Shown here: piece by piece, positions 1-39,734 of the stretch
Layout of the letters: the number at the start of each line of letters is the position of its first letter
Position numbering within the stretch: the stretch's first letter is position 1
Assembly: GCA_022353185.1 (NCBI GenBank)
Contig: JAKRWB010000159.1
Span: forward strand, 1-39,734
Direction: 5' to 3'
DNA: 39,734 nucleotides
Origin: ANME-2 cluster archaeon
GTDB lineage: Archaea > Halobacteriota > Methanosarcinia > Methanosarcinales > Methanocomedenaceae
The notes under the pieces: model-generated
What the model was told of the DNA's origin: nothing
The model's input: the letters and a program-made list of their open reading frames with translations, nothing else
Database searches by the model: none
Made by a program: the position numbers and the translations under genes

Positions 1-1454
1 TTTTCGTTCTCAAGCACCTTCAACTGCAAACTCAGCTTCGTAACCTCAACCGCCTGCGAGTCAATATCAACACCGTAGATATTGTTCAGAAGAATCCTCT
101 TCTTCTCAGCCGTTGTCAGATACCATTCGTTCTCCCTGACCTGAAAAACCGCTTTCTTATACTTCTTTGGCTTGTTCTCCATGTACCAGTCCAGATGATA
201 CTGTAAGAGATACGAATATGCACCAATAAGAAAACTTCCGGAGCCGCATGCAGGGTCCAGTATCGTTATCTCTGCAATCTTTTCCGGCGTCTTCCCCTCC
301 ACCAGTTTACCAACCGTGTTTTTGACAATATAATCAACAATATACTGGGGCGTATAATACACGCCACCGGCTTTTTTAACATCTGGCTTTGTTTCCACCT
401 TTGCCTGATGTCCCGCAGTCAGCCTGATGACCTTACCCAGAAACTGCTCGTACACGTTGCCCAGGATCTCAACGCCGAGAACTGAGAACTCATACGGCGA
501 TATTGGATAATACAGACTCCCTATAATCGTTTTCAAGACTTTATCATCAATTCTCAACGTTGGCGTAATTTTATCATAGTCAAAATCAAATATGCCGCTG
601 TTGTATTTGGATTCTGCGAGTTTGAAATGATTCAGCAAGCGTATGTAAACGTCGGTGGATTCGGCTGCTGGCTGCAACTGACCATAAGGTTCGATCCCCC
701 GGTCTTCGCAAATCCGCAGGAATATGATCCTGTCTATTATCTTCTGCACTGCGTAGTTCAACTCGTAGATAGACACATCCGGATTACGAAGAGCAATGTT
801 TTTAGCCAGCAGTTCACGCCAGCTCTCAATCTCCTTTAGAAATTCACTATCAACTTCGGCTGTGCCCCTCTTGCCTTTCGTTGATTGTACATGCCGGTCA
901 AAGCTTCCTTTGAAGATCGCTTCTTTTGAAAAAATATCGTATATCTCATCAAACTTATCGAGATATTCTTCAAACGTGTAATAGGCAATCCTCCCCACGC
1001 TGACTTTGTCTGTTTGATTGGGTTTGATTCGGCAATCGAAAACAGAGAACTCCTCGAAATCTGTTACGATAGACAATGGCAGTTTTGCACTCCATGCATA
1101 TCGCCTCAACTGGTATGATGGGCTGACGTCATCTTTTACGTTCACAGAAGGTTTCTTCGCTTCAACAAAGAACTTCCTTTGACCACCAATCCTAAAACTG
1201 TAATCCGGCGCTTTGGTCGAACCCCCTATTTTTATCGCATCCTCGTGAACAACATCTTTGTATTGCTCTGCATGATCCTGTTTATTGCCGACATCCCATC
1301 CCATAGCTTCAAAGAAGGGGTCAATGAATTCTATTCTCACCTGTGTTTCATTATATGCCGATTTTTTATAAACGTCAAAGTTATACCTGAACCGTTCAAC
1401 AAGCTTTTTGATATTTTGCTTTGCTTCTTCTTTTATTTCATCTTTGGACATCAT
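1..1454 (-). CDS. Type IIG restriction-modification enzyme, N-terminal ~484 aa (PD-(D/E)xK endonuclease domain fused to gamma-class N6-adenine DNA methyltransferase); C-terminus lies beyond the window edge
   Basis: This ORF is not in the track because it is open to the window edge. Manual translation of the minus strand from ATG at 1454 gives MMSKDEIKEEAKQNIKKLVERF... The nuclease motif is APDYSF...FFVEAKKPS. It then reads GGVYYTPQYIVDYIV and the SAM motif I ILDPACGSGSFLIGA, ending LLNNIYGVDIDSQAVEVTKLSLQLKVLENE at base 1. The NPPY motif would lie outside the window. Confidence 0.85.
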   Translation of the reverse strand, partial: MMSKDEIKEEAKQNIKKLVERFRYNFDVYKKSAYNETQVRIEFIDPFFEAMGWDVGNKQDHAEQYKDVVHEDAIKIGGSTKAPDYSFRIGGQRKFFVEAKKPSVNVKDDVSPSYQLRRYAWSAKLPLSIVTDFEEFSVFDCRIKPNQTDKVSVGRIAYYTFEEYLDKFDEIYDIFSKEAIFKGSFDRHVQSTKGKRGTAEVDSEFLKEIESWRELLAKNIALRNPDVSIYELNYAVQKIIDRIIFLRICEDRGIEPYGQLQPAAESTDVYIRLLNHFKLAESKYNSGIFDFDYDKITPTLRIDDKVLKTIIGSLYYPISPYEFSVLGVEILGNVYEQFLGKVIRLTAGHQAKVETKPDVKKAGGVYYTPQYIVDYIVKNTVGKLVEGKTPEKIAEITILDPACGSGSFLIGAYSYLLQYHLDWYMENKPKKYKKAVFQVRENEWYLTTAEKKRILLNNIYGVDIDSQAVEVTKLSLQLKVLENE

Positions 1455-1558
1455 AGTGGACTATTAGTGGACTATGTAAGATACACTTAATTATATTTAC
1501 TATAATTTTGCGAGTGTATTTCTTAGGTCGGATTGGGCGCAAGGTCGTATGGAGTTTT

Positions 1559-1908
1559 GTGGGGCGGGCGGCTGCCCTCTGCCTGGCTGTATGCGCTGAA
1601 CAGGGGCTGGCCTTCGAGGATATCCGAGACTTTTTAATTTCTTCTGATCTTTTGAACAATAAAGAACCGCAGATACACGCAGATGAACGCAGATTTCGCA
1701 TGCAGTATCCGCGTTTATCTGCGTTCATCTGCGGTTAATAGAACTGATTAATAAGTGTAACCAGAAAATAATAAAAAGTCTCGGATATCCGGGCCTTGGC
1801 AGATCTGCTGGTAAGAGCTCCGGCCGAATTCCAAAGGCTGCCAAGTCTCAAACTGCGTGCTGCTGGTCCGGCCTTCGGTTGATCGGAGGGCTGCCGGCGA
1901 GTGGGGAG
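1559..1908 (+). repeat. GC-rich ~180-nt repeat family, copy A (split by a 156-bp insertion at 1627-1782)
   Basis: After the insertion is removed, it aligns by eye with 3066-3242 and 2667-2810. Shared blocks are GGGCTGCCCTC, ATGCGCTG, CAGGGGCTGGCCTT, GGATATCCGGG, CTCCGGCCG, GTGCTGC and GTCCGGCCTTCGGTTGAT. Confidence 0.8.
1627..1782. mobile_element. MITE-like 156-bp insertion nested in repeat copy A, with an internal perfect 17-bp hairpin
   Basis: It is absent from copy C at the homologous point. It is flanked by GGATATCCG at 1618-1626 and 1783-1791. A 19-nt inverted repeat, GGATATCCGAGACTTTTTA (1618-1636) / TAAAAAGTCTCGGATATCC (1772-1790), spans the ends. The internal inverted repeat is CGCAGATGAACGCAGAT (1678-1694) / ATCTGCGTTCATCTGCG (1717-1733). 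Confidence 0.6.
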
Positions 1909-2119
1909 CAGCTGAAAAAAATACAGACCTCGTTACAATTCGAGGCAGTCTGACAATTAGAGCCAGCAATAAGATTTTTTCGTATTTTTTGATTTAAAAC
2001 CCCAATTCCTCTTCTTTTCACTGAAATTTTGAATTGCTGGACAGACTCCAATTTGTGAGGGGGAAACCATAATTTAAAGAAGTGACGAGTTTATTAACAA
2101 AGTTGGAAGTGTATATGCT

Positions 2120-2584
2120 ATGACTGAAGAAAGTGAAGATTTGGTGGCATATTGCGGTTTGTACTGTGGAGATTGTCATGGGTATACTGGCCGTGTAGCT
2201 GATTTGGCCAGGGACCTGAGGAAGGAGCTCAGGCAGACACAGTATGATTTATTTGCAAAAGAAATGGCCAGCTCTCCCTATGGTAAAAGCTACAAACATT
2301 ATGATGAATGCTATGAGGTCTTGGGCCAGATGGTTAAATTCCGGTGTAAAAGAGGCTGCCGAAAAGGCGGAGGCAACCCATCCTGTAAAATAAGAAGGTG
2401 TGTTCAGAAAAAAGAACTGGACGGTTGCTGGGAATGTTCGGAATTTGAAACTTGTATTAAACTAGACTCCCTCAAACCAGTCCACGGAGATGCCCACAAG
2501 AAAAACCTAAGGCGGCTTAAGAAAGGCAGTAAAAACGAATTCATAGTTGGAAAACACGACTGGTACACCAAAGCTAAGGAATAA
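2120..2584 (+). CDS. Cys-rich DUF3795-like protein
   Basis: The 154-aa ORF has an N-terminal AYCGLYCGDCHGY motif and further Cys clusters (CKRGCRKGGGNPSCKIRRC, CWECSEFETC), as remembered for the DUF3795 family. Its codon usage looks like the rest of the genome. Confidence 0.7.
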   Translation: MTEESEDLVAYCGLYCGDCHGYTGRVADLARDLRKELRQTQYDLFAKEMASSPYGKSYKHYDECYEVLGQMVKFRCKRGCRKGGGNPSCKIRRCVQKKELDGCWECSEFETCIKLDSLKPVHGDAHKKNLRRLKKGSKNEFIVGKHDWYTKAKE

Positions 2585-2666
2585 CACACATCCAACAAAA
2601 GGAAGGAAAACTCATTGCCGTCTTGAGAACAGGTAGAAAAAAGGCAAACATACCAAGCTAAGGTTA

Positions 2667-2810
2667 GGGCGGGCTGCCCTCTGTTTGGTTGTTGCGCTGA
2701 TAAAGAGCTGGCCTTTGTGGATATTCTTGGCAGGTCTGTCTAACAGGAGCTTCGATAGGAGCCCAGGACGGATATTGGGGCTATCAGGCTTCAAGCTGCA
2801 TGCTGCTGGT
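2667..2810 (+). repeat. GC-rich repeat family, copy B (more diverged, 3'-truncated)
   Basis: It contains GGGCGGGCTGCCCTCTG..TTGCGCTGATAAAGAGCTGGCCTTTGTGGATAT...CAGGCTTCAAGCTGCATGCTGCTGG, in the same order and orientation as copies A and C. Confidence 0.65.
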
Positions 2811-3065
2811 GGGTGGGGGGCGGTAATTTCGAAATGGTGTCATCATCACCATGACAATTATTATAGAATTATTAATATAATTTCCAGTGGAAATAAAGGG
2901 CTACTCAGGTTATATAATTAGTTATCTTGCAATATTTTTACACAAAACCCTATACATACACAGCCATTTACCCAAGCGCCGATCAGCCGGATACTAAGGA
3001 CTTACTACATCTGGGGGGATATCCAAGACGGCCAGACAGCTTCCAGCGCTGGTAGAGCTGCGGTG

Positions 3066-3242
3066 TGGGAGGGGCTGCCCTCAGCTTGGTAGTATGCGCT
3101 GTTCAGGGGCTGGCTTTTGGGATTATCCGGGTCCCGGCATATCTGCCCGGCAGGACTCCGGCCGGATACCGAAACTGGCAGGCTTCAATGTATGTGCTGC
3201 AAGTCCGGCCTTCGGTTGATTAAGGGGTTGTCGGCGGGCGAC
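3066..3242 (+). repeat. GC-rich repeat family, copy C (uninterrupted)
   Basis: It aligns by eye to copy A over its whole length and shows the uninterrupted GGATTATCCGGG junction where copy A carries the insertion. Confidence 0.8.
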
Positions 3243-3290
3243 GTAAGTCCCAAAACTAATTTGCTTTATATAAAAACCAAACAATATTGA

Positions 3291-3965
3291 CTAATCCTCG
3301 ATCACATACTCGAACAACAACTGTGCAGCAATAAAGAATACCACATCATACACCAGCAGCAGCCTTATTTCATCAATTGCATCCATAATATTACCACTTG
3401 TCAGGACCTTCTGGGTCGCAAGCACGGCTGACATGATAAGCGGTATGATAATAGGGAACAGGATGACAGGCAGCAGTATCTCCCTTGTCCTCATGTTCAC
3501 GGTCAGGGCTGAGAACAAAGTTCCTACCAGTATAAAGCCCAGGGTGCCCAGAAAAATCACAATGGCCAGCCCGGCCAGGCTCTTGATATCAGTGAAATTG
3601 AACAGTATCATGAACAGAGGCACGATGATGATCTCTATCATGAACATTATGACAAGGTTCGAGGTCACCTTTCCCATATAGATAGCACCCGGGTCAACCG
3701 GACACAGTCTCAATCCATCAAGGCAACCGTCCTCTTTTTCACTGGCAAAAGAACGTGAGAGACCCAGCATCCCTGCAAAAGTGAAAGCTATCCACAATAT
3801 GCCAGGGGCAATGTCAGAAACCTCAATGCTGAACAGCACATTCGTGAAGGAATAGTTGAATATTACAATCACCAGGAGTGAAAATATAATCATGCTGTTT
3901 AGCATCTGCTTGGTCCTGAACTCCATCAACAGGTCTTTCCAGGCAAGGTACAGGAACTCCTTCAT
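3291..3965 (-). CDS. ccmB: ABC transporter permease, CcmB (heme exporter B)-like
   Basis: The 224-aa ORF has six hydrophobic segments. The N-terminus LAWKDLLMEFRTKQMLNSM resembles the CcmB family. It lies 3 nt downstream of an ABC ATPase gene. Confidence 0.7.
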   Translation of the reverse strand: MKEFLYLAWKDLLMEFRTKQMLNSMIIFSLLVIVIFNYSFTNVLFSIEVSDIAPGILWIAFTFAGMLGLSRSFASEKEDGCLDGLRLCPVDPGAIYMGKVTSNLVIMFMIEIIIVPLFMILFNFTDIKSLAGLAIVIFLGTLGFILVGTLFSALTVNMRTREILLPVILFPIIIPLIMSAVLATQKVLTSGNIMDAIDEIRLLLVYDVVFFIAAQLLFEYVIED

Positions 3966-3968
3966 ATC

Positions 3969-4679
3969 TCACACCTCGTGAACATAATGTTCATACGTCT
4001 GCCGAAATTCATGGATATCCTTGATGGCGTCTTTTTCGGTCTCGAATACGATACGGCCGCCAAACAGGATCACGACTTTATCTGCCAGTGCTATGCCCCT
4101 CTCAAGGTCGTGGGATACCATGACCTGGGTTTTATCTGATACATCCAGTTCTTTAAGTAGAGTATCGAATGTAGCAGCAGCGTGCTGGTCAAGGCCCGTA
4201 TATGGCTCATCCAGGAACAATATCTTAGGGTCGTGCAATATGGCACGAGCAATGCTCAGGCGCTGTTTCATGCCCCTGCTGAACGTACCCACCCTGTCGT
4301 CCAGCCGGTACTGCAACCCCACTTCCTCGACCAATTCATGTATCCTGGCCTCCAGTGTATCCGCTTTCATACCGTACATCCTGCCAAAGAACTGCAGGTT
4401 CTCCCTGGCAGTGAGGTCCTGGTACAGGTAGGTTTCATGGGATATGATACCAATAAGCCGCCTGACTTCCAGTGGAGATTCCCGAACATCATGCTCGTGT
4501 ACCCTGACAGTCCCTGAAGTAGGGCTTACCAGCGTGGACATTATCTTGACCAGGGTGGTCTTGCCTGCACCGTTGGGACCAAAGATGGTAAGGAAATCCC
4601 CGGTTGGTATTTCCAGGTTGATATCATTGAGAACATCGTGGTTTCCGAAAGTTTTGGAAAGATGTTTTATTGAGATAAT
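3969..4679 (-). CDS. ccmA: ABC transporter ATP-binding protein, CcmA-like; 5' end extended beyond the track ORF to a probable ATT start
   Basis: The track ORF (from 4541) starts after the Walker A motif. The upstream in-frame translation is IISIKHLSKTFGNHDVLNDINLEIPTGDFLTIFGPNGAGKTTLVKIM. The signature FSRGMKQRLSIA and Walker B ILFLDEP are present. The frame is closed by TAG at 4694-4692. Confidence 0.8.
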   Translation of the reverse strand: MISIKHLSKTFGNHDVLNDINLEIPTGDFLTIFGPNGAGKTTLVKIMSTLVSPTSGTVRVHEHDVRESPLEVRRLIGIISHETYLYQDLTARENLQFFGRMYGMKADTLEARIHELVEEVGLQYRLDDRVGTFSRGMKQRLSIARAILHDPKILFLDEPYTGLDQHAAATFDTLLKELDVSDKTQVMVSHDLERGIALADKVVILFGGRIVFETEKDAIKDIHEFRQTYEHYVHEV

Positions 4680-4740
4680 GGCTAATTGCTCCTATCAATA
4701 CTGTGTACTATGGGAAAAATATACTTAACGTCTACTTTTT

Positions 4741-5553
4741 TTATGTTCCGATTTGCAAGGGGCTGGCTATCTTCTTGAGAGTGGCTACCGCCGAAAGGGC
4801 CGCCAGGTAACTGGTCCTTGGGTTTTCAGGGAATGGAATGTTCTCCACCTCGGTGGTAAACCTGCCAAAGTCCCCTATCACCTCAATCTCATGCCGGTTC
4901 CGGGTCGAGCCAGGGTCCACCACTATTTTCACCCTGGTCTTATCCACTCCAATACCTGCCAGGCTGATGCATGCGGCCACATTTACGTTGGCAGGGAATG
5001 CCTTTACCGCCTCGATCGCTGTTCCATCGAATATGACCTCTGGTTTGTCAAAAGCGTCCAGGTCAATCTTGTTAGCTATCACATAAGGGGCTCCGGCCAA
5101 TCCCCTTGGTGGTTTGGTAGTGGTCAATGTCACTGAGTGGATTGGTGCTGATGCTGCAGATTTGATGCCATCAATACCCGCGACTGCACCCGATGGCAGG
5201 TATATTTTACAATTGTGCTTGCGGGCCAGATTAACAAGATTCTCAAGGAGTTGCCCGTCGACCAGGGCACCGACACTCATTATCATCACGTCGCAGCCAT
5301 TTTCCAATGCAGCAATGGCGGCCTGGGGAACAGCAACTGCAGAGGCAGACTCCACAACCAGGTCTACCTCTTTCACCATCTCGCTTATTTTCATCAATTT
5401 AGGTTTACACGACAGTTCGGCACAAAGTGATTTTATGTTTTCAATATGGTGCTCGTGAATGGCAACCAATTTAGCACCTTCAATGTCCTTATCCAGTGCA
5501 CGGCAAATAATTGAACCAATGGCACCGCACCCAACTACTCCTACCCTGAGCAT
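4741..5553 (-). CDS. nadX: L-aspartate dehydrogenase
   Basis: The 270-aa ORF has an N-terminal Rossmann motif VGVVGCGAIGS. Its length and C-terminal pattern (NVAACISLAGIG...HEIEV.G) are typical of NadX. Confidence 0.8.
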   Translation of the reverse strand: MLRVGVVGCGAIGSIICRALDKDIEGAKLVAIHEHHIENIKSLCAELSCKPKLMKISEMVKEVDLVVESASAVAVPQAAIAALENGCDVMIMSVGALVDGQLLENLVNLARKHNCKIYLPSGAVAGIDGIKSAASAPIHSVTLTTTKPPRGLAGAPYVIANKIDLDAFDKPEVIFDGTAIEAVKAFPANVNVAACISLAGIGVDKTRVKIVVDPGSTRNRHEIEVIGDFGRFTTEVENIPFPENPRTSYLAALSAVATLKKIASPLQIGT

Positions 5554-5590
5554 AACAACATCCCCATCATGAAACTAACTTTCATAGATC

Positions 5591-5914
5591 CTAATAATTA
5601 TCCAGTACACCCTTTACTATGTCTTTAAAGTCATCCTTCAAAGAATAATGGTTGTGCTCCCTTGTCACATCTATTCGCAAAATACCAAGCCGGGTGTTCA
5701 TCAATCCTACCATTGCTGATACACCGCGATAGTTCACGTCAAATCCATGTTGTACCAGATTATTGTAGATGTTGTTGGTGGTATAGATATCACCGTTCAG
5801 GAACATCTTGAGGACAGTCTTGCGCAGATTGGTCTCATCCCTGCGCAGATATTTTAATAACCTTTCTTTCACTTGATCTGTTGTTTGGTTCAGAGTTAAC
5901 CACCAATTAATCAT
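5591..5914 (-). CDS. Small conserved hypothetical protein (possible winged-helix fold)
   Basis: The 107-aa ORF has a plausible composition and nothing competes with it on the opposite strand. I am not confident of any family assignment. Confidence 0.5.
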   Translation of the reverse strand: MINWWLTLNQTTDQVKERLLKYLRRDETNLRKTVLKMFLNGDIYTTNNIYNNLVQHGFDVNYRGVSAMVGLMNTRLGILRIDVTREHNHYSLKDDFKDIVKGVLDNY

Positions 5915-5970
5915 TATTGTATTAGAATTAAGGATAAATATGTTCTTTTATAAGTAAATAAAAGTTGGCG

Positions 5971-7038
5971 TTAAACATTGAAAGCATCTGCATTATCAAT
6001 TGGTATCCTCTCAACTACCATACGACCATATGTGGGATAGCATTCCTCATACCACGCTTCAAAAACGCTACCAATTTCCTCTGCAATATCCTCAAGCACC
6101 CACCAACCCAGTTCTACCCTGCCACGGGTGCATTCATACATATTCCCGGGTACATCCAGCTGCTCCAGAAGACCGGTGATGCCTCCAACCTCTCCTTCCA
6201 CTACTCCGTATAGCAAAGTACCATCGGGCGTGACCTCATCAAATTCACGAGCCGTGTTTTGGGCGGTGCGAAGCAGTCTTTTGCGTAATTGTACTCCGTC
6301 CTTGAAACTGGATGAACAAAAATTCGCATGCAACCCGGCGCACCTTTCCATGATGGCCTCTGCTGTTTCCCTGCTGCCTGCAACGGCACAGCCATCATTG
6401 TTTAGGGTGGAAAATCCATGTTGTTTCATTGCCTGTGAATTGGTCTGTGAGAACTCCAATTCGTTAAGGTTAAGAAATATGCCATGTTCCAGGGCAAAAT
6501 CAGCCACTTGCTGCGCCCTGGGGAGGGAAGGAATTTCAATACCCACATCCAGACCCACTGTTTTAGCCTCTTCAATGGATGTGGCAAGGTCGCTATAATC
6601 AAGTCGGTCCCAGGTATCCATGTCAGGATGAAAACGTATCTCGTCAAGTCCGGCTGAGTGTAGTTGTTCCAGTATTTCCATGATTGGGGTACTGGCAGTG
6701 TAGAGATGTATGTGGTGTTCAGGTCCGAATTCATCTTTCAGCAGCCTGATGTATCCCAGCACCCTCTCCAGCACTAACAGAGGTTCGCCTCCGGTTATCC
6801 CTGTGCCCAGGGCTTGCATGTTGTGCGCTTCACAGAGTATATCCTGGTCTGACAACACTGGCCTCTCATTGGCAAAGGTTACATCGTTTTTTTGCTTTTC
6901 CTCTGATACCGGGCAGTAGAAACAATCACGATGGCACAATCCGGTTACGAACAGTACCATTTTTGCACCATCCCGGCAGAATTTACAGCCGGGGCCCAGG
7001 TAGTTGTAGAATGAACCGGACTCAGTTTCATATTTCAT
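5971..7038 (-). CDS. Radical SAM protein (pyruvate formate-lyase-activase-related, COG2108-like)
   Basis: The 355-aa ORF carries the CxxxCxxC cluster CHRDCFYC near the N-terminus, followed by GGEPLL. Confidence 0.8.
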   Translation of the reverse strand: MKYETESGSFYNYLGPGCKFCRDGAKMVLFVTGLCHRDCFYCPVSEEKQKNDVTFANERPVLSDQDILCEAHNMQALGTGITGGEPLLVLERVLGYIRLLKDEFGPEHHIHLYTASTPIMEILEQLHSAGLDEIRFHPDMDTWDRLDYSDLATSIEEAKTVGLDVGIEIPSLPRAQQVADFALEHGIFLNLNELEFSQTNSQAMKQHGFSTLNNDGCAVAGSRETAEAIMERCAGLHANFCSSSFKDGVQLRKRLLRTAQNTAREFDEVTPDGTLLYGVVEGEVGGITGLLEQLDVPGNMYECTRGRVELGWWVLEDIAEEIGSVFEAWYEECYPTYGRMVVERIPIDNADAFNV

Positions 7039-7165
7039 GTTAACCCCCTATATGTTTTCATAAATATTATATCTATGAGGTAACACAAAGAATCATTGAA
7101 GTAACTGGAAGGTGTCAATACATCGTGAACAAAAGAGGATTTGAAATTTTCATCAAGGATTTGCA

Positions 7166-8218
7166 ATGGTATTAGTTATGAATTTGAAAAAGATTTTACT
7201 TGTATTGTTTACAATGGTGCTGATATTCGCAGCACTCACCCACGCAACCTCTGAGTCCATTCCTGCAAATATCTGGGAGTTCACAACAGATTATTATGAC
7301 GTGATAGGTGAGCCTGGGTTATCAGCATCGTTAGTTGGTGATAACGAATATGACGCGGGTGATTCGGCCACTTTGTTCATCCAGTTGATGAATGATGGAC
7401 TTGTCTTTGGATTCAAGACCGAAAAAACTCCTTCCAATGCCGATGAAGCAATAGATGCCCAAACCGAACTGGACAAAGAGTATGATGTGACCACTGCCCT
7501 GAATATCAGGGGAACACTGGAAAACGATAATGATGCACCCATAAAAATCCTGAGTGGGGTTCAGCAGGGCGGGTCACTGCGAGAAGGTGAGGTCTCCGCA
7601 CCTATGGAGTTCGATATTGAGATTTTTGATAATGCTCCTTCAGGTACCTACGAATTTACATTGAACCTGACATACCAGTACCAGTACGATGTCAAAGTAG
7701 ATGGCTACCCTGACCAGGAATATGATTACTGGTACATTACCAAGAACCAGACTTTACCTGTGACGATAATAGTGAAACCTAAGGCATCTTTTGAGGTAGA
7801 GGATGTCATTGCCAATACAAAGCCCGGTGACCAGACTGTGCTCTACATAACCTATAAAAATGTAGGGGATGAAACTGCAGAGGATGTGGTGGGCCGTATC
7901 AGTGTGGTTGACCCATTCAGCACTACTGATGACCAGGCATACATAGGCACACTGGCACCTGGAGATTCATACCAGGCAAAGTACAGGATAAAAGTAGATG
8001 CAAATGCACTCCCCAAGACCTATGGAATCAATACTGAAGTGAAATTCCGTGATGAACGGGGCGATATTCAGATATCGGATGTCATGAAGGCGCCTGTCAA
8101 GGTCTATGAGGATATACCATTTAGCGAAAAGGTGGGGAACAGCGCGTATATGTTAGTGGTGCTTGTGATTGCAGGTGCATTGGGACTGTATTACTATAAG
8201 AGACGGGGCCGTACGTAA
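7166..8218 (+). CDS. Secreted or cell-surface protein with N-terminal signal peptide and C-terminal transmembrane anchor
   Basis: The 350-aa ORF has a hydrophobic N-terminus (KKILLVLFTMVLIFAALTHA), an acidic beta-rich body, and a C-terminal hydrophobic helix followed by KRRGRT. This is an S-layer-domain-like (COG1361-type) architecture. Confidence 0.7.
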   Translation: MVLVMNLKKILLVLFTMVLIFAALTHATSESIPANIWEFTTDYYDVIGEPGLSASLVGDNEYDAGDSATLFIQLMNDGLVFGFKTEKTPSNADEAIDAQTELDKEYDVTTALNIRGTLENDNDAPIKILSGVQQGGSLREGEVSAPMEFDIEIFDNAPSGTYEFTLNLTYQYQYDVKVDGYPDQEYDYWYITKNQTLPVTIIVKPKASFEVEDVIANTKPGDQTVLYITYKNVGDETAEDVVGRISVVDPFSTTDDQAYIGTLAPGDSYQAKYRIKVDANALPKTYGINTEVKFRDERGDIQISDVMKAPVKVYEDIPFSEKVGNSAYMLVVLVIAGALGLYYYKRRGRT

Positions 8219-8472
8219 TAGGTATAACCTTAAATCGGCCATATGCTGAAGGACAATGCGCCCTTATTCTTGAACTCCGTTTTATTGGTGTTATCACTGC
8301 TTTTCACACACTTCTGAGGCTGCAAGAACATAACAATATTATGTTCGAGGGGGCGGCTGGTGAGCGGACACGGGCGTTTATTGAGGGGGAGATGGTATGT
8401 TGATGGGTCTGACTATCCTAAAACAATATCAAAAAATATAATAATCCATATCAACATTATATTTTTATACCT

Positions 8473-8559
8473 GTGAAAATATGAACCAGGACATATCCAG
8501 TATCGCTTTATTTTAACGGTGAAAATATGAATCAAGACATATCTAGTATCGCTTTATTT
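8473..8559 (+). repeat. Tandem duplication (46-bp period) of the ribosome-binding region and first 11 codons of the NYN gene
   Basis: Segments 8473-8513 and 8519-8559 match at 38 of 41 positions. Copy 1 forms the mini-ORF ATG 8481..TAA 8516, encoding MNQDISSIALF, which is identical to the N-terminus of the 8527 gene. Confidence 0.85.
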
Positions 8560-9579
8560 ATTGATTTTGAGAACATAAAAAAAGGTGTGGAAAAAAATTT
8601 TAAAAAAGATGTAGATATACAGATTATTGTAGATAAATTAGCCGAATTTGGAACACTCGTTGTTCGCAAAGCTTATTCAGATTGGTCTCAAAATGTAAAA
8701 TATAAAACCATTCTCTTACAATCGGGCATTGAGTTAATCGAAAGATCCAACTTGGTCGAAGGTAAAAATGGTGCCGATATAAAACTTGCAATTGATGCTG
8801 TAGAGTTAGCATTACGAAATACTTACATTGGTACATTCGCAATAGTTTCAGGGGATAGTGATTTTTTATCACTAATTCAAAAATTGAGGGAATATAATAA
8901 AAAAGTTATCGTTGTTGGAGGGAAGGGATTTACTAGTAAATTTATACCAAAGAGTTGTGATGAATATATTTCATATGAAAATCTCTTAAATATTGACAAA
9001 GAAAATTTTAGGCCACCTGATGATATTATTAATTTATTGAATCGATCTATACGAGTGCTTATGGAACAAGGGAAAGGACTGGATGCTTCGGGTGTTAAAA
9101 GTAAGATGAGGAATTTTGAACCAACCTTTGATGAAAAAAATTATGGGTTCGATGGATTTAATAAATTTATAGATTATATTAGTGATAATAAAATTCTTCC
9201 TATTAAAAAAATATGGAGATATGATGCATGGCATATTGAATATATTTCAGAAGAATGGACTAAGACAAATAAAAGTAATGATAATCAAATTGGAACTCAG
9301 ATCCCATCAAAAGATGAATGGAAAATAATCTTGAATATAATAAATGAAGCATTTAATGATGGAAAAACAATTCAAATAACCGATATTTTTATAAAAAATC
9401 ATTTGATAATGGAGAAGTATAATGGCTTATTACCTTTAAACGAATCAAGTATTGATAGAGCTTTCAATGATTTGATTAGCCTCGATATTCTAAAAAAAGA
9501 CCAAAATGGAATAATTTCCCGATCTGAAAATTATGATGTTAATGTAAAGCGCCATCTTCTATTGTCTTCTGACAAATAA
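8527..9579 (+). CDS. NYN (LabA/PIN-like) ribonuclease domain protein with a probable OST-HTH/LOTUS domain
   Basis: The 350-aa ORF contains IALFIDFENI, GADIKLAIDAVELA and FAIVSGDSDFLSLIQKL, which are typical NYN/LabA motifs. A middle segment (GVKSKMRNFEPTFDEKNYGFDGFNKFIDYI) resembles OST-HTH. The gene is very AT-rich compared with its neighbours. Confidence 0.75.
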   Translation: MNQDISSIALFIDFENIKKGVEKNFKKDVDIQIIVDKLAEFGTLVVRKAYSDWSQNVKYKTILLQSGIELIERSNLVEGKNGADIKLAIDAVELALRNTYIGTFAIVSGDSDFLSLIQKLREYNKKVIVVGGKGFTSKFIPKSCDEYISYENLLNIDKENFRPPDDIINLLNRSIRVLMEQGKGLDASGVKSKMRNFEPTFDEKNYGFDGFNKFIDYISDNKILPIKKIWRYDAWHIEYISEEWTKTNKSNDNQIGTQIPSKDEWKIILNIINEAFNDGKTIQITDIFIKNHLIMEKYNGLLPLNESSIDRAFNDLISLDILKKDQNGIISRSENYDVNVKRHLLLSSDK

Positions 9580-9750
9580 AAAAAGCATTTAGCAATATAG
9601 GTGCAGATGAAACCAAATAGAGTCGTAATCATTAATAATAACTCATCACCACTCCACACCCGTTACTATTATATAGAAGTACAAACAGTTAGAAGTGTTC
9701 TTATTATATAGATAATATCATTTAGTTAATATCTTTGGAGGAAATAATCG

Positions 9751-11403
9751 ATGGCAGGAATGGGCGGACAGCCAATAATTATCATTGACCCGAGCAAATC
9801 AAGGACGACAGGCCGGGATGCACAATCCATGAACATTACAGCAGCAAAAGCAATTGCGGATGCCGTGAAAACCACACTTGGTCCAAAAGGAATGGACAAG
9901 ATGATGGTAAACGCTGTAGGTGATGTCATGATAACCAATGACGGTGCAGCTATTTTAAAGCAAATGGATGTGCAGCATCCGGCTGCCATGATGATGGTAC
10001 AGATATCAAAGACCCAGGAACAGGAAGTCGGAGATGGCACCACCAGTGCAGTTGTGCTCGCAGGCGAACTCCTTACCCAGGCCCAGAAATTGATAGAACT
10101 TGAGGTCCATCCCACATTGATCGTCAGCGGATACAAACTGGCAGCAAAAAAAGCACAGGAAATCATGAAATCCATTGCCATCCAGGTTACAGATGATGAC
10201 AATGACATACTGAGAAAGATTGCTCTTACCGCACTTTCTGGAAAAGGTAGCGAGATTGCCCATGATAGTCTGGCAGACCTTTGTGTGGAAGCCATCAAGA
10301 CAATAACAGATAAGTCCCAGACCGATATCAAACATAACATCCAGATCATCCATCAAAAAGGTGGCTCGATCAAAGATACCAAACTCATCAAGGGTATGGT
10401 CATAGACAAGGCCCGGGCTGACAAGAACATGCCCAAATTGATAAAAAATGCGAAGATTGCTGTGCTGGACGTGGGTATTGAAGTACAGAAGACCTCTACA
10501 AGTTCCAAGATAAAGATATCCACTGTGGAACAGCTGGATGAGGCATACCATGAAGAATACCAGACCGTAAAGGACCAGGTGGACAGCCTGGTTAAAGCCG
10601 GAGTGAACGTGCTTGTCACAGAGAAAGGTATTGATGATATTTCCCTTCATTATCTGGGTAAACAGAACATCCTGGCCATAAGAAGGGTGAAAGAAGACGA
10701 CATTACAAGAATCGTCCGTGCCACAGGTGCCGTTTTACGCTCTAACACCACGGATTTTTCCCCAGATGACCTGGGTGCAGCACAAATCGTGGAAGAAAGG
10801 GGAGTTGGGAACTACAAGATGATGTATTTCGAAGGTTGCGATAACCCCAAAGCTGTTACCATAATAGTACACAGCGGTGCTGAGTATATCACTGAAGAAG
10901 TGGAACGAGCTCTTGACGATGCCCTTAGTGTGGTCAAGGTAGTGCTGGATGAAAAGAATGTGCTGTTTGGAGGGGGCGCACCTGAGGTTGAAACAGCCAT
11001 GCAGCTGCGCGAGTACGCTTCATCCATGCAGGGACGTGAACAACTGGCAGTTTCAGCATTTGCCGATGCAATGGAAGGACTTCCCCGTGCTCTTGCAGAG
11101 AATGGAGGACTTGACCCGGTGGATGTTCTGGTGGAAATGCGCTATGAGCATAAGAAAGGCAACAAGACCGTTGGCCTGAACGCAATTACCGGCAAGGTCA
11201 TGGATATGAAGGATACCAGTGTGGTTGAGCCGTTGAAGGTGAAGGTCCAGTCAATTAAATCTGCCACTGATGCGGCCTCAATGATACTGAGAGTGGATGA
11301 TGTATTCGCATCTAAGTACACTGGACTCATGGACGTCAAACCCGAACACAGGGTAGATAGTTATGATGGTATCCAGGCACCCGATATTGGGGACGATTAT
11401 TAG
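9751..11403 (+). CDS. ths: Thermosome subunit (group II chaperonin)
   Basis: The 550-aa ORF contains TLGPKGMDKM, ITNDGAAILK, VGDGTTSAVVLAGELL and GGGAPE, the classic thermosome/CCT signatures. Confidence 0.95.
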   Translation: MAGMGGQPIIIIDPSKSRTTGRDAQSMNITAAKAIADAVKTTLGPKGMDKMMVNAVGDVMITNDGAAILKQMDVQHPAAMMMVQISKTQEQEVGDGTTSAVVLAGELLTQAQKLIELEVHPTLIVSGYKLAAKKAQEIMKSIAIQVTDDDNDILRKIALTALSGKGSEIAHDSLADLCVEAIKTITDKSQTDIKHNIQIIHQKGGSIKDTKLIKGMVIDKARADKNMPKLIKNAKIAVLDVGIEVQKTSTSSKIKISTVEQLDEAYHEEYQTVKDQVDSLVKAGVNVLVTEKGIDDISLHYLGKQNILAIRRVKEDDITRIVRATGAVLRSNTTDFSPDDLGAAQIVEERGVGNYKMMYFEGCDNPKAVTIIVHSGAEYITEEVERALDDALSVVKVVLDEKNVLFGGGAPEVETAMQLREYASSMQGREQLAVSAFADAMEGLPRALAENGGLDPVDVLVEMRYEHKKGNKTVGLNAITGKVMDMKDTSVVEPLKVKVQSIKSATDAASMILRVDDVFASKYTGLMDVKPEHRVDSYDGIQAPDIGDDY

Positions 11404-11454
11404 AACAGGGGATTGTCACGAAAGTATTGAATCAGTATCCAGTAGGGGCATGAA

Positions 11455-12084
11455 ATGAAAAAGAGGAAAAAGGTTGAGGTTGACCTATCAAAAGATGAGA
11501 TAAATGAAACTGAGGAAGAGATAACGACGCAGGAAGACCAGAAACAGAGCATCGCAAATGGGGAAATGGCGGTTGGGGAATGGGCAGCAGAAGGGGTTGA
11601 GGAACGATCAGTGGAAGAATTAGCCCATGAGCTGGATGAATCCAGGGGACTTGCGTTAGATTACCTGAACCATCTCCAGCGGCTTACCGCAGAGTTTGAC
11701 AATTACAAAAAACGGATGGATAGAGAACGGGCAGAGATTATCGAATATGCAAGCTTTGACCTTGTAGCAGAACTCATCGATGTGATGGAGAATATGGAGC
11801 GGGGGATTGCCAGTGCCAGGGAGTCCCAGGACAGGGATTCTATTTTGAAGGGAATGGAGATGGTATATAACCAGTTGAAAACAATCCTTGAATCAAGGGG
11901 TCTTGAACCTATTGATGCAGTGGGGCAGAAGTTCGACCATCACTGTCATGAAGCAATGATGAAGATACTCTCTGATGAGTATCCTGACAATACTGTGATA
12001 GAAGAGTTCCAGCGGGGATACAGGATTAAGAACAGAGTGGTTCGATATTCAAAGGTAAAGTTATCAGAGAATAAAGAGAAATAG
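11455..12084 (+). CDS. grpE: Nucleotide exchange factor GrpE
   Basis: The 209-aa ORF has an acidic N-terminus, then YLRLQAEFDNYKKR-like LQRLTAEFDNYKKRMDRE and C-terminal GYRIKNRVVRYSKV. It lies directly upstream of dnaK. Confidence 0.9.
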   Translation: MKKRKKVEVDLSKDEINETEEEITTQEDQKQSIANGEMAVGEWAAEGVEERSVEELAHELDESRGLALDYLNHLQRLTAEFDNYKKRMDRERAEIIEYASFDLVAELIDVMENMERGIASARESQDRDSILKGMEMVYNQLKTILESRGLEPIDAVGQKFDHHCHEAMMKILSDEYPDNTVIEEFQRGYRIKNRVVRYSKVKLSENKEK

Positions 12085-12134
12085 TTGATAAATATAAGAA
12101 TGTACTATTCTAAACAGATGAGGTGAATTATTAA

Positions 12135-13994
12135 ATGGCAAAAATAATAGGAATTGACCTGGGAACCAGCAATTCGGCGGCAGCAGCTTTTATAGGTGGC
12201 CGTCCTACGATAATACCCAGTGCAGAAGGCACAAGTGTTGGCGGAAAGGCATTCCCGTCAGTGGTGGCTTTCACCAAGGATGGGCAGAAACTGGTTGGAG
12301 AACCAGCTCGCAGACAGGCGGTAAGCAATCCTGAAGGCACTATCATGGCCATCAAGCGGAAGATGGGCACGGGTGAAAAGGTTGATGTCAGGGGCAAGGA
12401 ATTCACTCCCCAGGATATTTCTGCCTTTATTCTGCAGAAAATTAAGCAGGATGCAGAAGCACACCTTGGTGATAAGGTGGAGAAGGCGGTCATAACCGTA
12501 CCTGCATATTTTAATGATAACCAGCGACAGGCCACCAAGGATGCAGGTGAGATTGCAGGTCTTGAAGTAGTGCGTATTATCAATGAACCTACTGCTGCTT
12601 CGTTGGCATACGGACTTGATAAGAAGGGTGACCAGGAAATACTTGTATATGATTTTGGTGGCGGTACCCTTGATGTTACTATTATGGAAATGGGCGGAGG
12701 TGTGTTCGAGGTAAAATCCACGTCAGGCGATACCCAGCTTGGCGGTACTGATATGGATCAAATACTCATAGATTACATTGCCGAGGATTTCAAATCAAAA
12801 GAAGGAATTGACCTTAGGAAAGATAAGACCGCTGTACAACGCCTGCGAGAAGCTGCAGAGAAGGCCAAGATCGAACTTTCGACCACTATGCAGACTTCCA
12901 TCAACCTGCCGTTCATTACTGCTGACCAGGCAGGACCAAAGCATCTTGAGATGAGCCTTACAAGATCCAAACTGGAAGAACTGGTCATGCCTGTAATAGT
13001 GAAAACACGACAGCCTTTGGAACAGGCTATCAAGGATGCAGGAATGAAGACATCTGATATCACCACTGTCATTTTGGTGGGTGGACCCACCCGGATGCCT
13101 GTGGTGAAGAAGTTCGTGAGTGATGTGGTTGGCAGGGAGCCGGAACGCGGTGTTGACCCCATGGAATGTGTGGCTATGGGTGCAGCAATCCAGGCCGGTG
13201 TACTGGAAGGTGAGGTCAAGGATGTGCTGCTGCTTGACGTAACACCGCTGTCACTTGGTATCGAGACCCTGGGTGGTGTGTCAACCCAGCTCATCGAGCG
13301 CAATACCACTATTCCTACCAGGAAGAGCCAGATATTCAGCACGGCTGCTGATAACCAGACCTCAGTGGACATTCATGTGCTCCAGGGTGAGCGTGCCATG
13401 GCAGCAGACAATACTACGCTGGGACGGTTCACTCTTGTAGGAATTCCAATGGCGCCGAGGGGTATTCCCCAGATAGAGGTGACTTTTGACATTGATGCAA
13501 ATGGTATCATTCACGTGACTGCCAAGGATCTGGGTACCAATAAGGAGCAGAAGATAACCATCACTTCCACTCATAAGCTTTCAGAGGAAGATATCAAGAA
13601 GAAGATGGATGATGCCAAGCAGTATGAGGAAGAGGATAAGAGGATAAAGGAACTGATCGAGATAAAGAATCAGGCAGATACCCTGGCCTATACTACTGAG
13701 AAAGCCCTGTCCGACCTGGGTGACAAGGTATCTGAGGAAGAGCGCAACTCCATCACAGAGAAGGTAGCTAAGACAAGGGAATCCATCGCCAGCGATAACA
13801 AGGATACTATCCAGACAGCCATCGATGAACTCACCAAGGAGATGCAGAAAATCAGTACTAAGATATACGAGCAGGCCGCACAAGAGCAGGCGGCTGCTGG
13901 TGCTAAGGCTTCGGGATCAGAAAATGAAGGTGAGGCCAGTGATGATAATGTGGTAGATGCTGAGTACGAAGTTGTAGACGAGGACAAGGATTAA
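12135..13994 (+). CDS. dnaK: Hsp70 chaperone DnaK
   Basis: The 619-aa ORF contains [30 protein letters not shown] and [10 protein letters not shown], the canonical Hsp70 signatures. Confidence 0.97.
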
Positions 13995-14043
13995 TTACTA
14001 ATCCTTATCCTTTTTTTTATTTTTTTTTAAAAACTGATCCCAC

Positions 14044-15207
14044 ATGGCTGACAAACGCGATTATTACGACATACTTGGTGTTGACAAGAAGATTTCCGGA
14101 GATGAACTGAAGAAGGCTTACAGGAAGCTGGCCCTGGAGTACCATCCGGACCGCAACAAGGATGCTGGGGCTGAGGAGAAGTTCAAGGAGATAAGCGAAG
14201 CTTACGGTGTGCTTAGTGATTCTGAAAAGCGTGCCAAGTATGACCAGTATGGGCATGCAGGTGTTGACGGGCGCTGGAGCCAGGAGGATATTTTCAGGGG
14301 TGTGAACTTTGAGGACATTTTCAGGGGTTCTGGTGGAGGTGGTGGCGGTTTTAGTAGCAGTATCTTTGATTCTATCTTTGGCGGTGGAAGCCGCAGGCGT
14401 GGCGGACCCCAACGGGGTTCCGACCTGAGGATCGATCTTGCCATAATATTTGAGGAAGCCTACAAAGGAGTCGAAAAATCCATCAAACTGCCCAGGACCG
14501 AGAATTGTTCCACCTGCGGCGGTAGTGGTGCCAAACCAGGCACTGACCCCCAGACCTGTAAGACCTGCGGCGGTAGCGGACAGGCAACCCGTGCACAGCA
14601 GACGCCGTTTGGGCAGTTCATGACCACCAGCACCTGTCCCACCTGCCGAGGCAGGGGTAAAGTGGTGGATGACCCGTGTACTGAATGCCATGGCAGTGGT
14701 AAGGTGCAAAAGAAGCGCACGATAAAGGTGAAAGTGCCTGCCGGTATTGAAAGCGGTTCACGCATGCGAGTATCTGGCGAGGGCGAGCACGGCTCTGCAG
14801 GTGGGCCTCCGGGTGATCTGTTCGTGGATCTTTATGTAAAACCCCACTCGTTGTTCAAGCGTGTGGGTAATGATGTTGTGGTTGGGGCGGATATCAATTT
14901 TACCCAGGCAGCGCTGGGTGATGAGATTATGGTGCCCACTGTGGACGGTAAGGTGAAGTTGAAGGTTCCTGCCGGTACACAGACGGGGGCCACGTTCAGG
15001 GTTAAGGATAAGGGCATGCCCAATATCCATGGATACGGGCAGGGGGATTTGCATGTGCAGGTGAATGTGAAGGTTCCTAAGAAACTTGATTCGAAACAAA
15101 AGGAATTACTGAGGGAGTTTGCGAAAGCCAGTGGGGAGAAGCCTCTAAAGGAGAATGAGAAGGGGCTGTTTGAGAAGGTTGTTGATGGGGTAAAGGATAA
15201 GATTTAA
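14044..15207 (+). CDS. dnaJ: Co-chaperone DnaJ
   Basis: The 387-aa ORF has a J-domain with the HPD motif (YHPDRNK), a G/F-rich linker and four CxxCxGxG zinc-finger repeats. Confidence 0.95.
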
Positions 15208-15899
15208 AGGGATTAAAATTAAGGTTAGAATCTCTTTAAATGGGAAATGCAACTACCAGTAATTAAGCAGTGGAGAAATGTTATGCTACTGTCGCTTCTG
15301 ATTTCTTAGTTTTTCTTGCATCTACCAGATTTGATTTTTCTTTATCGTGCTTAATTTCGAAGGAAGGTTTAGATGAAATGGGAAGAATCAGAAAAACTAC
15401 TCTTACTATTGGAGAAGAGAAAATTGAAAAGCTTACAGTTTTCACAAAAGAACATAAAGAGATTTTGAAAAAGTTGGGTTTGGAAGAAGGACTATTTCAT
15501 ATGTAGTCTATAAAACCCGGAATGTCAGGTTATAAGTTTCTCTTTAACATCGTTTGGGTAATTTCATGATTTAAGATAAATTGACAAACATGCCATTTCA
15601 CGGCATGGATCAATGGATGGGATGTACGGGATGAAAAATCACTTCGTATACGGCCTGAAATCCACCTCCACCCTACATCATAAAAACATATCATAATAAT
15701 TCTAACCAACCCCTGCATTTCAACTGGAAAATATATCATCAGATATATAATAATTGCCATCATTATCATAAGGTTCCACACGAAATGATGGGGTACATAC
15801 ATAAACAGTTTATACTGAGGTCGCATTGCTTCATCGAAGGTACACAAAAAATAGAAATTAACACAAATCATTACCTGACAATAAAAGGGGGAAATAATC

Positions 15900-16211
15900 C
15901 TGACCGAAAAAATAGTCACAGCACAACTCCAGATAGCAGTCCTGGGAGGCGGAAACGACTCCCTAAGCCATTACATCTCAACCGCAATAAAAGCACTGGA
16001 CAAAAAAAATGTACAGTACCAGGTCACACCTATGGGCACGGCCATACAAGCAGGTAGCCTAGACGAGATATTCGATGCATGCAAAGCAGCTCATGAAGCT
16101 GTATTGGATATGGGCGTTAACCGGGTATTGACCAACATAACGATTGATCACCGGCTGCAAGGCTGTAAAGGATTGGACGAAAAAGTGCAATCAGTTAATT
16201 TAAAGCTGTAA
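15900..16211 (+). CDS. MTH1187/YkoF-family (UPF0045) protein; start codon uncertain and non-canonical
   Basis: This ORF is not in the track. Manual translation gives LTEKIVTAQLQIAVLGGGNDSLSHYISTAIKALDKKNVQYQVTPMGTAIQAGSLDEIFDACKAAHEAVLDMGVNRVLTNITIDHRL...KVQSVNLKL*. It closely resembles MTH1187 as I remember it. The frame opens after TAA at 15882-15884 and has no ATG, GTG or TTG before the conserved N-terminal strand. Confidence 0.75.
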   Translation: MTEKIVTAQLQIAVLGGGNDSLSHYISTAIKALDKKNVQYQVTPMGTAIQAGSLDEIFDACKAAHEAVLDMGVNRVLTNITIDHRLQGCKGLDEKVQSVNLKL

Positions 16212-16257
16212 GGACGAAAGGAATTATTTAATAGTATATATAACATAATATAGTACG

Positions 16258-17175
16258 ATGCTTAAAGTAACATTCCTTGGTACCGGTGGCAGTGTACCAA
16301 CCCCAAAACGCAACCCGTCAGCTATTCTGGTAAACCGCAAGGGCGAGCTTATGCTGTTTGACTGCGGCGAAGGCACCCAGCAGCAGATGATGCGAGCCAA
16401 GACCGGAATGGGTAACCTGACCTCCATATTCATCACCCATTTTCATGGTGACCATATCCTTGGTATCCCGGGCCTGATTCAGACCATGAACTTTAACGGG
16501 CGTACAGAGCCCCTTAAAATATACGGTCCCCACTGGGTGAATGAATTCGTTCAGATGATGCTGGGAATAGGATTCTATAAATTGAAATATGAGATTCAGG
16601 CCATTGAATTACATCCAGGGGACAGGGTGGACAGGGGTGAGTACTTTATTGATGCTCTCAAGACCGAACATAGTGTACCGTCTATCGGTTTTGCTCTGAT
16701 AGAAGCAGACAGGCCCGGACGGTTCGACCGTGAAAAAGCCCTCGAACTTGGTATACCTCCCGGGCCACTATTCAAGCGACTGCATAATGGGGAGGATGTC
16801 GAAATCAACGGAAAAACCATAAAGAGCAGTGACGTTGTGGGCTCCTCAAGGCCTGGCCGGAAGATAGTATATTCTGGCGACACCAGGCCATGCAGTGGCG
16901 TTTTTGTAGCCAGCGACAAGGCAGACCTGCTCATCCATGACTCGACCCTTGCCGATGACATGGTGGACTGGGCCAAAGAGTCCATGCATTCCACGGCAGG
17001 CGAGGCGGCATCCCTGGCATCCCTTGCAAATGTGCACCAACTTGTGCTGACACATGTCAGCTCCCGGTATTCAGATGATACCTCACAGTTACTGGAAGAT
17101 GCCTTGCAGGAATTCAAAAATGTATGTGTCGCAGACGAGTTAATGGTTATCGAGATACCTTACCGCGACGCTTAG
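16258..17175 (+). CDS. rnz: Ribonuclease Z (tRNA 3' endonuclease)
   Basis: The 305-aa ORF contains FLGTGGSVPT, LFDCGEGTQ and the metallo-beta-lactamase motif THFHGDH. Confidence 0.92.
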   Translation: MLKVTFLGTGGSVPTPKRNPSAILVNRKGELMLFDCGEGTQQQMMRAKTGMGNLTSIFITHFHGDHILGIPGLIQTMNFNGRTEPLKIYGPHWVNEFVQMMLGIGFYKLKYEIQAIELHPGDRVDRGEYFIDALKTEHSVPSIGFALIEADRPGRFDREKALELGIPPGPLFKRLHNGEDVEINGKTIKSSDVVGSSRPGRKIVYSGDTRPCSGVFVASDKADLLIHDSTLADDMVDWAKESMHSTAGEAASLASLANVHQLVLTHVSSRYSDDTSQLLEDALQEFKNVCVADELMVIEIPYRDA

Positions 17176-18010
17176 TTCCTTTTCCTCCCGGATCTGCCCG
17201 TTTTTTCGTTATATCGAGTTTTCGCAAATCCTTCAGTTTTCCCAGCCTGGTACCATCCAGCAGATACGCCTGTCCCCCATCCAGGTCCACAGCATTTGCT
17301 GCAAATACCGGACCCAGCAGGTCATCATGCATTGATTCATTGAATGCCACTCCCCCGCATAGCTGGCAAAACGCAGGCATGATTATCACTTCAGGGTCAG
17401 ACCACGGCAGGTCATCACCTCTCAGGCGGTAATGTGATTCCAGAGGTGTGCGGTGCAACCGGGTGCGTATCCAGGCGGGTTCGGCACTGCTGGAACCCAG
17501 GGAATCTGTGAACCTGATACTGGGGTGGTTGTGTGCCATTACAATATGGCGGCAGGCCAGCAGTTCAGGGTCCGGCCAGGTATGTCCGTGAAAGTACCCG
17601 ACACCGTCCAGCACAAAACCCCTGGCCGGCTGCAGTGTTATTTCAAGCCCTGCCGGTATTTTCTGCAACAGGTATTCCATGTCTCCATCATGGTTGCCGG
17701 GCACGATGTCAACCGGCACTCTCCTGGCAATACTTTCAAGGAAATGGGGGACTTCCTCCCGTTCCTGCCAGGATATTCTGGGCACATTATGTTTTACATC
17801 CCCCAGCAGCACAACCCTATCAGGCGTTTCAGTGTCTATATACTCCATTATCCTTGCAAGTCCCTGGGCGGATTGGCTCGGGACTATGATGCTGCTATTG
17901 GCAAGGTCCCATTCAATTCCAAGGTGGATATCTGCCACCACAAGTACCCTGATGGTATCCTCAACAACCAGGGCAGGTTCATCGACTATGGGTTCCAGTG
18001 CGGCAGTCAT
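17147..18010 (-). CDS. Calcineurin-like metallophosphoesterase (archaeal SbcD/Mre11-related, MJ0037-type)
   Basis: The 287-aa ORF contains VVADIHLG, VLLGDVKHN, VPGNHDG and GHTWP, which are phosphoesterase motifs. It has a basic C-terminal tail. Its 3' end overlaps the 3' end of rnz by 29 nt in convergent orientation. Confidence 0.8.
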   Translation of the reverse strand: MTAALEPIVDEPALVVEDTIRVLVVADIHLGIEWDLANSSIIVPSQSAQGLARIMEYIDTETPDRVVLLGDVKHNVPRISWQEREEVPHFLESIARRVPVDIVPGNHDGDMEYLLQKIPAGLEITLQPARGFVLDGVGYFHGHTWPDPELLACRHIVMAHNHPSIRFTDSLGSSSAEPAWIRTRLHRTPLESHYRLRGDDLPWSDPEVIIMPAFCQLCGGVAFNESMHDDLLGPVFAANAVDLDGGQAYLLDGTRLGKLKDLRKLDITKKRADPGGKGTKRRGKVSR

Positions 18011-18105
18011 ATGCTAACATATATCACGATTGATTATAAATTCACAGGTTAGAATATTAGCACAGTTATGATAATATGAATTACATTCAGAATTAATTAT
18101 TAATG

Positions 18106-18192
18106 CTAAGAATGAGCAAACCTTAAATGCCCCATCTCAAGCAGCACCCGAACGGTCATCAATGGTATGTTCTCGTCTACGAAAATCTTCAT
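18106..18192 (-). pseudogene. Truncated DUF5615 (PIN-like toxin) remnant, 28 codons
   Basis: Manual translation gives MKIFVDENIPLMTVRVLLEMGHLRFAHS*. This matches the typical N-terminus of DUF5615 proteins, which are normally more than 100 aa. Its start overlaps the stop of the upstream DUF433 fragment (ATGA). Confidence 0.6.
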
Positions 18193-18335
18193 ACACCACT
18201 TGCTAACGCCTCAATGGGTGTAACTTGCTCTTCAGCCAGTGACGCTGCGTAGTCAAGACACGTAAGAATATCCTCCCGTTCGAGTGAAGGATACTCTTCC
18301 AGGAGTTCCTCAATTGTGTCTCCATTGGCCAACAT
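18189..18335 (-). pseudogene. Truncated DUF433 (antitoxin-like) remnant, 48 codons
   Basis: Manual translation gives MLANGDTIEELLEEYPSLEREDILTCLDYAASLAEEQVTPIEALASGV*. This is the C-terminal half of a DUF433 domain. An in-frame TAA lies just upstream, so the N-terminal half is missing. Confidence 0.6.
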
Positions 18336-18355
18336 GTGTATGATTTTTTAAATGA

Positions 18356-18407
18356 GTTCACGATGTATTGAGCTTTTTGGAGCTTTTTTTGTTCACGATG
18401 TATTGAG
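18356..18407 (-). repeat. Two direct copies (35-bp period) of the motif CTCAATACATCGTGAAC; a third copy lies at 7115-7134 on the plus strand
   Basis: GTTCACGATGTATTGAG occurs at 18356-18372 and at 18391-18407. The reverse complement of the second copy shares 20 identical nt (TCAATACATCGTGAACAAAA) with 7115-7134. Confidence 0.85.
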
Positions 18408-18449
18408 CCCTTCCATGTAACAAGTATAGTGCTTAGAAATAATCCCAGC

Positions 18450-19736
18450 TTAAAATAGCTGGGACTGACTGCTCTGCATAACCGGAACAAAGTTTTCAAG
18501 GGGTTTTAACCTGTAGTCTTCCAAGAGTACGTTTGTGGTGTTATTTTCAGGAACGCTTACTGAAATGGCTTTGGTCCGCCCGTACCTGCCTTTGCTTACT
18601 ACCATAGCGTTCACGATACCCAGCATGTCCAGTTCAGATATAAGGTCTGTTATCCTGCGTTGTGTCAGGATATCGGCACCGATGTCAGCGCACATCTGTT
18701 TATAAGCAGTATATACCTCGCCTGTGGAAATGTTGTCACCTGGTTTTTCCAGCCACTCTTTGATTTTCAATACACTCAGCAGAACTAATTTAGATTGGGT
18801 AGGCAGCGTGCGAACTACTTCCACAATCCTGTCCACTTCTATCTTATCCTGGGCAGTTCTTACGTGTTTTTCTTCCACAGTGGAGGATTTGGACCGCTCA
18901 GCAATCTCTCCTGAAACCCTGAGCAGGTCCAAAGCACGTCGGGCATCACCGTGTTCCTGGGCTGCAAATGCAGCGCACAGGCGTGTTACCGTTTCATTAA
19001 GTGCATTTTTCTTAAACGCCATTTTTGCTCTCTGTTCAAGGATATCGTGTATCTGTTCAGCATCGTATGGTGGGAATATAATCTCTTCTTCACCTAATGA
19101 ACTCTTTACCCTTGGATCGAGGAATTCTGTGAATTTCAGGTCATTTGATATACCAATAAGGCTGACCCTTGCGTTTTTAAGGTCGGCATTGATCCTTGAC
19201 AGGTTGTATAGTACATCATCTCCTTTCCTGACAAGTTTATCTATCTCGTCCATTATTACAATGACTACACGTTTTTTTTCATCCAGGGAATTCTTGAATT
19301 CTTCGTACACCTGGTCTGTAGGCCATCCGGTCATGGGTACTTCTTTACCCAAATGACGTGCTAAAGTGGCAAGAAGACGGTATTGGGTATCCACTACCTC
19401 GCAGTTTATATATATTACAGTACAAGGCATTTCATGTGATTCCCCGGTCTTTTCAAGTTCGTTTCCCACATACTTAACAACGGCAGTTTTGCCTGTACCT
19501 GTTTTTCCATAGATTAAAATGTTAGATGGTGTATCTCCCCTTAGGGCTGCCACCAATATGCTAACTACAGATTGAATTTGCTCATCCCTATGGGGTAGGT
19601 TATCAGGCGTGTATGTAGGTCTCAGGACTTCTTTGTTATCAAAAATAACAACATTACTAAGATAGTCTTCAAAGAGTCCGTTCAAAGATTTTTTTTTATG
19701 TAAGTTTTTTTCAGTTTTTAAGTCTAACACCTGCAT
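18450..19736 (-). CDS. cdc6: Origin recognition / replication initiation protein Cdc6/Orc1
   Basis: The ORF has Walker A (GKTGTGKTAVV), Walker B (VVIVIMDEIDKL), sensor motifs and a C-terminal winged helix. The start is set at the internal Met (MQVLDLKTEK), because the extra 46 codons of the track ORF are Cys/Trp-rich and overlap an ORB-like box. Confidence 0.92.
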   Translation of the reverse strand: MQVLDLKTEKNLHKKKSLNGLFEDYLSNVVIFDNKEVLRPTYTPDNLPHRDEQIQSVVSILVAALRGDTPSNILIYGKTGTGKTAVVKYVGNELEKTGESHEMPCTVIYINCEVVDTQYRLLATLARHLGKEVPMTGWPTDQVYEEFKNSLDEKKRVVIVIMDEIDKLVRKGDDVLYNLSRINADLKNARVSLIGISNDLKFTEFLDPRVKSSLGEEEIIFPPYDAEQIHDILEQRAKMAFKKNALNETVTRLCAAFAAQEHGDARRALDLLRVSGEIAERSKSSTVEEKHVRTAQDKIEVDRIVEVVRTLPTQSKLVLLSVLKIKEWLEKPGDNISTGEVYTAYKQMCADIGADILTQRRITDLISELDMLGIVNAMVVSKGRYGRTKAISVSVPENNTTNVLLEDYRLKPLENFVPVMQSSQSQLF

Positions 19737-19863
19737 ACCACCTAAATGTTTAACATTACTAATTTTTTTCAATGAATTTCTGACCAGCAAAGTTCTACAA
19801 ACTGATGTTTGTAATCTCCACTTGATGCATAGGAAGTGGACCCTTTTTATAGGTTCTGGTTGA

Positions 19864-19887
19864 CACCCCTTCATTTCTTGTGGAACC
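19864..19887 (-). promoter_or_regulatory. ORB-like origin recognition box 1 (in the cdc6 upstream region)
   Basis: The minus strand reads GGTTCCACAAGAAATGAAGGGGTG, that is TCCA-N-GAAA followed by a G-string. This matches the archaeal ORB pattern as remembered (for example CTCCACAGGAAACGGAGGGGT). Confidence 0.65.
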
Positions 19888-19995
19888 TTAAAAAATCTGC
19901 TTAAAAATATGATTTATAAGTATCAAGAGAGCAATTTATTTAGGAGGGTATTTATTTATTTATTTGATCTTTAATTGATTTTGATGTTTTTTTTG

Positions 19996-20023
19996 GGATA
20001 CCCCCTTTATTTCGTCTGGAAAG
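19996..20023 (-). promoter_or_regulatory. ORB-like origin recognition box 2
   Basis: The minus strand reads CTTTCCAGACGAAATAAAGGGGGTATCC. It has the same core as boxes 1 and 3. Confidence 0.7.
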
Positions 20024-20039
20024 TTTATAAAGGAGGGGG

Positions 20040-20496
20040 ACCGTATGATTTCAACTGGAAGTGCTAAAAAAAATAGAAAGTATAATAATATAATATATAA
20101 AAAAAATAGTACTAAGGTCTACTTAGTTTATTTTATACATATATCTTTCTATTTAGTTATATTAATTAAATCAATTATTAATATAATTAAATCAATTATT
20201 AATATAATTATATTGTTTATGTTTAAAAACTACTATATCAAAATCATAAATTAGTAGATCAACAAGATTTGAGGAGAAAATTATACTTTATATACCATAA
20301 AAAATGGAAGAAAATAATAAGATAGTCGAAAAATTAAAACAACATAAACGTAGAATATTTTTTAAAACGAAAGCTAAGGAAATCAACTTATCAATTTCAG
20401 ATGCAGAGAAGGAAATGCGTTTATATTTTCCTATACGTTAAAAAAATTGAACAGAAAGTAAATTGAAAACTCAAAAGAAAATGCTTTCAATTAAAT
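20040..20496. other. Candidate duplex unwinding element of the replication origin (extremely AT-rich)
   Basis: This is a long run of almost pure A/T. It includes a 21-bp tandem repeat AATTAAATCAATTATTAATAT x2 (20166-20207). It is bracketed by inverted ORB-like boxes and lies adjacent to cdc6. Confidence 0.65.
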
Positions 20497-20530
20497 CTCC
20501 AGACGAAATCATAGGGTTGGGGGTAATCCC
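20497..20530 (+). promoter_or_regulatory. ORB-like origin recognition box 3 (inverted relative to boxes 1 and 2)
   Basis: The plus strand reads CTCCAGACGAAATCATAGGGTTGGGGGTAATCCC. The 12-nt core TCCAGACGAAAT is the exact reverse complement of the core of box 2. Confidence 0.7.
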
Positions 20531-20531
20531 T

Positions 20532-20822
20532 TCATTCATTTACCGGAACTGTTTCAAGCTGGCCTGCTAAATTCCATATTACCGTTCTTGTATGCAAAGG
20601 CAAATTTTGGTCTGTACTTATGTCATCAAGAATCCTTATGCTTTTAGCAGCCCTGATCGCAGTTGAATCTTCATTCTTTGAAAGAATACCTTTTATTTCA
20701 TCAGCAGAACGTCTAATATTTCTTGGAACTGAATCATCATTAACAATACGATCAACAACTTCTATACACTGTCTTATCACTTCAGCTGGTTCAGCTGGTT
20801 TTCTCATCATTTTGGAACACAT
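20532..20822 (-). CDS. UPF0147-family small archaeal protein
   Basis: The 96-aa ORF contains NIRRSADEI...IRAAKSIRILDDISTDQNLPLHTRTVIWNL, matching my memory of the UPF0147 pattern. Confidence 0.75.
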   Translation of the reverse strand: MCSKMMRKPAEPAEVIRQCIEVVDRIVNDDSVPRNIRRSADEIKGILSKNEDSTAIRAAKSIRILDDISTDQNLPLHTRTVIWNLAGQLETVPVNE

Positions 20823-20918
20823 CCTTACATTTAAAATTGAAACGAATATATGTTAATTCAATAATTTTAATATTATTTTGTAATTTAAACTTACTTTAAA
20901 AAGCAGCGGTTAATTTAA

Positions 20919-21557
20919 GTGTTTATATTACTTATAATGTATGAAAGATTTTCGGTGATAACATTGACTAAGACTGACGAAGACGTAAAACTGGAGAAAA
21001 TAGGAAAATACTTAGAGCTGGGAGGAACTATGCTAGCTCAACATTGTGAGTGCGGCGCACCACTGTTCCGTTATCATGGTAATGTGGTATGTCCTATTTG
21101 TGATTCTAATGGTTCTAATAATCCTGATGTTATTAAATCCAGAAAAAAAGAAAAACCAGGCAGAGAAACGAGCGGACAAAATGAAGTTTTGTTACAGACA
21201 AATACATCAAATACAGATAACAACTTATCCGGTCAGACAAATTCTTCAATAACACAACAATATATATCTTCCCCTGAACAAAGACCAACTTCTCAAACAC
21301 CAAAAGCACAAGCGGCATCGGCAATATCTTCATCAATAGCTCCCCATGTTCCACCCGGACAGGCATCAGGGTATGAAGGTAAAACCAGAATTATATCACC
21401 TGAAACTCAAGAATTTATTAGTTACACAATAATTAACAAAATGGTTCAACTTTGCATGGACCTGCAGCGTGAAACCGACCTGGGCAGGATCATGCAACAG
21501 ATGGAAGCCATCAAATCAGGTACAAAGGCATTGAAAAATCTTAAAAAAATTAATTAG
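20919..21557 (+). CDS. UPF0148 / autoantigen-p27-like zinc-ribbon protein with a long low-complexity S/T/Q/N-rich insert; start uncertain
   Basis: It contains LGGTMLAQHCECGAPLFRYHGNVVCPICD, a zinc ribbon typical of UPF0148. The middle is compositionally biased and the C-terminus is helical. Several alternative starts lie between 20919 and 20965. Confidence 0.65.
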   Translation: MFILLIMYERFSVITLTKTDEDVKLEKIGKYLELGGTMLAQHCECGAPLFRYHGNVVCPICDSNGSNNPDVIKSRKKEKPGRETSGQNEVLLQTNTSNTDNNLSGQTNSSITQQYISSPEQRPTSQTPKAQAASAISSSIAPHVPPGQASGYEGKTRIISPETQEFISYTIINKMVQLCMDLQRETDLGRIMQQMEAIKSGTKALKNLKKIN

Positions 21558-21575
21558 ATATTAGATAAAGAAATA

Positions 21576-24023
21576 TCATCCTTTATACTTGCCACCTACC
21601 ACTTCCCTGATACGTTGTGCGGTCTTCAAGCCTATTGACTCGACCTCCATCAGCTCATCAGTGCCGGCCCTCATCACTGCTTCTACAGTACCAAAATGGC
21701 GTAGCAATTTACCCGCAGCTTTAGGTCCAATATTAGATATGGCAGATATGATATACTCTTGCTGTTCTTTCAATGTCATAGCCGTCTTTTTACCGTGAAG
21801 ACTTGGCGTGCGTTTATTATCTTCCTGTTCACGCCTGGCAATAGCACCAATCATTTCTGCCGTTTCTGCTTCATCCCTGGTATTGAGGATAGGAACCCCG
21901 AAATCAGTGACAATGGATGCCAACACACCCCTGATAGCGTTGGGATGCAACTGCCTACCGGTATAGAGATTCTCGCCTTCGATTATCAGCACAGGCCGTT
22001 CATAGTTCCGGGCCAGGTTTGAAAGCTGCCTGAAGATGTTCCGCTCCTTATCAATAATGGAATCCAAAAAGTCCATATCGGTCTTGCGCTCAATGGCCAC
22101 CCGGTCGCTGACGATATAGTCGCCCACTTCCAGTGTGGCAAGGACGATATCAACCCCTCCCCTATCCAGGGCACGTGCCACACCTGAGCGAATCTCGCGC
22201 TGGTCCACATATACCAGGGGCTTTTCATTTTTATTTTCATAATCGAATATCTGTTTCTGTCCTGTCGAGGTAGCTACGGCTTTATTATTAATGTCAGCAA
22301 GGTCAATATTTCCAACTTCATCAGACATACCCGACATCCCAACTCCTCCAGCCTCATTAGTTGTACCCTGCATCCCAACTCCTCCACTCCCACCATATGT
22401 ATCCCCAAAACTTACCCTATCAGGAATATGCCTGTCTGAATCAGATGTGTTGTTGCTAAGTTCCCGCATCTTTTTGTTCATGTTCTGTTCCTTGCGGTGA
22501 CTGCTCCAGTAGTATGCCTCGTCCTTGGTGCCCTTTGCAACCAGCACTATCACTTTACCGGCATGACTGCGCCCGGTGCGCCCTTTCCGCTGGATGCTGC
22601 GTATCTCTGAGGGAACAGGTTCATAGAACAGCACCAGGTCAGTGGCAGGGATATCCAGTCCTTCTTCTGCCACTGAAGTGGCTACAAGGGTATTGTACTT
22701 CCCGGACTTGAACTGGTCCAGGATCTCCACCTGCTGTTTCTGGGTAAGGCCTGTATCCTTGTACTTGCTGGCTTGCCCAACGAACCTTACAGGCCTGACA
22801 CCTTCAACCTCTTCCAGGCTCTGTGTCACCAGTTCAGACATATCCCTGTAATTGGTGAATATGATCACCCTGGAATCAGGGTTCTTGTTCAACTGTTCTG
22901 ATACAATCTCCTGTACGGCTTCCAGTTTAGGATGGACCGCATCCAACTCCTTCAGGGCATACATGGCATGGCGCATGTTCACGTCATCCACCAGCCTGCG
23001 GGATGCCTTACTGCCTGACTTTGAATTAGCCTCATGCTCCAGGCGGTCAAAATATTTGGCCAGGGCCTCTGGTCCCTGGGTCTCGGCGACCTCAATGGCA
23101 TGTGCCACTTTAAAGATCTCGGCGACCAGGGAGATGGCTTTGTAAACCATCTGGTCAGGTCCGCCTCTCAGTTTACCCTGCAGCCTGGATTGTAGATCCA
23201 GCAGTTCGCGTTTGTTCAGGTATTTCTGGTTAGGAGCCACAAAACCCAATTTAGCAAGCTGGGTTAGCCTATCTTCCAATACTTTTTTCATAGAATCAAG
23301 CAGCCCCTTCATTTCCACTGGAACTATTACATGCCTCCATTCCAGTTTCCTGAAATGGACATAAGGTTTCACGTCAGGGTCATCTTCGGTCCTTACCTGG
23401 ATACTTGAGATATGGAGGTTGCGGGTTACTTCATCGATCTTGTCGCTGTTTGAGCCGGGACTGGCTGTGATTCCCAGTATTAACGGGTCATGTGCCAGTG
23501 CCTGGTATTTTTCGGCAATGTACACGTAGGCATAGTTGCCCACAGCTCTGTGGGCTTCGTCAAAGGTGATATGGATCACGTCGGACAGGTCGATGCGGCG
23601 GGAGAGCATGTCGTTTTCTATGACCTGGGGCGTGGAGACCACCACCCGGGCATCATTCCAAAGTGCAGTCCGTTTTGCAGGCGGGATGCTGCCTGTGAAC
23701 ACCACAATATCTTCCGGGGACAGGTTCATAGAATTCTTCAAAAAGGCTGCATGTTGCTCCACGAGAGGTTTGGTGGGTGATAGGATGAGGGCTTTGCCGC
23801 TTTTTTGTGTGAACCTGCCTGCGATTACCAGCATGGCAACTATGGTCTTGCCCAGGCCTGTTGGCAGTACCACCAGGGTGGATTGTTTGAGTGCCATGCC
23901 TGCAAGGTTGAGCTGGAAGAGGCGCTGCTCTATCGTGTTTGGCTTGATGAGAGGGTGGGTGATAAATTCGGTTGGATGTTCCTCAATATTTGTTTTTGTT
24001 TCCATCTGCGATATGGTAGACAC
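21576..24023 (-). CDS. hef: Hef helicase/nuclease (SF2 helicase + ERCC4/XPF nuclease + HhH2)
   Basis: The 815-aa ORF has helicase motifs (LPTGLGKT, TFDEAH, TASPG, QRKGRTGR), a G/M/S-rich linker, the ERCC4 motif (VAIERK, GDY) and a C-terminal HhH pair. Confidence 0.92.
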   Translation of the reverse strand: MSTISQMETKTNIEEHPTEFITHPLIKPNTIEQRLFQLNLAGMALKQSTLVVLPTGLGKTIVAMLVIAGRFTQKSGKALILSPTKPLVEQHAAFLKNSMNLSPEDIVVFTGSIPPAKRTALWNDARVVVSTPQVIENDMLSRRIDLSDVIHITFDEAHRAVGNYAYVYIAEKYQALAHDPLILGITASPGSNSDKIDEVTRNLHISSIQVRTEDDPDVKPYVHFRKLEWRHVIVPVEMKGLLDSMKKVLEDRLTQLAKLGFVAPNQKYLNKRELLDLQSRLQGKLRGGPDQMVYKAISLVAEIFKVAHAIEVAETQGPEALAKYFDRLEHEANSKSGSKASRRLVDDVNMRHAMYALKELDAVHPKLEAVQEIVSEQLNKNPDSRVIIFTNYRDMSELVTQSLEEVEGVRPVRFVGQASKYKDTGLTQKQQVEILDQFKSGKYNTLVATSVAEEGLDIPATDLVLFYEPVPSEIRSIQRKGRTGRSHAGKVIVLVAKGTKDEAYYWSSHRKEQNMNKKMRELSNNTSDSDRHIPDRVSFGDTYGGSGGVGMQGTTNEAGGVGMSGMSDEVGNIDLADINNKAVATSTGQKQIFDYENKNEKPLVYVDQREIRSGVARALDRGGVDIVLATLEVGDYIVSDRVAIERKTDMDFLDSIIDKERNIFRQLSNLARNYERPVLIIEGENLYTGRQLHPNAIRGVLASIVTDFGVPILNTRDEAETAEMIGAIARREQEDNKRTPSLHGKKTAMTLKEQQEYIISAISNIGPKAAGKLLRHFGTVEAVMRAGTDELMEVESIGLKTAQRIREVVGGKYKG

Positions 24024-24121
24024 TTACACTTTAAAACGCTATTTATTAATGGGCATCTGACGTTTTCAGTAGTAAGGAAATCGTATCTTGACAACAACCA
24101 ATAAGCTGGAGCATCAATGAA

Positions 24122-24259
24122 ATGTCCGAATTAAAAGATAGACTCGAAATATGGATAAAAGAATACTGGGGTGAGCGATGTCCTGATTATTGTGCATCCT
24201 GTCCTTGTTGTGAAGCTTGGGATGCATTCGATTATTTGTTCCAGCATGGTGAAGAATAA
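24122..24259 (+). CDS. Possible 45-aa Cys-rich micro-protein
   Basis: Manual translation gives MSELKDRLEIWIKEYWGERCPDYCASCPCCEAWDAFDYLFQHGEE*. It is below the track length cutoff and lies 84 nt upstream of the ATPase gene. Its coding status is unproven. Confidence 0.3.
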   Translation: MSELKDRLEIWIKEYWGERCPDYCASCPCCEAWDAFDYLFQHGEE

Positions 24260-24342
24260 CATATTTACGCACACTTAGTTTGAATCGTAGACCAAAAGAT
24301 TTAAGTAATTCAGTAACTGAATTATTCAGTAAGTGAATATAG

Positions 24343-25749
24343 ATGAAATTTATCAATCGTGAAAAAGAAATACAGATTCTTGAAGATATCGGGCTATTGT
24401 CCAAAAGAAAATTGTTTTCGGTAGCGATATGGGGTTTAAGGCGTGTCGGTAAAACAAGATTGATGCTTGAATTTATGGAAGATACTGATATATATTTTTT
24501 TGTGAACAATGACAAAACAAGCATAAGTCTACTGGATGAGTATGAGATATATCTAAGAAATGCTAAAATCATCAGTGAACTTGAGAAATTGAACAGTTGG
24601 GATGATTTTTTTAAAGTCCTGTTTGAAAGATATGAAGGTATTGTTGCATTTGATGAGTTCCAAAATTTCTTATCTGTGGACAAATCTGTATTTGGTACTT
24701 TGCAGAAATATATTGATCTGAATGAGGAAAAAAAAGGTATTCTTCTCTTTTTTTCAGGTTCTACTTCAGGACTTATAAAAAAATTGTTTTTAGACTCAAA
24801 ACAGCCACTGTATGGCAGAATAAAGAGGAAAATGCATTTGAAACCCATGTCTTTTGAAAATATTATTGACATGTGTACGGAACTTGATATTACTGAACTT
24901 TCAGATATCATAAAGTTATATGCGGTTGCCGGAGGCTATCCACGTTATTATGTTGCTGTTGAAGATGAAAATTTAAGTGATGTGTCTTTTGAAAAAATTA
25001 TCGATCGATTTTTCTTTGTGGAAAATGCAATTTTTGAAGATGAGGTCATGTCAATATTGTCTTTGGAATTCGGGAAAAGAAGTGGTGTGTATTATGATAT
25101 ACTTACAGCCGTTGCAAGCGGATGTACAAGGATTAGTGAGATTGCATCATTTTTAAGAAAAAAGGAGACTGACCTTACACGCCAGACGTATGAACTTGTG
25201 CATCATTTTAATATTTTAAATTATGAAGAACAGGTCATAGGCAATAAAAAATTGTTGTATATTGACCATCCTCTTATGGATTTTTGGTTCCGTTTCTTTT
25301 ACAAGAATATTTCAGATTATAAAAGACGAAATCCAAGGTTTGTAGAGAACACGAAACGAAATATTAACAATCATATTGGAAAAAGATTTGAGATTATTTC
25401 CCGGGAATTTTTAATCGATAAAAATAAGATCCCTTTTGAATATGACACGATTGGGAGGCAGTGGGGCAAGATAAAAGGTGCTCCAAAAGGACAAAATACT
25501 TATGAGATAGACATTGTTGCCTTGAATTCTGATTCAAAAGAGATACTTTTTGTTGAATGTAAATGGAAAGATCTGAGTTTAAAGCAGGCCGAGGATATCC
25601 TTATTGATTTACAGGAAAAATCTAAGTTTATTGATTGGAACAATGATGTTCGAAAGGAACATTTTGGATTAATCGCAAAGACGATTTCCGATAAGGATAT
25701 TTTGCGTGCAAGGGGTTTCATCGTTTTTGATCTGGATGATTTTAGATGA
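24343..25749 (+). CDS. Archaeal AAA+ ATPase with C-terminal DUF234 (PD-(D/E)xK nuclease-like) domain
   Basis: The 468-aa ORF starts FINREKEIQIL, has Walker A (GLRRVGKT) and Walker B (IVAFDEFQ), and near the C-terminus reads YEIDIVALNSDSKEILFVECKWKD, a D..ExK nuclease-type motif. Confidence 0.85.
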   Translation: MKFINREKEIQILEDIGLLSKRKLFSVAIWGLRRVGKTRLMLEFMEDTDIYFFVNNDKTSISLLDEYEIYLRNAKIISELEKLNSWDDFFKVLFERYEGIVAFDEFQNFLSVDKSVFGTLQKYIDLNEEKKGILLFFSGSTSGLIKKLFLDSKQPLYGRIKRKMHLKPMSFENIIDMCTELDITELSDIIKLYAVAGGYPRYYVAVEDENLSDVSFEKIIDRFFFVENAIFEDEVMSILSLEFGKRSGVYYDILTAVASGCTRISEIASFLRKKETDLTRQTYELVHHFNILNYEEQVIGNKKLLYIDHPLMDFWFRFFYKNISDYKRRNPRFVENTKRNINNHIGKRFEIISREFLIDKNKIPFEYDTIGRQWGKIKGAPKGQNTYEIDIVALNSDSKEILFVECKWKDLSLKQAEDILIDLQEKSKFIDWNNDVRKEHFGLIAKTISDKDILRARGFIVFDLDDFR

Positions 25750-25951
25750 GGCTGGGTGAAAAGCACTGGATGAGATGCCGTGTGATTGTGCTGTGGTGCG
25801 GATGGTTAAGGCCAGGGAAGGGCTGGGGTCTGGTTAGTGGTAGGAATTTTTTGAACTTAGGGAGTGGAACAAATCGTTTTGTTTAAGTATACGAAGACCT
25901 TGTACTGTCAGTACAAGGAATGTTATTTCATATAAAACTGAAGGAATAATT

Positions 25952-26635
25952 ATGGGCATAATCAAAACAGTAATAAAATGGATTATAATATTGAGTGTAG
26001 TCTTATTATCATCTGCAATAATAGCAGCTTTTGTATTTGGAATGGGTCCTAATGAAACTGGTACAAATAGCATTGAAATCGAAGATACAGGGGTAGAAAC
26101 TTCTGCATATGATGGAGATCAGTCTTCACCAGAAACACCTACATCAAATGCAATACAAGCAGGTACATATAAAGTGGGAAGTGACATTCAGCCTGGTTTG
26201 TACAAAGTTATAGTCAAGGATTCTTTTATGGACATGGGTTATATTGACAGGTCAAAAGATGCTAGAATGGAGCTTGATTCAATTATTGCAAATGGCATCA
26301 TACGCAACTCAGGTTATGTAAGGATAAAAAAGGGTGATGCTTATGTAAAGATTCAAGGTGCGACACTCTATCCAGAAGACACCATAGAAATCAACATCAG
26401 AAACATGTTTGAAGATGGTATATACTTGGTTGGTGTGGACATAGCGCCTGGTACCTACAAGGTTGAAGTAACGGACACAACCATGGATATGGGATATGTT
26501 GAAAGACAATCCGACGTGTCTATGGAACTGGACGATATAATTGCAAACGAAATATTCCAAGGACAGGGATATGTGGAAATAATGAGCAGTGACTTTTCGG
26601 TAAAAGTTCAGGGTGCTAAGCTAATCAAAGTTTAA
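25952..26635 (+). CDS. Membrane-anchored hypothetical protein with two tandem ~80-aa repeat domains
   Basis: The 227-aa ORF has an N-terminal TM helix. Repeat 1 is AGTYKVGSDIQPGLYKV..FMDMGYIDRS..MELDSIIANG..GYV..KIQGA. Repeat 2 is DGIYLVGVDIAPGTYKV..TMDMGYVERQ..MELDDIIANE..GYV..KVQGA. Confidence 0.7.
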   Translation: MGIIKTVIKWIIILSVVLLSSAIIAAFVFGMGPNETGTNSIEIEDTGVETSAYDGDQSSPETPTSNAIQAGTYKVGSDIQPGLYKVIVKDSFMDMGYIDRSKDARMELDSIIANGIIRNSGYVRIKKGDAYVKIQGATLYPEDTIEINIRNMFEDGIYLVGVDIAPGTYKVEVTDTTMDMGYVERQSDVSMELDDIIANEIFQGQGYVEIMSSDFSVKVQGAKLIKV

Positions 26636-27492
26636 TAAAATGGCTTTTTACTTTGTATTTCTCATTAATTGTTATCAATTTGTTGTCACCTGTATTTTCA
26701 ACAAATTTAAATGTAAGTTATGAAGCCCATATTATAGGCTGGGTTTATGGGCTCATAGTTTCATTTGTTATTTTGTACAATAAATAACTTTATTTAGATA
26801 TGATTATGTGCAGGTTTTGAACCAGTGGGGTATCCACTTAACTCCCGAAACTTCATTTAGGTGGAAGAGTTTAATGATGAATATACCTTCCGTTTTACCA
26901 GAAGGACTTCACGATCGAGGGGGATGTTGTTTTTTCTATCGGCTTTTAGAACAAGCCGTATCAACATACTCAAATCCATACAAATCTATGGTTGCTGGAG
27001 AAAAAAATAAAATCAATAAGGGTTTCCCCTTATTGAATTACATCAGTCACCGTTTTCCCTACTTTTACCTTTTTATCAGGACATATCTCCTGACATTCTT
27101 TAAATAGAGGATTTCCAATGAGATATTCCCGTATCACAGTAAAACTATACTCTGTAACATTCCAGTGGAAATTATAGGGATTATCACAACCCCTGAAAGT
27201 CCTCTTCCATGCCCTGAGTTTCAACTGGTATGCGCAACAGGTGGGAAAATCTGACCCCTTCAAATCGATTTTTTAATTTCCTCCGTACCAAATGGGCACA
27301 TCGCTGATAATCTCGATATAAGAATCAAGCAAAAGTATAAGCCCGCATCAAACATTAAGAGCGCTCAATAACTTTTAAGCGTAAATTAATCTTAACTATC
27401 GTAAGTTGTGCTAATGGCTCTTAATTGTTTTACTATATAACTCAGCGAAGTTACCAAGAAAAAGTCATTAAGCAACTTTTTTTTGAAAAATA

Positions 27493-28701
27493 ATGGAAAG
27501 TTTTAATATGGAAAGTTTCAAAAAATTAGGTATAACGAAGCCTATTTTAAAATCAATAATTGAACAGAGATTTGAAAATCCCACTGAAATACAGGAAAAA
27601 GCCATTCCTTTAATTCTTGCAGGAAACGATGTTATAGCCGGGTCATCTACAGGTTCCGGAAAAACGCTTGCGTTTGCATCAGGTATATTGCAAAATTCTA
27701 TCAAAGGAAATGGTGTCCAGGCTTTGATCCTGACTCCTACCAGGGAACTGGCAGAGCAGGTCGCAAACAGTTTCAGGCTATTTTCAAAATACAAACATTT
27801 AGAGATCGTTGCAGTCTATGGAGGTATGGGTATCAACCCGCAAATCAAGGCATTGAAGACAGCAGATGTTGTTGTAGGCACACCAGGCAGGATGCTTGAC
27901 CATCTCGCAAGAAAAACTATAAAATTGGGTAAAGTAGAAACCCTTGTCCTCGATGAAGCAGACCGTATGTTTGATATGGGATTCAAAAATGATGTGGAAA
28001 AGATCATCAAACAGTGTCCTCCGGACAGGCAGACTCTTTTATTCTCGGCAACAATCTCAAGCGATATTGTCAAACTCTCCAGGAACAGCATGAAAAAACC
28101 GCTTCAGGTCTCTGTTAATCCTTATGTTGACGTGGGTAATCTGGATCAGACATATTACCAGGTCCAGGATGATATGAAATTATCTTTACTGGTGCATCTG
28201 TTGCAGCATGAAAAATCAGACCTGGTAATGGTTTTCTGCAATACTAAAAGAAATACTGACAAAGTTGCAAAGAACCTGAGGGCTTCAAATATTGATGCAC
28301 AGGCTATTCATGGCGGATTGACCCAGGGTAAACGGATTACTGTAATGAAGCAATTCAGTACAGGGAAATCATGTGTCCTTGTATGCACAGATGTAGCTGC
28401 AAGAGGGCTCGATATCGAGGGTATTTCTCATGTTTATAATTATGATGTACCCAGGGAGAGCAATCAGTATATCCACAGGATCGGCAGAACTGCAAGAGCA
28501 GGGGCCAAAGGGAAGGCAATAAGTATCATTTCCAGAAGTGACCAGGGCGATTTTACAAGTATATTGAGAGAAAATAATGTAGAGATAAAGAAAGTGAAAG
28601 TACCTAGCTTTGAGAAGGTCGTGGTGCGAAAACCACATAGAAACATGAATAACGCCATCTCAAGAAATGGTCAGCAACCCAACAGGCACAGGAATCGTTA
28701 A
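27493..28701 (+). CDS. DEAD-box ATP-dependent RNA helicase
   Basis: The 402-aa ORF has the Q motif (F..PTEIQ) and the motifs GSGKT, PTRELA, DEAD, SAT and HRIGRTARAG. The true start may be the second ATGGAAAGTTT at 27508. Confidence 0.93.
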   Translation: MESFNMESFKKLGITKPILKSIIEQRFENPTEIQEKAIPLILAGNDVIAGSSTGSGKTLAFASGILQNSIKGNGVQALILTPTRELAEQVANSFRLFSKYKHLEIVAVYGGMGINPQIKALKTADVVVGTPGRMLDHLARKTIKLGKVETLVLDEADRMFDMGFKNDVEKIIKQCPPDRQTLLFSATISSDIVKLSRNSMKKPLQVSVNPYVDVGNLDQTYYQVQDDMKLSLLVHLLQHEKSDLVMVFCNTKRNTDKVAKNLRASNIDAQAIHGGLTQGKRITVMKQFSTGKSCVLVCTDVAARGLDIEGISHVYNYDVPRESNQYIHRIGRTARAGAKGKAISIISRSDQGDFTSILRENNVEIKKVKVPSFEKVVVRKPHRNMNNAISRNGQQPNRHRNR

Positions 28702-28740
28702 TTTTTGCGTTATTCTATAACTAATGCACGACAAAAAAAT

Positions 28741-28943
28741 CACTTACATCAGTTTTAGTGGGTAAATTTTTTACCCACTACCACTCTTTTTTTACCTTCT
28801 ATATTAATTACAGATAGCAAATGGAATCTACTTACAGAATTCCAGCCTGGATTGTGCATAACTGAAAAACAACAAAAAATTTTTGACTCCCCACCAGCCT
28901 ATTACATCCGAGAGATGAAAGAAGCTTGTCCGAGATAGCTGAC
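28741..28943 (+). repeat. Diverged duplicate of the terminator / RNase P promoter / first ~35 nt of RNase P RNA (copy A)
   Basis: It aligns by eye with 29881-30014: CACTTACATCAGTTTTAGTGGGTAAATTTTTTACCCACTACCACTCTTTTTTT versus CTCACATTAGTTTTGACCGGGTAAAATTTTTACCCAGTACCACTCTTTTTT, then CCCCACCAGCCTATTACATCCGAGAGATGAAAGAAGC..TCCGAGATAGCTGAC versus CCCCACATCCACCTATTACACCCCGAGAGAGGAAGGACGGCCTCCGGGTCAATTGACC. Copy A carries an extra ~65-nt internal segment. Confidence 0.75.
28758..28793 (+). terminator. Hairpin plus oligo-T tract downstream of the DEAD-box helicase gene
   Basis: GTGGGTAAA-TTT-TTTACCCAC forms a 9-bp perfect stem, followed by CTCTTTTTTT. An equivalent hairpin and T-tract lies at 29902-29936. 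Confidence 0.5.
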
Positions 28944-29056
28944 TTTTAATGTCTAAACTACATTATATTGTTCACAATAACTATTTATGTGATAGGATTT
29001 ACAACATTATAAGTAAACATCATCATGATAATAATAACTACATTTATGGTGTGTAT

Positions 29057-29227
29057 ATGACGAAAAAAGAAAAATGTAAGGAACTCATGGCGAAATTCTT
29101 CGGCCCTGCAAGTGCTGCAACCGTTGATAATTTAAGTGAGGATGAATGTGTTCAAAAATGCAGGGCTAAAGTTTTTGCATTTTTGGGTGAAGAACAAGCA
29201 AAAGAATTTGATAAAATATGGGGGTGA
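29057..29227 (+). CDS. Small soluble hypothetical protein (56 aa from the SD-preceded ATG)
   Basis: GGTG lies 5 nt upstream of the ATG at 29057. The protein reads MTKKEKCKELMAKFFGPASAATVDNLSEDECVQKCRAKVFAFLGEEQAKEFDKIWG. The longer track ORF (from 28949) begins in His/Asn-rich junk. Confidence 0.5.
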   Translation: MTKKEKCKELMAKFFGPASAATVDNLSEDECVQKCRAKVFAFLGEEQAKEFDKIWG

Positions 29228-29233
29228 AAAAAA

Positions 29234-29563
29234 ATGGTAATAGAACTACTAAACTACCAAACAAGCATGTTAAATCCAATACTTAAGTTGTTAGCCCCCT
29301 TACTTTATGTAATTGCTTTGATACTTTTCTTTAAGGCAAGTAAAGCATATGGTGGTGAGTTTAAGAAAGGACTTAATTTTTTAATGATAAGCTTAATTCT
29401 TGGAATTGCAGCTTTTACCTTTGGATTTTTAGGGGATATAATAACACTCGATTTCAAATGGGGCGAATCATTATTCTTCCTGGCATTTGCCATTATGAAT
29501 TTGTTTGTTGCTGCAAAATTCTTGAAATATGTTGAAGAGGTGAATGAAGATGTTAGATTTTAA
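29234..29563 (+). CDS. Small membrane protein (3 predicted TM segments), paralogue 1
   Basis: The 109-aa ORF has a GGGGTGA Shine-Dalgarno-like sequence upstream. It is similar in length, N-terminus (LNYQTSMLNP versus FNYDTSIFNP) and hydrophobic layout to the next ORF. Confidence 0.6.
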   Translation: MVIELLNYQTSMLNPILKLLAPLLYVIALILFFKASKAYGGEFKKGLNFLMISLILGIAAFTFGFLGDIITLDFKWGESLFFLAFAIMNLFVAAKFLKYVEEVNEDVRF

Positions 29564-29873
29564 TTACGATACTAGCATATTCAATCCTGCCTTAAAAATA
29601 GACATTGCATTAATATATATATTTGTAATTTTACTTTATTACAAAGCATATAAGGCATTCGAAGGAGCACTGAATAAAGATTTACTTAAAATTCTTTTAT
29701 TTGTGGGTGTCTTCGGATTTCTCAGTGCTCTTACCAGTTGTTTTGGTCATGGAACTGAATTCGGATTTAATGATGAATTTAGTTTAAAGTGGTTTGAAAG
29801 TTTATTTTATATTGTCCAGGCAAGTCTCTTCATATATGGTGGTTACAAGTTGAACATGAGTACGAAAAAGTAA
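29544..29873 (+). CDS. Small membrane protein, paralogue 2 (start overlaps the previous gene by 20 nt)
   Basis: The 109-aa ORF has GGTGA upstream of its start. It is a paralogue of 29234-29563. Confidence 0.6.
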   Translation: MKMLDFNYDTSIFNPALKIDIALIYIFVILLYYKAYKAFEGALNKDLLKILLFVGVFGFLSALTSCFGHGTEFGFNDEFSLKWFESLFYIVQASLFIYGGYKLNMSTKK

Positions 29874-29880
29874 ATTTTTT

Positions 29881-30014
29881 CAACTCACATTAGTTTTGAC
29901 CGGGTAAAATTTTTACCCAGTACCACTCTTTTTTCTTTCCAACAACAAACCTTATACCCCACATCCACCTATTACACCCCGAGAGAGGAAGGACGGCCTC
30001 CGGGTCAATTGACC
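29881..30014 (+). repeat. Copy B of the duplicated terminator / RNase P promoter / RNase P 5' segment (the copy joined to the intact gene)
   Basis: See copy A. It contains a TATA-like CTTATA at 29951-29956, about 25 nt upstream of the inferred RNase P RNA 5' end. Confidence 0.75.
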
Positions 30015-30365
30015 TGAGGAAAGTCCCCCCACCACCCGGACACACGAACGCCTGTAATGGGCGTAGGATGAGAGTCTTGGCAGCTGCCGTGCGCAAAACC
30101 GGCGGCTCACGGTCTGGCGTAATGCCGGGCCGCATGATGGCACAGAAACGATACCGTACCGCGTTAATGCAATGATACCGCAAGGTTGAGGTCGCGCGGA
30201 TAAGCGGATGGAACGCGTGAATCCTCGTGGGTGCAAGCCAAACAGGGACCATACGGCCTGTCCGGGGCCGGTCCGGAGTTGGCGCTTAGCCGAATGCCGT
30301 TATATGGCGGACCACATCCCAAGGGAAGTGCCGCTAAAACAGAAGGGGGCTTACTATCCTCACTC
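29981..30365 (+). ncRNA. rnpB: RNase P RNA (archaeal type A)
   Basis: The universal CR-I GAGGAAAGTCC lies at 30016-30026. ACAGAAA is internal. CR-V AACAGAAGGGGGCTTAC lies at about 30338-30354. The P3 hairpin is CCTCCGGGTC-AATT-GACCTGAGG. The terminal helix pairs GAGAGAGGA (29981-29989) with TCCTCACTC (30357-30365). The region is GC-rich relative to its flanks and has no plausible CDS. The ends are approximate. Confidence 0.88.
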
Positions 30366-30481
30366 ATTCGCCTAATCATTCATTTCCTTCCTTATTTCTC
30401 CGCTTATCTACCCATTATAGTGAAAAACCAAACAATGTTGATTAATTTAATGCACATTCCAACGAGTGATGAGTAATAAAC

Positions 30482-30580
30482 CACAGAGGACACGGAGGAC
30501 ACAGAGGACACGGAGGACACAGAGGACACAGAGGACACAGAGGACACAGAGGACACAGAGGACACAGAGGACACAGAGGA
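30482..30580 (+). repeat. 9-bp tandem repeat, 11 units (CACAGAGGA / CACGGAGGA)
   Basis: Counted directly, there are 9 units of CACAGAGGA and 2 of CACGGAGGA. After a ~17-nt spacer come three degenerate inverted units (30598-30632, GTGTCCCTCTGTGCTCTCAGTGTACTCTGTGG). Confidence 0.95.
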
Positions 30581-30761
30581 GTAAAACAGATACAAGCTTT
30601 GTGTCCCTCTGTGCTCTCAGTGTACTCTGTGGTTAAATTATAATTGTCTGAAAAACAGAGTGTTAAGAAATTAGTATCGATGATTTCTATTGAAGTCATC
30701 TATCGATGATTTTTGTCAAAGTCAGGTAATAATATACAATCATAGAGACCGAAAACCAAAA

Positions 30762-30965
30762 ATGGAATACGATAAAAAGATATTAGGATTAGAATACATA
30801 ACAGATAATATCAAAGTCTTGAGATTTAAAAGAGTTGCTGTGAGAGATTATATTTTTCTTATGCAAAAAGAACATGAGAAATTGTTTGATGAAACATTCA
30901 ATAAGTTGATAAATAAACCATATAGCTTTTTATTTGAGATTTATGACTCAACTTCAACAGATTGA
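30762..30965 (+). CDS. Hypothetical small protein (67 aa)
   Basis: This is the internal Met of track ORF 30690-30965. I recognise no family. It lies in an AT-rich region, and two 24-bp direct repeats sit upstream. Confidence 0.3.
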   Translation: MEYDKKILGLEYITDNIKVLRFKRVAVRDYIFLMQKEHEKLFDETFNKLINKPYSFLFEIYDSTSTD

Positions 30966-31033
30966 ATTGATTTACACAGTCTGTATTAGGCTGTAAAAAT
31001 TTTACAAAATGAAACAAAAAAAGTAAAAAAGAG

Positions 31034-32674
<1,641 letters not shown>

Positions 32675-32947
32675 CTACTCTATTTTTGCGATTATGTCTT
32701 TCTGGTCAAGGACGATGTACTTTTCACCGTCAATGTCCATCTCATCAAAACTGTACCCTGAATAGAGAATGGTATCTCCCTTCTTGATGGGGCATTCTTT
32801 AGCATCCATTGATGCGCTTGTTTCTACTACGATGCCCTGTTTTTTCTTTTCCTTGGCAGTTTCAGGGATGTATATCCCGCTCGCAGTCTTCTCGTCTTCT
32901 TTGATCGGTTTGATTAAAACTCTCTTACCTAATGGTACTATTTTCAT
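32675..32947 (-). CDS. groS: Co-chaperonin GroES (Cpn10)
   Basis: The 90-aa ORF reads MKIVPLGKRVLIKP...TASGIYIPETAKEK...G.VV, the typical GroES pattern. It lies immediately upstream of groEL. Confidence 0.93.
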   Translation of the reverse strand: MKIVPLGKRVLIKPIKEDEKTASGIYIPETAKEKKKQGIVVETSASMDAKECPIKKGDTILYSGYSFDEMDIDGEKYIVLDQKDIIAKIE

Positions 32948-33059
32948 GTCATTACCCCTATACAGATTTAAAAATTGTTTCTGTCAATGAAGTATCTTAA
33001 TTGTTTGCAGTTCTATAAAAGCATTTCGCTTCAAGCCTGTTTGAGAGGCTTTATGCAAA

Positions 33060-33434
33060 GTGATATGTATGAGTGGGAAGGGAAATATTCAGGCATTTAA
33101 GCCGGGTGAAGAATATATGGGACATGATGCAATCCTCCAGGTACGGGCCGACCGCCATATGACCGAAGATGAGACCAGGTCGGTACATAATATTGTCGAC
33201 AAATACTGCAGCGGCGTAGACTACGAGTATCTTGATATCAAGCGGGGGATTGATGTTTATATCACCAATGTGGCCAGTGCCAGGCATGCGGCTGCCAGGA
33301 TAATGAAAGTGCTGGGGGGCAGCAAGAAGGAGAGTTCGAAGTATTTGCGGGTGCAGGGGGGTAGGGTGTTGTACCAGTTTACGGTACGGGTGAAGCTGCC
33401 GAAGGAGGCTTCGGGGGGGAGGTATGGGTTTTGA
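33060..33434 (+). CDS. Small NMD3-family-like protein
   Basis: The 124-aa ORF contains AILQVRAD, RGIDVYITNVASARHAAARIMKVLGG and LYQFTVRVKLP, which resemble the NMD3 N-terminal domain (COG1499) as remembered. Its last ~157 nt are duplicated at 34119-34275. Confidence 0.6.
   Translation: MICMSGKGNIQAFKPGEEYMGHDAILQVRADRHMTEDETRSVHNIVDKYCSGVDYEYLDIKRGIDVYITNVASARHAAARIMKVLGGSKKESSKYLRVQGGRVLYQFTVRVKLPKEASGGRYGF
33275..33432 (+). repeat. Direct repeat copy 1 (3' end of the NMD3-like gene)
   Basis: It is near-identical to 34119-34275. By eye there are two single-base differences plus a short indel-containing patch near the 3' end. Confidence 0.9.
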
Positions 33435-33480
33435 TTCCAGGTGTCTGTGGCTATGACCGATTCATCAGGAATTCATAAAT

Positions 33481-33496
33481 ATATGTTTAAACATAT
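33481..33496. promoter_or_regulatory. Perfect 16-bp palindrome ATATGTTTAAACATAT just upstream of vapB (candidate operator)
   Basis: The sequence is its own reverse complement and ends 8 nt before the vapB ATG. TA promoters are typically autoregulated through such palindromes. Confidence 0.5.
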
Positions 33497-33504
33497 GTTT
33501 AACT

Positions 33505-33720
33505 ATGACCACCAAAACAATCACTATCAGGGAAGATGTGTACAACATGCTCTTGTCAATCAAGGGAACCAAGGAAAGTTTCAGCAAGTTTTTTGAGAGA
33601 ATGGTTATATCCCGGCGCAATGTGGATAAATTGAAGGAACTGCGTGGTTTTGTTGAGGTCAAAGAAAAAGATACCCTGTTGAAAGAGTTGTCAGAAAAAA
33701 GAAAGGAGATACGATATTGA
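33505..33720 (+). CDS. vapB: VapB-type antitoxin (archaeal putative-antitoxin family, PF02697-like)
   Basis: The 71-aa ORF begins MTTKTITIREDVYNMLLSIKGTKESFSKFFERMV, matching the KTI.I.E.VY..L...K...ESFS pattern. It overlaps the PIN gene by 4 nt. Confidence 0.8.
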   Translation: MTTKTITIREDVYNMLLSIKGTKESFSKFFERMVISRRNVDKLKELRGFVEVKEKDTLLKELSEKRKEIRY

Positions 33721-34094
33721 TTCTTGTTGATACTGATGTCCTTATCGAAATATTTGACAGAAATTCGGAAAAAGGCGACAAGGCATTGAAGAAGATAGAG
33801 GAGACAGGAGAAGATATCACTACCACTTCTTTGAATCTGCATGAGATCCTGTACGGTTTGCATAAATATACCGACCATGCAAAACTCGAAAGGATACTTG
33901 TGCTTGACGCTGTTGAGTTCACAAAGGATGATGCAGTTCTTTCCTCAAAACTTGAAGTAGAAACAGAGAAAAAGGGGCAGAAGGTTCCCAGGTTCGATGC
34001 CATGATTGCGGCGGTTGCAATAAACCGGGGATTTAAGTTGTTTACTTTTAATGAGAAGCATTTTAAGGTATTCAGTGATTTGACGCTGGTTTGA
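33717..34094 (+). CDS. vapC: PIN-domain toxin VapC
   Basis: The 125-aa ORF has a TTG start. ILVDTDVLIE carries the first acidic residue, followed by a conserved E in LHEILYGL and FDAMIAAVAI carrying the third acidic residue. Confidence 0.85.
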   Translation: MILVDTDVLIEIFDRNSEKGDKALKKIEETGEDITTTSLNLHEILYGLHKYTDHAKLERILVLDAVEFTKDDAVLSSKLEVETEKKGQKVPRFDAMIAAVAINRGFKLFTFNEKHFKVFSDLTLV

Positions 34095-34118
34095 TTGGAT
34101 TTCTTTTCATTCACTCAA

Positions 34119-34350
34119 CAGTGCCAGGCATGCGGCTGCCAGGATAATGAAGGTGCTGGGGGGCAGCAAGAAGGAGAGTTCGAAGTATTTGCGGGTGCAG
34201 GGGGGTAGGGTGTTGTACCGGTTTACGGTACGGGTGAAGCTGCCGAAGGAGGCTTCGGGAGGAGATATGGGTTTTAGATATGTTTCTATTAATGCCAGAT
34301 ATGCGATATTTTCATCTTATTATGCAGATATTTTTACATGGGATTTTTAA
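34119..34350 (+). pseudogene. Orphan duplicated 3' fragment of the NMD3-like gene (direct repeat copy 2 plus its divergent tail)
   Basis: It encodes ..MKVLGGSKKESSKYLRVQGGRVLYRFTVRVKLPKEASGG.., nearly identical to the C-terminus of 33060-33434, but it lacks the rest of the gene. Confidence 0.8.
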
Positions 34351-34361
34351 TAGATCCTTCT

Positions 34362-34916
34362 TCACCTGACTAATAAATTTTTGATCAATAAGATAAATCC
34401 AGACAATATAGGTGTTAAGATCATTATCATAACCGCAGCTATGATACCCCACAATAATGTCGAGGTATAGAATGAGTAGATAATAATGGGTATTGAAATG
34501 ATCATTGCCAAAACCAGATCACGTTTTGAAATAATTACTATCTTGTTCTGGGTATTGGTATTTTTTTTGCCAAGGATCTCTACATTACTGAATTCAAGGT
34601 CATTTAACACTATTGAGCGAAATTGTCCTTTGCTAAAAAAATTCAAAACCAATATCACAGTTCCTAATAAAAGAACCATAAAAATCAATAATATAAGTAC
34701 AACGATGATGCCCCAGATGAGCATCCCCATTTGAAACGAGTAACTTATGATTTGGAAAGAAATTATGAATGTTAATGATGCGAGGATCATGGCTATAGTA
34801 ACAACCAAATCTTTTGCAGTCTTTTCTTTCAAATCAATACTCCCTGGTTTAATGGTCTGGTTTTTCTGTGGTGAAGCAGAGTGATCAATTATCCCTTTGT
34901 GTTCTTTATCCGACAC
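34362..34916 (-). CDS. Hypothetical integral membrane protein
   Basis: The 184-aa ORF has four long hydrophobic segments. I recognise no family. Confidence 0.55.
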   Translation of the reverse strand: MSDKEHKGIIDHSASPQKNQTIKPGSIDLKEKTAKDLVVTIAMILASLTFIISFQIISYSFQMGMLIWGIIVVLILLIFMVLLLGTVILVLNFFSKGQFRSIVLNDLEFSNVEILGKKNTNTQNKIVIISKRDLVLAMIISIPIIIYSFYTSTLLWGIIAAVMIMILTPILSGFILLIKNLLVR

Positions 34917-34958
34917 TTTCGTATTCCTATGATTCAGTTCACTTCTATGATGGGATTA

Positions 34959-35459
34959 CTATTCAATACCAGAATTGTCATAGTACATGTGTATTAATGA
35001 ATATCCTTTACCTTCCGGACTTTCAATGGTTATGCTCAGGTGGGGTGAACAAATTTCATCATCACAATCAGATTTTATATATTCAAGTTGTCTGAAGAAT
35101 ATCCGCTGATCATTATCTTTGTTGACTATTGCATCTTGATATTTTAACTTCCAATCATATTTCGGCATCTCGTTCAAATAGAACTGGCTCACTTTCTCAA
35201 TGTCATCTACTGTGTAGTACGTAATTTGGATGTTCATCCCATAACCAGATACTTCTCCGAACATCATTTTATGATATTCAGTCCTAATACTTGGCTCATA
35301 TTTGGGTACGTCAGACAGTTCCTCCCCCATGACCTCTTCTGTTTGCGGGTCGTCATAATATGATTCATAATAATCATCCCCACCCGGGTAGAACATGCAC
35401 CCGCTGATGAGTACCGATACTAATGTTATAATAAAGAACATACCTGTATTTATTTTCAT
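34959..35459 (-). CDS. Hypothetical lipoprotein-like secreted protein
   Basis: The signal peptide MKINTGMFFIITLVSVLISGC has a lipobox-like LISGC. The mature part is acidic and Tyr-rich. Confidence 0.55.
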   Translation of the reverse strand: MKINTGMFFIITLVSVLISGCMFYPGGDDYYESYYDDPQTEEVMGEELSDVPKYEPSIRTEYHKMMFGEVSGYGMNIQITYYTVDDIEKVSQFYLNEMPKYDWKLKYQDAIVNKDNDQRIFFRQLEYIKSDCDDEICSPHLSITIESPEGKGYSLIHMYYDNSGIE

Positions 35460-35569
35460 GATTGAAAACCCCAACCTGAATATATTAAATAAACATAATA
35501 AATCTTGCTAATTGTTGCATTAAATAATAATCTGAAAAGGAGGAAGAAATAAAATCCCTGGTTCTGCCT

Positions 35570-37024
35570 TCACTCTTCTTCCAGTTCCTGATAAATCGTA
35601 CTGAACTGCTCCAACGCCGCCCCGAGGTTCTCTGTAATGTCCCTTGCAAGCACATCCGGGGGAGGCAGGTTCTCAGAATCTTCAAGGCTTTCATCCTTGA
35701 GCCAGAATATGTCAAGACTTGCCTTGTCCCGCTGCATGAGTTCGGCATAATCAAATACCCTGAACTGTGCGTTTTCCTTTCTGTCATGCCTGTTATTGGG
35801 ATTGTAGCATTTGATGAAATCCTTCAGGCTATCGTAGGCGAGCGGATTTGTCTTCAGGGTAAAATGCTGGTTGGTCCTTAAATCATATATCCATAACTTC
35901 TCGGTCCAGGGCTTCTCACTTGCCTGTTTGCGGTCAAAGAACAGCACGTTAGCTTTAACACCCTGGGCATAGAACACGCCTGTGGGCAGCCGCAGCAGTG
36001 TATGGACATCGCACTCGGCCAGCAGTTTCTTCCGCACGGTCTCGCCTGCGCCGCCCTCAAAGAGTACATTATCCGGCACCACAATGGCGGCTTTACCGTT
36101 GATCTTGAGCAGGGTCTTCACATGCTGGAGGAAGTTCAACTGCTTGTTCGAGGTGGTTGCCCAGAAGTCATCCCTGTCATAGGTCTGGGTGTTCTTGTCT
36201 GCTTTTCCATCGCCGTTGACAATGGTGTAGCTGCTCTTTTTGCCAAAGGGAGGATTGGTAAGCACCATGTCAAACCTGTCGCCTGGGTCTGAGATCAGTG
36301 CGTCCCCGGTTTTTATGGGGCTCGTTTCCCCGCCTATGCCATGCAGGTAGAGATTCATTGCGCACAGCCTGACCACATTATCGACTATGTCCCACCCTTT
36401 AAAGGTATTGAGTTTCAGGAATTGTTTCTGTTCTTTATCGATATCATAATGCGAAATATAATCGTGAGCGGCCAGCATGAAGCCGCCGGTACCGCAGGCC
36501 GGGTCGCAGATGGTCATGCCGGGTTCGGGTTTCATGACCTCGACGATGGCCTTTATGAGCGGCCTGGGTGTGAAATACTGGCCTGCGCCGCTTTTGGTGT
36601 CCTCTGCATTCTTCTGCAGCAGTCCTTCGTAGATATCGCCTTTGACATCAATGTCCAGTCCCAGCCAGGTTTCACCATTGATAAGTTCGATGAGCCGCCG
36701 CAGTTTTGCAGGGTCCTGTATCTTGTTCTGGGATTTCCTGAAGATGACACCAAGCATTCCGCTCTCTTTGGCCAGGGTTTCGAGCATGTGGCGGTAATGC
36801 ACTTCAAGCGCATCCCCATCTTTTTCACTGAGGCTTTGCCAGTCATAATTTGCGGGAATGATTGATTCTTTGTGAAAGGGCGGTCTGGTCTGTTCATCAG
36901 CCATTTTCAGGAAGACGAGATAGGTCAATTGCTCCACATAATCGCCGTAGCTCACGCCGTCGTCACGGAGTACGTTGCAGTAGTTCCAGAGGCGCTGGAC
37001 AATGGTTGCAGATTCGTTGTTCAT
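35570..37024 (-). CDS. hsdM: Type I restriction-modification system methyltransferase subunit HsdM
   Basis: The 484-aa ORF has the HsdM N-terminal domain (LWNYCNVLRDDG..Y.EQLTYLVFLKM), SAM motif I (DPACGTGGFM) and catalytic motif IV (NPPFG). Confidence 0.93.
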   Translation of the reverse strand: MNNESATIVQRLWNYCNVLRDDGVSYGDYVEQLTYLVFLKMADEQTRPPFHKESIIPANYDWQSLSEKDGDALEVHYRHMLETLAKESGMLGVIFRKSQNKIQDPAKLRRLIELINGETWLGLDIDVKGDIYEGLLQKNAEDTKSGAGQYFTPRPLIKAIVEVMKPEPGMTICDPACGTGGFMLAAHDYISHYDIDKEQKQFLKLNTFKGWDIVDNVVRLCAMNLYLHGIGGETSPIKTGDALISDPGDRFDMVLTNPPFGKKSSYTIVNGDGKADKNTQTYDRDDFWATTSNKQLNFLQHVKTLLKINGKAAIVVPDNVLFEGGAGETVRKKLLAECDVHTLLRLPTGVFYAQGVKANVLFFDRKQASEKPWTEKLWIYDLRTNQHFTLKTNPLAYDSLKDFIKCYNPNNRHDRKENAQFRVFDYAELMQRDKASLDIFWLKDESLEDSENLPPPDVLARDITENLGAALEQFSTIYQELEEE

Positions 37025-37039
37025 AGTTAAATCCGGGTG

Positions 37040-37366
37040 TTAAGCTGCGAACATTACTTTTCCACTTTTAGCAAATTCGGCTACAGGTGAGGTTTCATTT
37101 TCAAATTCTTCAGATGTAAGGGTGATAATATCCAGGGGGACCATGAATTTTCGAATTGTTTTTATCTCAGCATCCTTTGTTAAACGGGCTCGTTCAAAAA
37201 TATCTTTGTTCTTAAAATCATCCGATATTATCAATATATCTACATCACTATTATCAGTTGTTTCAGTAGCCTGTGAACCAAATAAGATGATTTTCGAGAT
37301 ATTTAGTCTATTCTCTTTCAAGCATTGCTCCAAGAATTTAATTACCTTTTCAATATTATTATACAT
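37040..37366 (-). CDS. Minimal nucleotidyltransferase (MNT-type antitoxin-like), with no HEPN partner in sight
   Basis: The 108-aa ORF contains LFGSQATETTDNSDVDILIISD, the GS..(n)..D.D polymerase-beta-fold NTase motif. Confidence 0.8.
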   Translation of the reverse strand: MYNNIEKVIKFLEQCLKENRLNISKIILFGSQATETTDNSDVDILIISDDFKNKDIFERARLTKDAEIKTIRKFMVPLDIITLTSEEFENETSPVAEFAKSGKVMFAA

Positions 37367-37392
37367 AAACTCAATTGATACATTTGTTGATT

Positions 37393-38583
37393 TTAGAACG
37401 ATGACAACAATGTCTGTTTTCGTGACACGTCTTTTTTCATTTTTGCGATTTTTTTATAATCTTCTTTTTTTACTTGATCCTTACTGGAAAGATATTCCAA
37501 AGCTCTTTGGTCATCGATAATTTTCCTTAGTCGAATGGATTCTAATCCTATTTGCTCTAAATTAAAACTTTTTTGAAGAATTTTTACATCTAAGTCTTCA
37601 TTTGTGAAAGAATCCATTTTAATAATCGAATCATCTGGATAGATTTCTTGAATTTCATTTGGGGTTAATTTGTAATATCCGTAATCTGCTTTATTAAATA
37701 ACCTCAGTTTATTTTCTTCACGATTTTGTAATTTCTCAAAAAACTCTTTAGGCCCTTTTAACGGTTTATGTTTTTCACCTATACTATCAAAACCGAGACC
37801 GAAAGATAGAATGTCTTTTGCACCTACTACATTCGCATCTTTATTGAATCTTCCTTGATTTGCATTTATTGAATGAATAAAACTATTTTCCAAAAGATCA
37901 TGTTCTTTTAATGAACGCATGAAACTTCTAATGGTCTGACGCATACTCAAAGGAGTTTTCCCATCAAAATCAAATACAAAAGCATCAATCTCTTTTTTTG
38001 CGTAGAAATCAACAATATCAGGTATGAATAACAGTGATGGTGGGACTATACCAATAATAGGTTTATGGTTCAATGTTTCGATTATTTCAATCGATTCTTC
38101 TAAAAATGATGTATATTTTTCAAATTCACCTTCTGAATTGATTCGTTGAGGGAGTTTGGGGATAATTGGTAATGGCGTAATATCAGAATATTCATAAGCA
38201 GTGTCAAGAATGAATTCTAATGGTTTTTTTTCTGGATATTTTATATCATCGTATTCAATAAAAAGAATGTTAATTTCTTTATCAGTATTTGTTTTTCGGG
38301 TTAAAGAATTTAGTTCATAATTGAGTTTGTCTAATTTATCAGGAATATTTAAAACGCTATAGATTGAGTTCTTAGTTAAATCTTTACTAAGAGAGAATCT
38401 TTTGTATAACTCATTTATTCCTTTTGTCTTATCATTAAAAAGTAGTTTTGAATTTGTTTTTGATAAATTCAATGATTTCGTTGGTGTTGTTAGTTTTTTC
38501 CCGTTTATGCGAAGGTCTTTTGTAACATATAACGAGTCATCATCTGGAGAAATCCTTTCGAACTCAATATGTTTAGACATCAT
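37393..38583 (-). CDS. Unassigned 396-aa protein; weak collinear tRNA-guanine transglycosylase-like motifs (hypothesis)
   Basis: This is a long uninterrupted ORF in an AT-rich region. The protein is Cys- and Trp-free. The motifs are INGKKLTTP (aa 26-34), IEYDD (109-113), IIGIVPPSLL (176-185) and GLGFDS (262-267). See the findings. Confidence 0.75.
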   Translation of the reverse strand: MMSKHIEFERISPDDDSLYVTKDLRINGKKLTTPTKSLNLSKTNSKLLFNDKTKGINELYKRFSLSKDLTKNSIYSVLNIPDKLDKLNYELNSLTRKTNTDKEINILFIEYDDIKYPEKKPLEFILDTAYEYSDITPLPIIPKLPQRINSEGEFEKYTSFLEESIEIIETLNHKPIIGIVPPSLLFIPDIVDFYAKKEIDAFVFDFDGKTPLSMRQTIRSFMRSLKEHDLLENSFIHSINANQGRFNKDANVVGAKDILSFGLGFDSIGEKHKPLKGPKEFFEKLQNREENKLRLFNKADYGYYKLTPNEIQEIYPDDSIIKMDSFTNEDLDVKILQKSFNLEQIGLESIRLRKIIDDQRALEYLSSKDQVKKEDYKKIAKMKKDVSRKQTLLSSF

Positions 38584-38626
38584 TTATCCTTTTATTTTTA
38601 ATAAATAAAAAACTAATGCATTTATT

Positions 38627-39112
38627 TCAAAAAGATTTATTCATTCTGAATCTTGAAGAAGACAATTTATTGAGTAGTTTGTCTCGTTTATCTTTGGTGA
38701 TTGCCTGTTTCTTTAGCAGCAATTCAATTAAGCCGATAGTCCCGGTAAAAACCACATTATGTTTTTCTGCGATTTGTCTCGCTTTTTTATCATCAATTAT
38801 ACAATAATTCTTATCGACGGATGAATCTAATTTTAACCACCATAAGATAACTTCAATTTCCCCATTTCCTAGATAGGGATATCTATTCTTGAAATGAAAA
38901 ATATCTATTTCAGGCAAACTGGCCAGTATTTCGATATTCCCATTCGCCATATTCGATTTTAAAGGATCTGAAGTCCTACCGTTTTCTATTTCCTTAAGTA
39001 CACTTCTTGGTATCTTCAACTCATATCCTAATTCTATGAATTTATGCAATATTTCTGGTTCATCAAGTTCAGTATAAAAAGCTATGACTGGGGATGAATC
39101 TAAAATTTTCAT
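38627..39112 (-). CDS. DUF3368-type PIN-like toxin
   Basis: The 161-aa ORF contains GNGEIEVILW...CIIDDKKARQIAEKHNVVFTGTIGLIELLLKK, matching the GE.E.I...DD..AR..A......GT.G.L pattern of DUF3368. Confidence 0.7.
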   Translation of the reverse strand: MKILDSSPVIAFYTELDEPEILHKFIELGYELKIPRSVLKEIENGRTSDPLKSNMANGNIEILASLPEIDIFHFKNRYPYLGNGEIEVILWWLKLDSSVDKNYCIIDDKKARQIAEKHNVVFTGTIGLIELLLKKQAITKDKRDKLLNKLSSSRFRMNKSF

Positions 39113-39123
39113 AATCAGAGTAC

Positions 39124-39711
39124 CTATGAATATATCTGAATCCCTTTCAGTTTAACTTCTCTAACAAAATCATCAATATTAGTTCCAGAGATTTCCAGGG
39201 CTTTCCCAAAACTAATCTTGTTTTTTGCATAGAGATTTAATGCAATATTTTTTCGTTTGGGCTGTATTTTATTAATCTTTATCGACTCTTCTGTCATTTC
39301 AGGATAAGTAAAATATATGAACCCGAGCAATTCATCTTCGGTCATATCATTCAGCATATCCTTGAAATCCTCTATCATTTCTTTTTCTTCGGTAGTGATA
39401 TTTTTGCCTATTATTTGTGCGATTTCCTTACCAAGACCAGTTAATTTTAGTTTATTTCCCTCTTTTACAACGACTCTTGCAGATTCAAGCTGTTCCAGTT
39501 CTTCATCTGCAGTTTCACTATAAGGTCCCATAAAATCAGCTTCAAAATCAGCATCATCTGCAAGTTCTTCATTGTTCTTGCATAAAAGAAAAAGTTCCTT
39601 TTGATACCAGAGTTTGCCTTTGATTGGCTCAAAATTGTTTGCACTCAGGAGTAACAAAGCGTATTTTTGAGTTTCAGTCAGGTTTTCAAATATTCTTTTC
39701 TTAATATCCAT
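39124..39711 (-). CDS. Fusion protein: Panacea/DUF4065-like N-terminal domain + UPF0175 HTH antitoxin C-terminal domain
   Basis: The 195-aa ORF has a C-terminus ALNLYAKNKISFGKALEISGTNIDDFVREVKLKGI, which fits the UPF0175 pattern, the usual partner of DUF3368. The N-terminus (WYQKELFLL...FEADFMGPYSETADEELEQL) resembles SocA/Panacea-type domains. It lies 11 nt upstream of the PIN gene. Confidence 0.65.
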   Translation of the reverse strand: MDIKKRIFENLTETQKYALLLLSANNFEPIKGKLWYQKELFLLCKNNEELADDADFEADFMGPYSETADEELEQLESARVVVKEGNKLKLTGLGKEIAQIIGKNITTEEKEMIEDFKDMLNDMTEDELLGFIYFTYPEMTEESIKINKIQPKRKNIALNLYAKNKISFGKALEISGTNIDDFVREVKLKGIQIYS

Positions 39712-39734
39712 TTTCGAATCTCTTTAAGCACATC

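Follow-up and report, generated by a model that had tools for sequence, protein, structure and literature searches.

A small toxin-antitoxin (TA) module of an ANME-2 archaeon lies between two nearly identical copies of the 3′ end of an adjacent gene, which raises the question of whether it moves as a cassette of its own or belongs to a larger structure built at that gene end. The uncultured ANME-2 archaea have a key role in marine methane oxidation and, to our knowledge, gene exchange among them is poorly characterized. We analyzed the locus in a stretch of 39,734 nt from an ANME-2 cluster archaeon (hereafter, the window) and in related loci, designated by L numbers; all of the sequence data are metagenome assemblies.

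A vapBC module between two copies of a gene end

A repeat search of the window revealed direct repeats at 33275–33418 and 34119–34262 (98% identity), a match that was widened by MAFFT to 33275–33432 and 34119–34275. Compared base by base in a separate alignment, these gene-end repeats (REPs) displayed 97.5% identity over 157 positions and differed by 3 substitutions and by a 1-nt deletion that shortens a G-run in copy 2; such identity cannot be due to chance. The two copies start 844 bp apart and enclose a segment of 686 bp (33433–34118), which holds an intact vapB-vapC pair together with a palindromic, operator-like element (Table 1). Neither an integrase nor a transposase was found in this segment or in the remainder of the window. 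An earlier note on this DNA had described near-identical segments bracketing a single vapB-vapC module with its own palindromic operator, in an insert of ~690 bp lacking integrase and transposase, and these descriptions were all borne out.

Table 1. Features of the NMD3-like gene end and the adjoining island in the window
Feature	Position	Strand	Remarks
NMD3-like small protein gene	33117..33434	+	PF04981, E=5.6e-11; anchor gene of the island
REP copy 1	33275..33432	+	3′-terminal 158 nt of the NMD3-like ORF, ending on the T of the TGA stop; attL-like
vapBC leader (c′)	33433..33480	+	moves with vapBC in every context
Operator-like element	33481..33502	.	two overlapping perfect 16-nt palindromes, ATATGTTTAAACATAT and TTAAACATATGTTTAA
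vapB antitoxin, 71 aa	33505..33720	+	PF02697, E=1.1e-12
vapC PIN-domain toxin, 125 aa	33717..34094	+	PF01850, E=8.7e-17, residues 2–116
Spacer d′	34095..34118	+	vapC stop to REP copy 2; first ~15 nt move with vapC in all contexts
REP copy 2	34119..34275	+	orphan, frameshifted NMD3 3′ end; attR-like
Next cassette (a)	34276..34916	−	flank plus 184-aa membrane protein gene (34362–34916, minus); follows NMD3 directly in empty-site genomes
Rest of variable island, to window end	34959..39734	−	all genes on the minus strand
Island gene: 171-aa protein	within 34959..39734	−	
Island gene: hsdM	35570–37024	−	
Island gene: MNT-type nucleotidyltransferase	37040–37366	−	
Island gene: 396-aa unknown protein	within 34959..39734	−	
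Island gene: PDC-S70-like protein	38627–39112	−	
Island gene: PDC-M19A/UPF0175-like protein	39124–39711	−	

The duplicated end belongs to a gene encoding 105 aa from an ATG at 33117, or 124 aa from a possible GTG start at 33060. The match of this product to PF04981 is restricted to model positions 145–243, and full-length NMD3 possesses N-terminal zinc-binding motifs; judged from its sequence, the gene is probably best called NMD3-related. Its homologues in ANME-2 and Methanosarcinales MAGs are 55–96% identical and end in …RYGF*. The protein has no PDB relative by sequence, and a look-up of the exact 124-aa protein returned no record. Copy 1 completes the NMD3-like ORF with the tail …GGRYGF* typical of the family and shares 96.8% identity with the end of NMD3 in L041, while copy 2 is an orphan 3′ fragment whose frame is shifted by the 1-nt deletion beyond a would-be ancestral TAG stop (34275–34277); the earlier note had read both copies in this way. 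The genes upstream of NMD3 vary by clade (GroES/GroEL versus a 410-aa protein). A tRNA or another RNA as the true target was rejected: the window contains no tRNAs, and its sole Rfam match is an RNase P RNA 3 kb upstream. No paper in the literature that we searched ties NMD3 to an archaeal integration site.

The enclosed genes are nothing unusual for the VapBC type II family, in which a PF02697 gene likewise overlaps a PF01850 PIN gene and a palindrome lies in the promoter region. The small antitoxin gene is directly upstream of and translationally coupled to the toxin gene, with the TTG start of vapC (33717–33719) overlapping the TGA stop of vapB (33718–33720) and the two genes sharing 4 nt, and the acidic residues of the PIN domain are intact (D5, E43, and D94, followed by N112, as read from the translation). 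Both genes are under strong purifying selection, with a dN/dS of 0.04–0.14 for vapB (five orthologues) and of 0.06–0.17 in most pairs for vapC. Full-length vapC is represented by more than 25 clusters at 88–99% identity; the VapC of the window gave a weak PDB match to a toxin of a TA pair (3zvk_A, E=9e-4), and a look-up of the exact protein returned no record.

In VapBC systems, the VapB-VapC complex represses its own promoter at a palindrome, and VapC is a PIN RNase that is freed once VapB decays. Here, the two palindromes (33481–33496 and 33487–33502) lie immediately 5′ of vapB; L041, L046, and L048 have the identical element, L044 differs from it by 2 substitutions, and one of the two units is missing from L012. 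Leader c′ is kept in the same five loci. An A/T-rich stretch within it, ~25 nt upstream of the vapB ATG, may be TATA-like. The leader also resembles a "c-type" flank (antisense to hsdM codons ~55–40), a similarity that beats 2000 shuffles in most pairs, and is probably derived from an hsdM 5′ remnant.

The string GGTT(T)TGATT, reported in the earlier note to recur at both junctions, is indeed present at 33427–33437 and 34088–34097, but the second site is the stop-codon region of vapC, 21 nt upstream of copy 2, and the string is not enriched within the window. The core motif GGGTTTTGATT was ruled out as a dispersed site, with 1 match in the window versus 1.66 expected (≤1 mismatch). We also rejected GGTTTGATT after vapC as a target-site duplication, because this second copy is the native end of vapC and is kept with the module in L044, where no REP follows, and in L048, where only a REP stub of ~15 nt does.

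Gene-end arrays and empty sites in related genomes

In approximately 20 related ANME-2 contigs, including L007, L012, L017–L024, L026, and L041, 2–4 REP copies part cassettes downstream of NMD3. The vapBC module, which the earlier note had called a clean example of a minimal cassette, does not stand alone but is one unit of a multi-cassette array at the NMD3 end. The cargo of these cassettes consists of TA or candidate defence genes (MNT/HEPN, hsdM, PDC-M11A/B, HEC-01A, PDC-S70, and Schlafen-AlbA2). The right flanks include at least five unrelated types (a, b, c, d, and f), all of which begin 0–2 nt from the stop codon; this common boundary may be due to selection that keeps the gene intact and need not mark a defined crossover site. 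Three flanks were found after an intact gene in some loci and after an orphan REP in others: b (L021 versus L017/L022/L026), c (L007/L054 versus L012/L019/L020/L024), and d (L008 versus L018), with the 15 nt of spacer d′ (TGATTGGATTTCTTT) located directly after the NMD3 stop in L008 and after the orphan REP in L018. Where an orphan REP begins is specific to the cassette in front of it: behind vapBC it starts at REP position 1, behind the membrane-protein gene at position 17, and behind the PDC-M11 cassette at position 20 or 24; the last REP starts at position 75. In three different contexts, the vapBC module itself breaks on its left side no more than ~5 nt from the 3′ end of REP.

Empty-site alleles, which the earlier note had proposed to seek in relatives, were found in L002 and L041, in which NMD3 ends in TAG and is followed by the DNA found after copy 2 in the window. 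Specifically, 34120–34388 of the window is 92.6% identical to L002 (2289–2558) and 93% identical to L041. A homologue of the membrane-protein gene also follows NMD3 in L006, L017–L020, L022–L024, L026, and L032. With the target gene intact and these sites empty, the attL/attR-like logic that the note had assigned to the gene 3′ end holds. The whole island is absent from L025 and L055. The intact NMD3 of L025 has the same 3′ end and right flank as the last REP in L022, in L017 and, with a few substitutions, in L020; the last REP of L007 has the same right flank but a standard 3′ end, without the 7-nt deletion. In these relatives, the original gene end appears to have been displaced to the distal edge of the island; the corresponding edge of the island in the window lies past position 39,734. 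In L041, vapBC and its REP are found ~0.7 kb further downstream, such that the order of vapBC and the neighboring cassette is swapped relative to the window, and the a-type flank with its TAG stop resides on NMD3 in L041 versus on the vapC-linked REP in the window, the breakpoint being inside GGGTTTT. A low-GC block of the island (37039–39723) is 92.9% identical to L008, compared with 83.4% for the NMD3 region.

The module and its downstream repeat differ in age. The dS of vapBC relative to L041 (0.15–0.28; core genes, 0.28–0.49) indicates that vapBC is not a recent arrival, because its synonymous divergence matches that of core genes. Orphan REPs are usually 84–89% identical to the resident gene and 89–96% identical to orthologous orphans; the vapC-linked REP of L041, for example, shows 84.7% identity to its own NMD3. 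Copy 2 of the window, which nearly equals copy 1, is 96.2% identical to the L041 NMD3 and has a TAG stop and an a-type flank as in L041. By these comparisons, only the downstream REP of the vapBC module is young. Copy 2 is also a mosaic, in which the left 140 nt are gene-like and the last 18 nt share a substitution and the G-run shortening with the vapC-linked REP of L014. Such a mosaic does not fit a single simple Campbell event and calls for one or more additional conversions or for a coincidence. The SNP mosaics of the window and of the L017 clade offered too few informative sites to place the crossover point within REP, and no one-step history joining the window and L041 arrangements was found; at least two events are needed.

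How the array may have formed

With moderate confidence, we interpret the REP copies as boundary scars and recombination substrates in a variable TA/defence island anchored at the NMD3-like stop codon in ANME-2. Through successive insertions, the end of the NMD3-like gene would have taken up DNA segments, each with its own copy of the gene end, and Campbell-type recombination via a circular or linear intermediate would have left an intact gene as attL and an orphan REP as attR. Each insertion would have pushed older gene ends downstream, so that the original gene end would now lie at the far island border, and later REP-by-REP recombination would delete, transpose, or re-order cassettes. The vapBC module is an old resident of these islands, with its own leader, operator, and downstream REP, and has come to sit right behind NMD3, ahead of the membrane-protein cassette, which in the sister species adjoins NMD3 itself. 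The repeat downstream of vapC may then have been renewed recently from a functional end of NMD3, through gene conversion or through a crossover close to the left edge of REP, which would explain the 97.5% identity of the two copies. Candidate agents are a site-specific recombinase encoded elsewhere and host homologous recombination acting on 130–158 nt of homology.

Flanking gene-3′-end repeats with an intact target, an empty site, and a displaced original gene end are the hallmarks of Campbell-type integration and of CIMEs; a cognate integrase at the same site, a further hallmark, was not found among the ~45 loci that we fetched. Likewise, searches of Pfam, NCBIfam, PADLOC, and gene tables, which covered the cassettes, six complete islands, and these loci as a whole, revealed no recombinase, the sole recombinase-type match being IS1634 transposase fragments after NMD3 in L004, which are unrelated to REP. 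No viral or plasmid carrier of REP (a candidate attP) was found in IMG/VR: a peptide-pattern scan was empty, and a 17-nt DNA pattern returned 5 contigs with chance matches of 17–21 nt only. No circular junction occurred among the fetched contigs. Nor did we find features of a transposon, IS, or MITE, i.e., an inverted repeat linking the cassette ends, a transposase, or a target-site duplication.

These results bear on several other histories. The idea closest to that of the earlier note is that the ~0.69-kb vapBC unit is a minimal mobile cassette, recently put into the NMD3 end by a trans-acting site-specific recombinase, with the repeats being the fresh attL and attR of one event. The near-identical repeats, the intact target gene, and the empty site in L002/L041 are what such an event would leave, the module occurs with identical ends in at least five different neighbourhoods, and the breakpoints on its left side are concentrated at the 3′ end of REP. 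We nevertheless regard this history as unlikely: the divergence of vapBC from the L041 copy equals that of core genes and speaks against new import, and the REP behind vapC is old elsewhere (83–87% identical to functional NMD3 ends in L041 and ~90–93% in L014), so that the repeat belongs to the module and did not arise through this insertion. Neither a recombinase nor an attP-bearing element or a circular junction turned up that would speak for self-movement of the module, which the earlier note had called a minimal mobile or recombination-delivered cassette. It is similarly improbable that the locus is an integron-like platform, on which a recombinase encoded elsewhere recognises a core at the last NMD3 codons (…GGGTTTT/GA) and inserts or excises circular REP-ended cassettes, with REP in place of attC and the gene end in place of attI. 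Every cassette does start at the stop codon and end with REP; cassettes measure 0.7–4 kb, lack recombinases, and differ in order between genomes; the transfer of the a-type flank and TAG from NMD3 (L041) to the vapC-linked REP (window), with its breakpoint in GGGTTTT, fits such an exchange; and TA and defence genes are also the cargo of chromosomal integrons. Yet no recombinase is conserved beside the array on either side, where upstream neighbours are clade-dependent and, in place of an IntI gene and attI, NMD3 adjoins GroES/GroEL or the 410-aa protein. Moreover, REP folds only weakly into short local hairpins (−20.6 kcal/mol, z = −1.98) and not into an attC-like hairpin, cassettes occur in both orientations, vapBC has its own promoter-like region, and the core motif is not enriched.

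A history without any mobile element, in which unequal crossing-over or replication slippage between chromosome copies duplicated the gene end locally and gene conversion followed, with the arrays of relatives arising likewise, we consider very improbable. Methanosarcinales are polyploid, the near-identity of the window copies fits recent conversion, and no recombinase was found. However, at least five unrelated cassettes meet REP at the same nucleotide, the original gene end and its flank lie at the distal island border, the cassettes are AT-rich and of defence type, and the between-clade dS of island genes is below that of NMD3. Least credible of all is an assembly artefact, i.e., a chimeric path via a repeat common to two strains or loci, even though the data are short-read metagenome assemblies, the REPs of L015/L016 lie suspiciously in tandem with N where they meet, and the Logan contig L056 stops inside REP. 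The earlier note had named an artefact, together with a lack of empty sites, as grounds for abandoning its interpretation; the structure is not an artefact, because L043 (a JGI contig, 2 samples) reproduces it with 2 SNPs and one tandem-repeat unit different, L056 reproduces the copy-2 junction (100% identical to 34230–35299, with the copy-2-specific variants), and the vapC-spacer-REP junction is shared by the diverged assemblies L041, L014, and L012. Furthermore, copy-specific variants tie each REP copy to its own flanks, and each junction is independently present in diverged genomes.

The NMD3-like stop codon represents a sequence-defined hotspot at which defence and TA cassettes are gained, lost, and re-ordered and at which gene-end repeats record past events. 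A more speculative extension, which we put forward only tentatively and regard as rather doubtful, is a gene-end cassette platform of ANME-2, in which small TA/defence cassettes ending in a 130–158-nt copy of the NMD3 end are inserted, excised, and re-ordered at the stop codon by a distant recombinase or by host homologous recombination alone, i.e., an integron analogue without a linked integrase. Should a recombinase be tied to the locus, it would define a novel integration system of archaea with a protein-coding gene as its target, and possibly a candidate site for a genetic tool; should none exist, a repeated gene end of ~150 nt plus host recombination would suffice for an integron-like cassette array. 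By analogy with other TA modules, loss of the cassette through recombination between its flanking repeats is likely penalised through vapBC, and the position of vapBC between two recombinogenic repeats provides a natural test of whether TA modules protect islands from deletion.

Comparison with known systems

Chromosomal integrons possess an adjacent IntI integrase, attI, and hairpin attC sites, none of which was found at the ANME-2 locus. In Vibrio superintegrons, small TA cassettes with their own promoters lie amid repeat-bounded arrays and are thought to oppose large deletions between repeats. The tycheposon islands of Prochlorococcus reportedly consist of flexible genes punctuated by partial copies of the target gene from repeated integration, with many segments lacking a recombinase, and are thus similar to the ANME-2 locus in both respects; they differ in that the targets are said to be tRNA genes and the hosts bacterial, with complete elements carrying tyrosine recombinases or transposases being known. 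A 2026 paper on variable hotspots in ANME-1 makes no mention of direct repeats or integrases.

Elements related to ICESt1, together with CIMEs, accrete in tandem at the 3′ end of fda in Streptococcus thermophilus, as reviewed in PMC5704250 (citing Pavlovic et al. 2004). As described there, direct repeats of the gene end flank the units, the target is intact, tandem units without integration genes carry attL and attR, and both accretion and deletion occur, all of which is like the locus studied here; the elements are bacterial, however, with short att repeats and, in some strains, integrase-bearing ICEs or IMEs at the same site (PMC5704250). In comparison, the ANME-2 locus is archaeal, has repeats of up to 158 nt and an NMD3-like target, and shows no integrase-bearing relative in ~45 loci. 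The ssrA islands of Dehalococcoides also follow a single-copy gene in tandem, with a direct repeat of that gene's 3′ end at the boundary of each island, and feature strain-specific cargo, with some units that lack an integration module proposed to be CIMEs (PMC3146451). Their repeats, however, are 20 bp long, their target is tmRNA, and 16 islands carry a conserved serine-recombinase module beside attL (PMC3146451), a module absent from the ANME-2 locus. The ANME-2 locus resembles the integrase-less elements of such bacterial tandem islands.

Direct repeats around vapBC

A repeat search of the window returned two direct repeats that are 98% identical over their first 144 nt, and in the MAFFT alignment the similarity runs on over all 157/158 nt; we refer to such copies of the 3′ end (up to 158 nt) of the NMD3-like gene as REPs. 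Aligned base by base, copies 1 and 2 are 97.5% identical, differing by three substitutions and a 1-nt deletion in a G-run of copy 2. A small NMD3-related gene (PF04981) ends in copy 1 and has the same tail (...GGRYGF*) as its homologues. Copy 2 is an orphan, i.e., a gene end separated from the rest of the gene, and would end at a TAG stop (34275-34277) had the 1-nt deletion not occurred. The 686 bp enclosed by the two copies hold a single vapB-vapC module, in which the start of vapC is overlapped by the stop of vapB. On all these points (near-identical repeats, one vapBC module with a palindromic operator between them, an NMD3-like ORF completed by copy 1 and an orphaned copy 2), the reading of the earlier note held. 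The closest protein homologues are named 'ANME-2 cluster archaeon', which identifies the host as an ANME-2-type member of the Methanosarcinales.

Coordinates of the repeats, the vapBC module and other features of the window
Feature	Position (strand)	Remarks
NYN-domain + OST-HTH/LOTUS protein	8527-9579 (+)	predicted RNase; core part of window
Heat-shock cluster and GroEL/GroES pair	9751-15207 and 31034-32947	thermosome (group II chaperonin), GrpE, DnaK, DnaJ; same 40 kb as bacterial-type GroEL/GroES pair
Archaeal RNase P RNA	29981-30365 (+)	Rfam RF00373, 164.8 bits
9-bp tandem repeat CACAGAGGA	30482-30580	11 copies, 95% matches
REP copy 1	33275-33432	
Two overlapping perfect 16-nt palindromes	33481-33502	just upstream of vapB
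vapB	33505-33720	PF02697
vapC	33717-34094	PIN domain, PF01850
REP copy 2	34119-34275	
'a' cassette	34276-34916	
Membrane-protein gene	34362-34916	
hsdM	35570-37024 (-)	full length
Low-GC block	37039-39723	27-34% GC
MNT-type nucleotidyltransferase	37040-37366 (-)	

The possibility that the repeats are an assembly artefact, raised in the earlier note, is countered by independent assemblies. Specifically, a JGI contig (L043, two samples) matches 28622-37475 with both repeats included, differing by 2 SNPs and one 9-nt tandem-repeat unit, and a Logan assembly of another run (L056) is 100% identical to 34230-35299, joining copy-2-specific variants to the downstream flank. The vapC-spacer-REP junction also recurs in diverged genomes (L041, 92%; L014, 89%; and L012, in which vapC has an internal deletion). 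L014 (JABZFQ010000037) comes from a bin labelled Desulfobacteraceae; its ANME-2-type vapBC-REP module (89%) is followed by a DUF4276/HEC-01A pair, and the contig was probably mis-binned from the archaeal partner of the consortium. Two NKAJ01 contigs (L015, 1928-2230; L016, 3659-4194) show a tandem duplicate of the REP or of most of NMD3, with no cargo between and an N at the joint; GroEL frame breaks are present there too, and these duplicates are probably assembly problems rather than biology.

Cassettes and empty sites at the NMD3 gene end

A search by NMD3 alignment fetched 40 loci, to which further look-ups added more, and the REP and window genes were mapped onto them. Orphan NMD3 ends proved common in the ANME-2 clade. 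In L017, for example, NMD3 is followed by a membrane-protein gene, REP 17-158, a PDC-M11B/PDC-M11A/Schlafen-like cassette, REP 20-158, a cassette of an hsdM 5′ fragment with an MNT nucleotidyltransferase and HEPN, a REP from position 76 on and conserved genes (REP positions counted within the 158-nt repeat). At least five unrelated right-hand flanks begin 0-2 nt from the stop codon, where all cassettes start; these lead to the membrane-protein gene (a), PDC-M11 (b), the hsdM 5′ fragment (c), the hsdM 3′ end (d) and DUF4276/HEC-01A or a HEPN-like gene (f). Three of them lie behind the intact gene in one genome and behind an orphan REP in another: b (intact in L021; orphan in L017/L022/L026), c (intact in L007/L054; orphan in L012/L019/L020/L024) and d (intact in L008; orphan in L018). 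The left end of an orphan REP (position 17, 20/24, 1 or 75) is set by the cassette to its left, and the cargo consists of toxin-antitoxin or candidate defence genes.

Empty sites, for which the earlier note had called, are present as well. L002 and L041 belong to the same species as each other, with ~89% DNA identity to the window over the GroEL-NMD3 region and 91-92% for the NMD3 protein; in both, NMD3 ends in TAG and directly abuts the DNA that the window has behind copy 2 (92.6-93% over 34120-34388). A homologue of the membrane-protein gene directly follows NMD3 in L006, L017-L020, L022-L024, L026 and L032, and the island is entirely missing from L025 and L055. The intact gene of L025 has a variant 3′ end and a right flank that both recur at the last REP of L022, of L017 and, apart from a few substitutions, of L020; the last REP of L007 has the standard 3′ end, which lacks the 7-nt deletion, and the same right flank as L025. 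One MAG, CSMAG_2516, contains the membrane-protein cassette in two contexts, directly after NMD3 (L006) versus downstream of vapB, a vapC with a deletion and a shortened REP (L012), a sign that the bin either mixes strains or holds two copies.

It is at the REP copies that cassettes appear, are missing or change places from genome to genome; these joints fall exactly at the stop codon, and the original gene end is displaced. Such an arrangement is the classic mark of DNA that has inserted again and again at a gene 3′ end, bringing a replacement end each time, with the newest unit adjoining the gene and the original end at the far island border.

History of the vapBC module and mode of exchange

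The module (~33429-34110: leader, operator, vapB, vapC and ~15 nt past the stop) occurs at 85-92% identity in several neighbourhoods, namely behind a decayed REP (L044/L045), a Big_1/invasin-like gene (L012, L046, L048) or a 127-aa gene (L002/L041). In these contexts its left break lies within ~5 nt of the REP 3′ end (GGG^TTTT^GATT); to its right, the window, L041 and L014 have a REP that starts at position 1, and other genomes have REPs truncated to differing extents. The vapB leader probably derives from the hsdM 5′ fragment. The 15 nt that trail vapC recur immediately behind the NMD3 stop in L008 and behind an orphan REP in L018, and would be the expected leftover of a deletion joining the end of a REP to the end of vapC, both of which read G(G)TTT(T)GATT. 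Both genes are under strong purifying selection (dN/dS 0.04-0.17), and their dS against L041 (vapB, 0.15; vapC, 0.28) is near that of GroES (0.31), GroEL (0.49) and NMD3 (0.28), so the module dates from around the species split and is no fresh import. The att-like architecture proposed in the earlier note and the empty sites for which it asked are borne out; a self-mobile, freshly delivered toxin-antitoxin cassette was not demonstrated.

The downstream REP of the window, in turn, is young. The window reads NMD3, vapBC, REP and 'a' cassette; L041 reads NMD3, 'a' cassette remnant, 127-aa gene, vapBC, REP and 'f' flank. The vapC-linked REP of L041 is 84.7% identical to its own NMD3 end, as against 97.5% for copies 2 and 1 of the window and 96.2% for copy 2 and the NMD3 of L041, the TAG stop and a-type flank of which copy 2 retains. 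Most simply, the old REP of the module recently recombined with a functional NMD3 end, exchanging sequence close to the left edge of the REP. This could have been a double crossover with a donor already having vapBC beside NMD3, Campbell-type insertion of a circle (the intact gene as attL, the orphan REP as attR) or gene conversion. The last 18 nt of copy 2 carry a G-to-A change and a shortened G-run, both common to the vapC-linked REP of L014, a resemblance that does not fit a single event.

For the array as a whole, we infer that primary insertions were Campbell-type, with gene ends borne by the element, and that later changes arose by REP-by-REP recombination. That five independent joints are so precise argues that a site-specific step took place at some time. 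Searches of the cassettes, of six complete islands, of the remainder of the window and of the gene tables for the fetched contigs found no recombinase, extending the earlier note's observation that the insert lacks an integrase or transposase; this absence argues either that an enzyme acts in trans or that the elements are long dead and host recombination now shuffles them. A search of viral contigs found no REP, and the REP does not fold like an integron attC site. An integron-like cassette platform, fixed to the gene end and with no integrase linked to it, is a further reading of fairly low probability. VapBC is expected to autoregulate at the palindrome and to release the PIN RNase upon decay of VapB, and with recombinogenic repeats on both sides vapBC would penalise the loss of its own cassette. 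In one ANME-2 MAG (L004, 6745-8170), IS1634-family transposase fragments lie directly downstream of NMD3 with no associated REP copy.

Neighbouring genes and known systems

The full-length hsdM methylase gene has no adjoining hsdS or hsdR. In relatives, the gene is repeatedly reduced, to its first ~55 codons abutting a REP (L007, L012, L017, L019-L021, L024), a 145-aa fragment (L054) or C-terminal scraps (L008, L018). The low-GC block encodes the MNT nucleotidyltransferase together with PDC-S70-like and PDC-M19A/UPF0175-like proteins and a 396-aa protein that matches no family. No HEPN partner adjoins the nucleotidyltransferase in the window, and a HEPN gene follows it in L012, L017, L019 and L021. 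The block is 92.9% identical to L008, compared with 83.4% for the NMD3 region, and dS is 0.26-0.45 for the 396-aa protein and nucleotidyltransferase versus 0.58-0.62 for NMD3, which hints at transfer of the island between clades with a single short core gene as the yardstick. The RNase P RNA, 3 kb upstream of the REP, occupies a GC-rich patch (56-59% GC) flanked by AT-rich segments, with the tandem repeat just downstream; L043 has one unit fewer, showing that the copy number varies between strains.

Tycheposon-built islands and the toxin-antitoxin cassettes of chromosomal integrons are functional analogies to the NMD3-end island. It lacks the integrase of a classical integrative element and the IntI, attC and cassette orientation of an integron, and shows no transposon hallmark. 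The island is archaeal, uses a protein-coding target gene, has long repeats and shows a recombinase in no sampled unit. The closest known anatomy is found in Streptococcus, where integrative elements and integrase-less cis-mobilizable elements (CIMEs) accrete in tandem at a gene 3′ end (PMC5704250); also close are the ssrA islands that lie in tandem in Dehalococcoides, where 20-bp repeats of the end of the tmRNA gene bound them (PMC3146451).

Follow-up and report, generated by a model that had tools for sequence, protein, structure and literature searches.

A gene on the minus strand of the 39,734-nucleotide stretch of DNA from an ANME-2 cluster archaeon analysed here (the window) encodes a protein, C, which according to its predicted structure has a (beta/alpha)8 barrel of the type found in tRNA-guanine transglycosylases (TGT), and relatives of this gene are accompanied by two further genes, A and B. 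The explanation that we prefer, and hold at somewhat less than an even chance, is that C belongs, as the third component, to a conserved and mobile cassette of three genes, a tripartite module of a toxin-antitoxin-like or defence type, the TGT-fold part of which acts on nucleic acid. If this is true, a fold of tRNA modification has been reused after the loss of its zinc site and catalytic dyad, in a field, archaeal immunity and toxin-antitoxin biology, that is poorly charted. Part of the PDC-S70 gene class turns out to be a three-gene cassette and not a single gene. The largest component of this cassette is an unannotated transglycosylase-fold family of at least 629 clusters, which constitutes a new domain family for annotation, and the occurrence of one member in the cultured species Methanoregula formicica makes it a concrete, testable system. 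Searches of the open-access literature found no description of the trio or of a TGT-fold toxin. The label 'DpdA-like DNA modification enzyme' is tempting for C but unsupported and is corrected here: C is in all likelihood not a DpdA-type inserter of 7-deazaguanine that serves the neighbouring methylase gene hsdM.

The open reading frame of gene C (37393..38583, minus strand) is real and encodes 396 amino acids when read from its first ATG, as originally listed; in the homologues and in the NCBI record, however, the protein begins with the second ATG (38580), so that the product probably has 395 residues. It contains no cysteine, and the four short peptides that had been likened to archaeosine TGT (ArcTGT) of Pyrococcus horikoshii (Ph) are all present, at residues 26-34, 109-113, 176-185 and 262-267. 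The initial annotation had left C outside all named families, and there it stays: Pfam and NCBIfam, including the TGT family PF01702, gave nothing at E<=1, phmmer and profile searches of the PDB gave nothing at E<=10, and the PADLOC models gave no match. C is nevertheless far from an orphan, with 70 homologues in a first search and 629 cluster representatives at E<=1e-3. The family is large, unnamed and almost exclusively archaeal; it occurs in 38 GTDB loci, the mapped taxa including Methanosarcinales, Methanoperedens, Bathyarchaeia, Nitrosopumilus and DPANN as well as Asgard, Archaeoglobus, Halobacteriales and Thermoplasmatota, and a scan of viral contigs revealed no relative. In the alignment of 234 relatives to which the conservation figures for C refer, conserved residues are spread over the N-terminal half (T33, P34, E58, D134, P139, G178, P181, Y194, D205), the middle (N240, D257, G264, D266, G269, H272, F296, Y301, Y303) and the C-terminal part (N341, E343, E348, K368). 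The family thus has an invariant polar set of its own (E58, D205, N240, D257, D266 and H272, together with several tyrosines), and about ten near-invariant acidic, histidine or asparagine residues are kept even in a divergent subfamily, C'. The C-terminal helical tail is basic, and the median pI of the family is 8.9.

The proposal of a TGT-like fold was right, because a confident AlphaFold2 model (pLDDT 89, pTM 0.90) matches TGTs in Foldseek: the top 50 matches in the PDB are all TGT or QTRT1 (probability 1.0, E 2e-7 to 5e-6), with TMq values of 0.5-0.6 over about 400 aligned columns and 114 matches at E<=1e-3. Judged by this model, C appears to have the TGT-type (beta/alpha)8 barrel, and its presumed homology to TGT rests on one predicted structure. 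Of the two kinds of search that had been recommended, the structural one returned nothing but TGTs among its top 50 matches, and neither Pfam nor the PDB yielded a match by sequence or profile. The model also contains the three-stranded N-terminal beta-sheet lid (strands 7-13, 20-26 and 29-33), and the Foldseek alignment takes in this lid and the C-terminal helices, which in TGT contact tRNA. C shares with Tgt/QTRT1 (PF01702; 1Q2R, 6H62, 7NQ4) the lid, the barrel, the beta-hairpin after strand 8, the C-terminal helices, the TP motif and the asparagine of the 'HN' helix, but differs from them in having only about 10% identity and no significant sequence or profile match, an additional helix that separates strand 8 from the hairpin, and a location in a PIN/antitoxin cassette instead of the queuosine pathway. 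The archaeal ArcTGT (1IQ8) is absent from the top 50 matches, and C lacks its C1-C3/PUA domains and its zinc site. DpdA of S. Montevideo (7UI4), a TIM-barrel member of the TGT superfamily that likewise occurs in a conflict or defence context, is also absent from the top 50; unlike C, it has no lid and has a large Ins8, the zinc site and all three active-site aspartates (PMC10164549). Viral structures gave weak matches (TM about 0.3), some of them to viral TGT-like proteins and the weaker ones including glycosidases, phosphodiesterases and radical-SAM barrels.

Judged by sequence alone, the resemblance between C and TGT is at chance level. Before the comparison, the P. horikoshii ArcTGT sequence was checked against PDB 1iq8. 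BLASTP then aligned residues 4-35 of C with residues 6-35 of ArcTGT (41% identity, E 0.051 in a single comparison), and hhalign compared the 234-sequence C profile with TGT profiles built first from 3 and later from about 120 sequences, secondary-structure strings being supplied in some runs and omitted in others; the TGT profile was shallow, as the homologue search gave only near-identical gammaproteobacterial Tgt. The overall hhalign matches had E values of 0.03-0.2 at a probability below 6%, residues 15-35 of C pairing with Zm 21-41 (E 0.03-0.18) and the C-terminal helix with that of ArcTGT (E 0.008). These local matches, at the N terminus, in the middle and at the C terminus, are non-significant but collinear. 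Neither PF01702 nor the profile-profile comparisons placed C in the TGT superfamily. Of the four collinear motifs that had been read as ArcTGT-like, the N-terminal one, in which INGKKLTTP matches VNGKKIETP at identical residue numbers, was recovered by BLASTP and hhalign, and the second to fourth were missed by BLASTP; moreover, residues 176-185 pair with TGT strand 5, by the order of secondary structures and by hhalign, and not with the segment in strand 6 that had been quoted. The dipeptide T33-P34 (codons 38482..38487, minus strand) is conserved in 91% and 100% of the 234 sequences, respectively, and hhalign and BLASTP equate it with Ph T33-P34 and Zm T39-P40, the TP being invariant in the TGT alignment. 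This motif and the C-terminal 'HN' helix, represented by N341, are collinear with TGT.

The catalytic residues have fared less well than the fold. TGT and DpdA have three active-site aspartates and a zinc site, CxCx2Cx22H, all of which PMC10164549 describes as invariant or conserved. For the general acid/base (Zm D102, Ph D95, DpdA D95), D112 had been put forward (codon 38248..38250, minus strand), and in the model it indeed terminates strand 104-112 on the C-terminal side, as the TGT aspartate does with its own strand; in a predicted Serratia Tgt control, albeit a poor model (pLDDT 62), D89 closes strand 86-89. However, only 77 of the 234 relatives (33%) have aspartate at this position, aspartate and glutamate together reach 49%, and there is no DSGG motif, so that no general acid/base aspartate is conserved across the C family. 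At the base-recognition position (Zm D156, Ph D130, DpdA D130), the register given by secondary structure and hhalign places I140/P139 and no aspartate, whereas an alternative register (DI-TP versus DIPTP) would place D134 (89% conserved) there. ArcTGT D95 and, in the first of these registers, D130 lack conserved counterparts in C, and the pocket residues Zm Q203 and G229/G230 and, in that register, Zm D156 are replaced. For the TGT nucleophile (Zm D280, Ph D249, DpdA D256), the sole candidate is D266, which is aspartate in 214 of the 234 relatives (91%). Its codon (37786..37788, minus strand, as noted before) belongs to the motif FGxGFDSxGxxH, in or beside barrel strand 8, and two registers compete for it: the motif in the initial annotation equates it with D280/Ph D249, and low-stringency hhalign together with the spacing of helix ends equates it with Zm D277, G269 then corresponding to D280. 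The Serratia control has a pLDDT below 50 over residues 245-336, the region that bears on this choice. A zinc site of the form CxCx2Cx22H is absent from the family, as no column has cysteine in more than 39% of the 234 sequences and the median is two cysteines per protein; the residue before N341 is phenylalanine, where TGT has a zinc-binding histidine. Judged from the alignments, the zinc site of TGT is gone from the C family and, of the catalytic residues, at least the general acid/base aspartate. It should be noted that the loss of the DSGG aspartate, of the Q/GG pocket, of the zinc site and apparently of the base-recognition aspartate makes another chemistry, or none, possible, and counts against the explanation that we prefer.

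Gene B (38627..39112, minus strand), separated from C by 43 nt on the upstream side, codes for a DUF3368/COG2405 PIN-like nuclease of 161 aa, as judged by PADLOC, Pfam and its orthologues. It matches the PADLOC model PDC-S70 (E 7.9e-17), a candidate defence gene that is unvalidated, enriched in Archaea and among the most prevalent there (PMC12988326). Its own Pfam matches, to DUF3368 and PIN, are weak, and its orthologues carry precomputed matches to PF11848. Residues D5, E41, E85 and D107 are 86-100% conserved among 42 sequences, which suggests that the acidic active site of B (pI 8.5), a nuclease of the PIN family, is intact. Gene A (39124..39711, minus strand) precedes B, with 11 nt between them. 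Its product is an acidic protein of 195 aa (pI 4.8) that was characterized by Pfam, PADLOC and PDB matches and consists of an N-terminal winged-helix domain of about 140 aa followed by a C-terminal UPF0175 HTH domain. Pfam finds UPF0175 in 26 of 29 A orthologues and all 29 match PADLOC PDC-M19A, while 22 of them match positions 162-289 of the 329-position DarG model (best E 1.9e-7); there are also matches to DarG in the PDB (7yk3_B, E 0.014) and, weakly, to SocA_Panacea (E 0.004-0.05). The winged-helix domain therefore seems to be related to the toxin-binding C-terminal domain of DarG and to Panacea. According to the title of Deep et al. 2023, cited in PMC12170906, the C-terminal domain of DarG is reported to neutralise DarT via ssDNA mimicry. 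The acidity of A, compared with the basic B (pI 8.5) and the C family (median pI 8.9), was counted for an antitoxin role.

Both partners have precedents. A and B, without C, form a COG2405-COG2886 pair, that is, a PIN-like toxin after a UPF0175 HTH protein, a combination in which Makarova 2009 (PMC2701414) and Matelska 2017 (PMC5499597) predicted a toxin and its antitoxin; gene B together with the C-terminal domain of A is exactly this type II pair, to which PDC-S70 belongs. Locus L001 contains, at 741-1549, a canonical copy made up of two genes (101 aa and 168 aa). Unlike such pairs, A carries the extra domain of about 140 aa and a third gene of about 400 aa with a TGT fold is attached, and the three-component COG2405 systems of PMC5499597, which consist of an HTH protein and a DUF955 protease, differ from the A-B-C trio. 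The second precedent is DarTG/Panacea, with which the cassette shares the N-terminal domain of A, a counterpart of the toxin-binding C-terminal region of DarG, beside a putative toxin; a domain of this type accompanies C in both subfamilies and with either type of PIN. Unlike DarTG and PanA, the putative partner has a TGT fold and a PIN nuclease is additionally present, and no match to a macrodomain or to DarT was found in A, B or C.

A and B directly adjoin C wherever upstream DNA is present, with one partial exception. Two arrangements occur: in one, A>B>C, the stop codon of a gene often overlaps the start codon of the next, and in the other, A and B (B<A) point away from a divergent C>. No operator palindrome common to the loci was found in the divergent A|C intergenic regions, one of which (L031) contains an AT-rich imperfect palindrome. 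The exception is a decayed locus (L034), represented by a single MAG, which has an intact C, a split A and no B, an arrangement that is awkward for a lethal toxin. The divergent C' subfamily comprises 29 proteins, including that of M. formicica, and has the order C'>A'>B', where A' consists of the DarG-like domain without UPF0175 and, at every C' locus, the gene after A' encodes B', a classical PIN (PF01850, E 7.5e-9). The lack of UPF0175 in A' counts against the preferred explanation in that a scheme of one antitoxin domain per toxin is not general. In M. formicica the trio is enclosed by an Hma/BREX-related system (compare PMC12839542), with the DUF1156 methylase of this system on one side and its DUF499 ATPase on the other, and a second C'A'B' trio lies inside a DISARM-like locus. 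Signs of mobility include transposases beside the cassette in L005 and L010 and a GC content of 0.29-0.33 for the cassette of the window versus 0.42 for the whole window. L013 and L014 have two paralogous cassettes separated by 2.6 kb. Roughly half of the neighbourhoods that were inspected have a housekeeping and not a defence character, some cassettes lying among ribosomal-protein and purine genes, and this also counts against a defence role.

In the mechanism that we prefer, A, B and C would form one tripartite toxin-antitoxin-like or defence module. Protein C would bind RNA or DNA, flip out a base and attack its N-glycosidic bond, and the outcome would be that a base of tRNA, or of the nucleic acid of an invader, is excised or exchanged. 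C and the PIN nuclease B would act jointly or side by side, and the acidic protein A would restrain both. In DarTG, a DarG domain neutralises a toxin that modifies nucleic-acid bases; the DarG-like domain of A may block C, while the UPF0175 HTH domain may pair with the DUF3368 PIN in the subfamily of the window and probably autoregulates the operon. If C is catalytic, base excision or exchange would join the known toxin and defence chemistries. A more specific form of this mechanism, which we think unlikely as it stands, is that the TGT fold has been recruited as an effector, so that a zinc-less enzyme removes or exchanges a base, the molecule thus damaged falls to the PIN nuclease for cleavage, and the DarG-like mimic domain restrains the enzyme; its targets would be tRNA (for example, at archaeosine or anticodon positions) or invader DNA. 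If this were true, a toxin or immune effector with a transglycosylase fold would be known for the first time, and the supposedly single-gene archaeal candidate PDC-S70 would become a three-gene system.

An enzymatic role is not the only way to account for the cassette. C could instead be a non-catalytic TGT-fold subunit, comparable to QTRT2 of the eukaryotic TGT, that serves as a recognition or sensor module under regulation by A; it would sense, for example, a tRNA loop or a modified base of invader DNA and recruit or license the PIN nuclease. The loss of the hallmark catalytic and zinc residues would be expected of such a subunit, and its obligatory co-occurrence, often with translational coupling, with PIN proteins of two different families, its basic C-terminal tail and the persistence of C without B and with a broken A in L034 fit equally well. 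However, E58, D205, N240, D257, D266 and H272 are kept, in C' too, and this pattern resembles an active site more than a scaffold, so that we regard a non-catalytic role as possible but rather doubtful.

The same polar set can be turned into an argument for a different substrate. The residues of the guanine pocket have been swapped for another conserved polar set, TIM barrels are chemically versatile, and glycosidases, phosphodiesterases and radical-SAM barrels are found among the weaker viral Foldseek matches; C might thus be a TIM-barrel enzyme that acts on a small molecule or nucleotide, for instance by depleting or making a metabolite or signal, and the TGT fold would be a leftover. This is improbable, as the top PDB matches are all TGT over about 400 columns that include the tRNA-contacting lid and helices, and the partners of C are a nuclease and a relative of an antitoxin domain that mimics ssDNA.

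A new type of housekeeping transglycosylase that modifies archaeal tRNA or rRNA would agree with the TGT fold and its lid of the tRNA-TGT type, with the archaeal distribution and with the loci amid ribosomal-protein and purine genes. Nevertheless, a housekeeping enzyme would hardly be expected to have a patchy distribution, multiple copies (the paralogous cassettes in L013 and L014), flanking transposases and atypical GC, nor to be constantly linked to PIN and antitoxin-like genes and embedded in defence loci, and we consider this role very improbable.

The surroundings of C had been described as a type I restriction-modification and toxin-antitoxin block. The spacing had been given correctly: 26 nt separate C from an MNT-type nucleotidyltransferase gene (37040..37366, minus strand; NTP_transf_2, E 5.6e-11) and 15 nt separate the latter from hsdM (35570..37024, minus strand), which encodes a type I N6-adenine methylase (N6_Mtase, E 7e-70, and HsdM_N). 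The toxin-antitoxin part of that description holds, whereas the restriction-modification part is reduced to a lone hsdM, co-directional with C, without hsdS or hsdR beside it and with a GC content of 0.51 versus 0.29-0.33 for the cassette. The survey of neighbourhoods that had been suggested, for restriction-modification, Dpd or queuosine genes, turned up PIN and antitoxin-like partners instead: an N6-methylase flanks C only in the window, L002 and L009, that is, in 3 of about 45 loci, and queuosine, Dpd (DpdB, DpdC) and preQ0 genes were not seen in the annotated neighbourhoods of C and C'. DpdA works with DpdB and DpdC. That C inserts a preQ0-derived 7-deazaguanine into DNA in the manner of DpdA or ArcTGT and acts with hsdM in self marking or anti-restriction, as had been hypothesized, has in its favour the TGT-like fold, the conserved D266 near strand 8 and the shared direction with hsdM, but is scarcely credible, given an acid/base aspartate in only 33% of relatives, no conserved base-recognition aspartate in the main register and no zinc site (all contrary to PMC10164549), a lid that DpdA lacks, 7ui4 outside the top 50, no Dpd or preQ0 genes nearby, a rarely linked hsdM of differing GC and no relatives in viral contigs. 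A functional coupling of C to hsdM or MNT is likewise unsupported; the constant partners are the PIN and antitoxin-like genes. No HEPN partner of the MNT gene was found in the window. MNT lies beside C only in the window, L001, L002, L012 and L014, all of them close ANME-2/Methanoperedens relatives, and MNT and hsdM are thus lineage-specific neighbours outside the conserved cassette.

Gene C (37393..38583, minus strand, 396 aa) encodes a member of a sizeable archaeal protein family that has no name. Its product is 100% identical to MIO93_04135, which has the database label 'hypothetical protein'; the frame opens with two consecutive ATG codons, and the homologues and the database entry use the second one (395 aa). 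The initial annotation was correct in noting that the protein, which has a pI of 7.0, contains no cysteine, and in placing C 26 nt from the nucleotidyltransferase gene MNT and MNT 15 nt from hsdM. The profile check for a tRNA-guanine transglycosylase (TGT) was negative, as neither the single protein nor a 41-sequence family profile matched anything in Pfam, NCBIfam, PADLOC or PDB sequences. In a word-indexed search, 70 homologues with identities as low as 33% were recovered, none of them named or assigned a Pfam domain. When 1.84 billion cluster representatives were searched exhaustively with a profile, 629 scored E<=1e-3 and 235 scored E<=1e-30; nearly all measure 340-450 aa. Among species-representative genomes, members are present in Methanosarcinales, Methanoperedens, Syntrophoarchaeum, Archaeoglobus, Halobacteriales, Thermoplasmatota, Bathyarchaeia, Nitrosopumilus/Thaumarchaeota, Wolframiiraptor, many DPANN lineages and Asgard lineages; its bacterial occurrence is confined to two MAG contigs, and no relative was found in the viral contigs scanned.

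AlphaFold2, given the 41-sequence alignment, produced a confident model of C (mean pLDDT 89, pTM 0.90) that shows, from the N- to the C-terminus, a three-stranded sheet, eight strand/helix units, a beta-hairpin (residues 293-297 and 302-306) and C-terminal helices. In a Foldseek comparison with PDB, 114 matches reached E<=1e-3, and the top 50 were TGTs throughout, including Z. mobilis Tgt and mouse/human QTRT1 (probability 1.0, E 2e-7 to 5e-6, TM 0.5-0.6, about 400 aligned columns with about 10% identity), which supports the central structural guess of a TGT-like fold. DpdA and ArcTGT were absent from these top 50; viral structures gave weak matches only, some of them TGT-like. It should be noted that the N-terminal lid, a feature of tRNA TGTs that is missing in DpdA (PMC10164549), is present in the C model.

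At the sequence level, the resemblance is faint. The reference sequences were verified against PDB, P. horikoshii (Ph) ArcTGT being identical to 1iq8 and Z. mobilis (Zm) Tgt differing from 1enu by one residue. BLASTP aligned only an N-terminal segment of C with ArcTGT (4-35 with 6-35, 41% identity, E 0.05 for the one comparison), and profile-profile comparisons of the C family with TGT gave no significant match. The non-significant local matches are nevertheless collinear: C 15-35 pairs with Zm 21-41, covering the invariant TP motif, C 136-213 with Tgt 146-214, and C 332-382 with Ph 299-349, where N341 is matched to the Asn in the 'HN' helix of TGT and the zinc-binding His is replaced by Phe. 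The four TGT-like motifs noticed initially are real strings at the places named, but alone they do not exceed chance; the relationship is validated by the predicted structure, not by the motifs themselves.

The C family combines the TGT fold with the loss of the zinc site and of the acid/base Asp. In TGT and DpdA, three active-site Asp residues (general acid/base, base recognition and nucleophile) are invariant and the zinc site CxCx2Cx22H is conserved (PMC10164549). Conservation was computed on a 234-sequence alignment, in which no column exceeds 39% Cys. D112, proposed as the counterpart of a TGT Asp, likewise ends strand 3, but the position is Asp in only 33% of the sequences. In the register that secondary structure favours, a hydrophobic residue or Pro occupies the base-recognition position; the TGT pocket residues Q203 and G229/G230 are replaced. 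D266, in the motif FGxGFDSxGxxH, is conserved in 91% of the sequences; it pairs either with the TGT nucleophile, in the register proposed initially, or with the Asp three residues before the nucleophile, by hhalign and helix-end spacing, a stretch in which the bacterial Tgt control model is poor. The conserved polar set of the family consists of E58, D134, D205, N240, D257, D266, H272, Y194, Y301, Y303, N341, E343, E348 and K368.

C is part of an invariant three-gene cassette together with a PIN nuclease (B, 38627..39112, minus strand) and an acidic antitoxin-like protein (A, 39124..39711, minus strand). The neighbourhoods of seven C homologues were annotated, and the ORFs of all fetched loci were scanned with purpose-built HMMs. 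Wherever upstream DNA is present, A (186-216 aa) and B (about 155-170 aa) directly adjoin C, either as A>B>C, often with overlapping stop/start codons, or as B<A divergent from C>. In one divergent locus (L031), the A|C intergenic region contains a 29-nt imperfect AT-rich palindrome (5944-6003), a possible operator, of which no counterpart was detected at three further divergent loci. The one partial exception to the arrangement is a Heimdallarchaeota MAG locus (L034, 854-2629), in which C is complete and retains every conserved residue, A is broken into ORFs of 110 and 60 aa, and B is absent; the cassette is either decaying or misassembled. B belongs to the DUF3368/COG2405 PIN-like proteins (match to PADLOC PDC-S70, E 7.9e-17) and has conserved D5, E41, E85 and D107. 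The C-terminal 45 residues of A form a UPF0175/COG2886 HTH domain in 26 of 29 orthologues, a known partner of COG2405 PINs (PMC2701414, PMC5499597). Its N-terminal roughly 140 residues form an extra winged-helix domain that matches PADLOC PDC-M19A in all 29 orthologues and the toxin-binding C-terminal part of DarG in 22 of them (best E 1.9e-7), with weak matches to PDB DarG 7yk3_B and SocA_Panacea. This extra domain goes with the presence of C, because a plain two-gene pair elsewhere in another locus (L001) joins DUF3368 to an ordinary UPF0175 protein of 101 aa. The pI is 4.8 for A, 8.5 for B and a median of 8.9 for the C family, whose members end in a basic tail.

The trio is confirmed by a divergent subfamily (C'A'B'), which maintains the combination of TGT-fold, DarG-like and PIN proteins despite a permuted order and a different PIN family. 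In two Methanoperedens contigs, the A-B-C cassette is accompanied by a second paralogue, C' (407 aa), at a distance of 2.6 kb, the two cassettes lying on the same strand in the orders C'>A'>B' and A>B>C (L013, 550-2735 and 4855-7164; L014, 333-2035 and 4870-7179; about 2.6 kb apart). A search with C' returned 29 proteins, one of them from the cultured Methanoregula formicica, whose genome is complete, and the order C'>A'>B' with overlapping genes was found in four of four inspected contexts as well as in L013. A' (158-166 aa) consists of the DarG-like winged-helix domain alone, and B' (153-182 aa) is a classical PIN protein (PF01850, best E 7.5e-9).

The cassette is mobile, patchily distributed and at times embedded in defence systems. 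In M. formicica (CP003167, locus L050, 1-11197), an Hma/'BREX-related' system (PMC12839542) has the trio inserted between its DUF1156 methylase and its DUF499 ATPase, and an SNF2 helicase lies upstream; another trio (L055, 1-13221) sits inside a DISARM-like locus with an Eco57I-type methylase, DEAD/MZB helicase and PLD, and a kinase-helicase nearby. SIR2, AbiEii, type I R-M genes or transposases occur at other loci, and roughly half of the inspected neighbourhoods are housekeeping in character. The conserved partners are the PIN and antitoxin-like genes. PDC-S70 is among the most prevalent archaeal-enriched defence candidates, treated as a single gene still without experimental validation (PMC12988326).

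The polar set persists in C' except for D134, Y194 and Y303, and this conservation suggests that C is an active enzyme with a pocket unlike the guanine/7-deazaguanine pocket of TGT. We tentatively favour a tripartite toxin-antitoxin-like or defence module, in which C would be an effector directed at nucleic acid, flipping a base and attacking its glycosidic bond in concert with the PIN nuclease. Restraint of C might come from the DarG-like domain of A, by analogy with the C-terminal domain of DarG, which is reported to block the DNA-base-modifying toxin DarT via ssDNA mimicry (Deep et al. 2023, as cited in PMC12170906). L034, with intact C, split A and no B, fits a core of C and the N-terminal domain of A, and makes a lethal toxin an uneasy role for C. 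The main alternative, in which C serves the PIN nuclease as a recognition subunit with no catalytic role, appears rather unlikely. The original proposal, a DpdA-like 7-deazaguanine DNA modifier coupled to hsdM, is highly improbable, as it fails on conserved residues, DpdA-specific architecture and conserved context, an N6-methylase being near C only in the window and two other loci (L002, L009) and the GC content being 0.51 for hsdM versus 0.29-0.33 for the A-B-C-MNT block. The cassette combines known elements, namely the fold of the TGT superfamily and PIN/UPF0175 cassettes of the toxin-antitoxin or defence-candidate kind; the three-component COG2405 systems of PMC5499597, in contrast, use HTH and DUF955 protease proteins, and the literature searched held no description of the C family or the trio. 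The family deserves attention because it is large, pan-archaeal and testable in a cultured methanogen, and it may represent new effector chemistry.

MNT follows C in the closest relatives only. The window MNT (37040-37366) has no HEPN partner within the window, and the toxin seems to have been lost, since a Methanoperedens relative (L002) has MNT, a second MNT and HepT before hsdM at the same position; its hsdM orthologue is interrupted by a DDE transposase. Neither hsdS nor hsdR adjoins the window hsdM (35570-37024), and the downstream ORFs (171 and 184 aa) have no Pfam match or are membrane-protein-like. The region is no dense defence island: four ordinary neighbours (21576-24023, 24343-25749, 27493-28701 and 31034-32674) comprise a Hef-like helicase/ERCC4 nuclease, an ATPase_2/DUF234 protein, a DEAD-box helicase and a thermosome subunit. 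A VapB/VapC pair (33505-34094; VAPB_antitox E 1e-12, PIN E 9e-17) is bracketed by a 98% identical, 144-nt direct repeat (33275-33418 and 34119-34262) that copies the 3' end of the ORF at 33060-33434, as if a vapBC cassette had been inserted with duplication of the 3' end of its target gene. A sharp GC trough (0.275) occupies 20001-21000 between genes of about 0.4-0.5 GC, and the GC profile shows several further swings along the window.
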